Source: Bernardetia sp. (GTDB lineage Bacteria; Bacteroidota; Bacteroidia; Cytophagales; Bernardetiaceae). From it: 64,000 nt of DNA. The position numbers and the translations under genes are program-made. Below, piece after piece: positions 1-64,000 of this stretch. The stretch is taken from positions 1-64,000 of the forward strand of contig NZ_JAHDIG010000005.1 of assembly GCF_020630935.1 (NCBI RefSeq), given 5' to 3'. The number at the start of each line of letters is the position of its first letter. The first letter of the stretch is position 1. The notes beneath the pieces are model-generated. The model was not told the origin of the DNA. It did not search any database and saw nothing but the letters and a program-made list of their open reading frames with translations.

Positions 1-214
1 TTTATTAGTCTATCCTAATCCAATACAGGATGTAGTCAAAGTAAAATCTAAGGATAAAATTTTAGCCATTGATATTTTGAATGTACAAGGGCAAGTTGTT
101 AGTTCTGTTCAGAATTCTAATACCATTAAGCTAAACAATGTAGCTAAGGGAATGTATCTTTTGAAAGTAACAACAGACAAAGGAATTCAGACCAAGCGTA
201 TTGTAAAGGAGTAA
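1..214 (+). CDS. 3' end of a secreted protein carrying a Por/T9SS C-terminal sorting domain (5'-truncated by the window edge)
   Basis: Translation ends ...LNVQGQVVSSVQNSNTIKLNNVAKGMYLLKVTTDKGIQTKRIVKE*, a typical T9SS C-terminal-domain beta-sandwich tail. Stop codon at 212-214. Confidence 0.6.
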   Translation, partial: LLVYPNPIQDVVKVKSKDKILAIDILNVQGQVVSSVQNSNTIKLNNVAKGMYLLKVTTDKGIQTKRIVKE

Positions 215-409
215 ATATTATTAGCGACATAGAAGTAAAATCTAATATCTATGACATTGTTGGTGGTAATCTTACTGCTGATGTAAGAATTGCACCTATT
301 AAATTTTCCAATGTAGAAGCATTGAACCAACTTTTTGATATTAGAGTGGGAGAAAAATAACAGACTATTATAGTAGCACTTTCGCAAAGTTATTTTTTGA
401 CAAAATATT

Positions 410-464
410 GTTTCGTTTCTCCATAGTGCTGGGTTTACAAGTCCAATACTATGGAGAAACGAAC
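410..464. promoter_or_regulatory. Long perfect hairpin: 16-bp stem TTCGTTTCTCCATAGT / ACTATGGAGAAACGAA with a ~20-nt loop
   Basis: Perfect inverted repeat read directly from the sequence at 412-427 and 448-463. It has no canonical U-tract, so its function is unknown (operator, RNA structure or terminator). Confidence 0.4.
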
Positions 465-538
465 TTTACAAAATTAACTGTAATAAGGTTTATTACTTAA
501 CTAAGTTAATTTATCTTGTTATTTGATTCGTTTTATGT

Positions 539-1525
539 ATGACAACTCATAAACAGAGATTTGCACTTTTTCTTGTATTATTCTTTTTTAGTGTATTATA
601 TGTTTCTACATATTTACTAGAATCAAATATTTTCTCTACCCATACATTTAGCCTTGTAGAGACTATAAAAGAAGATGCAAAGCCAAACTATGACGATATA
701 GATATAGAAATGGTAAGAGAATATCTCTACAATACTTCATTTCTTAATTCTAATCAGATAGGAGTGGTTGAGTTTAGTATAAATAAAAAAGAACATGATA
801 CAACAAAATCAGAATATAGTTATTTGGATAGTCCCATAGTTAGAAATGAATTATTGACAGATAAAACCCAAAGAGGACTAACTCAAGTCAAAACAAATAT
901 TATTAGAGATTTAGGAAAATATTACTTCAAAAAAAATCACATAGATAAAGCGTTAGAACACTATTTGTTAGCTTTGGAGTTGGAAGCAAAAGGAAAAAGT
1001 TTATGGTATGTTACTCTATATATTGAAATAGGAGTAGCTTACAAGAAAAAACAGGATTATGAGTCAGCAAAAGAATATTTCCAAAAAGCTCTTTCTCTTT
1101 ACTATGATTTTCCAGAAGCAACCTCTCTTTATAGCTATTCAAAGTTGGCAGAGCTTTATTATGAAGTAGGAGCGTATAAGGAAGCTCTATTATTTGCAGA
1201 TTCTGTTTCCTACTTAGCAAAAGCAATGAATAAAGGACAAAGAAGTGCGTTTTTGTATAGAGCAATTAGCTACTATGAACTTGAAGAGTATGAACAAACT
1301 CTGTTGAATGCAGACAGTATATTGACTTATTCTTCAAAATATGAGATAGAATACGAGCAAGCTCTTATTCTGAAAGCCAATGCTTTACTAGAACTCAAAA
1401 AATATAATGAATCTGAAAATATATTCTCAGATTTATTTTTATGTTCACCTAATCAAGAATATAAAGACTATATATCGTATCAACTATCAAAAATTCATAA
1501 GAGAAACTCTAATCATGAGTTGTAG
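539..1525 (+). CDS. TPR-repeat protein with an N-terminal transmembrane segment
   Basis: N-terminal hydrophobic helix. Several TPR-like units (ALEHYLLALELEAKGK..., AKEYFQKALSLYYDF..., YEQALILKANALLELKKYNESE). Confidence 0.55.
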   Translation: MTTHKQRFALFLVLFFFSVLYVSTYLLESNIFSTHTFSLVETIKEDAKPNYDDIDIEMVREYLYNTSFLNSNQIGVVEFSINKKEHDTTKSEYSYLDSPIVRNELLTDKTQRGLTQVKTNIIRDLGKYYFKKNHIDKALEHYLLALELEAKGKSLWYVTLYIEIGVAYKKKQDYESAKEYFQKALSLYYDFPEATSLYSYSKLAELYYEVGAYKEALLFADSVSYLAKAMNKGQRSAFLYRAISYYELEEYEQTLLNADSILTYSSKYEIEYEQALILKANALLELKKYNESENIFSDLFLCSPNQEYKDYISYQLSKIHKRNSNHEL

Positions 1526-1617
1526 CTTACAACAACAAAATCAAAATAATTTACAACTCAACTTTCAAAGCTAAAGTATTTATTACAATCAAATCTAATG
1601 ATAAAGTATTGATTATT

Positions 1618-1762
1618 AAAATCTTAAATATCCAAGGGCAGATAATTAGCACTGTTAAAAATTATAATACCATTAAACTAAGCAATATAGCTAAGGGAAT
1701 GTATCTCTTAAAAATAACGACAGACAAAGGAATTCAGACCAAGCGTATTGTAAAGGACTAAG
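1618..1762 (+). pseudogene. Orphan T9SS C-terminal-domain remnant, a duplicate of the C-terminal-domain coding sequence at 60-214
   Basis: Translates to ILNIQGQIISTVKNYNTIKLSNIAKGMYLLKITTDKGIQTKRIVKD* but is preceded by in-frame stops and has no long ORF. The last ~45 nt are nearly identical to 168-214. Confidence 0.5.
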
Positions 1763-1802
1763 AGTGAGTTGATAAACCTTGATTGATAATATACAATCTA
1801 CT

Positions 1803-1834
1803 AAACCCTTTCTGATTTTTGGAAAGGGTTTTTT
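1803..1834. terminator. Rho-independent terminator (stem AACCCTTTC/GAAAGGGTT plus T-run), bidirectional between the C-terminal-domain remnant and the mgtE 3' end
   Basis: Perfect 9-bp stem followed by TTTTTT on the + strand. It abuts the mgtE stop codon. Confidence 0.6.
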
Positions 1835-1835
1835 A

Positions 1836-3188
1836 CTATGCAGCTAAAGAGAAAAGCAGTTTTGCCACCGAAAAGTAAATTGCCAATCCCAAGAGGTCAT
1901 TTGCTGTGGTAATAAAAGGTCCTGAAGCAACAGCTGGATTTACCTTAAATTGATTCAAAATAAGTGGTGTAACCGTTCCCATAATAGAAGCAATAATTAC
2001 AACACAAAAGAGCGCAAATGCCACTACCAAGGAAAGTGTAATCTCTCCACCTGTCAAGAGAATATTTGCTCCCAAAACGCACACTCCAATTACAAAGCCA
2101 TTGATGAGAGCTACCAAAAAAGATTTTAAAAGTCGTCGCCAAAAACTTTCTTGTAAACCTCCTGTGTCTGCAAGTGCTTGGACAACCAAAGTAGAAGATT
2201 GAATACCTACATTTCCTCCTGTTGCTGTAATGAGAGGAATAAAAAATGCCATAGCAGGAACGGCAATGAGCTGTCCTTCAAAAAGACCAATAAATTTTGC
2301 CCCCAACATTCCTCCAACCATTCCAATCAGAAGCCACGGCAGCCTAGCACGAGAAAGTAACCAAACACTATCATCTTCTTCTACATCTTCCGAAATACCA
2401 GAAATGGTCTGAAGATTTTGTTCAGCTTGTTCGGTAATAACATCTAAAATATCATCTACTGTAATGCGTCCGAGAAGTTTTTTATTTACATTCACAACTG
2501 GAATGGCTTCTAAGTCATATTTTTGCATCATGCTTGCAACCTCTTCTTCATCTTGATACGAATACACAAAAATAATATCAGGTTCATAAATATCAGCTAT
2601 TTTCGTATTGCGAGGATTTAGTACTAATTTTTTTATTCCGACTCTACCTAATAATTTATCATTATCATCCACGACATAAATAGAATAGATTTTTTCTACA
2701 TTTTCAGTTTGCCTTCTTATTTCCTCAATACACTCTACAACTGTCCAGTTGATGTTTGCCTTTACAAATTCTTTTGCCATCAGACCACCAGCACAGTCTT
2801 CGTCGTAGTGCAAGAGTTCCATTACATTTTGGGGAGCTTCCACATGAGCAATCACTTCTTCCCTCATTTTGATAGGAAGCTCGTTGAGAATATCAGCAGC
2901 ATCGTCAGAATCGGTATAATCCAATATTTCTGCTACTTCAATAGGCTGATAGGTCTTTAAAAAATCTGCTCTTACATCAGTATCCAAATCACTGATAATA
3001 TCGGCTCTAACCTGTTCTGGCAGCAGTCCTAAGATATAATGACAGTCATCTGTCTCTAGCTCATCCAATATGGCTGATATATCGGCTGGATGTAAAGCAG
3101 TTGTTTGAGTAGTAATAAAATTGTTGTCTTTATTTTGAACAGCTTCTGAAAACTGGTCTAAATATTCTTGAGTAAGTGTAAAATTCAC
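1836..3188 (-). CDS. mgtE: Magnesium transporter MgtE
   Basis: N-terminal MgtE_N domain, tandem CBS domains, and a C-terminal transmembrane domain with the GGNVGIQSSTLVVQALA motif. Confidence 0.9.
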   Translation of the reverse strand: MNFTLTQEYLDQFSEAVQNKDNNFITTQTTALHPADISAILDELETDDCHYILGLLPEQVRADIISDLDTDVRADFLKTYQPIEVAEILDYTDSDDAADILNELPIKMREEVIAHVEAPQNVMELLHYDEDCAGGLMAKEFVKANINWTVVECIEEIRRQTENVEKIYSIYVVDDNDKLLGRVGIKKLVLNPRNTKIADIYEPDIIFVYSYQDEEEVASMMQKYDLEAIPVVNVNKKLLGRITVDDILDVITEQAEQNLQTISGISEDVEEDDSVWLLSRARLPWLLIGMVGGMLGAKFIGLFEGQLIAVPAMAFFIPLITATGGNVGIQSSTLVVQALADTGGLQESFWRRLLKSFLVALINGFVIGVCVLGANILLTGGEITLSLVVAFALFCVVIIASIMGTVTPLILNQFKVNPAVASGPFITTANDLLGLAIYFSVAKLLFSLAA

Positions 3189-3397
3189 ACGAGTAAATGA
3201 TTGAGAGTGATAAGAAATAAAAAATGTCTTTCAAAATTATAGTTCCTTTATACAACTTGCAATTACCTACAAGGTTTTTACAATTTTATTTTGATGGGGA
3301 TACATAAAATTATCAAAGACAGTTAAAAATACTGGTTTTTTGCATATTTTATTTACATTTACTTCAATCCCTTTAGTTCATTAATCGTTCATTTCTG

Positions 3398-4660
3398 ATG
3401 CTGAAAAAAATAATATACGCTTTACTTTCATTTATAATTGCTTGTACGCCAAAAATAAATCAACAAGAAGCCACTATATTAGAAAATAAGACAACTACTA
3501 TGCACGAAAATCAGATAGATAGTTTGGCAAATCGCTATCTTGACGTAGGGCGTTTTAGTGGGACAATAGTAGTGTCTGAAAACGGAGCAGTTGTGTTTAA
3601 TAAAAGCTATGGGTTGGCAGACTATTCCAACGTAAAAAACTTTACGGACAGCACAGCTTTCAAAATAGGACATCTTTCAGAGCTATTTACAAAAGCCATT
3701 GTTGAAGATTTGATAAGCAAAAACAAAATAAAAGCTGAGGAACAAATAAAAAATTATATTCCTCAAATAGAAAAGGAATTTACAGTAGAAGAATTATTAA
3801 ATCATACCTCTGGTTTACAAACTATTTCACAAATTCAAGAAGCCAACGAAAATATGCCATATTCTACCTTAGAATATGTTGCTTTGTCAAATTCAGAAAA
3901 TCAAAACGTAGCATCAGAACTAGATTACAATATTTTAGGACTTCTGATTGAAAAAGTTACTGAAAAGAGTTTTGATGAAGTGTTGGAAGATTATGCTCAA
4001 AAGTGGAATTTAGAAAGCACTTATTTTCATAAAACAGATACCACACACCTTGCTATTGGTTATTTATTTTTCAATTATGGTAATCAAGGGTTAAAACTTT
4101 CCCCTGCTCCAAAATACCAAAACAGTACAGCATTTAGCAGTAGAGGAATAAAATCGACAGCATTAGATATTTTGAAATTTACAAAGCAGTTTCCAAATAA
4201 AAATTTTGATACAGAAGGATATTTGATGAATGATGGCTTTAGCTATTCGCTCAAAAAAGATGATTCAAAAGATAGAACTGTCCTTATTTTGAGCAACAGA
4301 AAGCACCCAGTAGCTAGAGAAATGTCGGAAAGCATAGAGAAAATACTAGACGAAGAAGAGTATGAACTTCCTTTGCCTCGCAGGGAAATTGCTATTGATG
4401 TAAATTTGTTGAAAGAATATGAAGGGACGTACTCTTTAAATGAAAATATGAGCCTTACTTTTGTAGCAGAAAAAGATAGTTTGTTTTTTTTGATGGGAGA
4501 AAATAAAATCCGACTTATTCCACAATCTGAAAATCAATTTTTTATGCTAGAGAGTGATGCCTCTACTCGTTTTGAGAGAGATGAAAATGGAAAAGTTACA
4601 AAAGCTATTTTGATGGACGGTTTCTTAGAAGGAAATACCATTATGAAAGTTATGGAATAG
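3398..4660 (+). CDS. Beta-lactamase-fold (serine hydrolase family) lipoprotein, possibly non-catalytic
   Basis: Signal peptide with lipobox (IIAC). The region FKIGHLSELFTKA aligns with the F.IGSxSK.FT motif of class C beta-lactamase-related proteins, but the SxxK Ser and Lys appear to be replaced. Confidence 0.65.
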   Translation: MLKKIIYALLSFIIACTPKINQQEATILENKTTTMHENQIDSLANRYLDVGRFSGTIVVSENGAVVFNKSYGLADYSNVKNFTDSTAFKIGHLSELFTKAIVEDLISKNKIKAEEQIKNYIPQIEKEFTVEELLNHTSGLQTISQIQEANENMPYSTLEYVALSNSENQNVASELDYNILGLLIEKVTEKSFDEVLEDYAQKWNLESTYFHKTDTTHLAIGYLFFNYGNQGLKLSPAPKYQNSTAFSSRGIKSTALDILKFTKQFPNKNFDTEGYLMNDGFSYSLKKDDSKDRTVLILSNRKHPVAREMSESIEKILDEEEYELPLPRREIAIDVNLLKEYEGTYSLNENMSLTFVAEKDSLFFLMGENKIRLIPQSENQFFMLESDASTRFERDENGKVTKAILMDGFLEGNTIMKVME

Positions 4661-5504
4661 ATTTTTTCTGTTGTTCAAAGGCTTCTAACTCTGCTTTGGC
4701 TTCTTTGCTAATCAAGATAAGCAAGAAGCTAAGAGGTAAGATACACAAACCAATTCCTCCAAATATGGCTATTACTGTTGATTGGAAAGTACCAAAAGTA
4801 CGTGAGAAAAAGAAAAATAAGCTACCTGCAAAAATAATACTCATCATTATTACTGCTATCCATCTTCCCCAAACAGGTTTTAGCCAAAGGAATACAGCAA
4901 ACATGTGTAACAGCAATATTACGCCAAATACCCAGTTTAAACCTAAAATATCTCCTAGATTATCTAAATCATCAAAAATCTGTAATAGAAGTGGCAATAC
5001 GCAACTGAAAATTGTAATAGCATAGATACGGTGAAGAAACCAAAAGTAAGGAGAGATATTTGTTGATGAATTATCATCTTTGAATAGGTCAGAATCCAGT
5101 ATTTTGTTATTTGTAGATTTTTCTTTTTGATTCGGAAATCCTATTCTTGAATAAGAAATGAGAAATAAAAAGATAACTATTCCTAAAGCAATGCCTGATA
5201 GTATAGAAACATAATCTTCAATGGTAAAGCCCACAATACATATAAGTAAAATCATAATTGAGGTAGCATAACCTAAAAACCTTGACAAAATTGACTGTGT
5301 AAATAGCCAAAATATAGACGAGGAAAAACAAGATAGTAAACAAAGAGGAGCAATTACGAATAGTGCTGTCTTTATATTCCACTCTAAAAAATCTTCCAAT
5401 TGAATTGGATATTGAGAATAAACAGAGTAAATAGAACTAATAAATAACACAGTCAGTCCCAAATACAAAAGCCCAATAGCTTTTCGAATAGATATATTTT
5501 TCAT
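4650..5504 (-). CDS. Polytopic membrane protein, function unknown
   Basis: Six or more hydrophobic helices. I recognise no family. Confidence 0.45.
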   Translation of the reverse strand: MKNISIRKAIGLLYLGLTVLFISSIYSVYSQYPIQLEDFLEWNIKTALFVIAPLCLLSCFSSSIFWLFTQSILSRFLGYATSIMILLICIVGFTIEDYVSILSGIALGIVIFLFLISYSRIGFPNQKEKSTNNKILDSDLFKDDNSSTNISPYFWFLHRIYAITIFSCVLPLLLQIFDDLDNLGDILGLNWVFGVILLLHMFAVFLWLKPVWGRWIAVIMMSIIFAGSLFFFFSRTFGTFQSTVIAIFGGIGLCILPLSFLLILISKEAKAELEAFEQQKKSIP

Positions 5505-5548
5505 AGTTCATTTTATTTCACAATTCTAGCTCCATTGCCTTCACCTTT

Positions 5549-5600
5549 TCCCTGTTCTGTGACTCACAGAGCAGCAAATATGTACTCTAAAAAAAGGTTT
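5549..5600. repeat. Partial copy (one end plus internal palindrome) of the MITE-like element found at 16731-16863, in reverse orientation. It is flanked by a ~21-bp direct repeat (5525-5548 / 5609-5632) that duplicates the thrB 3' end.
   Basis: TTTTCCCTGTTCTGTGACTCACAGAGCAGCAAATAT is the reverse complement of 16931-16966. The flanking repeat is TTCTAGCTCCATTGCCTTCAC. Confidence 0.45.
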
Positions 5601-6525
5601 AAATTATTCTAGCTCCATTGCCTTCACAGACAGGATTGATATAGGTTTGAATAGGAATATCTACTTCTTGATAAACTTTTTCTAAGGCATTTTTAATTAT
5701 TTCAGCTTGTTCTTTACCTTTTGCCATTGCGAAAATAGAAGGACCAGACCCAGAAATTCCAAAAGCAAGTGCGTCGTTTTCTAGTGCTGCTTGTTTCATT
5801 TCTTTAAATTTAGGAATCAGCAGACTTCGCATCGGCTCAATAACCAAATCTTGTAATGATTCTGAAAATAAATCATAATTTTTTTCATACAAACTGACAA
5901 CAAACGTTCCCATCAGTCCCATTTGCTTGCTAAAAGTAGCTACTGAAAGCGTAGATTTTAAGATTTTTCTTGAATCAGAAGTATTAAGTTTTACGTGTGG
6001 ATAGAGTGTAACAGCATATAAATCTTCCAAAACTGGAAGCTGTAAAATATCGCTTTGTTTGTTTCCTTTGGAGAGAATAATTCCACCCAAAAGAGAAGGG
6101 GCAACATTATCTACGTGTGCACTTCCACACGCCACACGTTCGCCTTCGGCTGCAAAAGCAACCAATTCTTTTGTAGAATATGGTTTTCCGATAAGTTCAT
6201 TATATCCAAAAGCTGCTACTGCACTGCTGGCACTGCTAGAACCCAAACCACTACCTGAAGAGAAGCCTTTTTTCAAGACAATATCAACACCCATAAATTC
6301 ATTGTGGGCTTCCTGCATCTTTCGAATCACGACAGACGAACAGTTTTTATCAACTTCTTTGGGAAGATTTTCTCCATTTATGATTTCTAAAATTTTGTTT
6401 TCGGTAGTGCCATTAGGAGTAAGTGTAATTTCATCACCCATATTTCCCAAAGAAAGCCCTAGAATATCAAAACCGACATTGAAGTTGGCAATAGTGGCTG
6501 GTGCGAAGGCTGTTATTTTTTTCAT
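5599..6525 (-). CDS. thrB: Homoserine kinase
   Basis: GHMP kinase motif GSGLGSSSASSAVAAF. Probable start at MKKITAFAPATIANFNVGFD (6525); the listed ORF extends upstream to 6606. Confidence 0.85.
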   Translation of the reverse strand: MKKITAFAPATIANFNVGFDILGLSLGNMGDEITLTPNGTTENKILEIINGENLPKEVDKNCSSVVIRKMQEAHNEFMGVDIVLKKGFSSGSGLGSSSASSAVAAFGYNELIGKPYSTKELVAFAAEGERVACGSAHVDNVAPSLLGGIILSKGNKQSDILQLPVLEDLYAVTLYPHVKLNTSDSRKILKSTLSVATFSKQMGLMGTFVVSLYEKNYDLFSESLQDLVIEPMRSLLIPKFKEMKQAALENDALAFGISGSGPSIFAMAKGKEQAEIIKNALEKVYQEVDIPIQTYINPVCEGNGARII

Positions 6526-6625
6526 TTTTACATTAAAAAAGTAGGTCAAATGGCTTGCCTTTGACCTAATAATAGAACAATAACCCTCAATAAGAAGTAA
6601 AGCCATCGTTGAGGATTGAAAGGTT

Positions 6626-9118
6626 TTAGTTATTCATAATAAACATCAAATCAGCAAAAACGCCACTTGCTGTTACTGCTGCTCCAGCTCCTGCGCCTTT
6701 GATAACCAATGGTTCATCTACATAACGATTTGTGTTGATGGCAACTACATTGTCTTTTCCCTCCAAGTTATAAAATGGACTATCCGAAGGAATTTCTTGC
6801 AGAGCAACCGATAAATCTCCTTTTTCCATCTTAGCAACTACTTTGAGTTTATTTCCTTTTTCGTTTGCATTTTGATAAAGCGTTTTGAAATGATTTTCGT
6901 GCTTTTTGAGGTTTTCAAAGAGTTCTTCTACCGATTTAGAATTGGTACATTCATCTGGCAAGAAGCTATTGAACGTAATATCTGACATTTCTCTGTTTAG
7001 TCCAGATTCTCTTGAAAGAATAAGGATTTTTCGCATTACATCCAGTCCAGAAAGGTCTATGAGTGGATTGGGTTCGGTATAACCTTCTTCTTTTGCTTGC
7101 AAGACAACATCAGTAAACTGATTTTCTGCATTATAATTGTTGAAAATAAAGTTCAAACTCCCAGAAATAACGGCTTCTATTTTGTTTATCTTGTCGCCAC
7201 TAATTCGAAGGTCATAAATTGTTTTCAAGATAGGCAAGGCAGCTCCTACCGAAGTTTCGTATTTGAAATAGATATTTCTTTCTTTGGCGAGTTTGTTGAG
7301 TTTCAAATACTTTGAGTATTCACTACTACACGCAATTTTATTACAAGTAACTACCGAAATGCTATTTTTGAGTAAAAACTCATATCCTTCACTTACAATA
7401 TCAGAAGCTGTGTTATCAATAAAAACACTATTGCGAAGGTTCAATTCTTTGATTTTTTCAAAATATTCAGTTAATGAAGAATATGTTTTGACATTCTTGT
7501 TTTTTACCTTTTTCTTGAAATTCAAAACCTCTTCTTTGGTTAGTTCTTCCACACCTTCAAAAGTTTCTGATGCTTCTTTTAAAAGCATTTTTTGACTGTT
7601 AGCAATACCTATTATTTTAAGGTTGATTTGATATTCTTCGATGAGTTTTTGCTTTTGAGCAAAGAGAATATTTATAAATTCTGTTCCTACATTGCCAATT
7701 CCTGCAATAAAAACGTGTACATTTTTGACAGCCGAAGCAAAGAACTTTTCATGAATTACATTGAGAGCCTTATCTTCGTCTTTTTTATCGATAACAATAG
7801 AAATATTTCGCTCCGATGCTCCCTGTGCTACTGCTGTTACGTTGATGCCATTTTCTCCAATTGCTCCAAAAACTTTTCCAGCCAAGCCAATCGCATTTTT
7901 CATGTTATCGCCTACAAGTGCTACAATGCACTGATTTTCAGTAGCCTTTACTTCATTCATCCATCCTTTTTCAATCTCTTTTGCAAAAGCTGAATTGAGT
8001 GAATCCTTGGCAGTTTGTAGTTCAGATTGTTTGATTCCTATTCCGATACTTTGCTCAGAACAGCTTTGTGTAATCAAGATAATATTGATATTTGCCTCTT
8101 CTAAAATCTGAAATACTCGTCTTGCGCTGCCCTTCTGTTTAGCAAGTCCGATGCCTGAAACTGTCAAGATAGCAATATCGTCTAAGGAACAAATACCTTG
8201 AATTTTGTTGTCTGTAACTTTGTTTTCATTACTGATAAATGTCCCTTCTTGCTCTGGAAAAAATGTGTTTTTAAGATAAAGAGGAATATTTTTGTTCATG
8301 ACAGGCAAAATAGAAGGTGGATATAACACCTTTGCTCCAAAATATGCCATTTCGAAGGCTTCTTCATAACTCAACTTCTGTAATGAATGTGTTGCCTGTA
8401 CTTTTCTTGGGTTGGCAGTTTGCATTCCATTGACATCACTCCAAATTTCTAAACTGCTTGCATCAACAGCATTTGCATAAATAGAAGCTGAAAAGTCTGA
8501 ACCTCCACGCCCAAGCGTAACTGTTTCACCGTTCTGATTATGTGCAACAAAACCTGCTGCAATATAGCTTTTACTTTTATCAACTTTAGTAAGAATATTT
8601 GTTGTAGTTTTATCTAAATTTAGATGAGCATTTAGATAGTCTTTAGATTCGAAAGTGTTGGTCGAAATTAATTTTCTACTTTCTAGTAAATCTACTTTTA
8701 TTGGATTTTTTGTATTGACAGAGAGATATTTCTGAACGATAATGGAAGAGAGTTGCTCACCGAAACTTAAAATAGTAGCTCGTGTTCGGTCAGAGAGTTC
8801 TCCAAGTGTTCCAACGCTTTCACAGATGGCTTCTAGTTGATTGCATTTTTGTTGAACTTCTACAAAAAGGTCTATCTGATGCGATTCTGAAACAAGTTGT
8901 TTGATAAAATCAAAATGAAAACTTCTAAATTCTTCCAACAAAACAGTATGTTTTCCTTCTAAAGAAAGACTGGCAATTTGTTCTAGTTTATTGGTGATTC
9001 CAGAAAAAGCAGAAACTACGACAATAAAATTTTCAGTTTTTGAAACAAGAATAGCTGCAATTCTTTCAAGATTGGAAGTTGAGGAAACGCTTGTTCCTCC
9101 GAATTTTAAGACGAGCAT
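6626..9118 (-). CDS. thrA: Bifunctional aspartokinase / homoserine dehydrogenase
   Basis: N-terminal MLVLKFGGTSV aspartokinase signature and ACT domains. The C-terminal homoserine dehydrogenase domain has an NAD-binding GIGNVG motif. It sits directly upstream of thrB. Confidence 0.95.
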   Translation of the reverse strand: MLVLKFGGTSVSSTSNLERIAAILVSKTENFIVVVSAFSGITNKLEQIASLSLEGKHTVLLEEFRSFHFDFIKQLVSESHQIDLFVEVQQKCNQLEAICESVGTLGELSDRTRATILSFGEQLSSIIVQKYLSVNTKNPIKVDLLESRKLISTNTFESKDYLNAHLNLDKTTTNILTKVDKSKSYIAAGFVAHNQNGETVTLGRGGSDFSASIYANAVDASSLEIWSDVNGMQTANPRKVQATHSLQKLSYEEAFEMAYFGAKVLYPPSILPVMNKNIPLYLKNTFFPEQEGTFISNENKVTDNKIQGICSLDDIAILTVSGIGLAKQKGSARRVFQILEEANINIILITQSCSEQSIGIGIKQSELQTAKDSLNSAFAKEIEKGWMNEVKATENQCIVALVGDNMKNAIGLAGKVFGAIGENGINVTAVAQGASERNISIVIDKKDEDKALNVIHEKFFASAVKNVHVFIAGIGNVGTEFINILFAQKQKLIEEYQINLKIIGIANSQKMLLKEASETFEGVEELTKEEVLNFKKKVKNKNVKTYSSLTEYFEKIKELNLRNSVFIDNTASDIVSEGYEFLLKNSISVVTCNKIACSSEYSKYLKLNKLAKERNIYFKYETSVGAALPILKTIYDLRISGDKINKIEAVISGSLNFIFNNYNAENQFTDVVLQAKEEGYTEPNPLIDLSGLDVMRKILILSRESGLNREMSDITFNSFLPDECTNSKSVEELFENLKKHENHFKTLYQNANEKGNKLKVVAKMEKGDLSVALQEIPSDSPFYNLEGKDNVVAINTNRYVDEPLVIKGAGAGAAVTASGVFADLMFIMNN

Positions 9119-9265
9119 TTTTTGACATTTATATCACTCATAAAGATATGAGTAACGGCTATTTAATACAATTTGATAAAGAAATTCAAATTTACAGTAT
9201 AATTTTTTGATAGCACAATCTAAAAGCAAAAAATACTTCTTAGCAATAAAATGCACAAAAAAACC

Positions 9266-9297
9266 GATAAAGAATGTCATCAGAGTCTTTCTTTATC
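9266..9297 (-). terminator. Rho-independent terminator for the response-regulator gene (stem GATAAAGAA/TTCTTTATC, then T8 on the minus strand)
   Basis: Perfect 9-bp stem with a 14-nt loop. AAAAAAAA at 9256-9263 on + gives a U-tract on the minus strand. Confidence 0.55.
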
Positions 9298-9326
9298 AGA
9301 TTTTTATCTTACTTGATTAGAATAGA

Positions 9327-9740
9327 TTAATTTTCTGTCATTTCTACAGATTTGTAGATTTTATCAATGAGTTCTTTCTTATCCCAAGGTTTGGACAAGA
9401 AGAATTGCATATTTCCTTTATCAAAAGCATGTTGAATGGCTTCTTCTTCAGCTTGTCCAGAAAGCATTATTTTGGCAACTTTCGGAAACTGTTTGTTTAT
9501 CTCCACCAATAGTTCGTCCCCTTTCATTTCGGGCATGAGCCAGTCTGTAATTACTACAAGTGTATTGATGCTTCGTTCTGTAAGAAAGTCTAGGATTTCT
9601 AAAGCTTCATCTCCACTTTCTGCTGTTTCAATGATAAAATCCTCATTAAACTCTTGCATCAGTTGAATTTTAAGACTTCCTAATATGATATGGTCATCAT
9701 CTACACAAAGAATTGCTTTCGTTTTTTTTGATTTAGCCAT
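9327..9740 (-). CDS. Stand-alone response-regulator receiver (CheY-like) protein
   Basis: REC domain with conserved DD...D...K pattern (ILCVDDDHIILGS..., ITDWLMPEMKG..., SKPW). No output domain. Confidence 0.85.
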   Translation of the reverse strand: MAKSKKTKAILCVDDDHIILGSLKIQLMQEFNEDFIIETAESGDEALEILDFLTERSINTLVVITDWLMPEMKGDELLVEINKQFPKVAKIMLSGQAEEEAIQHAFDKGNMQFFLSKPWDKKELIDKIYKSVEMTEN

Positions 9741-9913
9741 AAGATAAGTATTTTGGAGGTGTGGGTATAATTGAGTAATAGTAATTTAAAGATAGTAAAA
9801 TTATGCTATTCTGATTTAGAAATATACGATGGTGCAATAAAAAAGTAAGTATTATATATTTCTAATATATTAAGTAAAAAAAATAGCTGAAAAAATATGA
9901 TGAAACACTTTGC

Positions 9914-11425
9914 TTACAACGGCAACTCTACAAAAAACGTAGTTCCTTCATTTTCTTTGGTTTCAAACCAAATTTTACCATTGTGCTTTTCTACAATTTT
10001 TTTTGTAATATCTAAACCCAAACCACTTCCCTCTCCTTCTTTTTTTGTTGTAAAGAAAGCATCAAAAATTTTGCCTTGTACATTTTTTGGAATGCCTGTT
10101 CCTGTATCTTCTACGGAAACAAGTGCTTTTTTGTTATCGGTTTTTCCAGTTTGTTTAACAGAGATAGTTATCTGACCTTTCTTTTTTATTGCTTGCATAG
10201 CATTGTGTATGAGGTTTGTCCAAACCTGTACGAGTTCGTCTGGATACCCCATAAATATCGGAATAGCTTCCATGTTGAGGTGTAGGTCTATTCTATTTCG
10301 AAGCTGATTTTCATAGAGTATTAGTGTATCTTCTATACTTCGCTTTATATTGACAGACTGCTTTTCTCCTAATTGGTCTTGACGAGAAAAATTTTTGAGT
10401 GCAAAGATTATTTTTGATGCCTTATCAGTAGCTAGGCGTATCATTTTACTGCTTTTGGCAATACTAGCAAGCTGAAAAGCTACTTTGAAGGTATAAGAAG
10501 GGTCTTTTATTTCAAGCAATGGAAGATAAATTTCTGGACTTGAGTGTAAGCCTAACTCAACTATCAAATTAGCAATTGTTTCTGCATTATCTATGTCTCT
10601 TTCCTCTAAGTCTTCTATCAGTGCATACTTTGCATTTCGTGTTTCTCTTGAAGACAAGCTAACCTTTGATGCTACTGAATATTCTATTAATCTGTTGAAA
10701 ACAGCAGAATCTTCTTTAGATAATCCGTATAAGAAGCTAGAAAGACGAGGAAGAAGTTCGTCCATCGCAACAATAGAGCTATCAGCCGAAGAACGAATTG
10801 CGCCTAGTGGAGTATTTATCTCATGTGCGATATTGGCTGTTAGTTGTCCTAAAGTTGCCAGTTTTTCTTTTTCGATAAGTTGGTTTTGAGCTTCTTGCAC
10901 CTTACGCATTTGCTCTTGTAAGTCTTTGAATTTCAAACGCAACTCTAATTGTGTTACTACCTGATTGCCAAGAGTTTTTAGGGCAAATTTCTGAGCTTCT
11001 GTAAGTTTTTTAGGTGTGTTATCTATAACACAAAGTGTTCCTAACTTCAATCCGTTAGGGTTTTTGAGAGGCATCCCTGCGTAAAAGCGAATTTGTAATC
11101 CATCTTCATCAGCCACTAAGGGATTATCATGAAAACGTTCATCCTCCAAAGCATTTTCCACTTCAAAGACATCATCTTGTAAAATGGCATGAGCGCAGAA
11201 AGCTAAATCTCTATGAGTTTCATCAGCATCCAAACCCACCTTTGCTTTGAACCATTGACGTTCGGAATCTATGAGAGAAACTAAAGAAATTTCAGCTTCA
11301 CAGATTTGAGAAGCAAGTTGTACCAAATCATCAAACTCCTTTTCAGCATCCGTATCTAATACTTCATAGCTTAGAAGAGCTTGCAAGCGCTCACTTTCAT
11401 CATGAGGTAAAGGTGCAGAAATCAT
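9914..11425 (-). CDS. Sensor histidine kinase with an N-terminal GAF domain
   Basis: GAF-like N-terminus. H-box HEINTPLGAI, then N/G1/G2 boxes (...NLIHNA..., DTGTGIP, GSGLGLDITKKIV). Confidence 0.9.
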   Translation of the reverse strand: MISAPLPHDESERLQALLSYEVLDTDAEKEFDDLVQLASQICEAEISLVSLIDSERQWFKAKVGLDADETHRDLAFCAHAILQDDVFEVENALEDERFHDNPLVADEDGLQIRFYAGMPLKNPNGLKLGTLCVIDNTPKKLTEAQKFALKTLGNQVVTQLELRLKFKDLQEQMRKVQEAQNQLIEKEKLATLGQLTANIAHEINTPLGAIRSSADSSIVAMDELLPRLSSFLYGLSKEDSAVFNRLIEYSVASKVSLSSRETRNAKYALIEDLEERDIDNAETIANLIVELGLHSSPEIYLPLLEIKDPSYTFKVAFQLASIAKSSKMIRLATDKASKIIFALKNFSRQDQLGEKQSVNIKRSIEDTLILYENQLRNRIDLHLNMEAIPIFMGYPDELVQVWTNLIHNAMQAIKKKGQITISVKQTGKTDNKKALVSVEDTGTGIPKNVQGKIFDAFFTTKKEGEGSGLGLDITKKIVEKHNGKIWFETKENEGTTFFVELPL

Positions 11426-11541
11426 AAGCTAGTTTAAAAAATTATATAATAAGTAAGTATATATACTAAATAATAGATGTGTTCAACTATAAAATGGATG
11501 GATTTGTTTTTTTTTATTATTGTAATGTAATATTTTAAAAA

Positions 11542-12183
11542 TTAAGACTCATCTGAAAGGTCTTCTTCTTCACTAAAAACATTACTATCTTCAGCTTCAC
11601 TATCTTCTTCATCATTGAGTGCATCTGCTAAAATTGTACCAGCTACTCCTACTGCAACAGCTTCCTCTACTCCTATTTCATTGTCATCATATTCGGTATC
11701 ATCGTAGTCTTCGTCATCTTCATAATCGTCATCTTCATAATCGTCATCAAAAAAATCATCATCAGTATCGTAATACTCTCCTCCAGCTGATTTCGAACGC
11801 TTATACATTCTCCTCACTCTCTCAATATCCGCCTTTACTTTCAGAGAATCAGCAACGCCTAATTGTAAGTCTATTTCTATTTGTTCGATAAAATCCATTT
11901 CCTCTTCTGTAACAATGTTGTCTTCCATTACTCTATCAATGAGGTTTTGCAAGACTTGTATTTTGATACTATTTAATTCGGAATCTGACATGCCCAACCT
12001 AGATTGTAATGCTCTCACATCTGACATCTCTTCTGTGGTAATTACTCCATCGTCGCAGGCTTCCAAAATAGCTACAAAAAGCTGTTGTCGGGCTTGTGTA
12101 GCCCTAGCAGAATCTGGAGTAGGGGCAGCCGAACCACTAAAAAGTTGCTGAAATTTGTTAATAAGGTCTTTGAGTATGCTCAT
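11542..12183 (-). CDS. Hypothetical protein with a helical N-domain and an extremely acidic D/E/Y-rich C-terminal tail
   Basis: The tail reads YDTDDDFFDDDYEDDDYEDDEDYDDTEYDDNE...EEEDLSDES. Possibly TerB-like, but I cannot assign a family with confidence. Confidence 0.45.
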   Translation of the reverse strand: MSILKDLINKFQQLFSGSAAPTPDSARATQARQQLFVAILEACDDGVITTEEMSDVRALQSRLGMSDSELNSIKIQVLQNLIDRVMEDNIVTEEEMDFIEQIEIDLQLGVADSLKVKADIERVRRMYKRSKSAGGEYYDTDDDFFDDDYEDDDYEDDEDYDDTEYDDNEIGVEEAVAVGVAGTILADALNDEEDSEAEDSNVFSEEEDLSDES

Positions 12184-12304
12184 AATGGAAAGTATTTTTA
12201 TAGAGAAATAGAAATTTCAATACAGATAAGTTGTTATCCTATCACAAAGTAGCATTTTTTTTTAACATTTCTAGTATTTAGAAATTTTTATTGGACACTA
12301 CTTT

Positions 12305-12856
12305 TTATAAAAAGAATTTTTCTGCTAATTTAATATTGATAAGTTCTATACTTTCCAAAATTGTAAACTGACTACTATCAATAATCAAATCTACAGTATT
12401 AGACATTGGTTTTTCAAAAGGACTACTGATACCTGTAAACTCTTTTATTTCCCCTGCTCTAGCTTTTTTGTACAAACCTTTTACATCTCTTTGTTCGCAA
12501 ATTTCTAAAGGACAATCGACAAATATTTTGAATAAATTTTGATGCTGATTGTCTCTTTCAAAAATATCAGTTACTAAATTTTGATGCTGATGTGTGGGCG
12601 TGATAAAAGAGGATAGAACGACAAAACCACTTTCATAAAAAAGTTTTGCTACTTCTGCCGAACGGCGAATATTCTCTGTTCGGCCTTCTAAAGAAAACCC
12701 AAGATTATTATTTAAGCCATTTCGAAGCAAATCTCCATCTAATTTTTTTAGTAGGGAAGATGGAGATTTTTGTTTTAAATCCTCAAAAAGAGCATTAGCA
12801 AGAGTGGTTTTTCCAGACCCAGAAAGACCTAAAAACCAAATAACACAGGGATTCAT
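12305..12856 (-). CDS. cysC: Adenylyl-sulfate (APS) kinase
   Basis: P-loop VIWFLGLSGSGKTTLANAL. Probable start at MNPCVIWF (12856). The listed ORF runs to 12910 through the upstream terminator. Confidence 0.85.
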   Translation of the reverse strand: MNPCVIWFLGLSGSGKTTLANALFEDLKQKSPSSLLKKLDGDLLRNGLNNNLGFSLEGRTENIRRSAEVAKLFYESGFVVLSSFITPTHQHQNLVTDIFERDNQHQNLFKIFVDCPLEICEQRDVKGLYKKARAGEIKEFTGISSPFEKPMSNTVDLIIDSSQFTILESIELINIKLAEKFFL

Positions 12857-12910
12857 AAAATATAAGTCTGTTTGATAAAGAATGAAATATTTTTTGAGTA
12901 TAGTATTCAT

Positions 12911-12946
12911 AAAAAAACGCCTTAATTTATATAAAAAAGGCGTTTC
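12911..12946 (-). terminator. Rho-independent terminator downstream of ftsZ (stem AAACGCCTT/AAGGCGTTT plus a U-tract on the minus strand)
   Basis: Perfect 9-bp stem. The A7 run at 12911-17 is a T-run on the minus strand. Confidence 0.6.
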
Positions 12947-12968
12947 ATTCTTTATTAATTTTTGAAAT

Positions 12969-14573
12969 TTAATCTACATTGTCGTGTAAGAAACGATTTC
13001 CTCCTAAAAGCTCATTGTCATCATCTACTTTATAACGAGAAGTAGAAGATTCTGATGAGTGAGGCATTTCTTTTAGCTTTACATTTCTACGAAGATAAGC
13101 AGGAACATCTCTACGCTCTTGCAGTTCTTCATCACTCAAATCTGACAAACTTTGCATAGAAACAGGTCGTTGTGATTCTGTTTTTTTCTCTATTACTTGA
13201 TTTTGTATAGATACATTCTCAACTTCTCTAGTTCTATTTTCTTGACTACGAGTGTTTTGTGAATGCTGATTTATGTAACCATATCCACCAACAGCTGGCG
13301 TATTTTGTGGAGCTTGATTAGTTATTTTTTTTTTTGAGTCGTCTTCATTAAAATAATCATCCTCCAAACTGAAAATTATTTTATCAGTTTTTTTAGGCTC
13401 TGTATAAGAAGGTTCTTCTTTTACAGGCTCTTGCTTTTCTATTTGAGGTGTTACGTTATTATTCGAAGTGTTTTCTTGACTTGATGAACTTTCAAAGAAA
13501 TCTTTTTTTTCGTAATCTTTTACTTCGATTCTATTTTTGATTCTTTTATTGCTCGTTAGGTCATACACTTTGCGTTCTGGTCTTTCTGGTGGCAAATCTT
13601 CTGAATGCTCAAAACCAGTAGCAATAATAGTTACACTGATACTGTCTCCAAGCGTTTCGTCAGTAGCTTGTCCGAAGATAATTTCAGCCTCATCGCCTGC
13701 TTGCTCTTGTACGTAATCTGTAACTTCTTCAAGCTCATCCATTTGGAACTCTTCTTCATTACCAATAACAATAGAAAGCAAGATATATTTTGCTCCAAAA
13801 ATATTAGTATTGTTGAGAAGAGGTGAAGAAATAGCTCCTTCAGCAGCACGTCTGGCTCTGTTTTCGCCTTCAGCTGTAGATGAACCCATTACAGCAGCAC
13901 CTGCGCCCTGCATAACTGTACGAACATCTTCAAAATCGACGTTGATAGTTCCAGAAACAGTAATAATTTCAGCAATAGATTTTGCCCCTTTCAAAAGGAC
14001 GTTATCTGCTTGACGAAAGGCTTCACGCATAGAGGCTTTTCCATACACATCTCTCAAACGGTCGTTTAAGATGACCAATACTGTATCACAATGCTCACGA
14101 AGAGCATTTACACCTTCTTGCGCTCGTACTCGTTTTGGTCTGCCTTCAAAACTAAACGGAGCAGTTACAATTCCTACTGTCAAGATGCCTAATTCTTGTG
14201 CAATTTCAGCAATGACTGGAGCAGCACCTGTACCTGTTCCACCACCCATTCCAGCAGTGATGAAAAGCATTTTGGTATTGTTTCCTAATATTTTCTTTAA
14301 ATCGTCTTTACTCTCAATAGCAGCACTTCTTCCACGTTCAGGATTTGCTCCTGCGCCTAAGCCTTGTGTGAGTGTTTTTCCTATCTGAACTTTATTTGGA
14401 ACAGGACTTAAATCAAGGGCTTGAATATCAGTATTACAGATATAAAAATCCACCCCTTTTATTCCGTGCAAATACATATGTGCAACAGCGTTGCCACCAC
14501 CTCCACCAACACCAATTACTTTGATAATTGAAGGTTCTGTTCCGAAATTATAATTTGTAACGTCTGACATCAT
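12969..14573 (-). CDS. ftsZ: Cell division GTPase FtsZ with a long low-complexity C-terminal linker
   Basis: GVGGGGGNAV and GMGGGTGTGAAPVIAEIA tubulin/FtsZ signatures. 534 aa with an extended disordered tail. Confidence 0.95.
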   Translation of the reverse strand: MMSDVTNYNFGTEPSIIKVIGVGGGGGNAVAHMYLHGIKGVDFYICNTDIQALDLSPVPNKVQIGKTLTQGLGAGANPERGRSAAIESKDDLKKILGNNTKMLFITAGMGGGTGTGAAPVIAEIAQELGILTVGIVTAPFSFEGRPKRVRAQEGVNALREHCDTVLVILNDRLRDVYGKASMREAFRQADNVLLKGAKSIAEIITVSGTINVDFEDVRTVMQGAGAAVMGSSTAEGENRARRAAEGAISSPLLNNTNIFGAKYILLSIVIGNEEEFQMDELEEVTDYVQEQAGDEAEIIFGQATDETLGDSISVTIIATGFEHSEDLPPERPERKVYDLTSNKRIKNRIEVKDYEKKDFFESSSSQENTSNNNVTPQIEKQEPVKEEPSYTEPKKTDKIIFSLEDDYFNEDDSKKKITNQAPQNTPAVGGYGYINQHSQNTRSQENRTREVENVSIQNQVIEKKTESQRPVSMQSLSDLSDEELQERRDVPAYLRRNVKLKEMPHSSESSTSRYKVDDDNELLGGNRFLHDNVD

Positions 14574-14964
14574 TGAATGCTTATTTCAAGGTTTTGGGCT
14601 TGTTTGTATATTTTATTTTCATTCATACTAATTTTACGTCAAAAAATGTGTACTTACTTTAAATACGGTATAAAAAATTAATCTGAATGAACTTTTAATT
14701 ATAGCTATATTTTTAGTACCAAACTACTAAGTTCTATTTTAGTTTATTATTTTGTTATTATCTCAACCACTTTCAAACCTTTGGTTTACTTCAATGGGCT
14801 TTACTTTGTTTAGTTAGAAAGCTATTTAATCACAAAGAAACAAAAATAGTTTGATTAAGCTACGATAAGTTAAGCTAAATTATTTCAAATATGCAAAAAA
14901 AAAATAAAAAATCTAAGTTTTTTTGTGTTTAATTTTGAAATGTCAGTTTTTTATAAAAATCCAT

Positions 14965-15004
14965 CAAAAAATCCATTCCTCTAACTGATTAGAAGAATGG
15001 ATTT
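14965..15004 (-). terminator. Rho-independent terminator downstream of gltA (stem AAATCCATTC/GAATGGATTT)
   Basis: 10-bp stem. The A6 run on + gives a U-tract on the minus strand. Confidence 0.55.
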
Positions 15005-15032
15005 AATATAGCTATTATTCAACATTTACAGA

Positions 15033-16364
15033 TTAGTTGAAATCTTCTTGAATAACGTCTGCGTGATCTACTTTCTTACGCTCCGACATAGGAACAAATG
15101 CTCTTTCGTTTTCTCCAGTATAAATCTGACGAGGACGACCGATAGGGTGTTTTTGTTCCAACATTTCTTTCCACTGTGCAATCCAACCTGGCAAACGTCC
15201 CATTGCAAACATTACTGTAAACATATCTGTTGGCAAGTTCATTGCACGGTAGATAATTCCAGAATAGAAATCTACGTTAGGGTAAAGTTTTCTTTCGATA
15301 AAGAACTCATCTTCTAAAGCTACTTGTTCAAGCTGTTTAGCAATACCTAATAATGGGTCTTCGATACCTAGTTTGCCTAAAACTTCATCACACGCCTTCT
15401 TCAAAATCTTCGCTCTTGGGTCGAAATTTTTATAAACACGGTGTCCGAATCCCATTAAGCGCATCTCACGATTTTTTACCTTTTTGATAAAGTCTTCTAA
15501 TGCCATTCCACTCTCATGGATTTCTTCTAACATCTCAATTACTTGCTGATTTGCACCACCATGAAGAGGACCGCTCAAGGCATTCGTAGCAGAAGCAATA
15601 GAAGCATAAATATTAGCCAATGAAGAACCAACAATACGAACTGTTGAAGTAGAACAGTTTTGTTCGTGGTCTGCATGAAGAATCAAAATTTTGTTTAAAG
15701 CACTTACCATTACAGGGTCAACTTCATATTGCTCTGTTGGTAAAGAGAACATCATTTTGAGGAAACGTGCGCCATAGTTAAGGCTGTTGTCAGGGTAATT
15801 TACTGGATGACCCATTTCATTTTTATATGACCAAGCTGCTATTGTAGGAACTTTTGCAATAAGACGGACAATAGACATATATACTTCTTCTGGAGAACGG
15901 TTTTGCTCCATAGATTCAGGATAAAATGTGCTGAGTACCGAAATCAAAGAAGAAAGTACAACCATAGGATGAGAAGCTGTAGGGAAGCCATCAAATAGCT
16001 TACGCATGTCTTCGTGAATGAGTGTATGGTTGGTAATATCGTTTTGGAATTTAGTGAGAGAGGCTTGGTCTGGAAGCTCTCCAAAGATAATAAGATAAGC
16101 CACCTCTAAGAAAGATGCTTTTTCAGCAAGCTCTTCTATGTTGTAGCCACGATAACGCAAAATTCCTTTTTCACCATTCAAAAATGTGATGGCGCTTTCT
16201 GTCGAACCCGTATTTTTAAAGCCGGGGTCAAGAGTAATAAGTCCTGTTGTGGCACGTAATGAGCCAATGTCGATGCCTACTTCTCCTTCTGTTCCTTCTA
16301 CAAGTGGTAATTCATAGCTTTTGCCTTCATAAGTGATAGTGGCAGTCTTTCCATTTTGTGACAT
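15033..16364 (-). CDS. gltA: Citrate synthase
   Basis: GFGHRVYKNFDPRA and other citrate synthase signatures. Probable start at MSQNGKTATITYEGKSYELP (16364); the listed ORF runs to 16436. Confidence 0.95.
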   Translation of the reverse strand: MSQNGKTATITYEGKSYELPLVEGTEGEVGIDIGSLRATTGLITLDPGFKNTGSTESAITFLNGEKGILRYRGYNIEELAEKASFLEVAYLIIFGELPDQASLTKFQNDITNHTLIHEDMRKLFDGFPTASHPMVVLSSLISVLSTFYPESMEQNRSPEEVYMSIVRLIAKVPTIAAWSYKNEMGHPVNYPDNSLNYGARFLKMMFSLPTEQYEVDPVMVSALNKILILHADHEQNCSTSTVRIVGSSLANIYASIASATNALSGPLHGGANQQVIEMLEEIHESGMALEDFIKKVKNREMRLMGFGHRVYKNFDPRAKILKKACDEVLGKLGIEDPLLGIAKQLEQVALEDEFFIERKLYPNVDFYSGIIYRAMNLPTDMFTVMFAMGRLPGWIAQWKEMLEQKHPIGRPRQIYTGENERAFVPMSERKKVDHADVIQEDFN

Positions 16365-16730
16365 ACGTATATTAGGGTTTGTACTGAAAGTTGTGTTCTG
16401 TAAAAATATTTCTTTATTTGATAAAGTATAAAGCAAAAAGAGTCTTAAAAGTTAGGATACAAATGACTTTAATTTTGCAGTTCTGTCAATAAGTCCACAA
16501 TTTAACCAAAAAAAAAGCATAAAAACAAGTTTGTTTCCCTTTGCTTCTAATAATTTGAAAGAATTAAATCAGAAAAGAAAATACTATTGAGAAATAAATA
16601 TACAATGAAATGAAACACATTTCTAGTCTTTTGATGTAAAAATTATAATAATAAATGTTATCAAGGTTAAATTTAGTAAAGTTTCTTTCTTCATAGTAAG
16701 CCAAAAGCCATGGAGAAATAGATACGATTT

Positions 16731-16863
16731 TAGAGTACTGGACATGAACAGATATTTGCTGTTCTGTGAGCCACAGAACAGGGAAAAAATATCGTTCGTT
16801 GGTGTTTTAGCGTAGCGACACCAACAACTTTTTATCTCATATCCAGTACTCTAATACGATTTG
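16731..16863. mobile_element. MITE-like miniature element (~133 bp) with perfect 12-bp terminal inverted repeats TAGAGTACTGGA / TCCAGTACTCTA and a flanking 9-bp direct repeat ATACGATTT
   Basis: The terminal inverted repeats and flanking duplication are read directly. Internal palindromes CTGTTCTGTG/CACAGAACAG and GTTGGTGT/ACACCAAC. Confidence 0.55.
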
Positions 16864-16925
16864 ATTTTTAATAAATTACTGACAATCATATCTGTAAAAA
16901 CGTGATAACCATTATAGAGTGCTAG

Positions 16926-17047
16926 ACATTAATAAATATTTGCTGCTCTGTGAGTCACAGAACAGGGGAAAAATACGGTTAGTTGGTGTTTTAGTATAGC
17001 GACACCAACCACTTTTTATCTTGTATCCAGTACTCTAAATCTTATTA
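16926..17047. mobile_element. Second, more diverged copy of the same MITE-like element (no clear target-site duplication)
   Basis: About 80% identical to 16731-16863, in the same orientation and 62 bp downstream. Right terminal inverted repeat TCCAGTACTCTA intact, left one degenerate (TAGAGTGCTAGA). Confidence 0.5.
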
Positions 17048-17171
17048 TACCTTACTAAAAATCTAAATTATATTTAGAAAAAAGTCGTAATAATACAGCG
17101 TCTTTTTTTGGATTTGAGTTTCAAAACCACTACTTTTGCATTCTATTTGTAATTTAAACCATGTATATCTC

Positions 17172-17483
17172 ATGTACGCAATCGTAGAAATAGCCGGACA
17201 ACAGTTCAAGGTAGAAAAAGACCGTTATATCTATACACACCGTCTTCAAGGAAATGAAGGTGATGAAGTAACTTTTGATAAAGTTCTTTTGGTAGATAAC
17301 GACGGCACTGTTAGTATTGGCGAGCCTCAAGTTGCTGGGGCTTCAGTGAGTGGCGAAGTGCTTGCTCAAGTAAAAGGCGACAAAGTAATCGTTTTCAAGA
17401 AAAAACGTCGTAAAGGCTACAAAAAGAAAAACGGACACCGTCAGCAATTCACTAAAGTCTTGATTAAAGACATTCTAATTTAG
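17172..17483 (+). CDS. rplU: 50S ribosomal protein L21
   Basis: MYAIVEIAGQQFKVEKD... is the canonical L21 N-terminus. Confidence 0.9.
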   Translation: MYAIVEIAGQQFKVEKDRYIYTHRLQGNEGDEVTFDKVLLVDNDGTVSIGEPQVAGASVSGEVLAQVKGDKVIVFKKKRRKGYKKKNGHRQQFTKVLIKDILI

Positions 17484-17575
17484 TTTTAATTTATTACTCA
17501 CTCTTTTTTATTTCTTCTAAATAGCTTTTTAGAATAGGTTTTTTAAGAAGAATAAAACTTTAAAACAATACAGAT

Positions 17576-17842
17576 ATGGCTCACAAGAAAGGTGTCGGTA
17601 GTTCGAAAAACGGACGTGATTCGGAAAGTAAACGTCTTGGTGTTAAGATTTGGGGTGGACAAGTTGCCAAACCAGGTAGTATCATCATTCGTCAGCGTGG
17701 AACAAAATTTCACCCAGGTGATAATGTAGGAATTGGTAAAGACCATACTATATTTTCTCTTATTGATGGCGAAGTACAGTTCAACAAAGGATATAAAAAA
17801 CGTTCTTTCGTTTCAGTAGTTCCTAAGACTGCCGAGGCATAA
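17576..17842 (+). CDS. rpmA: 50S ribosomal protein L27
   Basis: [24 protein letters not shown] signature. Confidence 0.95.
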
Positions 17843-17884
17843 GCAATAAATAGTCAAATTATTAATTCTGACTTACTTATAGAA

Positions 17885-17920
17885 AACCTATACTAGAAAA
17901 TGGTATAGGTTTTTTTGTTT
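17885..17920 (+). terminator. Rho-independent terminator after rpmA (stem AACCTATAC/GTATAGGTT plus T7)
   Basis: Perfect 9-bp stem followed by TTTTTTTGTTTTTG. Confidence 0.6.
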
Positions 17921-17998
17921 TTGTAACTTTATAAAAAATATGTAACTCGCTCTAAAGAGTGAGAAAGTCTAATTTAATTTTTTCCTGTTTATTTACTT

Positions 17999-18775
17999 AT
18001 GCGTTATTCTATTCTACTCATTTTCTGCGTTTTTATTTTTTCTAACTGTACTAACCAAAGTTCTAAAAATTTACAAGCCAGTGAAGAAATAGAAAAAACA
18101 GTTCAAGATTCTATCAAAAAAATAGAAGAAGAAAAATTAAAGTTTATAGAAGATTCACTAGAAAAAGTAGAGTTACAAGCAAAAAAAGAAGATGAAAAGA
18201 AAGTTTATTTTGAAAGTTTGGAAGATTCAGCGATGGTAGAACTGATAAAATATGATTCTAGCTTGGTATTGGATATTCGTTATGCTACTGAAAATAATTT
18301 TATGAAACAGAAAGTGTACCCTTGTGCAAAAGCTCTTTTGAGGAAAGTAGCTGCAGAGGCTCTTTTTGAAGCAAACGAAAAGTTTAAAGAAAAAGGATAC
18401 AGAATAAAAGTTTATGACGGATATCGTCCTTTGTCTGTGCAATGGATTTTATGGAATACAACAACCAATAAAAATTATGTTGCCAACCCAAGACGAGGGT
18501 CAAATCATAATAAAGGCTGTGCTGTGGATATGACTTTGGTAGATGAAAATGGTAAGGAATTAAATATGGGGACAGAGTACGATTTTTTTGGAAAAGAAGC
18601 ACATCATACATTCACTAATTTTCCAACAAAAACTAAAGATGAAATTTTGAAGAATCGCAAACTTTTGAAAAACATAATGGCAAGCGTTGGCTTTTCTTCT
18701 ATTTCGAATGAATGGTGGCACTACAATTTCAAAATCAAATATCCAGTTTCGGATACACCACTTCCTTGTGATTAG
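17999..18775 (+). CDS. D-alanyl-D-alanine dipeptidase (peptidase M15D, VanX/DdpX-like), secreted
   Basis: Signal peptide. Zn-binding SNHNKGCAVDMTL...EWWHYNF motifs of the VanX family. Confidence 0.8.
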   Translation: MRYSILLIFCVFIFSNCTNQSSKNLQASEEIEKTVQDSIKKIEEEKLKFIEDSLEKVELQAKKEDEKKVYFESLEDSAMVELIKYDSSLVLDIRYATENNFMKQKVYPCAKALLRKVAAEALFEANEKFKEKGYRIKVYDGYRPLSVQWILWNTTTNKNYVANPRRGSNHNKGCAVDMTLVDENGKELNMGTEYDFFGKEAHHTFTNFPTKTKDEILKNRKLLKNIMASVGFSSISNEWWHYNFKIKYPVSDTPLPCD

Positions 18776-19113
18776 CAATCAGAATAATCTATGTGAGGAA
18801 GTTTGTTCTCTTCTGCTGTACAGATGACCAATGTTTTGTCCTCTTCTATTTTTTGTTTGAAGCTACACTGACAAGCCAAACGTTCATTTTCTGATAGTTT
18901 TCCTTGTTCTGAAAAGCTCTTTTCTACACTGCCTTTAGGAGTTAGGTTTTCGATTCCTTCCCTAACAATCATCTTACAAGTAGTACATTTTCCTTTGCCT
19001 CCACAAGAGTGTAACCAGTCTATTGGCTCATTTAAAATATTTTGTAATAAATTTTTTTTTGTGTCTGCCGAAAATTCTACGGCGTTCATGTTCTGAATTA
19101 TGATTTTTGGCAT
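18772..19113 (-). CDS. 2Fe-2S ferredoxin-domain protein
   Basis: CGGKGKCTTCK ... LACQC cysteine pattern of plant-type [2Fe-2S] ferredoxins. Confidence 0.6.
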   Translation of the reverse strand: MPKIIIQNMNAVEFSADTKKNLLQNILNEPIDWLHSCGGKGKCTTCKMIVREGIENLTPKGSVEKSFSEQGKLSENERLACQCSFKQKIEEDKTLVICTAEENKLPHIDYSDC

Positions 19114-19421
19114 TGTTGGCAGTGTTTTGGAAAATGAAGTAATAAATTAAGAAAATGAAAATAATTCAATTTTACTATAAAATATTCTTGATTGGAATAG
19201 TGTAGAATATTGAAAGCAAAATAGAGTTAAAATTGTTTTTGTATTTTTAAGCCAACTTTTAAGATTTTATGGAGAAACATAGATTTCGGTAAAAAAACTT
19301 TTCATAAAAAGTTGGTATTGAAACAAGGTAGTATTTATCATTATTTACGAACTTGCAATTTCAATGAATAAGAACTCATAACATCAAAATATAGTATCCA
19401 AACCCAATTACTAATACAATT

Positions 19422-20741
19422 ATGGCAAGCAAATTAAATAACAATGCTGTTCTTGCTTATGCCGAATCATTCGCTAAGGCTGTTTGTTCGGATTTTTTTG
19501 CAAAACACGAGCGTATAACAGGTTCTCAACTCACAGATTTTTGTGGAATAAAGCAAATCAACTTATTTATCATTAAAATTCTTTTTGAAAAATGGCAAGA
19601 AGACAATGCTAAAATAAAAAGTCCGTTTTTTGACTATGAAAATCCAGAAATAAAAGCACTTTTAGAAAAGTTGATGAATATGCTTTCTAGGAATATTTCT
19701 ATTGATGAGGCTACTTTCCAAAAGTTAGTAACCCAATCGGTAGCAGATACAATTCAGCTTTTATTAGCTCCTTATGTATTCTATGAGCAAGAAATTCAAA
19801 AACTCACTCAAAATGGAAATAATACCATCCGAATAAATGAAGAGTTTAAACCAGCTTTAAAATATGTCAAGACACACAAAGTTTTGTTTGAGCAGATTAT
19901 CAAAGGGCTAGAAGAAAATAGCAATGCAGGGATGATTTCAGCAACACAAGCAATAGAAATTATTGGAGATATTGTAGATAACAATGTAGAATACGATGAC
20001 CCAAAGACAATTTTACGTCAATTGGGTGATATTGTTCCTCTCAAAATTCAAGAGTTTGTAACCTTCACAGACCAAACACAAGAAACTAAAAAAGTAGAGG
20101 AAGCTCCAACTCCTGTTGTTGAAGAAGTTCCACAAAAAGAAGAAGCCAAAAGTTTTTTTGATACTTCTTTTGAAGAAGAGCCAAACCAAACAGCAAAAGT
20201 AGCACCTTCTACAAGTTTAAAAGAAAAAGAACCAAAACAAATAAAAGAGGTAAAAGCAGAACCAAAACAAGAAGAAAAAGAGCCAAAGCAAGAAAAATCA
20301 CCCTTGTTTACTTCTTATAAACGTGAAGAGGTAAGTACCTATTCTTCTCCTACTTTTACAGAAGATGAAAAGAAAAATGCTACCCCTGTAATGGCAACAA
20401 GTGTAGTTCCAAAACAAGCTGAAAAAAATGAAAATCCTACATTTGCTGAAAGATATACAACTGGAGCAGATGATGAGAGACCCACATTTGCCGAGCGTTT
20501 CAAACCTTCGGGAAAGACTATAAAAGAACTCATTACACTCAATCAGAAATTTCTTTTTACAAAAAAACTCTTCGGTAATAACCAAGATGAACTAGAAGAT
20601 GCTCTTACAGGAATCGATCGTTGTTCTACGCACAAAGAGGCGATAATGTTCTTGAAAAACAATTATATTATGAAATATGATTGGAACTTTCAAAACGATG
20701 AAGTAAAAGAGTTTTGGGAGCTTGTAGAGCTTCGTTTTTAG
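19422..20741 (+). CDS. Hypothetical protein with a K/E/P-rich low-complexity central region
   Basis: Long ORF with good coding character. Internal KEPKQ repeats. No recognisable family. Confidence 0.5.
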   Translation: MASKLNNNAVLAYAESFAKAVCSDFFAKHERITGSQLTDFCGIKQINLFIIKILFEKWQEDNAKIKSPFFDYENPEIKALLEKLMNMLSRNISIDEATFQKLVTQSVADTIQLLLAPYVFYEQEIQKLTQNGNNTIRINEEFKPALKYVKTHKVLFEQIIKGLEENSNAGMISATQAIEIIGDIVDNNVEYDDPKTILRQLGDIVPLKIQEFVTFTDQTQETKKVEEAPTPVVEEVPQKEEAKSFFDTSFEEEPNQTAKVAPSTSLKEKEPKQIKEVKAEPKQEEKEPKQEKSPLFTSYKREEVSTYSSPTFTEDEKKNATPVMATSVVPKQAEKNENPTFAERYTTGADDERPTFAERFKPSGKTIKELITLNQKFLFTKKLFGNNQDELEDALTGIDRCSTHKEAIMFLKNNYIMKYDWNFQNDEVKEFWELVELRF

Positions 20742-20772
20742 TTTCAATAAAAAAACTTATAAAACAAAAAAG

Positions 20773-20810
20773 GTCATTGACAAAATTAATTTGTCAATGA
20801 CTTTTTTTTA
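20773..20810. terminator. Bidirectional rho-independent terminator (12-bp stem GTCATTGACAAA/TTTGTCAATGAC) between convergent genes
   Basis: Perfect 12-bp stem with a 6-nt loop and T-runs on both sides. Confidence 0.6.
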
Positions 20811-21395
20811 TTTTTTGAGAGCTACCAAATGAATGGTAAGGTCAAAATTGTTATAGATAAATTTATCTTTGATTTGTCCTGTTACAGACTCTGCCATATA
20901 CGTTACGTCATATTCTGTTCTGTCAATGGTGAGCTCTAGGTCTGCAATAACTTGATTGTTTTGCATCTTGATTTTGGCTGGAAAACTAATTTGTTTGGTA
21001 ACATTCTTTATGGTCAAATTAGCTTTGACTTCGTAATTTTCTTCTCCTTTTGCTTCTACGTTCAAAATTTCTAATCTAGCTAGAGGAAATTTCTCTACAT
21101 CAAAAAAGTCTGCTGATTTTAGATGCGCTTCTAATTTTTGAGCTGTTTCTCTTTCTTCAATATCGGTACAAAAGATAGAATTCATATCTATATGTATTTT
21201 TCCTCCAGTAACTTTTTGATTTTCTGTAAGGATAATTCCTTCTTTAACCATAATTAGCCCTGTATGACTTCCTCCTAATTTTGAGCCTTCCCAAGTGATA
21301 CTAGAATCATTCGGACTGATATTATAGTTTGAAAGAGTAGAAAATGAAAAGCATATAAATGAAACAATAAGCAAGAGCAAAGAATATTTTTTCAT
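20808..21395 (-). CDS. YceI-like periplasmic polyisoprenoid-binding protein
   Basis: YceI family hallmarks (ITWEGSKLGGSHTG..., HIDMNSI..., FDVEKFP). Signal peptide from MKKYSLLLLIVSF (start 21395). Confidence 0.8.
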   Translation of the reverse strand: MKKYSLLLLIVSFICFSFSTLSNYNISPNDSSITWEGSKLGGSHTGLIMVKEGIILTENQKVTGGKIHIDMNSIFCTDIEERETAQKLEAHLKSADFFDVEKFPLARLEILNVEAKGEENYEVKANLTIKNVTKQISFPAKIKMQNNQVIADLELTIDRTEYDVTYMAESVTGQIKDKFIYNNFDLTIHLVALKK

Positions 21396-21496
21396 AGAAG
21401 ATTTGGAAATGAAATGAGAAAAATTAAAGATAACAAAAGACTGTACAAACTGTTGCACAATCAAATAAAGTATTTTATCCTTAAATTATCAAAATT

Positions 21497-21679
21497 ATGT
21501 TTGGTTTATTTAAAAAGAAAGACCCTATTCAAGACAAAATTGATAAACTAACAGCAAAATATAAAAAAATAACAGAAGAAGCGTTCAATCTTTCTCGTTC
21601 TGATAGAAAAGCAAGCGACCTAAAGACAGCTGAAGCAGAAGAAATATTAAAAGAAATAGAAGAGTTACGTACTTCATAA
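21497..21679 (+). CDS. Small hypothetical protein (60 aa, charged helical)
   Basis: ORF only. Plausible intergenic location. No family recognised. Confidence 0.3.
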   Translation: MFGLFKKKDPIQDKIDKLTAKYKKITEEAFNLSRSDRKASDLKTAEAEEILKEIEELRTS

Positions 21680-21814
21680 AGCTGATTTTTTCAGAAAATA
21701 CGTAATAGGTAAGAATCGTTTTTTTATGCAGATAAAAATTAGGTACTTTGCAAGCTGAGAAATTCTTTACTGTAAATTTGTTTGTTTTTATTTGATTTAA
21801 CAAAGTCCTTTTTT

Positions 21815-23068
21815 ATGACATATAAGATAGCAGTTATTGGTTTGGGGTATGTAGGTTTGCCACTTGCCGTTGAGTTTGGAAAAAAATATACTACTATTGG
21901 TTTCGATATCAACGCAAGCCGTATTGAGGAACTTGATAAAGGGTATGACCGAACTCTTGAGGTAAATACAGAACAGTTAGCAGAAGCAGATAAGATTAGC
22001 TTTACGTCTAATATAGAAGAGATTAAAGAAGCTACAATTTATATTATTACTGTTCCTACCCCTGTGGATTTATACAAAAAACCAGATTTGAAGCCTATCT
22101 TATCAGCATCCCAAACCGTCGGAAAAGTACTTAAAAAAGATGATATTGTAGTGTATGAATCTACTGTTTTTCCAGGTTGTACAGAAGAAGAGTGTGTTCC
22201 TGTATTGGAAAAATATAGTGGGCTTAAATATAATCAAGATTTTTTCTGTGGTTATTCTCCAGAGCGCATAAATCCAGGGGACAAAGAACATACTATTGCC
22301 AAAATTAAGAAAGTGGTAAGTGGTAGTACTCCAAAAGTTGCTAAACAACTTGATGAACTTTATGGCTCAATCATTACGGCAGGAACACATCTTGCCTCTT
22401 CTATCAAAGTAGCCGAAGCCTCAAAAGTCATTGAAAATGCACAACGAGATTTGAATATTGCTTTTGTTAATGAACTTGCCCTCATTTTTGAAAAAATGAA
22501 TATAGATACTTTAGAAGTTTTGGAAGCAGCAGGAACAAAATGGAACTTCCTTCCTTTCAAACCAGGGCTTGTTGGAGGACATTGTATAGGAGTTGACCCT
22601 TATTATCTGACGTATAAAGCTGAAAGTTTGGGCTACCATCCAGATGTAATTTTGGCTGGGAGAAGAATCAATGACACGATGGGAGCTTTTGTAGCTTCAA
22701 AAGTAGTAAAACTGATGATTCAGCGAAGCAGTAGCGTAAAAGATGCAAAAATTTTAGTGTTGGGAATTACATTTAAAGAAAACTGTCCTGATATTCGTAA
22801 TTCGAAAGTAATTGATGTAATAAGAGAGTTTCAAGACTTTGGTGCAGATGTAGAAGTTTATGACCCTTGGGCAGATAAAGCTGAAGTAAAACACGAGTAC
22901 AATCTTGATTTGATAGAAAAACCTACTGATGCCTACGATGCGATTGTTTTGGCTGTTTCTCATAATCAGTTTGATAGCTTAGATTTTGAAAAAATAAAAC
23001 ATCAGAATACAGTTATCTATGATATTAAAGGAAAATTTGACAAATCTAAAGTAACAGCGAGACTTTAA
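21815..23068 (+). CDS. Nucleotide-sugar dehydrogenase (UDP-glucose/GDP-mannose dehydrogenase family; TviB/WbpO-like)
   Basis: N-terminal Rossmann fold [15 protein letters not shown], catalytic Cys region [12 protein letters not shown], and a C-terminal UDP-binding domain. Confidence 0.85.
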
Positions 23069-23086
23069 AGTGAAAAAATTAAAATG

Positions 23087-23118
23087 AACAATGGATAATT
23101 AATTTAATTATCCATTGT
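23087..23118. terminator. Bidirectional terminator hairpin (15-bp stem ACAATGGATAATTAA/TTAATTATCCATTGT) between convergent genes
   Basis: Perfect palindrome read directly from the sequence. Confidence 0.55.
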
Positions 23119-23131
23119 CCACTGGATGGAT

Positions 23132-24007
23132 TTACTTATTTCTATTTCTTGCTTTTCTCCATCTCACAATTCCAAAAATAACTCCAGCCAAAAGAAGCCA
23201 AAATACCCACAAACGCATTACTCCCACAACAAACATCAAGAAATCGTCCCAACCCTCTCCCATATTTTCCGACAAACGGCTAAAAAATGAACGCTCTGGT
23301 GGCTTAGAGTAATTATCTAATTTTTGAGTGAGTGTTAAATGAATTGTACTAAGTGAAATTTGGTCTTTCAAGTAGCGCAAACGTCCTTCTTTCGCCTCAA
23401 TTTCCTCACGAATGACACGCAGTTTGTCTTCAATTTCTAAAATTTCTGAAATGGTTTTGGCATTTTTTAAAAGTTCTGTATAGCGTTTTTCTACTTCTCT
23501 TTTTGTTTTTAGGCGTGCCTCAATATCTACAAACTCTTCACTAACATCTTGTGCGTCTTGCGATTGATTTTCAACAAACCCGATAGTAGTAAGCTCTTTC
23601 ATCAAGTTTTCAAAATTACTAGAAGCTACACGAATCGTTACAGTTTGTGTTTTTTGATAGCTATAATCATTATAATTTGCAGCCGAAGTAAAGCCTTTAT
23701 TTGCTTTTACTTTTTGCAAGACTTCTTCTTTAGCTTTGTCTAAATCCTGCACTCGCAAACTCATATTTCCTGTTTTGATGATATGAAGTCCCTGTACGAT
23801 GGGTTCTGTGCTTGTTCCTCCTCCTTCTGTTCCGTCTTGATAATTAGCAAAAGTAGCAACTGGTGATTTTGTTACAGGAATAGCCTCTTCTGTAAAATAA
23901 TCAGCACTTTCTGTTTTAGCTTGGTAAGAAGAATCTCCTTGACAAGAAGCAAAAAATGGAAGGAAAAGAATCCAAAAGTAAAGCGAAAATTTTAAGGTCG
24001 TTTTCAT
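23132..24007 (-). CDS. DUF4349-like lipoprotein (coiled-coil, C-terminal transmembrane anchor)
   Basis: Lipoprotein signal (FFASCQGDS), a central coiled-coil and a C-terminal hydrophobic helix. Architecture typical of DUF4349. Confidence 0.55.
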   Translation of the reverse strand: MKTTLKFSLYFWILFLPFFASCQGDSSYQAKTESADYFTEEAIPVTKSPVATFANYQDGTEGGGTSTEPIVQGLHIIKTGNMSLRVQDLDKAKEEVLQKVKANKGFTSAANYNDYSYQKTQTVTIRVASSNFENLMKELTTIGFVENQSQDAQDVSEEFVDIEARLKTKREVEKRYTELLKNAKTISEILEIEDKLRVIREEIEAKEGRLRYLKDQISLSTIHLTLTQKLDNYSKPPERSFFSRLSENMGEGWDDFLMFVVGVMRLWVFWLLLAGVIFGIVRWRKARNRNK

Positions 24008-24265
24008 AATGAAAGGTTTTTAGTTTTCTGAATAGTTATTGATTTTGTTTTGCTAAGTAGATGCACTAAGCTATCAGATTGCATAAAATCTGATTAATTT
24101 TTATCAAAATTTACTCAAAAAAATCTATAAAACGTGAATTTAAGGACTGTAAAACCTACTCAATTACATTTTTAGACAAAAAATTAAGACCTTTGTATCT
24201 TATAAATTTATGTAGAAGTTTCTTGCCGTTGTTTGTGCTTTAGCAAATGACACATCGAAAAAAAT

Positions 24266-25036
24266 ATGTTCAAAACAACTGAAATAACAGCCTATACAAT
24301 TCCTAGTGATAATGTAATCCATCAGCGTTTGCTTTTTGCGTATTACCAAACTGTAAAACATGTGAGTGGAAGTATTTTGGAGACAGGCTGTGGAGTGGGA
24401 AAAGGAGCAGAACTCTTTAAGCCTCATTGTACACATTATACAGCTCTTGATAAAAATCAAGAACTTATCAATCACCTTCAAAAACAGCATCCAGAATTTA
24501 CATTTCTAAATCAGAATATTCCTCCGTTTGCTAATCAAGCTGATGAGAGTTTTGATACGGTGGTTACGCAGCAGGTCATTGAGCATATTGAAGACGATAA
24601 TTTCTACCTCAAAGAAATTCAGAGAGTGTTGAAGAAAGGTGGGAAAATGATACTTACCACACCAAACATCAAGCTCTCACTCACACGCAATCCGTGGCAC
24701 GTAAGAGAATACACAGCGCAGGAATTGCAAACGCTTTTAGAAAAATATTTCTCAAAAGTAGATTTAAAAGGCATTACAGGCAATGAAAAAATTTGGGAAT
24801 ATTATGAGCAGAATAAAGCCTCAGTTGCCAAATACAAAAAGCTAGATGTTTTTAATTTGGAGCAAAATCTACCTAGACAAATTCTTCAAATTCCGTATGA
24901 TATTTTGAATAGAATGAATCGTAAAAAACTACAAGAGCAAGATAATTCTTTGGTAAGCTCAGTTACGATGGATGATTATTTCATTTCTGATGATGCAGAC
25001 AAATGTTTTGATTTCTTTGCTGTGGTGGAAAAGTAA
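24266..25036 (+). CDS. Class I SAM-dependent methyltransferase
   Basis: Motif I ILETGCGVGKGA and motif post-II LKKGGKMILTTPN. Confidence 0.8.
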   Translation: MFKTTEITAYTIPSDNVIHQRLLFAYYQTVKHVSGSILETGCGVGKGAELFKPHCTHYTALDKNQELINHLQKQHPEFTFLNQNIPPFANQADESFDTVVTQQVIEHIEDDNFYLKEIQRVLKKGGKMILTTPNIKLSLTRNPWHVREYTAQELQTLLEKYFSKVDLKGITGNEKIWEYYEQNKASVAKYKKLDVFNLEQNLPRQILQIPYDILNRMNRKKLQEQDNSLVSSVTMDDYFISDDADKCFDFFAVVEK

Positions 25037-25046
25037 AGTTTTATAA

Positions 25047-25083
25047 GCCTATTCTGATTTTTTGATTGGAATAGGTTTTTTTA
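25047..25083. terminator. Terminator hairpin (CCTATTC/GAATAGG plus T8) between convergent methyltransferase and AraC genes
   Basis: 7-bp stem followed by TTTTTTTT. It overlaps the araC stop codon. Confidence 0.5.
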
Positions 25084-26079
25084 TTCTTCTTCATTCTTAT
25101 TCTCTCCTTTTCCTCCCTGCTCATTCTTTTCGTTTTCCTGCTTTTGTTTGATTTGGAATTGCTTTGGCGTAATGCCTTCGTACTTTTTAAAGACACGAAT
25201 AAAATAGGTCATGTGATTATAGCCTAGCTCGTAGCAAATATCTGTAACTGACTTTGAAATATCTACCAGACGGTTTTTTGCAATTTCTACACGCTCTCTA
25301 TTGATGTAGTCTATCGGAGAAATATCTAAGGTTTCTTTGAAGGTTCTAAAAAATGCAGCCTTACTCATACTGGCAATATCAGTAAGCGTATCGATAGAAA
25401 TAGGCTCGTCGATGTGGTCTTTGATGTAATCTAGCACAGCCTCAATACTTGGGTTGGTTTCGCTTTGTTCTTCCTCGCTTTTTTCAATATCTATTTTATC
25501 TCGTGCTGGTGTTCGGACAAATCTCAGAATGAGTTCTTTGATAGCAAATTCTATGAATACCTCTTGATTGTAATGCTCTTCTACAAATAAATCTATAAGT
25601 CTTGTGATAGATTTTTTAATGCTCGTGTCGTGCGTAACATTGATTGGTGTTTCTCCAAATTGCCAATGCGAATTGTTTTCTACTTTTAGTTTGCAGCCTT
25701 CTAGTATTGCTCCTGTTTTGTTGTACTGTGAAATAGTTAGGTTGATAGTTTCTATTGGCACTTGAAGTTCTAACCACGAAATACTAGGTTTAGACTTACT
25801 TTTTTTAGTAGATTTTTCATCCGTATTTTTTGAGGCTTCCAAACGAACAGCCTTGTGAGGTGGAATTATTAAAGATTCGCCTACGGTGCAGGTTTGAGAA
25901 TATTCTTTCGCTTCAAAATTTATCTTTCCTTCCAAAATAGTTATGAGTGTAACTTTGTTGGTTTGTATAGTTTTGGGTTTGATAGAAGCTGATGCTTTTG
26001 CATTTTCGTCGTTCTGAATTAGAGATAACGACGTTCTACCCGATTGATAAGTTACTAAATGGAGAGGAGAAGCAGACAT
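25081..26079 (-). CDS. AraC-family transcriptional regulator (N-terminal cupin-like sensor, C-terminal HTH_18)
   Basis: C-terminal AraC HTH signature (ASMSKAAFFRTFKE...ICYELGYNHMTYFIRVFKKYEGITPKQF). Confidence 0.85.
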   Translation of the reverse strand: MSASPLHLVTYQSGRTSLSLIQNDENAKASASIKPKTIQTNKVTLITILEGKINFEAKEYSQTCTVGESLIIPPHKAVRLEASKNTDEKSTKKSKSKPSISWLELQVPIETINLTISQYNKTGAILEGCKLKVENNSHWQFGETPINVTHDTSIKKSITRLIDLFVEEHYNQEVFIEFAIKELILRFVRTPARDKIDIEKSEEEQSETNPSIEAVLDYIKDHIDEPISIDTLTDIASMSKAAFFRTFKETLDISPIDYINRERVEIAKNRLVDISKSVTDICYELGYNHMTYFIRVFKKYEGITPKQFQIKQKQENEKNEQGGKGENKNEEE

Positions 26080-26484
26080 AGAAGGAGTTATAAATCAGTG
26101 AAATGGCTTAAAATCTTAGCTACAAAATTATGTTTTTTTCCAAAACGAAACAATAGTATTACTTTTTGAACACTTTGTAACATTACTTTAGAAAATAGAG
26201 AATTTCGTATAATTTTTACTAATTACTTTACCGTAATTTTGTTATGTACTAGAGAAGAAAAGTATTGTTTAACATACAGACTAAACAAGATACAATTTTT
26301 CTACTACAAATTTGGAATAAAACACAGAAAATAGTTTTACACACACAGGAATATACAACACACACTCATATTTACTGAAAACTATTTTCAATCCAACATA
26401 AAGGTTTTAATGAGATTTTGTTTTCATTTATTTGGAACGCTTTTTTGACCTTACACACAATACCACAAACACACACACCAATCA

Positions 26485-26526
26485 AAAGGCTTGTTCTACT
26501 TGTAGAATGAGCCTTTTGTTGTTTTA
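26485..26526 (+). terminator. Strong intrinsic-terminator-like hairpin (15-bp stem with two G-U pairs, UUG loop, then U-tract) ~70 nt upstream of the pentapeptide-repeat gene start
   Basis: AAAGGCTTGTTCTAC ttg TAGAATGAGCCTTT followed by TGTTGTTTT. No + strand gene lies upstream, so this suggests a leader/attenuator or an sRNA 3' end. Confidence 0.45.
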
Positions 26527-26596
26527 CTAGTAAAGTATAATTCGTTTTTGATAACTTTGCTTTTAGCTTTTATCAGAAAACATATTTTAAATTAAA

Positions 26597-27166
26597 ATGT
26601 CAGATTATACATTTTCAAAAGTATTTAAGAATATAAATTTTTCAGAGCAAGAATTTCCCACAGGAGAGTATGAAGAATGTAGTTTTCAAAACTGTATTTT
26701 TAGAAATAGTAATTTATCACATTCTAAATTTATCAACTGCGATTTTGAAAGTTGCGATTTATCTAGCATAAAATTAGGTGAGACTTCATTGCAAGAAATT
26801 ACTATCAAAAATTCTAAGTTGCTTGGGGTGGTATTTTCAGACTGTACTAATTTTTTGCTATCTATACACTTTATTCATTGCTTACTTGACTTTTCATCTT
26901 TCTATCAGCTAAATCTTAAAGATTTTAAATTCAAGAATTGTAGCCTTAAAGATGTCGATTTTACAGAAGCAAATCTTAAAAAAGTAGCTTTTGAAGACTG
27001 CAATTTGATAGGAGCTACTTTTGAGAATACCGTTTTAGAAAGTGCAGATTTTCGAAGTGCAACAAATTATTCTATCAATCCTGCAAAAAATAAAATCAAA
27101 AAAGCAAAATTTTCTAGTCAAGAAGTAAAAGGACTCTTGGATAGTTATGATATTTTGATTGAATGA
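26597..27166 (+). CDS. Pentapeptide-repeat protein (Qnr/MfpA-like fold)
   Basis: Consecutive A(D/N)LXX-type pentapeptides throughout (CSFQNCIFRNSNLSHSKFINCDFESCDLSSIKL...). Confidence 0.8.
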   Translation: MSDYTFSKVFKNINFSEQEFPTGEYEECSFQNCIFRNSNLSHSKFINCDFESCDLSSIKLGETSLQEITIKNSKLLGVVFSDCTNFLLSIHFIHCLLDFSSFYQLNLKDFKFKNCSLKDVDFTEANLKKVAFEDCNLIGATFENTVLESADFRSATNYSINPAKNKIKKAKFSSQEVKGLLDSYDILIE

Positions 27167-27522
27167 AAAAACACAGTTCAAATTGTAAGTTAACGTGAAC
27201 TCGGAATTACAAATAAGCTAATTACTTGTTTCAAGTAGATTAGATATAGAACTTGTTTAAGAATGGTTTTTCTAGCGCAAGATTCCATCTTGTGTTTACC
27301 GTTTTGTCAGCATATGCTGACGAAAAAGTACGTCCAAGCAGAATGCTTGAACGAGAAACAATAATTAAAATTTACTCTATACCTCATTAAAGGTACTTTT
27401 TTTCATTCTTAAACAACTTCATAGTTTTTGGTCTGCTCTAATGAGACTGACCTAAAATGTAAATCCTAAGTTCACGTTGGGTTAGATGAAAAGGTTCTAA
27501 AAGAATTAGAGACTAAATGATT

Positions 27523-30006
27523 TTACTCTTTACTTTCTGTATTTTCAGGCAATTTCAAGCTATCCAAAACGCTGCTGAGTTGTGTGCCTTTCAGAAGATT
27601 TGCAAACACGTCTGCCACAGAGTTTCCTCCCAAAATTGCGAGTGGAGCCATCGAATCTGCCATTTTTTGAGCAAGTGCTTTATCAGAAAACGATTGCAAG
27701 GCTGCAATAAGGTCTGGAGAAACAGCTTTTGCTTTGGCTACTACTGCCTCTACTTCTGTTTGTTCTTCCAAAATGTACTGCTCTAGCTGTTTTTGAGCTT
27801 TTTCTATCTCAACGGCATCTTTAGCTCTTTGTCTAGTAAGTTCGTCTTCATTGATTTGATTGAGCGTTTTTTGTTCGTCTAAATTAGCTTGTAAATGACG
27901 CTCCTTACTCATTATTTCACTTTCAATTTTAGATAAAGTAACTTCTAAGAGTTTTTTGACTTCTTCTTTTTGAAGTTCGTAGATTTTCTGCTTAGTTTCA
28001 GATTGTGTAGCTGCGATTTGTCTTGTAATGGCTTCGCTTTCTTGTGTAAATTCTAATTTTCGTTTTTCAGCATTTATGCGAAGTGTTTGCATAACTGTAT
28101 CTTGCTGTGAAGAAATAAGTAGATTTTCAATATTTGCATCACCCAAACTTATATCCAAAATCTCAACGTCGTAGATACGCATTCCATTTTCTTCAAAAAG
28201 TCGTCCTGTGCGTTTCCCTGTTTTCTTGTCAGACTCTCCTAAAATAGCATCTCTCAAAATCGTAATTCCATTGGCATAAAATTCCATAATTGGATATCTT
28301 CTGACAGTATTTCGGATATACGAACGCATGTGGTCTGTTAAAAATTTGACATAGTTTTCCACATTAAACCACTTTTCAGAATCTCCTTCAAAATTGACAC
28401 GATACGAAAGATGTATTCTAACTTGCGTGTAATCTGCCGATTCTGCCATTATCTCATCCGAAACTTTATTATACAACACTCTCAAATAAACCGTTTTGAT
28501 AGAATTTGCTGTTGTTTTTGGTGTTCCTGTTGAAAGCTCTATACCTTCTAATTCTTCATCGTATTCCAAAAGATACGATTGAGGACCTTCAATGACTTTT
28601 CGTTTTCCTGTCTTGCTAACCACTAAAACAGCATATCCTGTCCAAGGCGCAATCGTAACAGCTCCTTCAAATTTTGTATCTAATGTCACCATACGAGGTG
28701 GCGTAAACGAACTATCACGATTAAATTCGTCGCTTACTACTTCGTCTGCAATCTTAGCTTTTTTTCGTAATTGTTGTTGTGGAGCTTCTGGTGCTTGATT
28801 TTGTTCTTGTAATTCAAAATCAGTAACGAAATTATCGTTTTTAGCAATACTTTGCATCGCCATATTGTACTCCATTGCTTCATTGTTATTTGGAAACCAA
28901 AGTGATGTTTGCTTTTTTGTCAAAACTCTTCGTACCAAAACAAATTCTCTTGGGTCTGGCAAAAACATCGCTGCACCTTTTTTGAGAGCGACTGTTCCTG
29001 TTTTACGATTGAGGTAATAACGTCCTTCTCCTGCTGGAATAGCAATGGCATAATGACGTTCTTTTTTTCCATAACGAATAATGGCGTGTTCTGGGCGAGG
29101 ATAATAAATCATTTGGTCTTTTCCAGTAATGAAAAGCTCGTCGCCTTCTTTATACTCGTTTTTTCCTTCTTTATAAGGAGCAATGACTTTTATATAGAGT
29201 CCACTCATTTCATTGAGTTCGATGGCTTTAAATTTTCGTTGTCCATTTTTCTCAATAAACTCTTCTGTTGGTTCTGGAAAGACTACTTTTGGACCTTGAA
29301 TATAGCGTTTGTTTCCATCTTCGTTGAGCAAAATACAGTATTCCAAACGTTCTAAAGTTACAGCCTCTCGCACATATTCATCTGTTTCGTAACCGTATGA
29401 GTCTGTTCTGACCACTTCAATTCCTGTGGGTGGAATATAAAACGAAACAGCATCGCCACGAATAATCAGAAGCTGACCCATTGTAAGACTTTCAGCTACT
29501 TTTTTGAGTTCTTTTACTTCTTTATCCTCTCCTTCTTTTGTTTTGATGACGGATTTACCCCAATTTTCTCGTGCTTGTTGTTCATCATACACACGAACCA
29601 ATAAATATTGATTCGAACTCAAATTATGTCCTCTGACTACTCTTGCCATTTGTCCAGCCCAAAGTGCAAAAGAAATAGGACCTGAAATATTTACTTTTCT
29701 TCCTACATTGAGTTCGGCTAAATTGTTACTTGTTCCTACTTTTGGTGGGTTATTATCTTTTGAAGGGTTTTTCAAAACTATATACCATCCTTCTGGTGCA
29801 ATGACAAAAGAACGCATCGAATCTTCTAAAGTACATTTTTCGAAACGTTTGGTTTCGTCGTCGAACATCACAGGACGGTCAGTATTGGCAAGGCTAGTTT
29901 TGTAAGGACCTACATAAACATTGATATTTCCTTTAGTTTGGTCAGAAATAAATGCGTACTCATTAGGAGCTAAAACTAAATCTCTTTCTCGGTTACTATC
30001 AGACAT
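27523..30006 (-). CDS. Major vault protein (MVP) homolog
   Basis: N-terminus PNEYAFISDQTKGNINVYVGPYKTSL...RPVMFDDE parallels the first MVP repeat of eukaryotic MVP ([36 protein letters not shown]). About 8 tandem ~55-aa repeats, a shoulder region, a long C-terminal coiled-coil cap-helix, and a C-terminal ...PLAILGGNSVADVFANLL region resembling the MVP cap ring. Confidence 0.8.
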   Translation of the reverse strand: MSDSNRERDLVLAPNEYAFISDQTKGNINVYVGPYKTSLANTDRPVMFDDETKRFEKCTLEDSMRSFVIAPEGWYIVLKNPSKDNNPPKVGTSNNLAELNVGRKVNISGPISFALWAGQMARVVRGHNLSSNQYLLVRVYDEQQARENWGKSVIKTKEGEDKEVKELKKVAESLTMGQLLIIRGDAVSFYIPPTGIEVVRTDSYGYETDEYVREAVTLERLEYCILLNEDGNKRYIQGPKVVFPEPTEEFIEKNGQRKFKAIELNEMSGLYIKVIAPYKEGKNEYKEGDELFITGKDQMIYYPRPEHAIIRYGKKERHYAIAIPAGEGRYYLNRKTGTVALKKGAAMFLPDPREFVLVRRVLTKKQTSLWFPNNNEAMEYNMAMQSIAKNDNFVTDFELQEQNQAPEAPQQQLRKKAKIADEVVSDEFNRDSSFTPPRMVTLDTKFEGAVTIAPWTGYAVLVVSKTGKRKVIEGPQSYLLEYDEELEGIELSTGTPKTTANSIKTVYLRVLYNKVSDEIMAESADYTQVRIHLSYRVNFEGDSEKWFNVENYVKFLTDHMRSYIRNTVRRYPIMEFYANGITILRDAILGESDKKTGKRTGRLFEENGMRIYDVEILDISLGDANIENLLISSQQDTVMQTLRINAEKRKLEFTQESEAITRQIAATQSETKQKIYELQKEEVKKLLEVTLSKIESEIMSKERHLQANLDEQKTLNQINEDELTRQRAKDAVEIEKAQKQLEQYILEEQTEVEAVVAKAKAVSPDLIAALQSFSDKALAQKMADSMAPLAILGGNSVADVFANLLKGTQLSSVLDSLKLPENTESKE

Positions 30007-30289
30007 AAGTGTTTGTGATTAAGTTAAAATGATAAGCTAAACTTGATGATAGAATTTTTTTGCTGGTAGATTTTAATTCCTTAATCTTAGTGTAAAATAT
30101 ACAATAAGTTGTTTTGTTTTTATTAACGCTACTCTACATGTAAAGGTTTCATTATTTTAGAATAAATGTGTTTTTTTTACACTAAGTTGCTTTTGTGATT
30201 TTTTAATTCGTTATATCTCAATACTAATCCAAACTACAATGTAGTAGTAATCCGTTTTTATTCTAGTTATCCATTTTTAAATTATTCGT

Positions 30290-30526
30290 TTAATCAACAG
30301 GGTCATATCCACTTCCTCCCCACGGATGGCATCGTCCTATACGCTTTATGCCTTTCCATCCTCCTTTGAAAGGACCATACTTTTTAATAGCTTCTACCAT
30401 ATATGCTGAACAGGTAGGAGTGTACCTACAACGAGGAGGCAATATAGGTGAGATGAAGTATTGATAGAAACGTACAATAGCCAGAAAAATGAATGAGAAG
30501 AACTGAGAAATGTATTTTAGTACCAC
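30290..30526 (-). CDS. yidD: Membrane protein insertion efficiency factor YidD
   Basis: FYQ(Y)[28 protein letters not shown]...[14 protein letters not shown] matches the YidD signature. Confidence 0.85.
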
Positions 30527-30823
30527 TATTGAAATTAGTATTATTTTTATAAATAATTAAACTACAACGATTTTTATATAAATTGCGTTATAAACGGGTT
30601 AGAACAAAGTTTTAGTTTATTCTTGCTTTATAGGAAGAAAATCTAAAATAAATTAGAAAATACGCCCTTAATTATGAATTTGTCTTTGTAACATTCTTAT
30701 ATTTGAAAATTATAAGGTTTTTATAAATTACGACAGTTATAAATTTAGTAATTTTGAGAATAGACTCAACAAAGTCTTATATTTATTCCCTTTTATCTTT
30801 TTATATATTGTACATCAATTATT

Positions 30824-31243
30824 ATGAAATCTGTTTTGCACATCAAAATACCTTCCCTTTTAGAAAACATACGTATTGTAGAGAGTTTTATTGATAATGC
30901 TCGTGATAAATTCAATTTGAATGATGATATATACGGAAATATAATGGTTGCTGTTACTGAATCGGTAAACAATGCTATTATTCACGGAAATGGAAAAGAT
31001 AAAGAAAAGGAAGTAGAACTTAGCTTAGAAGTAGGAAAAAAAGAGCTTTATTTTACTATCAAAGACCAAGGAAAAGGCTTTGACCCCAACTCACTTCCAG
31101 ACCCTACTGCACCAGAAAACCTTCTAACTATCGGAGGAAGAGGAATTTTCCTTATCAAGAACCTAGCTGATAAAGTAGATTTTTTAGATGAAGGCAGAAC
31201 TGTCAAGATGACTTTTAATGTAACCAATTCTATTTTGAACTAG
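30824..31243 (+). CDS. Anti-sigma regulatory factor / HATPase_c-type serine kinase (RsbW/SpoIIAB-like)
   Basis: GHKL ATPase N-box ESVNNAIIHGN and G-boxes DQGKGFDP, GGRGIFLIKNL. 139 aa. Confidence 0.7.
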   Translation: MKSVLHIKIPSLLENIRIVESFIDNARDKFNLNDDIYGNIMVAVTESVNNAIIHGNGKDKEKEVELSLEVGKKELYFTIKDQGKGFDPNSLPDPTAPENLLTIGGRGIFLIKNLADKVDFLDEGRTVKMTFNVTNSILN

Positions 31244-31320
31244 AACCAATTACAAATTGAAAGTTAGCGAAGCTAATTTTTTTTGATTAAACAATACTAT
31301 CTAAAGAAAATACAGTTTTT

Positions 31321-31360
31321 ATACTGATTACTGGTAACTGTTTACTGATTACTGATAGAA
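31321..31360 (+). repeat. Copy of the dispersed (TTACTGNTAACTG)x2 motif immediately 5' of the queA start codon
   Basis: ATACTGATTACTGGTAACTGTTTACTGATTACTGATAGAAG then GTG start. Same motif at 47535-47570 and 48013-48047. Confidence 0.5.
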
Positions 31361-32617
31361 GTGGAAAAGATAAATTTAGAAGATTATACCTATAATTTGC
31401 CAAGTGAGCGAATTGCACAAGAACCTTTGAAAGAAAGAGATAGTTCGAAACTCTTAGTTTATAAAGAAGGTTCTATTTCACACCATCGTTTTAGAGAAAT
31501 TACTAATTTTCTGACAGAGGATTATACTTTGTATTTTAATAATACGAAAGTTATTCCTGCACGTCTGTTGTTTGAAAAAAAAGCTACTCAGAAAGGACAA
31601 AATGGAAAAGGTGCAACCATCGAAATTTTCTTGCTACATCCTATTTTACCTACTGCTGATGTAAGTGAAGCAATGCTGAGTAAAGAAAATTGTACGTGGA
31701 AATGTGTAGTAGGAAATCTTAGGAGATGGAAAGAAGGGCAAACGTTAGAAAGAGAATCAGAAATTGATGGTCAGAAAGTACATATTCAAGCCAAAATTGC
31801 TGATAGAAAGGAGCTTCTGATAGAACTAGACTGGAAGGATAAAAATCATCAGACTACAAATATTCCATTCGTAGATATTGTTGAAAAGTTGGGTGTAATG
31901 CCACTTCCTCCCTACATCAAAAGAAAAGCAGAAGAAAAAGACGCAGACACATATCAGACGATTTATAGCAAGGCTTCAGGAGCAGTAGCAGCTCCCACAG
32001 CAGGTTTGCATTTTACAGAAAATGTCTTGCAAAATCTTGCAGAAAAAAACATCAAAACCAACGAACTTACGCTGCACGTAGGTGCAGGAACATTTCAACC
32101 TGTCAAAAAAGAAAATGCTGAAGATGTAGCTACTCACACAATGCACTGTGAGCAGATTGTCATAACGAAAGAAAATATTGAAAGCATTATAAACTCTAAA
32201 AAAGTAGCTTCTGTTGGAACGACTTCGATGCGAACCTTAGAAAGTCTGTATTGGTATGGAGCAAAGATTTTACTTAAAAATAATACTACTTTTTTTGTAG
32301 AAAAATTAGAGCCTTATAGTTATGACGAAACTATAAAATTGCCGTCTAAAAAGGAGAGTTTTGAAGCAATTTTAAATTATATGCATGTTTCAAACCAAAA
32401 ACAACTTACTGGTGAAACAGAAATCTTTATACTTCCTTCTTATAACTTCAAAGTCTGTAATGTTCTGATTACTAATTTTCATATGCCAGAGACCACCCTT
32501 ATTTTGCTAGTGGCAGCTTTTGTAGGCAAAGATTGGAGAAAAATCTACCAATCGGCTTTAGAAAATGAGTATCGTTTTTTAAGTTATGGAGATTCTTCGT
32601 TGTTGTTTTTAAAATAA
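31361..32617 (+). CDS. queA: S-adenosylmethionine:tRNA ribosyltransferase-isomerase
   Basis: LEDYTYNLPSERIAQEPL..., MPLPPYIKR, GTTSMRTLES and NFHMPETTLILLVAAF motifs. Probable GTG start. Confidence 0.9.
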   Translation: MEKINLEDYTYNLPSERIAQEPLKERDSSKLLVYKEGSISHHRFREITNFLTEDYTLYFNNTKVIPARLLFEKKATQKGQNGKGATIEIFLLHPILPTADVSEAMLSKENCTWKCVVGNLRRWKEGQTLERESEIDGQKVHIQAKIADRKELLIELDWKDKNHQTTNIPFVDIVEKLGVMPLPPYIKRKAEEKDADTYQTIYSKASGAVAAPTAGLHFTENVLQNLAEKNIKTNELTLHVGAGTFQPVKKENAEDVATHTMHCEQIVITKENIESIINSKKVASVGTTSMRTLESLYWYGAKILLKNNTTFFVEKLEPYSYDETIKLPSKKESFEAILNYMHVSNQKQLTGETEIFILPSYNFKVCNVLITNFHMPETTLILLVAAFVGKDWRKIYQSALENEYRFLSYGDSSLLFLK

Positions 32618-32619
32618 AT

Positions 32620-33753
32620 TTATAATTCGCCATTTTCTATCATTATCTCTGCCACTTTATTTGCCTTTTCAAAAGCTCTACCATTTCCCATATTAGATAA
32701 AATGATTATAGCTACCTTCTGTTTTGGAAAGCGAATAATTTGAGTACTGATGCCATAATCTCCTCCATCCCAAGAAAATACGTCTCTACCTTTGTATTTA
32801 TCTAAATGCAATCCAAAGGCTTGATTATTTTTACCATGTTTAAAAATTCCTGTAGTATGCATGAGATTATAAAAAGCATCTCCTCCAAATTCTTTAGTAA
32901 AGAAGTTCTGACTCCATTTTAGTAAGTCATTCATTGTAGTTACAACCCCACTTCCTCCATAGTGAGGAGTATTTCTGTGGTGTTGAATCCATTGTCCTTC
33001 ATTGCTCACAAAAATTCCTTCATTTCTATACGCTTCTACATATGGTTTACTTCTAGGATTGTATGGTGTAACTCTATTTTCAATGACTTTGGTAATATCG
33101 TCGTGAATAAAAGTTGAATTCATTCCTAGTGGGTCAAATAATTTTTTCTTTGCAAATTCTCTAAAAGGCAGTCCACTTACTTTCTCAACAATTTTTGTGA
33201 GTAGCATATAATTTACATTAGTATAATCCCATTTAGTTTCAGGAATAAAAGCTAAGGTATCAGATTGTAATGATACATCAATGCAGTAATCTATATCAAA
33301 ATAATTGAAGGTAATCCAAGAAATTCCATTGGGTCTTTTTAACTTATAACAGTCCGTAATTCCACTTGTATTGTATATTAAATGTTTTACTTTGATAGTG
33401 TCTCTATATTTTTTTAGTGAGGGAACAAAATCACTTACAGGTGTTTCAAGGCTTAATTTGCCTTCTATAATAAGTAGGGCAATACAAGCTGCTGTAAACT
33501 GTTTGGAAACAGAAGCAATACTAAAAGCAGATTCAGAGCTGATAGGAATCTTATAGTCAAGATTGGCTAATCCAAATCCTTTATTATAAAGAATTTTGTT
33601 TTCTTTAATAACTCCAATGGCAAATCCAGGTGAATTTCCTTCATCATAAGACTTAAAAATACTATCAATAGAATTTTCTGTTTGAGACGAGATAGATTGA
33701 CCAAAACAGTTTGAATGGAAAAAAAGCAGAGCAATTAGAAAAAAGATTCTCAT
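32620..33753 (-). CDS. Serine hydrolase (class C beta-lactamase-related / penicillin-binding protein 4*-like), secreted
   Basis: Signal peptide. Intact SxxK (SIASVSKQFTA) and YxN-like motifs. Confidence 0.8.
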   Translation of the reverse strand: MRIFFLIALLFFHSNCFGQSISSQTENSIDSIFKSYDEGNSPGFAIGVIKENKILYNKGFGLANLDYKIPISSESAFSIASVSKQFTAACIALLIIEGKLSLETPVSDFVPSLKKYRDTIKVKHLIYNTSGITDCYKLKRPNGISWITFNYFDIDYCIDVSLQSDTLAFIPETKWDYTNVNYMLLTKIVEKVSGLPFREFAKKKLFDPLGMNSTFIHDDITKVIENRVTPYNPRSKPYVEAYRNEGIFVSNEGQWIQHHRNTPHYGGSGVVTTMNDLLKWSQNFFTKEFGGDAFYNLMHTTGIFKHGKNNQAFGLHLDKYKGRDVFSWDGGDYGISTQIIRFPKQKVAIIILSNMGNGRAFEKANKVAEIMIENGEL

Positions 33754-33883
33754 AGGTAATTTGAAGGGTTAGATATATTTTTCAAAATAGATGCTAAATT
33801 ACATTTAATCGTTGCTTTATGTTTGCATTAAATTTGAGTGAGAAAAAGGTAAATAAAAATATTTACTTCAAATTTATTCGCTT

Positions 33884-34942
33884 ATGAAAACTTACATAGC
33901 GTTATTTTTTTCTCTTTTGTTTTTAGTTTCGTGTAGTAAAGAAGATACGGAAGCTGAAAAGCAAAATTATAAAATGGGTTTTACCACCTTTCCTTATGAG
34001 TTCAGCATAGAATCAGTAAACGATACATATAATTTTATTGAGCAAAATGCTGATATTTATTCAGAACACATAGACAATACTATTCCTTGGGATGCTCTTA
34101 TCAACCAAACGGAATTACCCACAGCTTTTACAGACGAGATAAATTCAAAAGTCAATCGTAAAATCAATTCTCATCCACTTCTACTTTCTGTCAGCATTTT
34201 GAACACCTTGCGTACCGACCTAGAAAATGACTTTGATGGACAAGTTCCAACCTACACTTCTCTTTCTGATGAACATATAGAAAATGGGTATTTTAGGTAT
34301 TTAGAATATTTGATAGATAGGCTTTCTCCAAACTACTTGGTAATGGCTATGGAAGTAAACGAACTCAAAAAAAATAATCCTACAAAATGGGAAGAGTACA
34401 AGCAGCTTGGAGATAACATCAGAAGTCGTTTAAAAACAAAATATCCATCTTTGAAAATAGCTGAATCATTCACGTTACATAACTGGTATGAAAAGCCCAC
34501 AGATTTTGTGAATGAGATAAGAGAATACAGTAGCAAATCTGACTTTTTAGCCATTAGTTTTTATCCATTCATTATGAATAAACACACAGAAGAGGAATTT
34601 CAGGCAGCTTTTGATTTTCTCCATTCACAAACTTCAAAGCCGATTGCTTTTGTTGAAACCAACACCATAGCACAAAATTTATCTATCCCAAATTTAGATG
34701 TTTTTATTCCTTCTTCTCAAGCAGAACAAAAAGTCTATTTAGAAACACTTTTAAAAAATGCTCAAAAACAAAAGTATGAATTTGTTATTTGGTGGGCGCA
34801 CCGAGATTATGATAGATTATTGCCATTCTTTCCAGAAGAAGCTAAAGATATAGGATTGATTTGGAGAGACACAGGTCTTTTAGATGAAGATGGAAATCAG
34901 CGACTTGCTTTTTCTGTTTGGAAGGAAAATTTTGATAGGTAA
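33884..34942 (+). CDS. Hypothetical lipoprotein
   Basis: Lipobox LFLVSCSKED. No family recognised (possibly a glycoside-hydrolase-like TIM barrel). Confidence 0.45.
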   Translation: MKTYIALFFSLLFLVSCSKEDTEAEKQNYKMGFTTFPYEFSIESVNDTYNFIEQNADIYSEHIDNTIPWDALINQTELPTAFTDEINSKVNRKINSHPLLLSVSILNTLRTDLENDFDGQVPTYTSLSDEHIENGYFRYLEYLIDRLSPNYLVMAMEVNELKKNNPTKWEEYKQLGDNIRSRLKTKYPSLKIAESFTLHNWYEKPTDFVNEIREYSSKSDFLAISFYPFIMNKHTEEEFQAAFDFLHSQTSKPIAFVETNTIAQNLSIPNLDVFIPSSQAEQKVYLETLLKNAQKQKYEFVIWWAHRDYDRLLPFFPEEAKDIGLIWRDTGLLDEDGNQRLAFSVWKENFDR

Positions 34943-34953
34943 TATTGTTATCT

Positions 34954-35018
34954 TGTAGGTTAAAGGCTTGTCTTCAACTTATATTTATTTTGTATCAAAG
35001 GCAAGTCTTTGCCCTACA
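34954..35018. repeat. REP-like imperfect palindrome, left flank of the HuH transposase gene
   Basis: TTGTAGGTTAAAGGCTTGTC...TCAAAGGCAAGTCTTTGCCCTACA, with internal hairpins GTAGG/CCTAC and GGCAA/TTGCC. About 80% identical to 35595-35665. Confidence 0.5.
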
Positions 35019-35047
35019 TTCTGAATTGTAAAATATGATTTTGAAAA

Positions 35048-35572
35048 ATGAAAGACAAAAATTACCGAAGACCAATTATCAGAGCCAGTTGGTGGGATTA
35101 TGGTTGGAATGGTGCGTATTTCATTACTATTTGTACTAAAAATAAAGAACATTTTTTCGGAGAAATAAAAGATAAAAAAATGTATCTTTCTCACGTTGGA
35201 GTAATTGTAGATGTGCTTTGGCATCAAATTCCAATGTACAGACCATATTTAGAATTAGAGGAATTCGTAATTATGCCAAATCATTTACACGCCATCATCA
35301 CAATAGATAAACCTCAAGAAATAGAATCAGATACAACAGATGATTTCACAACAACACGATTTCAGAATCAAGGAAAAGATACTATTTCTTCTATCATTGG
35401 AGGTTTTAAATCTGGAGTTACAAAACACATAAATCGGTTAGGATTAGAATCTGCTTGGCAAGAAAGATTTCATGACCACATTATCCGAAATGAAAAATCA
35501 TATCAAAGAATCGCAAATTATATTCAAACCAATGTAGAAAACTGGGAAGATGATAGATTTTATACGCCATAA
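35048..35572 (+). CDS. HuH-family Y1 tyrosine transposase (IS200-like / REP-associated tyrosine transposase)
   Basis: HuH motif PNHLHAII, C-terminal catalytic Tyr region (SYQRIANYIQTN). ~170-aa size typical of IS200/REP-associated tyrosine transposases. Flanked by palindromic repeats. Confidence 0.75.
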   Translation: MKDKNYRRPIIRASWWDYGWNGAYFITICTKNKEHFFGEIKDKKMYLSHVGVIVDVLWHQIPMYRPYLELEEFVIMPNHLHAIITIDKPQEIESDTTDDFTTTRFQNQGKDTISSIIGGFKSGVTKHINRLGLESAWQERFHDHIIRNEKSYQRIANYIQTNVENWEDDRFYTP

Positions 35573-35594
35573 ATTGAATATGAAATCGTATTTA

Positions 35595-35665
35595 TTGTAG
35601 GTTAAAGGCTCGCCTTTAACTGTATTTACATTATTATTTGTCAAAGGCAAGCCTTTGCCCTACAC
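35595..35665. repeat. REP-like imperfect palindrome, right flank of the HuH transposase gene (direct repeat of 34954-35018)
   Basis: TTGTAGGTTAAAGGCTCGCC...TCAAAGGCAAGCCTTTGCCCTACA. Confidence 0.5.
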
Positions 35666-35670
35666 TTTTT

Positions 35671-36237
35671 TCATTTTATTCCCAAAAACTCAAGAAATCT
35701 TCTAAATTTAGATTTTTTATTGGCAGATTCTTCGATTCTTTTCCAAAACTGTTCAGTTTCATCTATATGTTTTTTCGCTTTTTCTACCAATTCCTCATCA
35801 GTCCATAGCGAATCTTTTGTAATTAATTTTTCATCTGATTTTTTAGGTCTAATATATCCATCAGCTATACTCACATAATCATGAAGTATACCCTCATACA
35901 CTTTCCAAAGAGAACCTTCATATAAGAAACGCATAGATTTTGTGTGTTTTTCTTCTTTTTTGTCTAAACAGAATATATCGCCCTTGTTTGGTTGGTAGTT
36001 AAAATCAAAGACTTGTGCTTCTTCATTGTTAAGATATTCAAGTACTGTATCTGCTTTTAAATCTTCCTCAAGCATATCCTCAGACATTAGAGCCAAACCA
36101 AGAATAACTTTTTTTTCTAAATTTAATATTCGTTCTGTACTACGATACAATTTCCAAGTAATATTTGGATATAAACTTGAAGCAATCTCTTCATTTTTAC
36201 ACGTACAGAAAATTATTCCTTCTTTTGATTGGCACAT
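35671..36237 (-). CDS. Hypothetical protein
   Basis: ORF with coding character. No family recognised. Confidence 0.4.
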   Translation of the reverse strand: MCQSKEGIIFCTCKNEEIASSLYPNITWKLYRSTERILNLEKKVILGLALMSEDMLEEDLKADTVLEYLNNEEAQVFDFNYQPNKGDIFCLDKKEEKHTKSMRFLYEGSLWKVYEGILHDYVSIADGYIRPKKSDEKLITKDSLWTDEELVEKAKKHIDETEQFWKRIEESANKKSKFRRFLEFLGIK

Positions 36238-36313
36238 AATTCATTTTTTACTAAAAAAGGAAAAAGCTAAAGCCTTTTCCTTTCTGTTTTAACTAATAAG
36301 TTTTTTTTGAGAA

Positions 36314-37327
36314 TCAATACTCATCATCATCATCATTTCTGCGCTGAGTACCTCTTTCTTCTGGATTAGCTATCGATTCACGCATTTGCGTATCAGCTTG
36401 TAAGTTTCTTAAGCGCTGGTAGTCCATAATTCCGAAGTTTCCTGTGCGTAAGGCTTCTGAAAGAGCTTTTGGAACTTCTGCCTCTGCTTCGATAACTTTT
36501 GCTCTTGATGCCTGTGCTTTGGCTTTCATTTCTTGCTCTACGGCGATTGCCATTGCACGACGTTCTTCGGCTTTTGCTTCGGCTACTCTTAAGTCGGCAT
36601 TAGCTTGTTCGATTTGGAGTTTTGCACCAATATTTTCCCCAACATCAATATCTGCAATATCAATAGAGAGGATTTCAAAGGCTGTTCCTGCGTCTAATCC
36701 TTTTTCCAAAACGAGTTTAGAAATTCGGTCTGGATTTTCCAATACGTCTTTGTGAGAGTGCGACGAACCTACTGCCGTTACGATACCCTCACCCACACGA
36801 GCCAAAATAGTTTCCTCACCAGCACCACCGACAAGTTGAGCAATGTTAGCACGAAGCGTAACACGAGCTTTTGTGATAAGTTGAATACCATCTTGTGCTA
36901 CTGAAGTAACAGCATTTGTAGTAATTACTTTTGGATTTACAGAAATTTGTACGGCTTCTGAAACGTCTCTACCTGCTAGGTCGATGGCTGCAGCTTGTTT
37001 GAAACTTAGGTCAATGTTGGCTTTATCGGCTGCAATGAGTGCTTTTACCACTTCCTCTACACTACCACCTGCCAAAAAGTGCGTCTCCAAATCTGATGCT
37101 GTTATTTCTTTCAAACCTGCTTTACTAGCATTAATGAGAGGCAAAACAATTTTGCGTGGGCGAACATTTCGGATTCGCATGGCTACAAGTTCCAAAAGCC
37201 CTAAACGAACACCAGAAAATATAGCTGTAATCCATAAGTTAATTGGAATGTAGGTGCGTATGAGAAGGGCAAGCACCACTATAATTACACCAAAAATAGC
37301 AAATAAAACAGTTTGTTCTAACGACAT
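36314..37327 (-). CDS. floA: Flotillin-like protein FloA (UPF0365/YqfA family, SPFH domain)
   Basis: Strong similarity across the protein to B. subtilis YqfA/FloA (e.g. ...[29 protein letters not shown]... versus [29 protein letters not shown] here). Confidence 0.85.
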
Positions 37328-37421
37328 AGATAGATAGATAATGGATGACTAGAAATTATTAACTAATAACTTTACATTAACAGTAAGGCTAAGGCATGCC
37401 TTAGCCTCTACGAATATAAAC

Positions 37422-38819
37422 TTACAGAATATACTGACTTAAATCTTTGTTTTTAACAAGAGTTGCAAGTTTTTCTTGTACCATTTCTTTTGTAATGACT
37501 ACATGAGCATTTGCTGGAATGGTATCTGGTACATCAAATAAAATTTCGTTCAGAAGATGACTCATAACAGTATGCAAACGTCTTGCACCAATATTTTCTA
37601 CTTCTGTATTAATATGAAAAGCAATATCTGCAATTTCTTCTAATGCCTCTTCCTGATAAGTGAGTTTTACATTCTCAGCATCCAAAAGAGCAACATATTG
37701 CTTGCTAAGGGCATTTTTTGGGTCTTTCAAGATTTTGTAGAAGTCTTCTTTAGTTAGGGAGTTGAGTTCTACACGAATTGGAAAACGTCCTTGCAGTTCT
37801 GGAATGAGGTCAGAAGGTTTCGAAACGTGAAACGCTCCTGCTGCTACAAACAAAATATGGTCTGTATTGACAATTCCGTGTTTGGTAGTTACGGCACTTC
37901 CTTCTACAATTGGTAGCAAATCACGCTGTACACCTTCACGGCTTACATCGACTCCACCACCTTTATTGCTAGACGAAGCCACTTTATCAATCTCATCAAT
38001 AAAAATAATTCCAGAATTTTCAGCTTTCTTGATGGCTTCAGCTTTTACTTCGTCCATATCAATAAGTTTGTAAGCCTCTTCTTCTAAAAGTAATTTTCTA
38101 GCTTCTTCTATCGTAACTTTGCGCTTTTTAGAACGGCTAGGAAGCATGCCACTAAGCATTTCTTGAAGATTCATCATCGAAACTTCATCAATTGCTCCAC
38201 CTACAACACCCACACCAGGGTTATTACTTGATTCTAAGGTAATTTCTATTTTTCTATCTTCTAATTCGCCAGCACGTAATTTTTCTCTAAAACGTTCTCT
38301 TGTTCTTTCATTGAGTTCGGCATCTGAAGTTGGCATCTCATCATTAGAAAACCCAACAGCAGACGGTGTAGTGGTTGGCTTTCTGTTTTTGAGAGGTGGA
38401 ATAAGTGCATCTAAAATAATATCTTCAACAGCTTTTTCTGCTTTTTGCTTTACAGCGTCACGCTTTTCTGTCTGTACAAGTTTGACAGCTTGCTCCACCA
38501 AGTCTCTGACCATACTTTCTACATCACGCCCTACATAACCCACTTCCGTAAACTTTGAAGCCTCTACTTTAACAAAAGGAGCATTGGCTACCTTTGCCAA
38601 ACGACGAGCAATTTCAGTTTTACCAACACCTGTTGAGCCTATCATCAAGATATTGTTGGGCATAATTTCACGCTGCATGTCAGATTTAACATGCATACGT
38701 CGCCAACGGTTACGCAATGCGATAGCTACATTTCTTTTTGCTTCGTGTTGTCCTATAATGTACTTGTCTAACTCTGCAACAATTTGTTTGGGCGTATAAT
38801 AGATGTTATTGTCAATCAT
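37422..38819 (-). CDS. hslU: ATP-dependent protease ATPase subunit HslU
   Basis: MTPKQIVAELDKYIIGQ..., Walker A GSTGVGKTEIARRLAK, I-domain, sensor motifs. Confidence 0.95.
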   Translation of the reverse strand: MIDNNIYYTPKQIVAELDKYIIGQHEAKRNVAIALRNRWRRMHVKSDMQREIMPNNILMIGSTGVGKTEIARRLAKVANAPFVKVEASKFTEVGYVGRDVESMVRDLVEQAVKLVQTEKRDAVKQKAEKAVEDIILDALIPPLKNRKPTTTPSAVGFSNDEMPTSDAELNERTRERFREKLRAGELEDRKIEITLESSNNPGVGVVGGAIDEVSMMNLQEMLSGMLPSRSKKRKVTIEEARKLLLEEEAYKLIDMDEVKAEAIKKAENSGIIFIDEIDKVASSSNKGGGVDVSREGVQRDLLPIVEGSAVTTKHGIVNTDHILFVAAGAFHVSKPSDLIPELQGRFPIRVELNSLTKEDFYKILKDPKNALSKQYVALLDAENVKLTYQEEALEEIADIAFHINTEVENIGARRLHTVMSHLLNEILFDVPDTIPANAHVVITKEMVQEKLATLVKNKDLSQYIL

Positions 38820-39078
38820 AAAAAATGTGTCCTATTTATAATTACTAAGTTTTTTAGCTAGTTATTTTGTAGTTCTTAAATTATATTTTTACTTAAACTT
38901 TTGGGTCAAGTCTTAATTTAACAAGTATCGTGATTTTTTGTGAGAATAAAAATTGTAATTTTAATTTTTATGCGCATTTCTAATCGTATTTTTTTATAAC
39001 GAAAAAGAATATTTTTGGTTTTGTATTAAGATTCTCAGACTTTATCGCAGTTTTTCATTTGCTCATTTACATTCATTT

Positions 39079-40191
39079 ATGCACCAAGATTTTATAAATA
39101 GTTTTAAAAAAGAGATTTTTTCCCTTCCTAAAAATGATGAACAAGCCTTTGAAGAAAAAGCCTTATCATTATTTCGTTTTCAATCCAAATACAATCCTAT
39201 TTATAAATCATATATAGAAAAGTTAGGAGTTGATATTTCTCAAATAGATTCTATTTATAAAATTCCATTTTTGCCAATTCGCTTTTTTAAATCCCATAAC
39301 GTTCAAGTAGAAAGTGTAGAGACGAAGCAAATTTTTACAAGTAGTGGTACGACAGACATTACACAGAGAAGCAAACATGCTATTTCTGATTTGAGTTTTT
39401 ATGAAAAGTCTAGTCAATTTATCTTTGAGGAATTGTATGTAGAATATGGGAAACTATCTGATTTTCAAATTTTTGCGCTTTTGCCTTCTTATTTAGAACG
39501 TGACGGCTCTTCGCTGATTTATATGGTAGATTATTTTTTGAAAAATGCACAACCAAACTCTAATTATTTTCTCTATGACTATGAAAAACTAAAAAATGAA
39601 ATAGATAAAGCTGTTTTAACAACTCCTTCAACACCCATTTTGCTTTTAGGAGTTACGTTTGCGCTGCTAGATTTTGCTGATTTTTTAAAAGAAAATTATC
39701 CAAGCTATAAATTACCCAAGACAAAACAGTTTGTAGAACATGGTAGTAGAAATGAAATTATTGTAATGGAAACAGGAGGAATGAAGGGACGAAAAAAAGA
39801 AATGGTAAGAGAAGAAGTTCATAGCGTTTTGAAAAATGCTTTTGGCGTATCGTCTATTGATTCTGAATATGGAATGACAGAACTTCTTTCACAAGGATAC
39901 GCAACAAAAAAAATAAACAAGACCAACAACGATGAAATTTGGTTTCAAACGCCTGCTTATCTGAAAATTCTGATTCGTGATACAAATGACCCTTTCGAAT
40001 TAAAACAAGTAAATGAAAATAATTTTGAAATTCAAAGTGGAGCAATAAATGTAATAGACCTTGCCAATGTCGAAAGCTGTGCTTTCATAGAAACACAAGA
40101 CTTAGGTAAAATCAATCACAAAGGAGAATTTCAAGTTTTGGGACGTTTCGACTATTCGGATGTGAGAGGGTGTAATTTGTTGGTTTTGTAG
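39079..40191 (+). CDS. LuxE-like acyl-protein synthetase / adenylate-forming enzyme family protein
   Basis: Overall resemblance to the LuxE/PaaK-like acyl-adenylate superfamily (FTSSGTTD... adenylation-type motif). Moderate confidence. Confidence 0.5.
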   Translation: MHQDFINSFKKEIFSLPKNDEQAFEEKALSLFRFQSKYNPIYKSYIEKLGVDISQIDSIYKIPFLPIRFFKSHNVQVESVETKQIFTSSGTTDITQRSKHAISDLSFYEKSSQFIFEELYVEYGKLSDFQIFALLPSYLERDGSSLIYMVDYFLKNAQPNSNYFLYDYEKLKNEIDKAVLTTPSTPILLLGVTFALLDFADFLKENYPSYKLPKTKQFVEHGSRNEIIVMETGGMKGRKKEMVREEVHSVLKNAFGVSSIDSEYGMTELLSQGYATKKINKTNNDEIWFQTPAYLKILIRDTNDPFELKQVNENNFEIQSGAINVIDLANVESCAFIETQDLGKINHKGEFQVLGRFDYSDVRGCNLLVL

Positions 40192-40309
40192 TTAGAAAAA
40201 TGATAAAATTAATATCTGTGCTTATCTGTATCATCGGTTGCATCCGTGTTCTATCAAATGGAACACAGATATCACGGATTTAACAGATTCAACACGGATA
40301 AAAAATAGC

Positions 40310-41461
40310 TCAAAATAATTCCTCATGCAGTTTTTCTGCTGATTTTTCTAAAATCGCTAAAAGCTGTAATTCGTATTTCGAATACTGGTCTAAGTTTTCT
40401 ATAAAGTCTTTTGAAAGCTCTGTTTTATCCTTTGATTTTGCTTTCAAAAATTTCTCTGTCTGTTTTTCTATCTCTTTTTCTGATTTATTTAACGTTTCAT
40501 TCAATACTTCTGGATGAATGTAGTAATTTCTACAAATGGTAACCGTATTGCCTAATTTATTAGCTACTTTTCTAACCAAAACAGTCTCTAGTTTTTTGCG
40601 TGGACTTTTTTCTACTTCTTCTCTTGCTTCACTGATAAGTTCCAAAGTAAGAATACTTGCTCCCCACGTTCTGAACGTTTTGGCTGTGAAATGATGTTTC
40701 ATTTTTTCTTCCAAATATTCGTTTACATCATGTGAGTTGATGCGTTGCCACTTGTTATCTTCATCTTTATATCTAAAAAGTTCTTGCCCAGAAAGAGCAG
40801 CACATTCTTTTAGTTTTTTGATAAGAGATTTGTTAGCAATACTTACTGTTCTGACTTTGTTACTTTTTGCTTTGTAGCAAAGTGAAATCTTGTGTTTTGT
40901 TTCTTCATCAATTTTGATATGTTTTCTACGAAGTGTTGTAAGTCCGTAGGTTTTATTAGATTTGAGATAACGGTCGCTACCTATTCTCAAAAGTCCTTCT
41001 TGCATAAGTTCAATGGCTAGAGCAACTACCTTTTCTTTGTTCCACGTTCTTTTGCGAAGGTCTTTTTTTATAGCTCTTCGAAGACTAGCAAGTGAATATC
41101 CAAACTCTTGAAGTTTCAAAAATTTTGTTTTGTTCCTATACTCGTTCCAATCTGGGTGATAAATAGACTGTTTTCGGTTACGCTCATCTCTACCTACAGC
41201 TTGCAAATGTCCGTTTTTATCTTTGCATATCCATACACTGCGCCACGCTGGAGGGATACCTAAATTTTCTATACGTAGTAGTTTTTGTTTGCTTTTAATA
41301 GGCTTTCCTTTTGTACTCAAATAGACAAATTTCTCACCTTTTTTTTTGCGTGTATAACCTTTTTCTGTATCAGAAGAAGAATATAAATGAGGAGGATGTT
41401 TTGGGTAAACCGATTTTCCTACCACCATAATCGGAATTTTATTTTCTGTCGGATGTATCAT
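40310..41461 (-). CDS. Type IB DNA topoisomerase (poxvirus-like bacterial TopIB)
   Basis: AVGRDERNRKQSIYHPDWNEYRNKTKF...LLRIGSDRYLKSNKTYGLTTLRRKH..., then the ...FRTWGAS... and C-terminal Tyr region NYYIHPEV. Matches the conserved R/K/R/R/H/Y catalytic core of bacterial TopIB. Confidence 0.8.
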   Translation of the reverse strand: MIHPTENKIPIMVVGKSVYPKHPPHLYSSSDTEKGYTRKKKGEKFVYLSTKGKPIKSKQKLLRIENLGIPPAWRSVWICKDKNGHLQAVGRDERNRKQSIYHPDWNEYRNKTKFLKLQEFGYSLASLRRAIKKDLRKRTWNKEKVVALAIELMQEGLLRIGSDRYLKSNKTYGLTTLRRKHIKIDEETKHKISLCYKAKSNKVRTVSIANKSLIKKLKECAALSGQELFRYKDEDNKWQRINSHDVNEYLEEKMKHHFTAKTFRTWGASILTLELISEAREEVEKSPRKKLETVLVRKVANKLGNTVTICRNYYIHPEVLNETLNKSEKEIEKQTEKFLKAKSKDKTELSKDFIENLDQYSKYELQLLAILEKSAEKLHEELF

Positions 41462-41783
41462 AATGTAAGTCTAAAAAATGGATTTATTAAAAAATCTAGT
41501 GCCTTGATAACTTGAATTTTGTATAGAATGTTAGAACAGAATAAATAGCAAATTTTGGAATTACTTTTCTAATACTGTATTGGGAAGTGAAAAAACGAGC
41601 TTTTTTGTACAAAACCAATAATTACACTTGAGTTAATCAAATATTAAATTTGGGTAAAATTAATTTTTTTGAAAAAATATTCGGCTTGCATCACTTTTTT
41701 TAAGATATATTTTTATATTTGCCCTTAGAATCAGTCAATTAATTTTTATTGACCTAACACACAAACATAAATACCTTTTACAA

Positions 41784-43370
41784 ATGAAAACTTATTTTTT
41801 CAATTCGAAGTCACTTGTCCGACGCTATTCTCCTTTGGCGATTGCAGCTTTTATGATGTTTTCTTGTCAGAATGAATCTGAAATGATTACAGAACAAGTC
41901 ATCGAACACGCTGCTATCAATCGTTCTGACTTAGATAGTCATATTTGGAAAACTGTTAAGAAAGATGGTTCTTTTGATTGGAACAAACAGTCAGAGCAAA
42001 TTATTTGGAATGCTCTTTCTATGTCAGACGGCGTTTTGTCAGTAGGTTTTAAACCTAAAGGGCAAGATAAAGATATTCGTACCATTATTGACAAGATAAA
42101 TATTAATGAAGGTGAGTGGAATGATGCAAAAAACTATGTTTTGGATATGATTTTCGAATCAGAACGCAAACTCAATCCAGATATAAAGCGTGAAGAATTG
42201 ATTGCCTTTGAAGAAAATACTCTTCCTGTTTTAGATGTAGTTATTAAAAACCCAAATACATTAGCGATGCTTCGCAACTCGGATTTTGTGCGTTATGCAG
42301 AACCGATGGGATATGAGCCAAATGTAAGTAGAGCTAACCAACTCAACAAAGAACTTTCTAGTAGTGGATGTGATGGAAGCAATCCAGAGAATGGATTAAT
42401 TAATGGAGTAGATTATACTAATTTATCTCCAAATGCAAAAGGTTCTTGGAATCACAATTTTCATAATATATCACAAGCGTGGAATACAGCTTCTGGAAGT
42501 GGCATAACAGCCATGATTATTGACACAGGAGTAAGTTTTGGGCAAAATAATTATGGAAGTGGGTTTAACCAAGGGCTTTCGCAAGGCAGAAGTATAGAAA
42601 AATTAGTAACACTTCCAAGAGATACATTTTGGGGTATTCCTATTGGTAGTCCAGAAACTCCAGATGATGGATGTGGACACGGAACAGCAATGACGGGTGC
42701 TTTGGGTGCGCCTCGTGGTACAGATGGAAATGCAGCAGGAATTGCTTACAATGCAAATTTGGTTTCAGTTCGTGCAGCAGAAGATGTAGTGATTGAAGGT
42801 TCAAGAGAATCAAAAGGCGTTTCAGATGCGTATGTAATTGCTGGTAATCGTTCAGATATTCGTGTTACAAGTATGTCTTTAGGACGAGTTACAAGTAGTT
42901 CTCAAATCGCTGATGCTATTCGTTATGCTTATAACAGAGGTGTTTTGATGTTCTGTGCAGCAGGAACTTCATTTGGCTGGTCTTCGGGTTGGTTTGGTGT
43001 TATTTTCCCTGCAACAATGAACGAAACAGTAGCTGTAACAGGTGTAAAAGACAATATGCAGCGTTGTGGTAATTGCCACGACGGCTCAAAAGTTGATTTT
43101 GTAGTAGTAATGGAAAAGGCTTCGAATGGTCGTAATCCACTTACTTTAGCGATGTCTGGAGATGTTCCTGCAACAGTAGGAGGTTCGTCGGTAGCCACAG
43201 CACAGACTGCTGGAATGGCAACGTTGGTTTGGTCGGCAAACCCAAATCTTTCAAGAAATCAAGTGTTGAATAAACTTAAAGTTTCGGCAAGTTATTACCC
43301 AAGTCGTAATTCAAACTTTGGTTGGGGAAAAATTGACTTAGCAAAGGCTTTAACAGCTTCGTCTAACTAA
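41784..43370 (+). CDS. Secreted subtilisin-like serine protease (peptidase S8)
   Basis: Signal peptide. Catalytic triad motifs AMIIDTGV (Asp), GHGTAMTG (His) and GGSSVATAQTAGMATL (Ser). Confidence 0.85.
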   Translation: MKTYFFNSKSLVRRYSPLAIAAFMMFSCQNESEMITEQVIEHAAINRSDLDSHIWKTVKKDGSFDWNKQSEQIIWNALSMSDGVLSVGFKPKGQDKDIRTIIDKININEGEWNDAKNYVLDMIFESERKLNPDIKREELIAFEENTLPVLDVVIKNPNTLAMLRNSDFVRYAEPMGYEPNVSRANQLNKELSSSGCDGSNPENGLINGVDYTNLSPNAKGSWNHNFHNISQAWNTASGSGITAMIIDTGVSFGQNNYGSGFNQGLSQGRSIEKLVTLPRDTFWGIPIGSPETPDDGCGHGTAMTGALGAPRGTDGNAAGIAYNANLVSVRAAEDVVIEGSRESKGVSDAYVIAGNRSDIRVTSMSLGRVTSSSQIADAIRYAYNRGVLMFCAAGTSFGWSSGWFGVIFPATMNETVAVTGVKDNMQRCGNCHDGSKVDFVVVMEKASNGRNPLTLAMSGDVPATVGGSSVATAQTAGMATLVWSANPNLSRNQVLNKLKVSASYYPSRNSNFGWGKIDLAKALTASSN

Positions 43371-43432
43371 GATTTAGTGAAATTTATATATAGAAAACTC
43401 CTTTGAAATCTTCTTGATTTTGAAGGAGTTTT

Positions 43433-43783
43433 TTATTTTTCATCATCTAAAGACTCAATGATGGCTTTTATTTGTGAGTTTGAGATAGTATCTGTTTCAG
43501 ATTTATCATATATAGAAAGAAGTGTAATCAATATATCTACTTCGTCTTCTTCTATTTCTTCTAAATAGGTAATAATACGAAACCCTCCACTTTTGCCTTT
43601 TCCTTTACTTTTGCAAGCAAGTCTAATTTTGTAAGCATTTTCTAGGATTTGAGTTCCTAACTTGGGATTATCTTTTAATTCTTGCGCCAACTCTGCAAGT
43701 TCAGATTTTAGTGAGGCATATTTCTTCAAAAACTTCTTAGCTTCTCTCTTAAAGTTTTCACTAATTACAACTTCATTAGGCAT
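43433..43783 (-). CDS. RelE/HigB-like (Gp49-type) toxin of a type II toxin-antitoxin pair
   Basis: KGKSGGFRIITY motif characteristic of the HigB/Gp49 RelE-fold. 116 aa. 3-bp gap from the upstream small gene. Confidence 0.55.
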   Translation of the reverse strand: MPNEVVISENFKREAKKFLKKYASLKSELAELAQELKDNPKLGTQILENAYKIRLACKSKGKGKSGGFRIITYLEEIEEDEVDILITLLSIYDKSETDTISNSQIKAIIESLDDEK

Positions 43784-43786
43784 AGT

Positions 43787-43999
43787 TTAAAATTCGTTTA
43801 AGAAATCATCTAAAGATTGGAGTTTTTTATCTTCTTGACGAGCAGTTTTTACTTCTGCAACAGCGTCTTTTATTCCTTGCAAAACTTCTAGTTTTTTACG
43901 CAATTTTTGTATTTCTTCTTCCATCAAATTCCATTCGGCTATCGGAATTTGTACAGCTATTTTATTTCCTTCTGTATCAACTAAATAAGTCGTGTTCAT
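43787..43999 (-). CDS. Putative antitoxin partner (70 aa)
   Basis: Small upstream ORF, tightly spaced from the toxin. Helical charged C-terminus. Family not recognised. Confidence 0.4.
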   Translation of the reverse strand: MNTTYLVDTEGNKIAVQIPIAEWNLMEEEIQKLRKKLEVLQGIKDAVAEVKTARQEDKKLQSLDDFLNEF

Positions 44000-44121
44000 A
44001 AATTATAATTTTAAAGTTCTTCTAACTTAACGCAAAAAACTTATCTAAGTTTACTCTTCCTTATTCTTCAATTTGAGCAAACTCATTATGGTTTGAAGGT
44101 TAGTAGATGATTGTGCGTTTT

Positions 44122-45402
44122 CTATTTACAATAACGAATATCAAAAGGAATAATTTCGAACTGTGTGCCATTCCATTTTAACGTTGTTCTTTCCATAAAT
44201 TTTCCTCCACCTTTTCTAGTTTTATTTAACTCTCTCTCTTCTGCTGATGAAATAGGATTTAATTTTCCATTCGGCAAATCAAAGTAAGGATAACGATTGG
44301 GGTAAAAAGGTCTAGTGTTAAAACTAAGTTCTTTTTTTTGTTTGTCATAAGCAGGTAATATCCAATAAATTCTACTGTATTTTGCAAAACTCCTTGAAGA
44401 TTTCCCTGCAATACAATCCTTACAACGCACTATTTTTCCCTTCTTTATTTCAAAACCTTGAACAACTACAAACCAACTATCCATTCCTCCTCCAATATAA
44501 TCATACACTACTACATACAAAGGGTTTCCTTCTCTTTCAACTTTGAAAATTGTAATAGGTAAAGCCCAAAAATTTTCTTCGCTTGTTTCTAACTCTCCTT
44601 TTTCGTTTTGATATTCATGTTCAAATTTGAAAGTAGATATGTCTTCTGTAATAATAACATCTTCTGAAAAGCGATAAACTCCATAAGCTATTGCAGACCG
44701 ATTGTTCCAACCTTGATTATAACTAAACGTATAAATACGAAAATTTCCATCATCAGAAATAATAATCCCTTCTTTTTCAACATAACGGGGTAAACCATAT
44801 TTAAAGCCATTTGGCTCTTTCAAGGCTTGTTTTAATAGTTTACTTATCATTCCAATAGAATCAGCACGCTTATCATCAATCATAATTGGATAAACATCCA
44901 AATAAGAGAGCAACTTGGTTTCAAGTTCTTTAAGTTTTGCAGACGGTTCAATTTCACTTTTGAAATTATTTTTTGAAATATCTTTATAGTGAGCAGGAAA
45001 ATAGCGACCAAAATCTATTTTTGAAGTGTCTATAATCATTCGTACAGCAGCTCTTCCTACTACTGAATCTTTTTGGTAATTACGTGATAGAAAAGCTATC
45101 GTTTTAAACTTTGGGTTATTATTTACTCTACTCAAATCATATAATCCATAAAACAAAGCTGTTATGTCATTCATAGAATCAGGTAATTTGCAATTTGCTA
45201 ATTCTACATGAATTTGTGATAAACTATCCTTTTCTGTAACTGTATAAGCTGTTGAGTTGTAAATTTTCTCTAATACATCTGTTGCTCTTTCTTGCATGTC
45301 TTTACTTTCTATTTCAGAAAGCCATTTTTGGACAGGCTGTGGTTTATCTTTACATGAAAATAGACAAACAGAAAATAAAAATAAGATAGTTATTCTTTTC
45401 AT
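44122..45402 (-). CDS. Hypothetical lipoprotein, translationally coupled to ftsI
   Basis: Lipobox LFSCKDK. Its start abuts the ftsI stop (45402/45403). No MurE signatures. Confidence 0.5.
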   Translation of the reverse strand: MKRITILFLFSVCLFSCKDKPQPVQKWLSEIESKDMQERATDVLEKIYNSTAYTVTEKDSLSQIHVELANCKLPDSMNDITALFYGLYDLSRVNNNPKFKTIAFLSRNYQKDSVVGRAAVRMIIDTSKIDFGRYFPAHYKDISKNNFKSEIEPSAKLKELETKLLSYLDVYPIMIDDKRADSIGMISKLLKQALKEPNGFKYGLPRYVEKEGIIISDDGNFRIYTFSYNQGWNNRSAIAYGVYRFSEDVIITEDISTFKFEHEYQNEKGELETSEENFWALPITIFKVEREGNPLYVVVYDYIGGGMDSWFVVVQGFEIKKGKIVRCKDCIAGKSSRSFAKYSRIYWILPAYDKQKKELSFNTRPFYPNRYPYFDLPNGKLNPISSAEERELNKTRKGGGKFMERTTLKWNGTQFEIIPFDIRYCK

Positions 45403-47529
45403 CTACTCCTTCAACTTCAAATAAATTGTTTTTCCTTTTTGAATTGCTCCTCCTGGGTTGAGAGATTGTGAGACAATTCTCCCTTTGCCTTCAAAGGCGA
45501 CTTGCATTCCTAAGTTTTCCAATAAATACAGCGCATCACGCAAACGCATTCCACGCACATCTGGAATCAGACTTGCAGCAGCTTGATTGTCTATCCACAT
45601 AACTGTATCAGTAGCTACTTTGGTTTTTACCCATTGTTGAGCTGTTTGGTTCTGCGTTTTGATGCCTAACTGCGAACATACCAAATCCAAATCTGGACGG
45701 TAGCCAGCACGAATAAATGGCAAACGCATGTGCAAACTATCCATTGCTGTCGCTTCAACCTCTGAAAGAGGTTTGTGCAAATAACGTTGATATACCACAT
45801 CTGAAACTTGACGAAAAACAGGAGCAGCTACTTCGGCTGCATAACGCTTGTCTGTTTTTGGGTCATCAATCACAACGATACAAGAATATTTTGGATTATC
45901 GGCAGGGAAATATCCAGCAAAGGAAGTGTAGTGGTCTTCGGTATATTCTCCGTTTCTAACTTTTTCGGCTGTTCCTGTTTTTCCTGCAATCTGATAGGTT
46001 TTTGTATTAATTTTTTTAGCTGTTCCATTTTCTACTGCACCACGCAACATCGTTTGTAAAATCTTGACTGTTTTGTCTGAAATAATTTCTTTTTTTGTTG
46101 TTGTATTTTCAAAACTTTTCAAGACTTTTCCTGCTTGGCGAGTCTGACTGACAATAATTGGCTGAACAGTTACGCCATTGTTTGCAATCGCATTGTAAAA
46201 AGATAATGTTTGCAGAGGAGAGAGTTTTAGCTCATATCCAATAGACATCCAAGGCAGTGTACTTCCACTCCACGAAGAATCGGAAGGGGATTTTAGATAA
46301 GGTTGTGCTTCTCCAGCCATCTGAAAACCTAAAGGACGATTAAGACCAAATTTTTTGAGATAATCCACATATTTTTGCTCGTCTTTACGAAAATATTTCC
46401 ATACCAAAAGTGACATGCCTACATTGGAAGATTTTTCAAAAACCTCTTGTACACTTAGTTTTCCTAGTGCAGAAACATCACGCATAATGGCATCATCATA
46501 ATATTTATGAACGCCGTCACCTGTTTGTACGCTATCTTTCAATGAAATAGGAATGTCCTCATTTTCAAAAAGAGCAGCCATAGACATAAGCTTAAATGTC
46601 GACCCAGGTTCGGCAAGTCCCATATCTCCAACAGCATAATTATTGTTTTCTACATACGAACCGTTAGAGTTAATTCCTAAATTGACAAGAGCTTTTATTT
46701 TTCCAGTCTCTACTTCCATTAAAATAATAGAGCCATATTCAGCTTTGTATTGGCGAAGCGCATTTTGCAGAATCTGATGAACTGTATCTTGTAAGTTTAT
46801 ATCAATCGTTGTTTGAATATCAATCCCCGGTTTGGGTCTGACTTGCGACATGTCATCAACTGGTTTCCAAAAACCACCTGCAATGAGTTCATAAAGAGCT
46901 TCTCCTGCAACGCCTTGTAACTCACTATTGAAACTATATTCCAATCCTCTACCATTCAAAGATTGTGTAGAATCTTCGTCGGTTACAAAACCTATAGTAC
47001 GTCTTGCAAGGTCATTGAAAGGCAGAAAACGTTTGTCTGTTTGCTCATAAATTACACCTCCCTTATTTCTTCCTTCTCTAAAAATGGGAAATTGGGAGAG
47101 TTTTTTATATTCTTCGTGGCTAATAAGTTCTCGGCTTAGAATATGATATTTTTTGTCGTTTTTTCGGTCTTCTCTTAAAAGATTGACATAATAGCTTGGT
47201 TCGTGTTCTTTAAAGAAATCAGATAAAAGTATTCCTAAAGAATCTATCCCACTTTCAAAAACAGCACTATCAGCCACAGTAGGGTCAATTGCCACACGAT
47301 AAAAAGGCAAAGAAGTAGCCAAAAGGCTTCCATCATCTGCCAAAATACTTCCTCTAGTGGGTTGTACGTCTCGCATCTCTACGCCCCTAGCTTTGCTACT
47401 CCATTTTTCGCCCTCCACTATCTGAATGCTCATCATTTTATAGACAATCACTAAAGCAATAAGTGAGACGACTAAAAAAGCAATTCTGACACGAGCGAGT
47501 ATATATCTTCTTATTCCTGTTTTTGCCAT
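45403..47529 (-). CDS. ftsI: Penicillin-binding protein (FtsI/PBP3-like transpeptidase)
   Basis: N-terminal transmembrane anchor, dimerisation domain, and transpeptidase motifs STFKLMS, SSN, KTGT. Confidence 0.9.
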   Translation of the reverse strand: MAKTGIRRYILARVRIAFLVVSLIALVIVYKMMSIQIVEGEKWSSKARGVEMRDVQPTRGSILADDGSLLATSLPFYRVAIDPTVADSAVFESGIDSLGILLSDFFKEHEPSYYVNLLREDRKNDKKYHILSRELISHEEYKKLSQFPIFREGRNKGGVIYEQTDKRFLPFNDLARRTIGFVTDEDSTQSLNGRGLEYSFNSELQGVAGEALYELIAGGFWKPVDDMSQVRPKPGIDIQTTIDINLQDTVHQILQNALRQYKAEYGSIILMEVETGKIKALVNLGINSNGSYVENNNYAVGDMGLAEPGSTFKLMSMAALFENEDIPISLKDSVQTGDGVHKYYDDAIMRDVSALGKLSVQEVFEKSSNVGMSLLVWKYFRKDEQKYVDYLKKFGLNRPLGFQMAGEAQPYLKSPSDSSWSGSTLPWMSIGYELKLSPLQTLSFYNAIANNGVTVQPIIVSQTRQAGKVLKSFENTTTKKEIISDKTVKILQTMLRGAVENGTAKKINTKTYQIAGKTGTAEKVRNGEYTEDHYTSFAGYFPADNPKYSCIVVIDDPKTDKRYAAEVAAPVFRQVSDVVYQRYLHKPLSEVEATAMDSLHMRLPFIRAGYRPDLDLVCSQLGIKTQNQTAQQWVKTKVATDTVMWIDNQAAASLIPDVRGMRLRDALYLLENLGMQVAFEGKGRIVSQSLNPGGAIQKGKTIYLKLKE

Positions 47530-47534
47530 TTTTT

Positions 47535-47570
47535 CAGTTATCAGTAAACAGTTATCAGTTACCAGTAAAA
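47535..47570 (-). repeat. Copy of the (TTACTGNTAACTG)x2 motif immediately 5' of the ftsI start codon
   Basis: Minus strand reads TTTTACTGGTAACTGATAACTGTTTACTGATAACTGAAAAA then ATG. Confidence 0.5.
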
Positions 47571-47624
47571 TTTATAATTGGCTACACCGAGCTATCGTTT
47601 AGCCTTGTTTGAATAAATATTTTA

Positions 47625-48005
47625 TCACTTACTATTTTCTTCAATTCTGATAAGTGGTTTTTCTCTTTCTTTCAAGCCCAAACGCTGTGCTTTTTTTGCT
47701 ACTACTTGTCTTCTACTATCATAGACATAACGAGTTTGTAGGGCGTGATAATCAATTTGTAGTTCTTCTACTTCTTGGCGCAGACGAGTAACTTCCCTTA
47801 CTACTCTTTCTGTATAATGACGATTTGCAATGTAGATGATTCCAAAGAAAGAAACATACAAGACATAAGGCATTATACGAAACAAAAAATCTTGGTCGAT
47901 AGTAAAATCCCATTCAGCTAAGTTTCGCCAAAAACCTCGTTTTGTAGGAATTTTGATTTCCTGTTCTTCTTCTACGTGCTTAAATGTATTTTGAATTTTT
48001 GACAT
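47625..48005 (-). CDS. ftsL: FtsL-like cell division protein (single transmembrane helix, coiled-coil)
   Basis: Small bitopic protein with a central transmembrane segment (IMPYVLYVSFFGIIYIA) and a C-terminal coiled-coil, located immediately upstream of ftsI. Confidence 0.6.
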   Translation of the reverse strand: MSKIQNTFKHVEEEQEIKIPTKRGFWRNLAEWDFTIDQDFLFRIMPYVLYVSFFGIIYIANRHYTERVVREVTRLRQEVEELQIDYHALQTRYVYDSRRQVVAKKAQRLGLKEREKPLIRIEENSK

Positions 48006-48012
48006 ATTTTTT

Positions 48013-48047
48013 TCAGTTACCAGTAAACAGTTATTAGTTACCAGTAG
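48013..48047 (-). repeat. Copy of the (TTACTGNTAACTG)x2 motif immediately 5' of the ftsL start codon
   Basis: Minus strand reads CTACTGGTAACTAATAACTGTTTACTGGTAACTGAAAAAAAT then ATG. Confidence 0.5.
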
Positions 48048-48125
48048 AATCTATAAATAGTTGATTTTAATATCAGTAGCTGAAACGATTTTAAGACATA
48101 TAATTTCCAAGTGAAATTAAACTGC

Positions 48126-48617
48126 CTACTCATTACTGTTAAGTGAACTTTCGCCACAGCCTTCAAACATCTGATTGTCGTATAAGAAAAAAGCGTGATA
48201 CTTATAATCTTTGTCTGACATTCCATCCGAACAAGCACATTCATAGCCATTCTTTACTACTAATTGAGCTGGTTTTCCATACTCATCTTCTAAGAAATAA
48301 GTATAATGAGATTCTATCAATCTGCCTTCGGCTGCTTTTGGCTCTACATAACTAAAAGTTATAGAATCTAATCCAAATTTAGAAAATAAAATTCCACTCT
48401 TACGAATTTCTGCATTCCAAAACGGTTCTGTACCGAAGGCTTTAAAAACTACTTCGTCTGTACTTACTTTTATAGTTTGTTTTTCAATGATTTTAGTTTC
48501 TGTTTTTTCTACTTCTGTATTTGTAGAGACAGAATCATCTGTACTTGCATGACTTTTTGAAGGTGCATCACAAGCAAAGCAAAATAATACTATAAATATA
48601 AGAATAATATATTTCAT
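48126..48617 (-). CDS. Hypothetical lipoprotein
   Basis: Lipobox LFCFACDAPS. C-terminal Cys-containing domain. Family not recognised. Confidence 0.45.
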   Translation of the reverse strand: MKYIILIFIVLFCFACDAPSKSHASTDDSVSTNTEVEKTETKIIEKQTIKVSTDEVVFKAFGTEPFWNAEIRKSGILFSKFGLDSITFSYVEPKAAEGRLIESHYTYFLEDEYGKPAQLVVKNGYECACSDGMSDKDYKYHAFFLYDNQMFEGCGESSLNSNE

Positions 48618-48674
48618 AATTTTTTATGGTTTGTAAAATTCAATTAAGGACTAAAGCCATCATTAAGGGTAAAA

Positions 48675-51359
48675 TTAAAAGCCTAAAGCCTCTTGAAACT
48701 CTGCTACTCTTCGGTCTTTTTCTTCATTTCTAATATCTGCCATCTTTTGCTCAATTTCTAGTTCTAATTTAGCTTCTTCTTCCAAAGCATTGCTCAAAAC
48801 GCTTAGAGCTTGATATGTATCTTTACGAGTTTGGACATTTGAATTAGTTTTGGATTGATAGGTCAGATATTCAATCCCTTTTTTCTGAACTTCTTTAGGC
48901 TGATTGATAAGATATTGTGTAAAGTGATTTAGAAAGTAACTCATTTCTGTACCCGAAATTCGGTCTAAATTCTTGACATACCAATCATATTTTCCTTCTA
49001 CACCAATAAGCGAATAATATTCTCCCAATCCATAAACAACATGACGCTCTTCGATGCTTTCCAAAGGCTCTACTTTTGAAAGTGCATTTGCTCCATAGGC
49101 ATTCATCAGAGAATACATAGTATTGCTAATTACAAAGTAAGAAGAGTCTTTTAATGTTTCTTCCCAAAGTTCTGGAAAAGCTCCGTATTGAGAAATAACA
49201 TCAATGGCTGAAGCACGTGTAAGGTTGTCCTTATCATTTTTTGCCATGTCTTTCAGAAGTTTGACAAGCTCTGTCAGTTTTTGAGTTACTTCATCAGACG
49301 TCGGATTTTCAATATTTTCAAGGTTATATTCTCCTAGTGAGCGAATGGCTTGTGTTCTGTATGCTCCAAAATCATTGTTTTTTGCTACCTCCATTAATAA
49401 ATTAAATGTTGTGTCATTGCCCACAGAAGCTGCTAAATTATATAACGCTTTCCTTTTTGGAATATAATTATCGTAATATTTTGCTTGCAAACGCCATTCT
49501 GCTGCCGATTTTTCATCCTGACTTATTTGAGCTAAGAGATAACCTGTTGGGTCAAAAACAACGAGTTCTGGATTTGATTCTGTTTTAAATTCAAAACTTT
49601 GTTCAGTTTTTTCCAAAATGAATTTGTGTCTTGTAGATTTTCCATTTTCCCAAATATCAATTTCTAAAGGTAAGAGATAGGTAGGTGAGTAGCGTAAATC
49701 TTGAGTTTGGGTAATGGTTAGTTTAAGTGTCCCGTCTTGATAATCTTGTAAAATAGTTAATTCTGGATGTCCTGCTTCCAAAAACCATTGATTGAAAAAC
49801 CATTTTAAATCTCTTCCTGTAACTTCTTCTGCAATAAGTCTAAAGTTATCAAGTTCAACAGACTTAAACGCATTTGCTTTGACATATTTTTGAAGAGTAA
49901 CCTTAAAGGCTTCATCTCCAATCTCTTGGCGCAACATATTCAAAATAACTGAACCTTTTGAATATGAATGAGAATCAAACATATCGTTTTCGCTTGTGTA
50001 GAAATAACGAATGATAGGCTCTCTCTTTGCCTGCGATTCTCTAAAATAACTTGTTTTATCATTGGCAAGGCTTTGGTCGGCTTCTTTTTTTCCTTTGCTG
50101 TGTTCTAACCAAAGATACTCTCCGTAGTTAGCAAAAGATTCGTTCATGGCTAAGTTTGCCCACGATTCGGCTGTCATAAGATCACCAAACCACTGATGAA
50201 AAAGCTCATGTGAAATAATTCCTTCCCAGTTGTGGTCTTCAATAGAACGTTTATCTACTAAAAGTCCTTCCATAAAAACAGAAGCACTCGTATTTTCCAT
50301 TGCTCCAGACGTATAATCACGGACAATCACTTGAGCGTATTTGCTCCAAGGATATTTGTAATCTAAATAATTAGAATAAAACTCTAGCATTTCAGGCGTT
50401 TTGCCAAAAACATCTTTTGCATACGGAGCATGCCATTTTTCAGTATAATAATATAGAGGAATATCCTTCCATTTGTCTTCAACAACAGCAAACTCTCCTA
50501 CTGCAACCATTGTAAGATATGGCGAGTGAGGTTTTTCCATTTTCCAATAATCAGTACGAGTTCCATCTCCATTTTTTTGAGAAGAAACTAACCTTCCATT
50601 AGAAAGTGTTTGTAAGGAATCAGCTATTGTGATATAAACTTCTTGTGTACCTCTAAAATTAGGAGCATCAAAGGTAGGAAACCACATAGCATTGTTTGAA
50701 GTCTCGCCTTGTGTCCAAATTTGTCTTGGTTTTCCTTTGGTTTTGCCTTCTGGATTGATAAAAAAGAAGCCTTCTTCTTCAATGTTTGAAAGAACGCTGT
50801 TTGTCCAAATAGCCTCGTTGGGTTTGGCAATGTAGCTTATCTCTATCGTAATTTTTTCTTCTTTTGTGTATTCTCTATCCAAACGAACAGTTAATAAAGT
50901 TCCATCATAATCCCATCGTAGAGGTTTTGTAGTCTCGTTTTTTGAACTTCCAGCCAAAAGTTTGATAGATTCGATAGCCAATCCTTTTGCATCTAAATCA
51001 ATTTTATTTTGAGAATAAAAATAAGGCTGAACAGTTAGGGTTGCTGTTGAGTAAATCCATTGATTTTCCCAGTCTGGTGTGATATTTAATTTTGTATGAA
51101 TTAAATCAAATATCTTGGTTTGGGTAGCATGATATTCTCCTTTTTTGGGTTTCCACAGAGGTTCTGGAAGGTCTTTTTTAAACTGATTTTCAGATTCTTC
51201 TATTGGTACAAGAAATTCATTGTTTGTATGAGTAGAATCTTGTGTATTGTTATTTGTAGCCTGTTGTGAAGATTTACAAGAAATAAAAAGTGAAGACGAA
51301 ATGAAAAATAGAACTGCAAAAAATAGAGACAGTGAAGAAAAATGTAGCGATTTATTCAT
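48675..51359 (-). CDS. M1-family zinc aminopeptidase (aminopeptidase N-like) with a C-terminal HEAT-like domain
   Basis: GAMEN motif (GAMENTSASVF) and HELFHQWFGD...NESFA (HExxH-x18-E). Signal peptide. Confidence 0.9.
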   Translation of the reverse strand: MNKSLHFSSLSLFFAVLFFISSSLFISCKSSQQATNNNTQDSTHTNNEFLVPIEESENQFKKDLPEPLWKPKKGEYHATQTKIFDLIHTKLNITPDWENQWIYSTATLTVQPYFYSQNKIDLDAKGLAIESIKLLAGSSKNETTKPLRWDYDGTLLTVRLDREYTKEEKITIEISYIAKPNEAIWTNSVLSNIEEEGFFFINPEGKTKGKPRQIWTQGETSNNAMWFPTFDAPNFRGTQEVYITIADSLQTLSNGRLVSSQKNGDGTRTDYWKMEKPHSPYLTMVAVGEFAVVEDKWKDIPLYYYTEKWHAPYAKDVFGKTPEMLEFYSNYLDYKYPWSKYAQVIVRDYTSGAMENTSASVFMEGLLVDKRSIEDHNWEGIISHELFHQWFGDLMTAESWANLAMNESFANYGEYLWLEHSKGKKEADQSLANDKTSYFRESQAKREPIIRYFYTSENDMFDSHSYSKGSVILNMLRQEIGDEAFKVTLQKYVKANAFKSVELDNFRLIAEEVTGRDLKWFFNQWFLEAGHPELTILQDYQDGTLKLTITQTQDLRYSPTYLLPLEIDIWENGKSTRHKFILEKTEQSFEFKTESNPELVVFDPTGYLLAQISQDEKSAAEWRLQAKYYDNYIPKRKALYNLAASVGNDTTFNLLMEVAKNNDFGAYRTQAIRSLGEYNLENIENPTSDEVTQKLTELVKLLKDMAKNDKDNLTRASAIDVISQYGAFPELWEETLKDSSYFVISNTMYSLMNAYGANALSKVEPLESIEERHVVYGLGEYYSLIGVEGKYDWYVKNLDRISGTEMSYFLNHFTQYLINQPKEVQKKGIEYLTYQSKTNSNVQTRKDTYQALSVLSNALEEEAKLELEIEQKMADIRNEEKDRRVAEFQEALGF

Positions 51360-51767
51360 ACTAAAAAAGAAGTTTTGTGAAGTTTTCTACAACTTACAAA
51401 AAAACTCAATTTTTACGAATAAAAAAAGTGTGAAATTTGAGTTTGTTGTGTTTAAATATTCCTTTTGTGCTAAAAATAGATGATATGAATACGTGTCTCT
51501 GTGATGCCATAGAATAAAATGGATCATTTTTTATCAACTAAAGACTGTATTTAATAACTTTGCAGGTTAAAAAAAATATTGTAAGTAAGGCGATATAAGA
51601 AAAAAATACATTAAAATTTGTTTGTAAGAATAAATGTAGTATTTTTGCATAAATAAAGATTTTTTCTTTTAAAAAAAGCAAAAAACATAGTGTTGTTTTT
51701 TCGCTATACTAAACATAATTGCTTAATTGTAAGCAGTTTAACTTACTAAATTAAAATATATTTCAAA

Positions 51768-52043
51768 ATGAAATTAGTTAAAGATTTCTCTAGAATTGCA
51801 TTAGTAGCTGCATTAGCTTGTACATTTGTCTTCACTTCTTGTAAGAAAGACGAAGAAGAAACTGATTGTGGAGCATTGGCAAGTAAAGTACAAACAACAA
51901 GTCAAGCGTACGCATCAGATCCTTCTAATGTTGAGAAGTGTAATGCTTACAAGGCTGCTCTACAAGCTTATATTTCAGGTTGTGGTGAAGGTACTGACCT
52001 TGCTTCATTCGAAACTGCACTTGAGTTTTTGACTTGTGACTAA
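51768..52043 (+). CDS. Small hypothetical lipoprotein (91 aa, Cys-rich)
   Basis: Lipobox FTSCKKD. Followed by a strong terminator. Confidence 0.45.
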   Translation: MKLVKDFSRIALVAALACTFVFTSCKKDEEETDCGALASKVQTTSQAYASDPSNVEKCNAYKAALQAYISGCGEGTDLASFETALEFLTCD

Positions 52044-52062
52044 TCATAATTCTTATGAATTA

Positions 52063-52102
52063 TAAAAAAACACTCTGTATTATTTTTACAGAGTGTTTTT
52101 TT
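52063..52102. terminator. Bidirectional rho-independent terminator (stem AACACTCTGTA/TACAGAGTGTT, A7 before and T7 after)
   Basis: 11-bp perfect stem. It serves the convergent small lipoprotein gene and nspC. Confidence 0.65.
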
Positions 52103-52107
52103 ATGCT

Positions 52108-53277
52108 CTATGAAAGTTTATTCTTAAACATCTCATAGCCAATTTCTCTAATGAGCTGAAAAGTATTATCTTCCTTCCAAATGCCAATACTTGGATGAGG
52201 AACTCCATTGAAAGTAGAAGTTTTGACCATCGTGTAATGAATCATATCATCAAAGATAATTTTGTCATTAATTTTTAATTCCTTTTCAAAAGCATAGTCT
52301 CCCATTCCAATAAAATCTCCAGCTAGGCAGGTAGAACCTCCAAAACGATACACATGTTTTCCTTCACTCTTCGAACTTGGTGAAGCATCTTCTGCCTCCC
52401 AAATTTTTGGTTTGTATGGCATTTCTAAGCAGTCTGGCATGTGTGCTGTAAAAGAAACATCTAAAATAGCTACGTCAATTCCTCTGCTATCAATAATGTC
52501 TTGCACAGAAGAAACTAAGTATCCTGTTTGCCAACCGACAGCTTCCCCTGGTTCTAAGATAATTTGAACATTATATTTGTCTTTAATTCTGTTCAAAAGT
52601 TTTACTAAAAGCTCTACATCATAATCTTTTCTTGTAATGTGATGCCCTCCACCCATATTGAGCCATTTACATTGATGCAAAAGGTGTCCAAACTTTTCCT
52701 CTACATGTATCAGTGTACGTTCTAGCGTGTCCGAACCTTGTTCGCAAAGCGTATGAAAATGCAAGCCTTCAATTCCCTCTGGCAAGTTTTCTCCTAGTTT
52801 ATCAAATGTAAGTCCGAAACGAGAACCTGGCACACAAGGATTGTACAAGTCTGTTTCCACCTCTGAGTACTCTGGATTGATACGCAAACCTGCCGATATT
52901 TTTTTACCCGTTTTAGCTTCGTTTTGAACTAACTTATCCTTAAAACGCTCATACTGAGAAAGTGAATTGAAGGTAATATGATTGACATAGGTCATCAATT
53001 CATCAAATTCTTTTTCTGTGTAGGCTGGTGCGTAGGCGTGAACTTCTTCCCCAAATTCTTCAAAAGCCAAACGAGCCTCATAAAGTGAACTTGCCGTACA
53101 GCCGTGTAAATATTGACGTACCAAAGGAAAAGTACTGAACATTGAAAAACCTTTTAAGGCACAAATAATATGCACTCCTGTGCGTTTCTGAACGCTATCT
53201 AAAATTTCTAAGTTTCGGCGAAGGAGTCGCTCTTCCAAAACAAAACAAGGCGAAGGAATTTGAGAAATATCTATCAT
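52108..53277 (-). CDS. nspC: Carboxynorspermidine/carboxyspermidine decarboxylase (PLP-dependent, alanine-racemase fold)
   Basis: N-terminal PCFVLEERLLRRNLEIL and C-terminal CLAGDFIGMGDYAF motifs typical of NspC. ~390 aa. Confidence 0.7.
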   Translation of the reverse strand: MIDISQIPSPCFVLEERLLRRNLEILDSVQKRTGVHIICALKGFSMFSTFPLVRQYLHGCTASSLYEARLAFEEFGEEVHAYAPAYTEKEFDELMTYVNHITFNSLSQYERFKDKLVQNEAKTGKKISAGLRINPEYSEVETDLYNPCVPGSRFGLTFDKLGENLPEGIEGLHFHTLCEQGSDTLERTLIHVEEKFGHLLHQCKWLNMGGGHHITRKDYDVELLVKLLNRIKDKYNVQIILEPGEAVGWQTGYLVSSVQDIIDSRGIDVAILDVSFTAHMPDCLEMPYKPKIWEAEDASPSSKSEGKHVYRFGGSTCLAGDFIGMGDYAFEKELKINDKIIFDDMIHYTMVKTSTFNGVPHPSIGIWKEDNTFQLIREIGYEMFKNKLS

Positions 53278-53496
53278 TAGAAAAAAATGTTGATGATGTA
53301 TTAATTTGTAAAGATAATTTTATTTGAGGAAGTTTTGATACAATTTGTTTAGGATTTAGGGTAAAGTGTTATCAAATGTTAATAATTAGAAACAACAAAA
53401 CTTTGTTTTGGAATGAACGTTCTAAAAAAATCAATAAAGGAACAATTGTTCCAAAATGAAATTTTTCAATTCAATTTATTCTTAAATCTTATTCAA

Positions 53497-54261
53497 ATGT
53501 CAAATTTAGCAGGAAAAATCGCAGTCGTAACAGGTGGAAATAGTGGAATCGGTTATGCTACTGCCGAAGAATTTGTAGCGCAAGGCGCAACAGTTATTAT
53601 TACAGGGAGAAACAAAGACCGTATAAAAGAAGCCTCTGAAAAGCTAGGTACAACAGGTATTGTGGCTGACCAATCAAAACTTTCAGATATTGACTATTTG
53701 GTAGAAACAGTGAAAAATCAGTTTGGGAAAGTAGATGTGCTTTTCATTAATGCAGGTATTTTTCTTCCTACACCACTCGGACATATTTCAGAAGAGGCTT
53801 ATACTTCTATGATGGATATTAATTTCAAAGGAGCTGTATTTACACTACAAAAATTCTTACCTATTTTGAATAAAAATGCTTCTGTAATTAATCTTTCTTC
53901 AGTAAACGCTTATACTGGAATGCCTAGTACAGCCATTTATGCAGCATCAAAGGCTGCACTCAACTCTTTCACAAGAACGGCTGCGAGCGAACTTGCACCA
54001 CAAAAAATCCGTGTAAATGCTGTAAACCCAGGGCCTGTAAGTACACCTATTTTTGGAAAAACAGGAATGTCGGAAGAAGATTTGAATGGCTTTGCAGGAG
54101 CGATGCAGCAACGTATTCCACTCAAGCAATTTGGTTCTCCAGAAGCCATTGCCAAACTGGTTAGTTTCTTAGCTTCTGATGATGCTTGGTTTATTACAGG
54201 CGCAGAATACAATATTGATGGAGGTATCAATGTAAATCCTATTTTAGCAAATCAAAACTAA
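53497..54261 (+). CDS. Short-chain dehydrogenase/reductase (SDR) family oxidoreductase
   Basis: TGGNSGIGYATA cofactor motif. Catalytic YAASKAAL. Start at MSNLAGKIAVV. Confidence 0.85.
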   Translation: MSNLAGKIAVVTGGNSGIGYATAEEFVAQGATVIITGRNKDRIKEASEKLGTTGIVADQSKLSDIDYLVETVKNQFGKVDVLFINAGIFLPTPLGHISEEAYTSMMDINFKGAVFTLQKFLPILNKNASVINLSSVNAYTGMPSTAIYAASKAALNSFTRTAASELAPQKIRVNAVNPGPVSTPIFGKTGMSEEDLNGFAGAMQQRIPLKQFGSPEAIAKLVSFLASDDAWFITGAEYNIDGGINVNPILANQN

Positions 54262-54359
54262 ATTTTAGGTAACTTGCAGGATATTTTGATGCACTCCAAA
54301 CAATGTTTTGGGGTGCATCGTTGTTTTATTAGATAGTTTTAGATAAAAATAATTACGTT

Positions 54360-54938
54360 ATGGCAAGGAAAAAGCAATTTGATGAAGATGAAATACTAGA
54401 AAAGGCAACCCATTTGTTTTGGAAAAAGGGTTTTCATGCGACTTCTATTCAAGATTTGGTAAACGAACTCAAAATAAATAGAGCTAGTCTTTACGATACG
54501 TTTGGAGGAAAAGAAGAGCTATTTCAAAAAGCATTACAAGAATATAGAAATAAGAATAAAGCAATTATTAGAGATTTTTTTTCTAAGCAAAAGTCTGTAA
54601 AAGAAGGTATAAAAATGCTTTTTTTGCAAGCTATACACACAAAAACAGAAGAAGCTCAAAAAGGTTGTTTTGTGGTAAACTGCACAACTGAGCTTGTTCC
54701 CAACAACCAAAATATCTTAGAAGTAGCTATCCAAAACCGAGAAGAATTTGAAGCCTTTTTCTTAGGATTGCTAAGAAAAGGAGTAGAAACAGGAGAAATT
54801 TCTGATTCTAAAAACCTTGAAGCCATAGCCTCACTTTTTTATATCTTTTATAGTGGAATAAAGGTAATAGGCAAGACAAATCCGAATATTTCTAATTTGG
54901 AGAAAAGTGTGGAGGAGATAGTTTCTTTGTTGGATTGA
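54360..54938 (+). CDS. TetR/AcrR-family transcriptional regulator
   Basis: N-terminal HTH FWKKGFHATSIQDLVNELKINRASLYDTFGGKEELF. Confidence 0.85.
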   Translation: MARKKQFDEDEILEKATHLFWKKGFHATSIQDLVNELKINRASLYDTFGGKEELFQKALQEYRNKNKAIIRDFFSKQKSVKEGIKMLFLQAIHTKTEEAQKGCFVVNCTTELVPNNQNILEVAIQNREEFEAFFLGLLRKGVETGEISDSKNLEAIASLFYIFYSGIKVIGKTNPNISNLEKSVEEIVSLLD

Positions 54939-54964
54939 GTGATTATATATTTCAAGGTTTTAAT

Positions 54965-55828
54965 TTATATTTTACTAAACCATTCCGTATTTACTGAAAC
55001 TTCTTCTATCAATTCAGTTTTTACGCCTAATGATAATTCTTTCAATTTATCACATAATAAATCTCCATCAATCAAGTCAATAGGAGGTGCGCCATCTCGG
55101 GTAGCTTCTTTTACAGCTTCTCTAGTAAAATTTCCTGTGGTAATAAATAATCCTTTGTCTGCTCTTCCCTGCATTGCACCTCTAAAGTCCCTAATTTCAC
55201 TAGAACTAACAGACCCTTTATATCTTTTAGATTGGAAAAATACATGAAAACTCAAAAAGCCACTGATTCTGACAATTCCCTTTCCATCAATACCTCCATC
55301 ACCACTTTTGCCAGTAACCTCAACTTGGACAAAACCACTTTCTCTAAGCACTCTTTGGCAAAGCCTTTCAAAAGCAGCAGGCTCAATTCTTAAAATAGTT
55401 GCTATGAGAGTTTCTTTCCAGTCTATGTTATCCTCAACTTCTTCTTTAGCTTCATCTTTAATTTCTGTATTTTTCTTTTTTCTCTCTTGATAAGTTATTT
55501 CCCTTACTTTTTTTACAATTTCATCAGAGTTAAAGTCCTTTGGATTTAGTTCATTATCTATCAAAGACCATACACCACGAGAGGAATTTTCGATGATGCC
55601 ATATTTCTTTAAATAGGTTCTTGCCCAAGCAAGACGATAATCCACTTCACTTTGTACACCATTTTCATCGTGCTGAACTTCCAATATATCTTCTGATAAG
55701 TTGGCAACTAAATACACAGCTTCATTGATTTCGTCAATAGAACCAGAACCTCCAAGATTTTTCAATGCTTTTAAGGTTGGTATTATGAACTTATCATAAT
55801 TAGGTACTTTTGTATTATTCTTTTTCAT
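54965..55828 (-). CDS. mrr: Mrr-like type IV restriction endonuclease (Mrr_N plus Mrr_cat)
   Basis: C-terminal Mrr catalytic core ...VQVEVTGKSGDGGIDGKGI...FQSKRYKGSVSSSEIRDFRGAM...GLFITTGNFT. Probable start at MKKNNTKVPNYDKFIIPT. Confidence 0.75.
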   Translation of the reverse strand: MKKNNTKVPNYDKFIIPTLKALKNLGGSGSIDEINEAVYLVANLSEDILEVQHDENGVQSEVDYRLAWARTYLKKYGIIENSSRGVWSLIDNELNPKDFNSDEIVKKVREITYQERKKKNTEIKDEAKEEVEDNIDWKETLIATILRIEPAAFERLCQRVLRESGFVQVEVTGKSGDGGIDGKGIVRISGFLSFHVFFQSKRYKGSVSSSEIRDFRGAMQGRADKGLFITTGNFTREAVKEATRDGAPPIDLIDGDLLCDKLKELSLGVKTELIEEVSVNTEWFSKI

Positions 55829-55850
55829 GTTATTATGATAATTTGCACAC

Positions 55851-57506
55851 TTATTTTTCCTGCAAAAGCTCCTTAGCACTATTATACGTACTCGTACTTG
55901 GCGTAGAGCCTCCAATCATTTGAGCAATTTCTCTGACACGCTCATCGGCTGAAAGTTTTTTGATTTTTGAAACAGTGCGTTCTGCTGAATTATCTTTATA
56001 AATAAAATAATGTGAACTTCCCTGTGAAGCGACTTGTGGCAAGTGGCTGATAATTAAGATTTGATGTGTTTTGGACATATCTTGAATAATTTTACCCATT
56101 TTAAGGGCAATTTCTCCAGAAATACCTGTGTCAATCTCATCAAAAACAAGAGTAGGCAATGAAATATGTTTTGCCAAACGATATTTTATACAAAGCATCA
56201 AACGAGAAAACTCTCCCCCAGAAGCGACATCTTTCAACGGCTGTGGAGAAATTCCTTTGTTTGCCGAGAACCAAAATTCTACTAAATCTGCCCCCGACGG
56301 ACTAAGTGGAATAGGTGTGATTTCAATTTGAAAACGAGCATTTGGCATTCCAAGTTCGCCCAAAAGATAATTGATTTGGTTTTGCGTATCTTCTACAACG
56401 GATTTTCTTTGTTCGGTAAGCTGTGCTGCAAGGTCTGTCAAGTAGGCTTTGCTTCTTGCTATTTCTTCTTTGAGGTCTTTTAAGTCATCATCAAAATTCT
56501 CTACTTTCTTCACTTTTTCAGCTATTTCATCACGAATAGCAATCAGTTCTTCTGGACTTTGAACGTTGTGTTTAGTTTCCAAATGATATAAAGCACTCAA
56601 AATCTGTTTTACAACACCTGCTGTTTCATCATCTACTACCAACTCTTCCGATTCTGATTCAATAGACTTTGAAATATCTTGAATTTCTATCATGGCACTA
56701 TTCAAACGCTCATACAAGGCTTCAAAAGCTGGCGAAAACGAACTTGTTTTGGAAAGCGCATGTACGGCTTCTCTCAAAATATTTTCGGCTGAATATTCCT
56801 CGTCTGCGAGTGAGTTGTAGGCAATCGACATTTGCGTTCGTATGAAATCTACATTCTCTAGGCGTTCTAATTCTTGTTCTAGTTCCTCTTTATTTATCTT
56901 TTCTAAATCTGCCTTTTCTAGTTCTTCTAAAAGGTGCATATTGTAATCGTACTCTTTTCGAAGCCTAATTTCCTCATTTTTTAGCTCTTCATATTTTTTT
57001 ATAACTTTTCTGTACTGACGATATTCTTGTCCATAGATTTCTAAAAGTGTTTTGGTATTGGCATACAAATCTAAAACGTCTCTTTGATAATCATTTGAAA
57101 AAAGCTGCATCGTGTCGTGCTGTGCGTGAATGTCCATCAGACGAACAGAAATTCTCTTTAAAGAATCTAAGGAAACAGGCATATCATTAATGAAAGCTCT
57201 TGAACGCCCATTAGGCGCAATTTGCCTACGAATAATGCAGGTAGTGTCATATTCTACATCTTCTTTCTCAAATATTTTTTGAAGGTTATAATTTGTAATA
57301 TCAAATGTTCCTTCAATGACACATTTTCCATCTGGATTGAGAAGTACCTTTGTATCTGCTCGGTTTCCAGCCAACAGCCCAAGCGCACCACGCAAGATAG
57401 ATTTTCCCGCTCCTGTCTCACCTGTAATGACATTTAGGTTAGTGTCAGGCTGAATTTCTAAATGCTCTATGAGCGCATAATTATCGATAAGCAAATGTTT
57501 GAGCAT
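55851..57506 (-). CDS. recN: DNA repair protein RecN
   Basis: MLKHLLIDNYALIEHLEI...VITGETGAGKSIL Walker A, long coiled-coil, C-terminal ABC signature/Walker B. Confidence 0.95.
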   Translation of the reverse strand: MLKHLLIDNYALIEHLEIQPDTNLNVITGETGAGKSILRGALGLLAGNRADTKVLLNPDGKCVIEGTFDITNYNLQKIFEKEDVEYDTTCIIRRQIAPNGRSRAFINDMPVSLDSLKRISVRLMDIHAQHDTMQLFSNDYQRDVLDLYANTKTLLEIYGQEYRQYRKVIKKYEELKNEEIRLRKEYDYNMHLLEELEKADLEKINKEELEQELERLENVDFIRTQMSIAYNSLADEEYSAENILREAVHALSKTSSFSPAFEALYERLNSAMIEIQDISKSIESESEELVVDDETAGVVKQILSALYHLETKHNVQSPEELIAIRDEIAEKVKKVENFDDDLKDLKEEIARSKAYLTDLAAQLTEQRKSVVEDTQNQINYLLGELGMPNARFQIEITPIPLSPSGADLVEFWFSANKGISPQPLKDVASGGEFSRLMLCIKYRLAKHISLPTLVFDEIDTGISGEIALKMGKIIQDMSKTHQILIISHLPQVASQGSSHYFIYKDNSAERTVSKIKKLSADERVREIAQMIGGSTPSTSTYNSAKELLQEK

Positions 57507-57598
57507 AGTATTTAGTTGTTGTGCTTGCTTGTGGAGACACAAGCAATGGCAATATGGAAGAATATGTTTGAGTACGAAAATACAAAATTCTACAATTT

Positions 57599-57631
57599 AA
57601 ACCCTGAGGGTTTTCAAAACCCTTAGGGTTT
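57599..57631. promoter_or_regulatory. Two tandem palindromes AAACCCTGAGGGTTT and AAACCCTTAGGGTTT in the recN/permease divergent promoter, a candidate operator
   Basis: Two 15-bp dyads with centres ~18 bp apart, read directly from the sequence. A related hairpin follows the permease gene at 59390-59424. Confidence 0.4.
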
Positions 57632-57708
57632 CGAAAAACAGTTCTTTATCTTTGCAAGATAAATTGATATGCTTACAAAATTAGCAAAAAGTATTTATAT
57701 TTTTACAA

Positions 57709-59391
57709 ATGCCTAGCTTAAAATCCTTTTTTTCTTCTTTTTTGTCTTCTTTTTTAGCAATCCTGTTGCTTTTAGTGTGGAGTATGCCCATTTTGTATCT
57801 TTTTACGGCATTTGACGGAGAAAGTAGTACAGCTTGGAATCATATTGCTAAAAATCTTTTGCTAGATTATACATTAGGTTCTTTGAAAATGCTTTTGGGA
57901 GTAAGTATAGGCGTACTTTTGCTGGGTGTTCCGACGGCTTGGCTGGTTTCTACTACTGATTTTTTTGGACGTAGATTTTTTCAGTGGTCTTTGGTGTTGC
58001 CACTTGCAATTCCAGCTTATATTTTGGCTTATACGTACGCTGCTAGTTTGTCTTATACAGGTGCAGTAGGAATATTTCTAAGAGAAAACGGTCTGCCTTC
58101 TATACCAATCATGTCTGATTTTGGAGGTATTTTTATTCTCTCTTTGGCACTTTATCCTTATGTCTATGCAGTTAGTAGAACGGCTTTTTCCAATCAGTTA
58201 GGCAGTGTTTGGGAGGCTTCCAAAATGCTTGGGAAATCTTCTTTTTATACATTTTTTAAAGTCGTTTTGCCACTTGCTCGTCCGTTTATCTTTGGAGGAC
58301 TTCTGCTTGTGATGATGGAAGTTTTGAATGAATACGGAACATTCAAGTATTATGGCATTCAGACTTTTACGACAGGAATTTTCAGTGCATGGGCAAAATT
58401 TGGAGACGTAAAAGCTGCTCTTCGTCTAGCATTGTGTCTTTTTGGGGGGATTATTTTATTGGTGGCTTTGGAAAGAAATCAGCGTGGTAGAATGGCTTTT
58501 TCAGATGATAAAAATACGACACCTATGCCACGAAAAAAGTTAGGTTTTGTTTGGCAAATTTTAGCTTTTAGTTTTTGTCTTTTGGTATTTTGTTTGGCTT
58601 TTGGTTTTCCTGTTTTGCAGCTTATTTTTTGGACAATCAAAGAATTTCAAGATAAGGGAATAGATAAAGTTTTGAATGAAGAAATCTATAATTTGATTTC
58701 TCATACTATTACACTTTCCTTTTTGAGTGCTTTTGTGGTTTTGGTAGTAGCTATTTTATTAGGTCTTTTTCAGAAAAAAAATAAGAACTATATCGTTGGT
58801 GGGGAAGTCAAAAATAGAACAGTTTCAAGACTTCAAGCAAATACAACAAAATTTATCAGCCGAATTGCTACTATGGGTTATGCCGTTCCGGGGGCTGTGA
58901 TAGCTGTGGGAGTGTTGGGGGTATTTTTGTGGATTGATAAGAAACTGTATTCTTTTTTGTTGAATAGTTTTGACATAAAAGTAGGCTTGCTGATTTCTGG
59001 TACAGTCATTTCTCTAATTTATGCCTATTCTGTTCGTTTTTTAGCTGTGGGAGCTCAACCTATTGAAAGCCAGCTTTTGAAGATTGGAAATTCATTGGAG
59101 GCTGCTTCAAGAATGCTAGGAAAAAATGCTATCCAAACGTTTTTCAAAATTACGTTGCCTCTGCTTCGTCCTGCTATGCTGACAGCCTTACTTTTGGTGT
59201 TTGTGGATGTGAGTAAAGAACTTCCTCTTACACTTATTTTGCGTCCTTTCAACTATGATACGTTAGCGACAAAGGCTTATGAACTTGCTGACCAAGAGTT
59301 TGTGGCACAGTCTGCTTTACCTGCTCTTCTGATTATACTGATAAGTCTTTTACCTGCTATTTTGCTTTCTAAAATTGGTAGAAAGAAATAA
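57709..59391 (+). CDS. Fused two-domain ABC transporter permease (iron(III)/thiamine-type, FbpB/ThiP-like)
   Basis: 560 aa with two repeats of a six-transmembrane-helix binding-protein-dependent permease domain. Confidence 0.8.
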   Translation: MPSLKSFFSSFLSSFLAILLLLVWSMPILYLFTAFDGESSTAWNHIAKNLLLDYTLGSLKMLLGVSIGVLLLGVPTAWLVSTTDFFGRRFFQWSLVLPLAIPAYILAYTYAASLSYTGAVGIFLRENGLPSIPIMSDFGGIFILSLALYPYVYAVSRTAFSNQLGSVWEASKMLGKSSFYTFFKVVLPLARPFIFGGLLLVMMEVLNEYGTFKYYGIQTFTTGIFSAWAKFGDVKAALRLALCLFGGIILLVALERNQRGRMAFSDDKNTTPMPRKKLGFVWQILAFSFCLLVFCLAFGFPVLQLIFWTIKEFQDKGIDKVLNEEIYNLISHTITLSFLSAFVVLVVAILLGLFQKKNKNYIVGGEVKNRTVSRLQANTTKFISRIATMGYAVPGAVIAVGVLGVFLWIDKKLYSFLLNSFDIKVGLLISGTVISLIYAYSVRFLAVGAQPIESQLLKIGNSLEAASRMLGKNAIQTFFKITLPLLRPAMLTALLLVFVDVSKELPLTLILRPFNYDTLATKAYELADQEFVAQSALPALLIILISLLPAILLSKIGRKK

Positions 59392-59424
59392 ACCCTAAAG
59401 ATTTTTGAAAATCCTTAGGGTTTA
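59390..59424. terminator. Hairpin AAACCCTAA...TTAGGGTTT downstream of the permease gene, between convergent genes
   Basis: 9-bp stem plus 16-nt loop. It shares the AAACCCT/AGGGTTT arms with the 57599-57631 palindromes. Confidence 0.45.
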
Positions 59425-59429
59425 GAGAG

Positions 59430-62400
59430 TTACATTTTCACAACTTTAAAAGTTTTCTGAATTGTACTGGTTTTTAGTTGTATCATATAACTTCCCCTAG
59501 CTAAATTTTGAAGGTCATGCATTTCTACTTTATGAGTTCCTTTAGAGAAAGACTGAGAAATAGTTTTTATACTTCTTCCTGTCATATCTAACAGATTAAT
59601 TTCTACTATTTCTTGCTTATCTAAAGCAAAATCAAGTTTTAGAGTATTTGTAAATGGATTTGGATAAGCTACAAAAGCAGAACTATTTTTAGTATTATCA
59701 ATGCTCCAATTTACTTTCTTAATATTAGAATAAGAGAACGTACCATCTTTGTCTATTTGCTTCAAACGATAATAAGCTTCTCTATTTTCTATACCAACGT
59801 TTTTATCAATAAAAGAATACATATTTTTTGTCTCACTTCTTGAAATCGCATTTCTTGTTTCTCCAATAGCTTTAAAGTCTTCTCCATTTATAGAACGTTC
59901 TACTTCGAAATAATCATGGTTTTTTTCTCCAGTAGTTGTCCAGTCTAATATGGCATCACTTTCAAACGGTTTGGCATCAAAAGAAAGGAAGGTAAGAGGT
60001 AAAATATTATCATTAGTTAGAGCTCCTAGAGTAAAAGGACTGAAATTAGTTATTGCTCCGTTGCTCAAAACACCATCATAAGGGGTATTGATAATTCCTC
60101 CATTAAAATGATCTCGCCAAACACTACCATCCCAACGAACAACTTTTAAGCCTGTTGTCGGTCCTACTGTACAACTACGAATATCATCAAAGCTAAGCGT
60201 AACCACTACATTTGAAGAGCCACTTGTTCTGTCTAAAATCCAATATTCACACTGTCCTACATGATGAATAGAAGCCTCTTTAGAGAATGGGTCGTTTGGT
60301 GTTATTTGTTTAAAATACTGTGCTGTAAAATGGTCTGTTACATTAGCAGGAGCAGAGATTCCGATAGGTGCTCCCCAACCAGCATTTCCTACAGGAAAAT
60401 CGAAAGCATCATCTCCAATCTTACGTACTTGCATGTCTGCATGACTTGCATTTGTTGCAACTGTTGAAGTTGCATTATCTACAAAAATAAATTTATGGTT
60501 GTTATCAGCTGCAAAAACTCCATCTGTCCAAGTAGCAGAGTTCAAGACTTGTATGTCTGTGTTTTGAGTTCTGACACCTGCCCCCGTATTAATTATTTCT
60601 AAATTATGAAAATACAAATCTGTACTTAGAGGAAACGTATTAATTTGCTCTGTATCAATATGTAGAGTAGCTGACATAAGCCTACCAAACTCTCCTGCTG
60701 CTAAATCAAATACTCTAATAGTCCAGTTTCCAGAAGGGTTTTCTCCATCAAAATCACTAAGAGGTTGATTTGGTGTAAATGTTCCATTAATGCTTGGTGT
60801 TCCACCTCCACACTGGGCTTGTACAGGCTGTATGGCTTCATCATCAAGTGTAACAACAATATTATCTCCACTACAATTACCTGTACCATTTACAGGACTA
60901 GCAAGTACATCTTTAAACGTACCCAATGGACTTATTATTCTTATATATAAATCTCCAACACGTGTATGATTAATTTCTATATCTAAATCAATATCAGAGA
61001 TAGTTTCTACTGTAGCAGGTACATTTATTGTATGGTCAAGGAAAAGGCTAGTAGAAAAGAAGTTATCTGGGATATCAAGTCCAGCACTTGCAGTTGTTGA
61101 TATATTCAAATCCCAATCACGAAACGTACCTGTATCTACATTAACTCTATCTGAAATATTAAGCGTCCAAACTCCAGAAGGGTTTTCTCCATCAAAAGCA
61201 GATAGAGCTTGTGAAGGACGATATGTACCATTAATAGTTGGATTACCTCCGTTACATTGTAATTGAACACTAGCACCAGCAGCGTCTGAAAGTGTTGTAT
61301 TAATGTTATTCCTAGAGCAATTTCCTAAACCACTCAAAACTCTATTGATAAGAGTCACAGTTGTTCCTGCAGGGCTAGTGAGTGTTACAATCAAATCTCC
61401 TACATAAGAATGGTCAATATCTAAATCTACTGTTATGTCGGTAATAGTAGCAGTAGTATTCGGAACTGTAATCGTTCGGCTAACTCCTGCTGCATTATTG
61501 TCTGGAATATTTACATCTGTTGAATTATTATATGTAGTTGTGCCTGCTGGAGTCACTAAAGCAGCATCATTATCATAAGAGTTAGAAGATGTAGTCGCTG
61601 TCTGTCCTGTACTTATTCCTGTGTGATTGATAAATTGTTGAGCATTTCCATCAAAGCGAATAGTAGATAACCCTGCGTTGTATGCCCCTGCATTAGTAAA
61701 ATTACCAGCTACTCTTAAAAGTCCTCTACCTGCGTTTATAGTTCCTGTCCCTGTATTGTCAAGGTTTCCTTCAATGATAAGTGTTCCTCCATTGAGATTT
61801 ATAGTACCACTATTACTCACATCGCCTCTTACTGTGAGTGTTTGTCCTGTAGTTATATTCAGAACATTATTTTCTAAGATAGTAAGTGTTCTGCACTCAT
61901 TAGTTGCATCAAGTGTTACAGTTCTTGGTGTTCCACAACTAAGAATGACATCGCTAGTTGCAGTAGGCACAGAATTATTAATCCATGTGGCATTTAAATT
62001 CCAATTAGAAGAAGCATCTGCATACCACACATTTGATGTAGCAGGAAGTGTTGTAAGTGTAACTGTACCTGTGGTGGCTAACTGACTGAGTTTTCCTTCT
62101 GTTACGGCATAAATCTGATAGTGATATGTAGTATTAGGGTTTAGCCCAGTGATACTAGCACTTGTTGTGTTAGCAGGTAATTGCTGATCAAAGGTATAAT
62201 TAACTCCATCGGTTGAGCGATAAAGAACAATACCCACTTCATTAGTAGCATTGTCAGTCCAGCTTAGAATAAAAGATGAAGAAGTAGCACAGCTAGCACT
62301 TGCATCTACTTCTTGTCCAGATACTTGAACAGGGTTAAATAAGTATCTTCTACGGCTACCATTGCTATTGCTATTGAGTTGAGTAATCGTACCGTTTGGA

Positions 62401-63125
62401 TAAGTGTTATTTGTAGCTGTTGTACTAGCTGTATGGCTTGATATATTTACAGATAAGAAATCATTTGTTCCTGGTGCTCCTTCGTATCCAATTCCAACAT
62501 TTCCTGCCGTAATTGCTCCCCCACTATTTCTCATTGAGCCATATATAAATTCTATCTGCCCACTACTTGTAGGAACTACTGTGTTTACTCTTGCTGTTTC
62601 GTATATACGCATTTCAAATGTAGCATCACTACTTCCACTATTGTAACTTACCTGCATGTTTCTACATTGCACTGCTAGTATTCTGTTAGGAGCTGTACCT
62701 GTTATTCTATATCGTACTTCCCCTGTTTCCCAATCTCCATCGTCTAAGACGCCTCCTACTGTACTACTTGCAGCAAATGGACTCAAACGTGCATGTCCAT
62801 TGATATTATATGTATTTCCTTCAGAAAAAATAGGTATAGAGCCAAAACGAAGTACACCATTTGTATTTATATTAAAAGAAGTAAAACGTTCTCCCATAAA
62901 CCATACTTCAAAGGGAATATTTACTACTGAGGCAGCAGGAACGTTTCCTCCTCCATCATTAAAAGTCTGATGATTTTCATTTGCTCCAATAATAGTAGTC
63001 CATCCTCCTCCTGTGGAAAGGCTGCTTGTATTATTGGTGCTGAAAGCATAATTATTAGCTTCTTGTGCGTGTAAAGCTAAAGGAAATAGAAAAACAAGAA
63101 AATATAAAGTAATTATTTTTTTCAT
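59430..63125 (-). CDS. Very large secreted T9SS cargo protein with two proprotein-convertase P-domains, beta-helix/Ig-like repeats and a C-terminal Por sorting domain
   Basis: Signal peptide. Two P-domain signatures (HSYVGDLIVTLTSPAGTTVTL and HTRVGDLYIRIISPLGTF). C-terminal ...GSYMIQLKTSTIQKTFKVVKM. Confidence 0.75.
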   Translation of the reverse strand: MKKIITLYFLVFLFPLALHAQEANNYAFSTNNTSSLSTGGGWTTIIGANENHQTFNDGGGNVPAASVVNIPFEVWFMGERFTSFNINTNGVLRFGSIPIFSEGNTYNINGHARLSPFAASSTVGGVLDDGDWETGEVRYRITGTAPNRILAVQCRNMQVSYNSGSSDATFEMRIYETARVNTVVPTSSGQIEFIYGSMRNSGGAITAGNVGIGYEGAPGTNDFLSVNISSHTASTTATNNTYPNGTITQLNSNSNGSRRRYLFNPVQVSGQEVDASASCATSSSFILSWTDNATNEVGIVLYRSTDGVNYTFDQQLPANTTSASITGLNPNTTYHYQIYAVTEGKLSQLATTGTVTLTTLPATSNVWYADASSNWNLNATWINNSVPTATSDVILSCGTPRTVTLDATNECRTLTILENNVLNITTGQTLTVRGDVSNSGTINLNGGTLIIEGNLDNTGTGTINAGRGLLRVAGNFTNAGAYNAGLSTIRFDGNAQQFINHTGISTGQTATTSSNSYDNDAALVTPAGTTTYNNSTDVNIPDNNAAGVSRTITVPNTTATITDITVDLDIDHSYVGDLIVTLTSPAGTTVTLINRVLSGLGNCSRNNINTTLSDAAGASVQLQCNGGNPTINGTYRPSQALSAFDGENPSGVWTLNISDRVNVDTGTFRDWDLNISTTASAGLDIPDNFFSTSLFLDHTINVPATVETISDIDLDIEINHTRVGDLYIRIISPLGTFKDVLASPVNGTGNCSGDNIVVTLDDEAIQPVQAQCGGGTPSINGTFTPNQPLSDFDGENPSGNWTIRVFDLAAGEFGRLMSATLHIDTEQINTFPLSTDLYFHNLEIINTGAGVRTQNTDIQVLNSATWTDGVFAADNNHKFIFVDNATSTVATNASHADMQVRKIGDDAFDFPVGNAGWGAPIGISAPANVTDHFTAQYFKQITPNDPFSKEASIHHVGQCEYWILDRTSGSSNVVVTLSFDDIRSCTVGPTTGLKVVRWDGSVWRDHFNGGIINTPYDGVLSNGAITNFSPFTLGALTNDNILPLTFLSFDAKPFESDAILDWTTTGEKNHDYFEVERSINGEDFKAIGETRNAISRSETKNMYSFIDKNVGIENREAYYRLKQIDKDGTFSYSNIKKVNWSIDNTKNSSAFVAYPNPFTNTLKLDFALDKQEIVEINLLDMTGRSIKTISQSFSKGTHKVEMHDLQNLARGSYMIQLKTSTIQKTFKVVKM

Positions 63126-63821
63126 AATATTGTAGTTAATAAATGGGTAGTAGATACATTACTGCATGAAATCTTGACAATTAATTAACTTAACTATACG
63201 CAATAGATATACTATTTAATAAAAAACAGTGATACTATTAAGTAAATGTTATCACAGTTAATGTTGTACATCAGTCTGCTTGACTGATTTGTAAAATAAA
63301 AAACTTAATTTTTTAAATAAAGCCTTATAAATTTTCCCATCAGACTAGAAGCCTGACCTACGTAAAAAACTGTGACGACCATTAGTAAGTTATAGGGGAA
63401 GTTAAATTTTGACAAAAATACTAATATGATTTGGAATTTGTATTAAAATACTACCAAAATATCTAAATAATACCTATTATGTAAAATATTATCATGAATT
63501 ATAGTATATATCTAATCTCAATTATCAGAGCAAAATATATTCCATTATTATTGCAATAATTGACGCAAGTATCTAATAGTCAGTTGTATAGCAATTTTTT
63601 AAATTCTTTGTAATGGAGTGTGTTTTTTACTGGAAAAGTTGATTGATTTGAAATAATATACAAAAAAAAGTCAAAATATTAATAATTTTGAAAGTTGTCT
63701 TTTGATGATTCTATCTCATCCAAATAATGCTTTATTATTGAATGAGGTAGAAGCTATTTTCCAAAAAAAAACGCTTTATTATGAAAAATAATAAAGCGTT
63801 TTACCAAATAGTTTCAGATAT

Positions 63822-64000
63822 TTACATTTTCACTACTTTATAAGTTCTTTGTAATGTACTTGTACTTAATCTTACCATGTAACTTCCACTTTTAAGATTG
63901 CTTAGTCCTCTCATTTCTACTCTATGACTTTTATCAGAAAAGGACTGCGAAATCGTTTTAATGCTCCTGCCAGTCATATCTAAAAGAGTAATTTCTACTA
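63822..64000 (-). CDS. 3' end of another T9SS C-terminal-domain-containing secreted protein (partial; continues beyond the window)
   Basis: Minus-strand translation ...GSYMVRLSTSTLQRTYKVVKM* ends at 63822, closely matching the C-terminal domain of the 59430-63125 protein. Confidence 0.55.
   Translation of the reverse strand, partial: VEITLLDMTGRSIKTISQSFSDKSHRVEMRGLSNLKSGSYMVRLSTSTLQRTYKVVKM

Follow-up and report, generated by a model that had tools for sequence, protein, structure and literature searches.

A REP-associated tyrosine transposase gene between doublets of its probable cognate REPs in marine Bernardetia

The 64-kb window, meaning the whole stretch of DNA analyzed here, from a Bernardetia sp. 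MAG, very probably contains a REPtron, that is, a single RAYT (TnpAREP) gene bracketed by cognate REPs. A REP-associated transposase lying between its own GTAG repeats is a well-described arrangement, known as the REPtron or REPIN-RAYT system from E. coli, Pseudomonas and others (PMC3116915, PMC3733652, PMC5581495, PMC6006769), and it is encountered here in marine Bernardetia. The cassette of REP doublet, gene and REP doublet measures 713 bp (34953-35665) and has the stop codon of a 352-aa gene (34942) close on one side and that of a 188-aa ORF (35671) close on the other.

Results

The gene at 35048-35572 (+ strand, ATG start) encodes a RAYT/TnpAREP-type HuH tyrosine transposase of 174 aa. The original prediction had recognized in this ORF the HuH motif PNHLHAII and a C-terminal tyrosine region, and both are readily seen in the protein, the former as N78-H79-L-H81 and the latter as N157-Y158-IQT-N162, which follows W137-Q138 near the C-terminus in the stretch AWQERFHDHIIRNEKSYQRIANYIQTNVENW. 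The NCBIfam model NF047646 (REP_Tyr_transpos) matches residues 21-162 with an E value of 1.6e-17 and 63.7 bits, below the 80-bit equivalog cut-off; judged by its sequence, the protein is clearly homologous to this family yet appears to lie outside the curated equivalog. The Pfam profile Y1_Tnp (PF01797), named at the outset as a suitable check together with REP-transposase profiles, proved weakly positive, giving a partial match around the HuH motif at 17.5 bits, under the 23-bit gathering score, and the identification therefore leans on NCBIfam, on PDB sequence and on fold instead. The sole PDB sequence match of the protein is E. coli TnpAREP (4ER8, E 6.4e-6), and the same structure (4er8_A) is the top Foldseek match of the AlphaFold (AF2) model, with an E value of 9.1e-8 and TM scores of 0.51/0.54, followed at ranks 2-24 by TnpA proteins of the IS200/IS605 type (ISDra2, IS608). 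The quality of the AF2 model is moderate (pLDDT 74, pTM 0.72, one of five models confident). The proposed type, a REP-associated tyrosine transposase, is thus upheld by the NF047646 match and by 4ER8 as the best match in both sequence and fold.

Alignment of 26 homologues revealed that N78, H79, H81, Q138, Y158 and N162 are invariant, and that W137 is present in 25 of the 26. Y158 and N162 align to Y115 and N119 of the E. coli enzyme in a Y-x3-N arrangement, which is followed by valine in the Bernardetia clade (Y-IQT-N-V) and by proline (N-P) in the other relatives of the alignment. In the pairwise HMMER alignment to 4ER8, W137, Q138, D143, H144 and R147 fall on W94, Q95, E100, H101 and R104, which in E. 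coli TnpAREP are the residues that contact the GTAG guide (PMC6006769); the change from E to D at a GTAG-contact position is also known in subclasses 2.5 and 2.7 (PMC6006769).

The gene is intact, and a dN/dS of 0.07-0.14 against five congeners, at a dS of about 0.3-1.2, shows that purifying selection on it is strong. Its product is 100% identical to WP_291721430, 'transposase [Bernardetia sp.]', encoded on a MAG contig, and has about 3,900 homologues, mostly from Bacteroidota, many of which are labelled 'REP element-mobilizing transposase RayT' by JGI. One copy is present in the window, and a protein search found one close orthologue per Bernardetia genome; a paralogue of 67% identity, P0007, has the same sequencing run of origin. 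Three overlapping ORFs, 34985-35227 (-), 35498-35650 (-) and 35638-35808 (+), were considered as genes and judged to be mechanical artefacts because they run antisense to, or cross, the conserved gene and the REPs.

The two direct repeats of about 70 bp that had been said to flank the gene were recovered in a repeat search as two pairs of blocks, 34953-34979/35595-35621 (27 nt, 89% identical) and 34985-35018/35631-35664 (34 nt, 88% identical), with a variable central spacer parting the two blocks of each flanking repeat and full lengths of about 66 and 70 nt. Each flanking repeat is itself an inverted repeat, the arms being 84% complementary on the right (35596-35620/35640-35664) and 81% on the left (34954-34974/34998-35018), and the 25-nt arm patterns occur within the window at the flanks alone and in 0 of 100 dinucleotide shuffles of the window. 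The imperfect palindrome of the original prediction therefore stands but is refined: each repeat of about 70 bp is composed of two inverted 24-nt REPs, each with an 8-bp hairpin of its own and with the GTAG feet outermost. The consensus of the REP unit is GTAG-G[T/G][T/C]AAAGGC-NN-GCCTTT[A/G]AC.

The left doublet (34952-35020) has a 15-nt spacer and outward GTAG feet, and is made up of the units GTAGGTTAAAGGCTTGTCTTCAAC at 34955-34978 (+) and GTAGGGCAAAGACTTGCCTTTGAT at 34994-35017 (-), to which the covariance model assigns 35.9 and 37.7 bits. The right doublet (35594-35666) has a 19-nt spacer and comprises GTAGGTTAAAGGCTCGCCTTTAAC at 35597-35620 (+) and GTAGGGCAAAGGCTTGCCTTTGAC at 35640-35663 (-), scoring 46.0 and 45.9 bits in the same model. 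On the + strand both stems of the right doublet can be fully paired if the closing pair G35597·C35620 is counted, and a single G·A mismatch is present in the hairpin proper to its - strand unit. In the left doublet the stems have partly decayed; the stem of its outer REP is perfect in a 93%-identical relative that has the doublet at the same site. As single-stranded DNA the doublets fold from a GTAGG/CCTAC base with energies of -8 to -18 kcal/mol and z scores of -3.1 to -5.8 (-10.2/-8.1 kcal/mol for the left doublet; -13.3/-18.2 kcal/mol, z -4.1/-5.8, for the right). Being pairs of inverted REPs with a short spacer that can fold into one long hairpin, the flanking doublets are REPIN-like.

The same REP family is found on both sides of orthologues with 80-93% identity in five other Bernardetia genomes, namely B. 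litoralis DSM 6794 (L002), OM2101 (L004), a JGI contig (L005), Wsw4-3y2 (L132) and the P0002 contigs (L128-130), frequently in inverted doublets, in some cases in tandem arrays or as one 'double-foot' palindrome. The association of REP and gene is kept across at least six genomes. For comparison of the units themselves, 39 Bernardetia REPs were gathered by a pattern that required the GTAG foot and allowed at most two core mismatches, and were aligned without gaps. GTAG occupies the same position, 5' of the co-varying stem, in all 39 of these pattern-selected units, an invariance that is uninformative on conservation since the units were selected on this foot, and the high conservation of the stem is likewise in part a product of the selection. 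Across the 39 units pairing in the 8-bp helix reaches 91%, versus 36-66% for slid controls, and pairs 9-26 and 10-25 vary on both sides, for example from T-A in the window to C-G in congeners; such compensatory changes lend support to the predicted REP helix. Between species the REP arms are near-identical despite saturated synonymous sites and scrambled spacers, which points to constraint or homogenization. More distant relatives, with 67% identity, carry other GTAG palindromes (GTAGGGAAATGGCTTGCCTTTTCC in P0010 and GTAGGGCAAACGCATGCGTTTGCCCTAC in P0007), the pattern expected of cognate enzyme-REP pairs. A search of the window for the REP type flanking P0007 found none.

The covariance model of the REP unit (R1), run unfiltered over the 64-kb window, yielded the four flanking units at 36-46 bits and two additional palindromes, 6538-6569 and 37380-37411, and nothing else below E = 0.4 except weaker opposite-strand re-readings of those six palindromes. 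Further copies away from the gene, as anticipated in the original prediction, are present both in the window, at 6538-6569, and as dispersed extragenic copies in congeners. The copy at 6538-6569 (+ strand, 32 bits, E 3.8e-6) belongs to the same family and stands alone as a 'double-foot' REP, GTAGGTCAAA-T-GGCTTGCCTTTGACCTAA, that carries an insertion of 1 nt. Lying 28 kb from the transposase gene, it occupies the thrA-thrB spacer, bounded by the aspartokinase/homoserine dehydrogenase gene (stop 6626) and by the homoserine kinase gene, whose likely start is the internal ATG at 6525 because residue 32 of the maximal ORF is the first that the homoserine kinase profile matches. Its double-foot ends read GTAGG...CCTAA (6541-6569), those of the OM2101 locus L004 read GTAGG...CCTAC (10551-10578), and the corresponding palindrome upstream in L127 is GTAGGGCAAACGCATGCGTTTGCCCTAC. 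The palindrome at 37380-37411 (- strand, 25.2 bits, E 2.4e-4), whose sequence at 37383-37411 is GTAG-AGGCTAAGGC-AT-GCCTTAGCCT-TAC, is related but distinct and occupies the FloA-HslU spacer. Three congeners lack it in their orthologous spacers, which contain other, unrelated hairpin-forming sequences, and it probably belongs to another REP family.

Beyond the window, a scan of public genomes with GTAGGNNAAAGGCNNGCCTTT, the counts of which are lower bounds with B. litoralis, Wsw4-3y2 and the source MAG outside the matches listed, placed this REP core in many phyla among the matches listed. At least 10 dispersed places in OM2101 carry the REP, these being separate 8-kb chromosome blocks of which none is the RAYT locus; all 12 REP sites in the OM2101 blocks listed are extragenic, and six of the 12 are inverted doublets. 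The Bernardetia MAG CTOTU7301 has at least five contigs with the REP among the matches listed. A narrower scan of metagenomes gave 53 contigs, about 13 of them of low GC and with the Bernardetia variant, and none overlapping the window. Four 20-kb congener loci contain no REP beyond the gene's own flanks, so that this lineage may have a small REP family. Rfam, run over the whole window, gave no family at gathering score.

The cassette does not occupy the same place in all of these genomes. Its upstream junction, 3' of the 352-aa gene, is common to the window and the 93%-identical P0002 contigs, while in B. litoralis, OM2101 and the JGI contig the cassette lies between a gene with an MVP-shoulder domain and yidD, and in Wsw4-3y2 (87% amino acid identity) it follows a DUF445 gene. 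The cassette is thus found at no fewer than three unrelated chromosomal sites among close relatives and is not positionally fixed. In the window the MVP gene (27535-30006) and yidD (30293-30523) are adjacent, 5 kb from the cassette, and the 286-bp spacer between them (30007-30292) has no remnant of REP or gene, local alignment being no better than with shuffles and the covariance model giving nothing. In search of an empty target site, the sequence 3' of the 352-aa gene was compared between the window and OM2101; past the stop codon the two have nothing in common. Alignment of four loci indicates that homology begins and ends at the outer GTAG/CTAC feet, and the dS of the orthologues, about 1, is in line with that of neighboring genes.

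Discussion

By homology with E. coli TnpAREP and IS608 TnpA, each Bernardetia REP would fold in single-stranded DNA into an 8-bp hairpin, leaving the GTAG foot unpaired on its 5' side. This hairpin would be bound by the enzyme, which may read the GTAG through the region of W137, Q138, D143, H144 and R147; H79, H81 and N162 would coordinate Mg2+, and the single strand would be cut and rejoined by way of a 5'-phosphotyrosine link to Y158. The inverted, REPIN-like doublets of about 65-95 nt would then be the likely mobilized units, non-autonomous and spread to extragenic sites by the product of one gene. Binding, cleavage and mobilization of the REPs by the 174-aa protein are inferred from these characterized enzymes; in the RAYT/REP literature compared, we met with no biochemical work on a Bacteroidota RAYT.

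The E. coli TnpAREP (YafM) REPtron, whose enzyme is seen bound to a REP hairpin in 4ER8, has the same catalytic set of HuH, tyrosine and asparagine, and shares with the window system a conserved W-Q...[E/D]-H...R region and a gene bracketed by GTAG-tagged REP hairpins; it is the best PDB match in sequence and fold, with an identity of only about 21%. Unlike in E. coli, the REP stem in the window is AT-richer (AAAGGC/GCCTTT, with a 2-4-nt loop), the REPs form tail-to-tail inverted doublets on both sides, and the tyrosine motif is Y-x3-N-V rather than Y-x3-N-P. The host belongs to the Bacteroidota, as opposed to the Enterobacteriaceae for E. coli TnpAREP.

The REPIN-RAYT system of Pseudomonas fluorescens SBW25 (Bertels and Rainey 2011, PMC3116915) is built of the same inverted pair of REPs with a short spacer, foldable into one long hairpin. 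There, as here, a single enzyme gene has doublets on both flanks, others are scattered over extragenic sites, and different RAYT paralogues go with different REP families. The SBW25 system involves RAYT groups 2/3 in Proteobacteria and hundreds of copies, whereas the window, with about one dispersed copy in 64 kb, gives the impression of a low copy number, and, unlike in SBW25, the gene cassette of the window is not positionally stable among congeners.

Within the published classifications, TnpAREP subclass 2.4 (Quentin et al. 2018, PMC6006769) equals RAYT group 4 (Bertels et al. 2017, PMC5581495). This subclass is characterized by NH[IFV]H, WQ and YIxNNP motifs and by 'double-foot' REPs of the form GT[AG]G ... 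C[TC]AC (PMC6006769), is hosted by Bacteroidetes, Cyanobacteria and scattered phyla (PMC6006769), and predominantly, not universally, has an in-frame REP insertion in the gene between the HuH and Tyr motifs (PMC6006769). The consensus of our aligned family, NHIH / WQ / YIxNNP, agrees with these motifs, and double-foot REPs are present in the window and in L004. In relatives of 55-60% identity, the region from the HuH to the Tyr motif contains a variable insert that encodes VETGHALSL, and in Cyclobacterium lianum (L131, 3323-3351) the DNA of this insert is the palindrome GTAGAGACAGGGCATGCCCTGTCTCTAC. The protein family is therefore likely to belong to subclass 2.4 / RAYT group 4, a placement made by motifs and shared features, not by published profiles. 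Membership of the window protein itself is only likely, because it reads NHLH / WQ / YIQTNV and its gene, a short 174-aa form, lacks the in-gene REP insertion, as do all members of the Bernardetia clade in the 26-homologue alignment. The supplements of PMC6006769 make no mention of Flexibacter/Bernardetia litoralis or of Cyclobacterium.

TnpA proteins of the IS200/IS605 group (IS608, ISDra2) share the HuH-Y1 fold and the recognition of hairpins in single-stranded DNA, and the identity of the cassette as an IS200/IS605 element was considered and rejected because its ends are identical and symmetric, tnpB is absent, the window has no second copy, Y1_Tnp is sub-threshold and independent REP copies exist; the neighboring 352-aa and 188-aa ORFs gave no match to an NCBIfam family or to TnpB. 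A broader form of this idea, in which the 713-bp unit is an autonomous IS200-like insertion sequence that has the REP doublets as its ends, the solitary REPs are MITE-like derivatives or footprints, and the gene is neither fixed nor domesticated, we regard as unlikely. It would account for the three or more unrelated contexts of the cassette among close relatives, for homology between loci that is bounded by the outer GTAG/CTAC feet, and for an MVP-YidD spacer in the window free of any remnant, although recombination between dispersed REPs could equally relocate the cassette. An autonomous element is hard to reconcile with a single copy in each of the 64-kb or 20-kb stretches examined and just one close orthologue from each genome in the protein search, with an orthologue dS of about 1 that matches neighboring housekeeping genes and not a recent spread, and with the existence of gene-less REP singlets and doublets; moreover there is no tnpB, and both ends are the same symmetric doublet in place of distinct left and right subterminal hairpins. 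Very improbable, in our judgment, is a reading of the palindromes as ordinary hairpins of regulatory or terminator function that lie between convergent genes and only incidentally beside a decaying and inactive transposase relic. It could draw on the position of both doublets at gene 3' ends (stops 34942 and 35671), on the extragenic, hairpin-forming nature of REPs in general and on the degeneration of the left doublet, but a relic is at odds with an intact gene under strong purifying selection, no terminator-like site (hairpin plus T-run) occurs in 34700-35900, the pairing of gene and REPs is kept in six genomes despite differing neighbors, and the GTAG foot takes the same position, 5' of a co-varying stem, in the 39 selected units. 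In the same interval, 34700-35900, a promoter scan found promoter-like sites to be no commoner than in shuffles.

With the REPtron as the preferred reading, the changing position of the cassette asks for an account of its own. The occupation of at least three unrelated sites at a dS of about 1, the end of homology at the outer GTAG feet and the clean alternative site suggest, quite tentatively, a mobile unit that is inherited vertically yet changes its place within Bernardetia chromosomes, and which would stand midway between autonomous IS200-like elements and RAYTs that, as in Proteobacteria, are fixed and 'domesticated'. Relocation could be either movement of the cassette as a unit or a shuffling by REP-REP recombination, and paralogy followed by differential loss is a possible origin of the differing sites.

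The system adds a clean and well-delimited case of REP and RAYT from a low-GC marine genus of Bacteroidota to a class that has been studied almost wholly in Proteobacteria. In annotation, the gene is best named a REP-associated tyrosine transposase and not a generic 'transposase', and the short intergenic GTAG palindromes of this genome are to be read as REPs, which are sites where assemblies break, substrates of recombination and possible structures of mRNA ends. The sole point of wider interest is that the cassette is not fixed in position among close relatives, which bears on how 'domesticated' RAYTs are.

Sites of the REP-RAYT-REP cassette

Comparison of close Bernardetia genomes revealed that the cassette, in which the REP-associated tyrosine transposase (RAYT) gene (window 35048-35572, + strand) lies between two REP doublets, is found at three or more distinct positions on the chromosome (window 34953-35665; L002, B. 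litoralis DSM 6794; L004, Bernardetia sp. OM2101; L005, a JGI contig; L132, Wsw4-3y2). The outer GTAG/CTAC feet mark the limits of homology between these loci. In three congeners the cassette occupies the site corresponding to the window's MVP-YidD spacer (30007-30292), which is empty and scar-free in the window. The ~824-aa protein encoded at 27535-30006 (- strand) is conserved across Bernardetia, with 90% identity to its L002 and L004 counterparts, which carry a major-vault-protein shoulder domain (PF11978); this domain is unusual for bacteria.

The cassette's neighbours in the window are a 352-aa lipoprotein-like ORF (33884-34942, + strand) and a 188-aa ORF (35671-36237, - strand), neither of which has a match in NCBIfam. 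OM2101 has the 352-aa gene (71% identity) at a different position, and no counterpart of the 188-aa ORF is present at the congener loci examined.

REP-plus-spacer units adjoining the RAYT gene in relatives are found in tandem, in two to four copies with periods of roughly 65-120 nt (L002 10533-10738; L005 9731-9976 and 10548-10766; L126 9760-9990); the repeated unit of L002 takes in roughly the final 30 nt of the RAYT gene. A long (AAACAC)n microsatellite of ~25 units fills the space between the two REPs of the doublet upstream of RAYT in OM2101 (L004 9798-9949).

A second RAYT and other palindromes

A second RAYT protein, P0007 (WP_291726539), is 67% identical to the window RAYT and is encoded on L127, a Logan SRR27418455 contig. 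The GTAG palindromes on either side of its gene differ from those of the window RAYT, the upstream one being GTAGGGCAAACGCATGCGTTTGCCCTAC. The two proteins come from the same sequencing run and have RefSeq accession numbers close together. P0007 would then be a putative product of the window's own genome, which probably harbors two RAYT/REP systems. Between FloA and HslU the window contains a GTAG-tagged perfect 10-bp palindrome, GTAG-AGGCTAAGGC-AT-GCCTTAGCCT-TAC (37380-37411, - strand), which three congeners lack in their orthologous spacers. It bears a loose resemblance to the palindrome downstream of P0007 (L127 665-697) and may therefore belong to a second REP family.

Two perfect 12-bp-stem palindromes preceded by GTGG or GTAA, GTGGACAATGGATAATTAAATTAATTATCCATTGTTCAT and GTAAAACGCTTTATTATTTTTCATAATAAAGCGTTTTTT (~23084-23122 and ~63766-63804, both - strand), are unrelated to the REP family; the latter ends in a T-run and would fit a terminator. 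A 42-bp match, 97.6% identical, links two Bernardetia-like metagenome contigs (L135 7887-7928 and L165 2887-2928) to an intergenic segment in B. litoralis (L002 4613-4654), possibly representing another small dispersed repeat.

REP sequences beyond the cassette

Alongside the RAYT-flanking type, a second REP type, GTAGGGAAAAGGC[AG][CT]GCCTTTTCC, is scattered through Bernardetia genomes, in OM2101 (L052 3993-4097; L123 831-929 and 2432-2536; L107 5797-5827) and in the Bernardetia MAG CTOTU7301 (L053). In Cyclobacterium lianum (L131 3001-3600, FRCY01000001), the coding sequence of a RAYT relative includes an in-frame double-foot REP (3323-3351). This gene is located inside a type I restriction-modification locus, where the start of an HsdR-like gene overlaps with its stop codon.

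Among the matches listed from the public-genome scan (L006-L125), genomes of several phyla contain repeated copies of the same REP core, GTAGG-NN-AAAGGC-NN-GCCTTT, often in double-foot palindromic form: Anaerolineae/Promineifilaceae, Ignavibacteria/Chlorobi OLB5, Saprospiraceae, a Flexibacter MAG, Omnitrophota and the Firmicute Faecousia. This recurrence suggests either that the recognition sequence is widely shared or that the enzyme-REP pair has spread horizontally.

Follow-up and report, generated by a model that had tools for sequence, protein, structure and literature searches.

In the canonical arrangement of Bacteroidota and Cytophagales, the division and cell-wall (dcw) genes follow the order mraZ-rsmH-ftsL-ftsI-murE-mraY-murD-ftsW-murG-murC-ftsQ-ftsA-ftsZ. 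A dispersed dcw gene set is described for Cyanobacteria and a sub-clustered one for Planctomycetes and Chloroflexi, and the evolution of dcw is regarded mainly as one of gene loss or delocalisation (PMC8871954). FtsA was absent from every cyanobacterial genome examined in that study.

The DNA analysed here, referred to as the window, is a stretch of 64 kb within a 113.5-kb contig of Bernardetia sp.; compared loci carry L numbers. The genes that can be checked are those of the canonical cluster: an FtsL_2-type ftsL lies beside ftsI, an ftsQ-like gene lies beside ftsA, and FtsZ possesses its C-terminal peptide. In contrast to the canonical cluster, Bernardetia keeps only ftsL-ftsI and ftsQ-ftsA as neighbours among the genes checked, and rsmH, murE and ftsA are not at their canonical positions. 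With its many loci and few surviving doublets, this organisation resembles the dispersed cyanobacterial dcw (PMC8871954), but it occurs in another phylum, FtsA is retained, and the dispersal is recent (family level), with an eroded intermediate in Thermoflexibacter.

The ftsL gene (47625-48005, minus strand) encodes a Bacteroidota-type protein of 126 aa that matches Pfam FtsL_2 (PF19579; 3.5e-21, 75.4 bits vs a cut-off of 24.6). A transmembrane segment followed by a heptad-rich coiled coil is readable in its translation, and its dN/dS is 0.04. As in the canonical cluster, the direct neighbour is ftsI (45403-47529, minus strand), separated by a 95-nt spacer. It encodes a class B PBP of 708 aa with the Pfam domains PBP_dimer (PF03717), Transpeptidase (PF00905) and a C-terminal PASTA domain, and with the motifs SxxK (STFK), SxN (SSN) and KTG (KTGT). 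FtsI is approximately 90% identical across Bernardetia, with a dN/dS of 0.08. No equivalog cut-off was reached in NCBIfam, and the protein is a putative division-specific paralogue (FtsW-paired, septal), assigned by adjacency to ftsL only. Strong RNA hairpins are present in the ftsL-ftsI spacer of L001, L007 and L010 and absent from that of the window and L011; thus, no RNA structure is conserved between the two genes.

Upstream of ftsL, the position of rsmH and mraZ in the canonical order is occupied by a gene for a 163-aa lipoprotein (48126-48617, minus strand; signal ending in LFCFAC before D; no Pfam match), followed by an M1 peptidase gene. This lipoprotein is 47-72% identical between Bernardetia strains and missing from L003/L009, and judged by this variability, its gene is fast-evolving and dispensable. 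The boundaries first called for ftsL-ftsI, ftsZ and the 426-aa lipoprotein gene downstream of ftsI (44122-45402) all hold, and these genes, like the 163-aa lipoprotein gene, are on the minus strand. A sigma-70 promoter scan performed no better than on shuffled sequence, as expected for Bacteroidota promoters, and no Rfam family matched in the window.

Both division genes are preceded by heptanucleotide tandem arrays on the minus strand. One array (TACTGGT/AACTAAT/AACTGTT..., 48012-48046) ends 6 nt before the ftsL start, and another with five units (TACTGGT/AACTGAT, 47533-47567) ends 3 nt before the ftsI start. An array is located directly before the ftsI start in all six strains compared, with units differing between strains. 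The heptad unit AACTGGT/AACTGAT is also found before queA, and long arrays of it are present in at least 120 metagenome contigs, where they often lie beside other heptad arrays. In MraZ-type operator repeats, the period is about 10 nt. An assignment of the arrays to this type was rejected, given their period of 7 nt and the occurrence of the unit both at queA and in these unrelated metagenome contigs, which number at least 120. Intergenic tandem units of 7 nt are reportedly also known as STRR-type repeats from filamentous cyanobacteria (Mazel et al. 1990). Unlike these, the Bernardetia arrays occur in Bacteroidota, and one is placed directly 5' of the ftsI start.

The solitary ftsZ gene (12969-14573, minus strand) is located between the citrate synthase gene gltA (15033-16436) upstream, in the position that ftsA holds in the canonical cluster, and the APS kinase gene cysC (12305-12910) downstream. 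Its product matches TIGR00065 (7e-115, 384 bits vs a cut-off of 295), the tubulin-type GTPase domain PF00091 and the FtsZ_C domain PF12327, contains GGGTGTG, and keeps the C-terminal conserved peptide DVPAYLRR as well as the tail NRFLHDNVD. The sequence-only reading had described ftsZ as isolated here, with its own promoter region of about 460 bp and a terminator. The upstream spacer measures 459 nt (14574-15032, minus strand) and contains a terminator-like gltA hairpin with a T-run at approximately 14966-15003; a 9-bp hairpin with a 13-nt loop and a T7 run lies after ftsZ (12911-12945, minus strand), directly 5' of the cysC ATG. Both hairpins were recognised by eye; with loops of more than 8 nt, they escaped the terminator scan. 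The linker of ftsZ carries an A11 run (13325-13335, minus strand; codons S-K-K-K-I). This run is A10, and hence frameshifted, in B. litoralis DSM 6794. Such natural A10 alleles, which would cut the FtsZ core from its FtsA-binding tail, were found in this strain and in one environmental relative.

No Pfam match to mraZ, rsmH, murE, mraY, murD, ftsW, murG, murC, ftsQ or ftsA was obtained in the 64-kb window, in a scan that covered nearly all ORFs of at least 110 aa and skipped those resembling shadows of longer genes. A tblastn search with the dcw proteins of a relative (mraZ not among the queries) likewise returned none of these in the window, and the compared Bernardetia loci also yielded no homologue of a mur gene or of ftsW. 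These searches agree with the gene calls in placing ftsL-ftsI and ftsZ as separate units with no other dcw gene in 64 kb, and ftsL-ftsI behind a lipoprotein gene without rsmH, as had been read from the letters. Some of murE, mraY, murD, ftsW, murG, murC and mraZ may still form a sub-cluster.

The proposed search for ftsA and ftsQ elsewhere in the genome led to an ftsQ-like-ftsA pair. In Bernardetia, the order at this locus is uppS-bamA-skp x3-ftsQ-like-ftsA, with neither mur genes nor ftsZ adjacent. FtsA is well conserved, being 70% identical to a Thermoflexibacter FtsA, and belongs to a cluster of 30 members (P0173) that includes DSM 6794, OM2101, Wsw4-3y2 and ABR2-2B. The ftsQ-like protein shares 43% identity (3e-44) with the protein that L015 encodes at the position of ftsQ; for the L019 counterpart, the value is 39%. 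A Bernardetia sp. FtsA that shares its taxid and accession series with the window proteins is encoded on a different contig of 57.9 kb, and the window's own assembly thus appears to carry ftsA there. The description of ftsZ as being without ftsA is therefore correct for the window only, as Bernardetia encodes a conserved FtsA after the ftsQ-like gene. A complete canonical cluster elsewhere with a second ftsI or ftsZ found no support, as one FtsZ only appeared per Bernardetia genome and ftsA has the neighbours given above.

A solitary ftsZ is also present in B. litoralis (L014), Hugenholtzia roseola (L012) and two related MAGs (L013, L016), with neighbours that vary from genome to genome outside Bernardetia; in L013, rsmH stands alone as well. 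Two more distant Cytophagales, Thermoflexibacter (L015) and the MAG L019, retain ftsQ-ftsA-ftsZ. The cluster of Thermoflexibacter is already eroded, and L019, whose FtsZ is 54% identical to that of the window, has an unbroken murE-mraY-murD-ftsW-murG-murC-ftsQ-ftsA-ftsZ. Judged by this gene order, the break-up of dcw is a clade trait common to close relatives. Nothing on cell division in Bernardetia or Flexibacter litoralis was found in the literature.

The site after ftsI was compared within Bernardetia, using a single FtsI query that reaches close relatives. In the window, L001 and L003/4/9, the 426-aa lipoprotein gene (44122-45402, minus strand) comes directly after ftsI; it is missing there in three of seven Bernardetia genomes (L006, L007, L011). 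In L006 and L011, AbiEi takes this place, and in L007 a methylase and a HaeII-type endonuclease, the latter interrupted by an IS4/5 transposase. In L008, ftsI and the lipoprotein gene are separated by a methylase and a second ORF, and in L010 by an insert of about 440 nt that contains a small ORF. The window carries neither murE, another mur gene nor ftsW downstream of ftsI; the lipoprotein gene is instead followed by a RelBE-like pair, kept in L001 and L003, and by an S8 peptidase gene. The pair consists of a relB-like antitoxin gene (43787-43999, minus strand; PF18506, 28.2 bits, just above the cut-off of 27) and a weakly supported relE/parE-like toxin gene (43433-43783, minus strand; RelE and ParE profile matches below cut-offs, PF06296 at 2.2e-3; phrog_5869 at 9e-14). 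The relE-like and S8 peptidase genes converge on a 20-bp hairpin (43391-43435), the probable end of an ftsL-to-relE transcription unit. The site after ftsI is a flexible hotspot with restriction-modification, AbiEi, RelBE-like and IS cargo.

The 426-aa protein is a predicted lipoprotein, carrying the signal peptide MKRITILFLFSVCLFSC, which ends in a lipobox Cys and is followed by KDK; all full-length homologues likewise end their signal peptide with a Cys, aligned to this column or to one beside it. It has no match in Pfam or NCBIfam. Its family is very small, with only 7-9 relatives in two very large protein collections. The dN/dS of 0.12-0.17, compared with the 0.08 of FtsI and the 0.04 of FtsL, indicates purifying selection, and the gene is therefore considered real. 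In the AlphaFold model (pLDDT 78), a helical domain (24-211) is combined with a propeller-like beta domain (213-420), a combination suggestive of binding or scaffolding, with a possible strain-specific role in the envelope. Fold and profile searches gave no informative match: Foldseek against the PDB returned nothing at E <=1e-3, and a sequence-profile search of the PDB returned designed helical proteins only. In this strain, transcripts starting at the ftsL promoter probably read through into the gene, which would then be co-transcribed with ftsI.

A regulatory role in division or on peptidoglycan synthases is played by envelope lipoproteins such as LpoA/LpoB, Pal/TolB and BamB-like propeller lipoproteins. 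The 426-aa protein resembles these in its modelled helical and propeller-like beta domains, a plausible architecture for a regulator in the envelope, and in the position of its gene beside a PBP gene in some strains. The sequence-only reading had put it forward as a candidate lineage-specific divisome or peptidoglycan-associated factor; it could, for instance, be an outer-membrane-anchored FtsI regulator, translationally coupled for a fixed proportion. The abutment on which this proposal drew is real, with the ftsI stop codon TAG at 45403-45405 and the lipoprotein ATG starting at 45402, leaving a zero gap. It is not conserved, as spacers of 10-11 nt are present in L001 and L003. Where the gene is present, it is always oriented like ftsI, and it lies 0-11 nt from ftsI in three of five carrier genomes, which would fit a functional link specific to these strains. 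The purifying selection on the gene also speaks for the proposal. However, the protein is similar to none of the lipoproteins named above in sequence or in specific fold, has no Pfam or NCBIfam match to known division or peptidoglycan lipoproteins, and is not co-conserved with the PBP gene, after which its gene is absent in three of seven genomes and displaced by insertions in two more. Strain Wsw4-3y2 is a carrier. For B. litoralis DSM 6794, OM2101, ABR2-2B and MNP-M8, four of the five named strains, the search gave no close orthologue, although the FtsZ of each was found in the same database. In addition, distant family members (29-39% identity) occur at unrelated loci with no division gene nearby, namely in L002, between accD-like and rfbB-like genes, and in L017, from Bernardetia sp. 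ABR2-2B, an outcome that the sequence-only reading had itself set against its proposal. A role as a lineage-specific divisome or peptidoglycan-synthesis factor is accordingly very unlikely.

The RM, AbiEi, RelBE-like and IS genes found strain by strain at this site, and the RelBE-like pair following the lipoprotein gene in the window, L001 and L003, could also indicate that a mobile or defence islet integrated after ftsI and brought the lipoprotein gene as cargo, which would travel with its toxin-antitoxin or RM neighbours and serve them, e.g., in surface exclusion or phage-receptor masking. This is unlikely as well: the protein has no PADLOC or PHROG match, L008 and L010 carry its gene without the RelBE-like pair, neither an integrase nor repeat boundaries were seen, and the distant members are flanked by housekeeping genes. 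An artefactual fragmentation, produced by the assembly or binning of a metagenome-derived contig, can be practically dismissed, since the same order recurs in the complete chromosomes CP147017, CP170094 and CP003345 and in several independent metagenome contigs. A further, very unlikely possibility is that the break-up of dcw in this thread-forming clade is used for regulation. Slippage-prone, strain-variable heptad arrays at ftsI, and here also at ftsL, and the A11/A10 run of ftsZ would then tune division independently of cell-wall synthesis, setting filament length, and the co-transcribed lipoprotein could modulate FtsI in carriers.

Probably, rearrangement split the ancestral dcw cluster, turning the ftsI-murE junction into a flexible site, with the 426-aa lipoprotein as a strain-variable element. 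This reading draws on the observed gene identities, the synteny of relatives, the variable presence of the lipoprotein and the purifying selection on it. In the lineage including Bernardetia and Hugenholtzia, the ancestral Bacteroidota cluster would have been rearranged, in an order of events that we infer, into small, separately transcribed units: ftsL-ftsI, the ftsQ-like gene and ftsA, now downstream of uppS-bamA-skp, ftsZ alone, in Bernardetia behind gltA, and rsmH alone in one related MAG. The former ftsI-murE junction would have become an insertion site whose content depends on the strain: a C5-methylase/HaeII-type restriction system plus an IS, AbiEi-type or RelBE-type toxin-antitoxin genes, or nothing. 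The 426-aa lipoprotein gene would be one such strain-variable insert, lying flush with ftsI in the window. Every core division protein that was examined is conserved and intact, so the normal FtsZ/FtsA/FtsQLI machinery is most likely still used, and gene linkage alone would have been lost.

Bernardetia can thus be regarded as an ordinary case of dcw dispersal, and the 426-aa lipoprotein as a strain-variable passenger instead of a core part of the divisome. Adjacency at this site is a poor guide to function, and the gene lying flush with ftsI does not merit annotation as a division factor. The recent, family-level dispersal in Bacteroidota, the eroded cluster of Thermoflexibacter and the canonical one of L019 form a small natural series for the question of what holds the cluster together.

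The division/cell-wall (dcw) gene cluster is fragmented in the window, with ftsL-ftsI lying apart from ftsZ, as the sequence-only reading had proposed and as gene order, Pfam and tblastn confirm. The window has a GC content of 33.7%, and its host belongs to the Cytophagales. The following genes of the ftsI region are encoded on the minus strand. An M1 peptidase gene (48675-51359) and a gene for a 163-aa lipoprotein (48126-48617) precede ftsL (47625-48005; PF19579, 3.5e-21) and ftsI (45403-47529), whose product carries the PBP_dimer, Transpeptidase and PASTA domains as well as the STFK, SSN and KTG motifs. The ATG of a 426-aa lipoprotein gene (44122-45402, lipobox LFSC) lies immediately 3' of the ftsI stop codon TAG, leaving a 0-nt gap, and this gene is probably transcribed via read-through from ftsL-ftsI. 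A relB-like gene (43787-43999), a relE-like gene (43433-43783) and a strong hairpin (43391-43435) follow. No further dcw gene was found in the 64 kb by Pfam analysis of nearly all ORFs of at least 110 aa, which skipped solely ORFs resembling shadows of longer genes, and tblastn with the dcw proteins of a relative found none in the window either.

Several other genes of the window were noted. The eukaryotic major vault protein has a bacterial homologue here, an 827-aa protein (27523-30006, minus strand) that matches MVP_shoulder (1.9e-32) and a Vault_3 repeat. At 40310-41461 (minus strand) lies the gene for a bacterial type IB topoisomerase (Topoisom_I and Top1B_N_bact), which is conserved beside this region in other Bernardetia strains. 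A FloA flotillin gene and a gene for an AAA ATPase of the AAA_2/ClpB-D2-small type adjoin each other at 36314-38819 (minus strand), and this pair is also present near the ftsI region of another Bernardetia locus (L003).

In all six Bernardetia strains compared, the ftsI start is preceded at a distance of 2-21 nt by heptanucleotide arrays of 4-10 units. The unit in the window is TACTGGT/AACTGAT (47533-47567), and arrays of this same unit precede ftsL (48012-48046) and queA (31322-31356). In other strains, the unit is CGTAATT (L001:7810-7843; L007:9928-9999; L010:9949-9994) or TTCTAAA/TTCTAAC (L006:1142-1176; L011:9959-9992), and inverted heptad copies form strong hairpins solely in L001, L007 and L010. 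The approximately 250 kb of Bernardetia DNA compared contain only about 13 of these arrays. The window arrays resemble the STRR repeat class. Since the AACTGGT/AACTGAT unit builds long arrays, frequently just ahead of an ATG, in at least 120 metagenome contigs, it represents a widespread STRR-like class without specificity for dcw genes.

The site after ftsI differs between strains. The lipoprotein gene follows directly in the window, after a 10-nt gap in L001 (CP147017), and after an 11-nt gap in L003, L004 and L009, which are the same contig or identical in sequence. In L008 (2189-4119), a C5 methylase gene and a 308-aa ORF are positioned between ftsI and the lipoprotein gene, while in L010 (12124-12563) roughly 440 nt that include a small ORF precede a frameshifted lipoprotein gene. 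The lipoprotein gene is absent from L006 (3364-5209) and L011 (12136-14113), where AbiEi-type genes are present, and from L007 (strain OM2101, 12167-15086), which encodes a methylase and a HaeII-type endonuclease interrupted by an IS4/5 transposase. Depending on the strain, the cargo downstream of ftsI also includes RelBE-type genes, as well as small ORFs that resemble antitoxin genes. Most simply read, the former ftsI-murE junction has turned into a flexible hotspot, with the lipoprotein gene as one strain-variable occupant.

The 426-aa lipoprotein matches no family in Pfam or NCBIfam, nor any defence or phage family. It is nevertheless encoded by a real gene, as its dN/dS of 0.12-0.17 indicates, and is less constrained than FtsI (0.08) or FtsL (0.04); the neighbouring M1 peptidase has a similar value of 0.11. 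The family is very small, with seven matches in a collection of 5.8 billion proteins, while an exhaustive HMMER search of 1.84 billion proteins yielded nine representatives. No close orthologue was retrieved from B. litoralis DSM 6794, OM2101, ABR2-2B or MNP-M8, the FtsZ proteins of which were all retrieved from the same collection. Two distant members are encoded with no division gene nearby, one with 38% identity between accD-like and rfbB-like genes (L002), the other with 29-33% identity between DUF389 and sortilin/BNR genes (L017, Bernardetia sp. ABR2-2B). The proposal that this lipoprotein is a divisome or peptidoglycan-associated factor coupled to ftsI was not upheld, given its absence from L006, L007 and L011, and the location of relatives at unrelated loci, which the sequence-only reading had itself named as refuting evidence for the lipoprotein, argues against its being tied to ftsI. 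That it acts at the divisome appears highly improbable. In an AlphaFold model based on 13 sequences (pLDDT 78, pTM 0.75), residues 24-211 form a helical domain and residues 213-420 a beta-rich one. A CxxC motif (C327, C330) and a C-terminal Cys are among the conserved residues. As a tentative best guess, the protein may serve a strain-specific role in the envelope as a binding or scaffold lipoprotein.

The solitary ftsZ (12969-14573, minus strand; TIGR00065, 7e-115) is placed between the genes for citrate synthase (gltA) and APS kinase (cysC). The predicted upstream region of about 460 bp was borne out by a spacer of 459 nt. The suggested terminator was recovered in part: terminator-like hairpins flank ftsZ on both sides when inspected by eye, but a terminator scan did not call them. 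Two genes downstream, a 213-aa protein without a Pfam match (11542-12183, minus strand) has an extremely acidic, repeat-rich C-terminal half with D/E/Y runs and 15-nt tandem repeats. The FtsZ of the window retains the C-terminal peptide DVPAYLRR and the tail NRFLHDNVD, in common with the canonical FtsZ of L019, a MAG labelled Bernardetiaceae. This conservation would fit an FtsZ that still relies on a partner binding its tail, such as FtsA.

The ftsZ linker contains an A11 run (13325-13335, minus strand) encoding S-K-K-K-I. No other homopolymer of the window is as long, and no other run of at least 10 bases lies within a coding region there. B. litoralis DSM 6794 has A10 at this site, which divides its ftsZ into a core ORF of 417 aa and an ORF of 101 aa (L014:11100-11620), the latter holding the conserved FtsA-binding-type tail. 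A further FtsZ of 417 aa, not identical to the first (P0030, metagenome contig), stops at the same point. These truncations may stem from a homopolymer sequencing error made twice. Alternatively, the run may be genuinely prone to slippage.

The statement that ftsA is missing holds for the neighbourhood of the window's ftsZ, but a conserved FtsA is encoded elsewhere in Bernardetia, after an ftsQ-like gene. With Thermoflexibacter FtsA as query, FtsA proteins were found in Hugenholtzia and, at 70% identity, in Bernardetia sp. ABR2-2B. The corresponding 90%-identity cluster has 30 members, including those of B. litoralis DSM 6794, OM2101 and Wsw4-3y2, and a Bernardetia sp. protein with the taxid and accession series of the window's proteins, encoded on a different, 57.9-kb contig. 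In ABR2-2B, the gene order is uppS-bamA-(small ORF)-three skp genes-256-aa gene-ftsA, with a convergent gene beyond ftsA. Homologues of the 256-aa protein occupy the ftsQ position in Thermoflexibacter (43% identity, 3e-44) and L019 (39%, 2e-46), and therefore an ftsQ-ftsA doublet survives elsewhere, downstream of uppS-bamA-skp.

The block of M1 peptidase, ftsL and ftsI, with the 163-aa gene between the first two except in L003 and L009, is also present in the complete Bernardetia chromosomes CP147017 (L001) and CP170094 (L007) and on several metagenome contigs, and B. litoralis DSM 6794 shares the gltA-ftsZ arrangement. The fragmentation is thus not an artefact. A solitary ftsZ with other neighbours is found in Hugenholtzia roseola and in the related MAGs L013 and L016, with FtsZ 68%, 62% and 60% identical to that of the window, respectively. 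In L013, rsmH stands alone near dnaA, 5.5 kb from ftsZ. In both MAGs, the gene directly after ftsZ codes for a conserved product of roughly 735 aa, with Apyc1/metallo-beta-lactamase and cNMP-binding matches (L013:11455-13656, L016:11560-13770). The older order is kept in the Thermoflexibacter MAG L015 and in L019, with FtsZ 54% identical to that of the window. L019 contains the full run murE-mraY-murD-ftsW-murG-murC-ftsQ-ftsA-ftsZ. The L015 cluster (L015:1-11446) is already eroded, consisting of a Mur ligase gene, mraY, ftsW, an insert, murG, two inserts, an ftsQ-like gene, ftsA and ftsZ, without murD and murC; the inserts are HD_4, 23S_rRNA_IVP and FemAB-like acetyltransferase genes.

A literature search found no paper on the division genes of Bernardetia or Flexibacter litoralis. 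Dispersal is already well known in other lineages, and the Bernardetia case is similar to that of Cyanobacteria, in which the dcw genes are "completely dispersed" except for a few doublets, the history of the cluster being chiefly one of loss or delocalisation (PMC8871954). Because ftsZ is solitary in Bernardetia, Hugenholtzia, L013 and L016, whereas the order is kept in L015 and L019, dispersal is a trait of the Bernardetia/Hugenholtzia clade rather than of one strain, and Bernardetia is another instance of this phenomenon.
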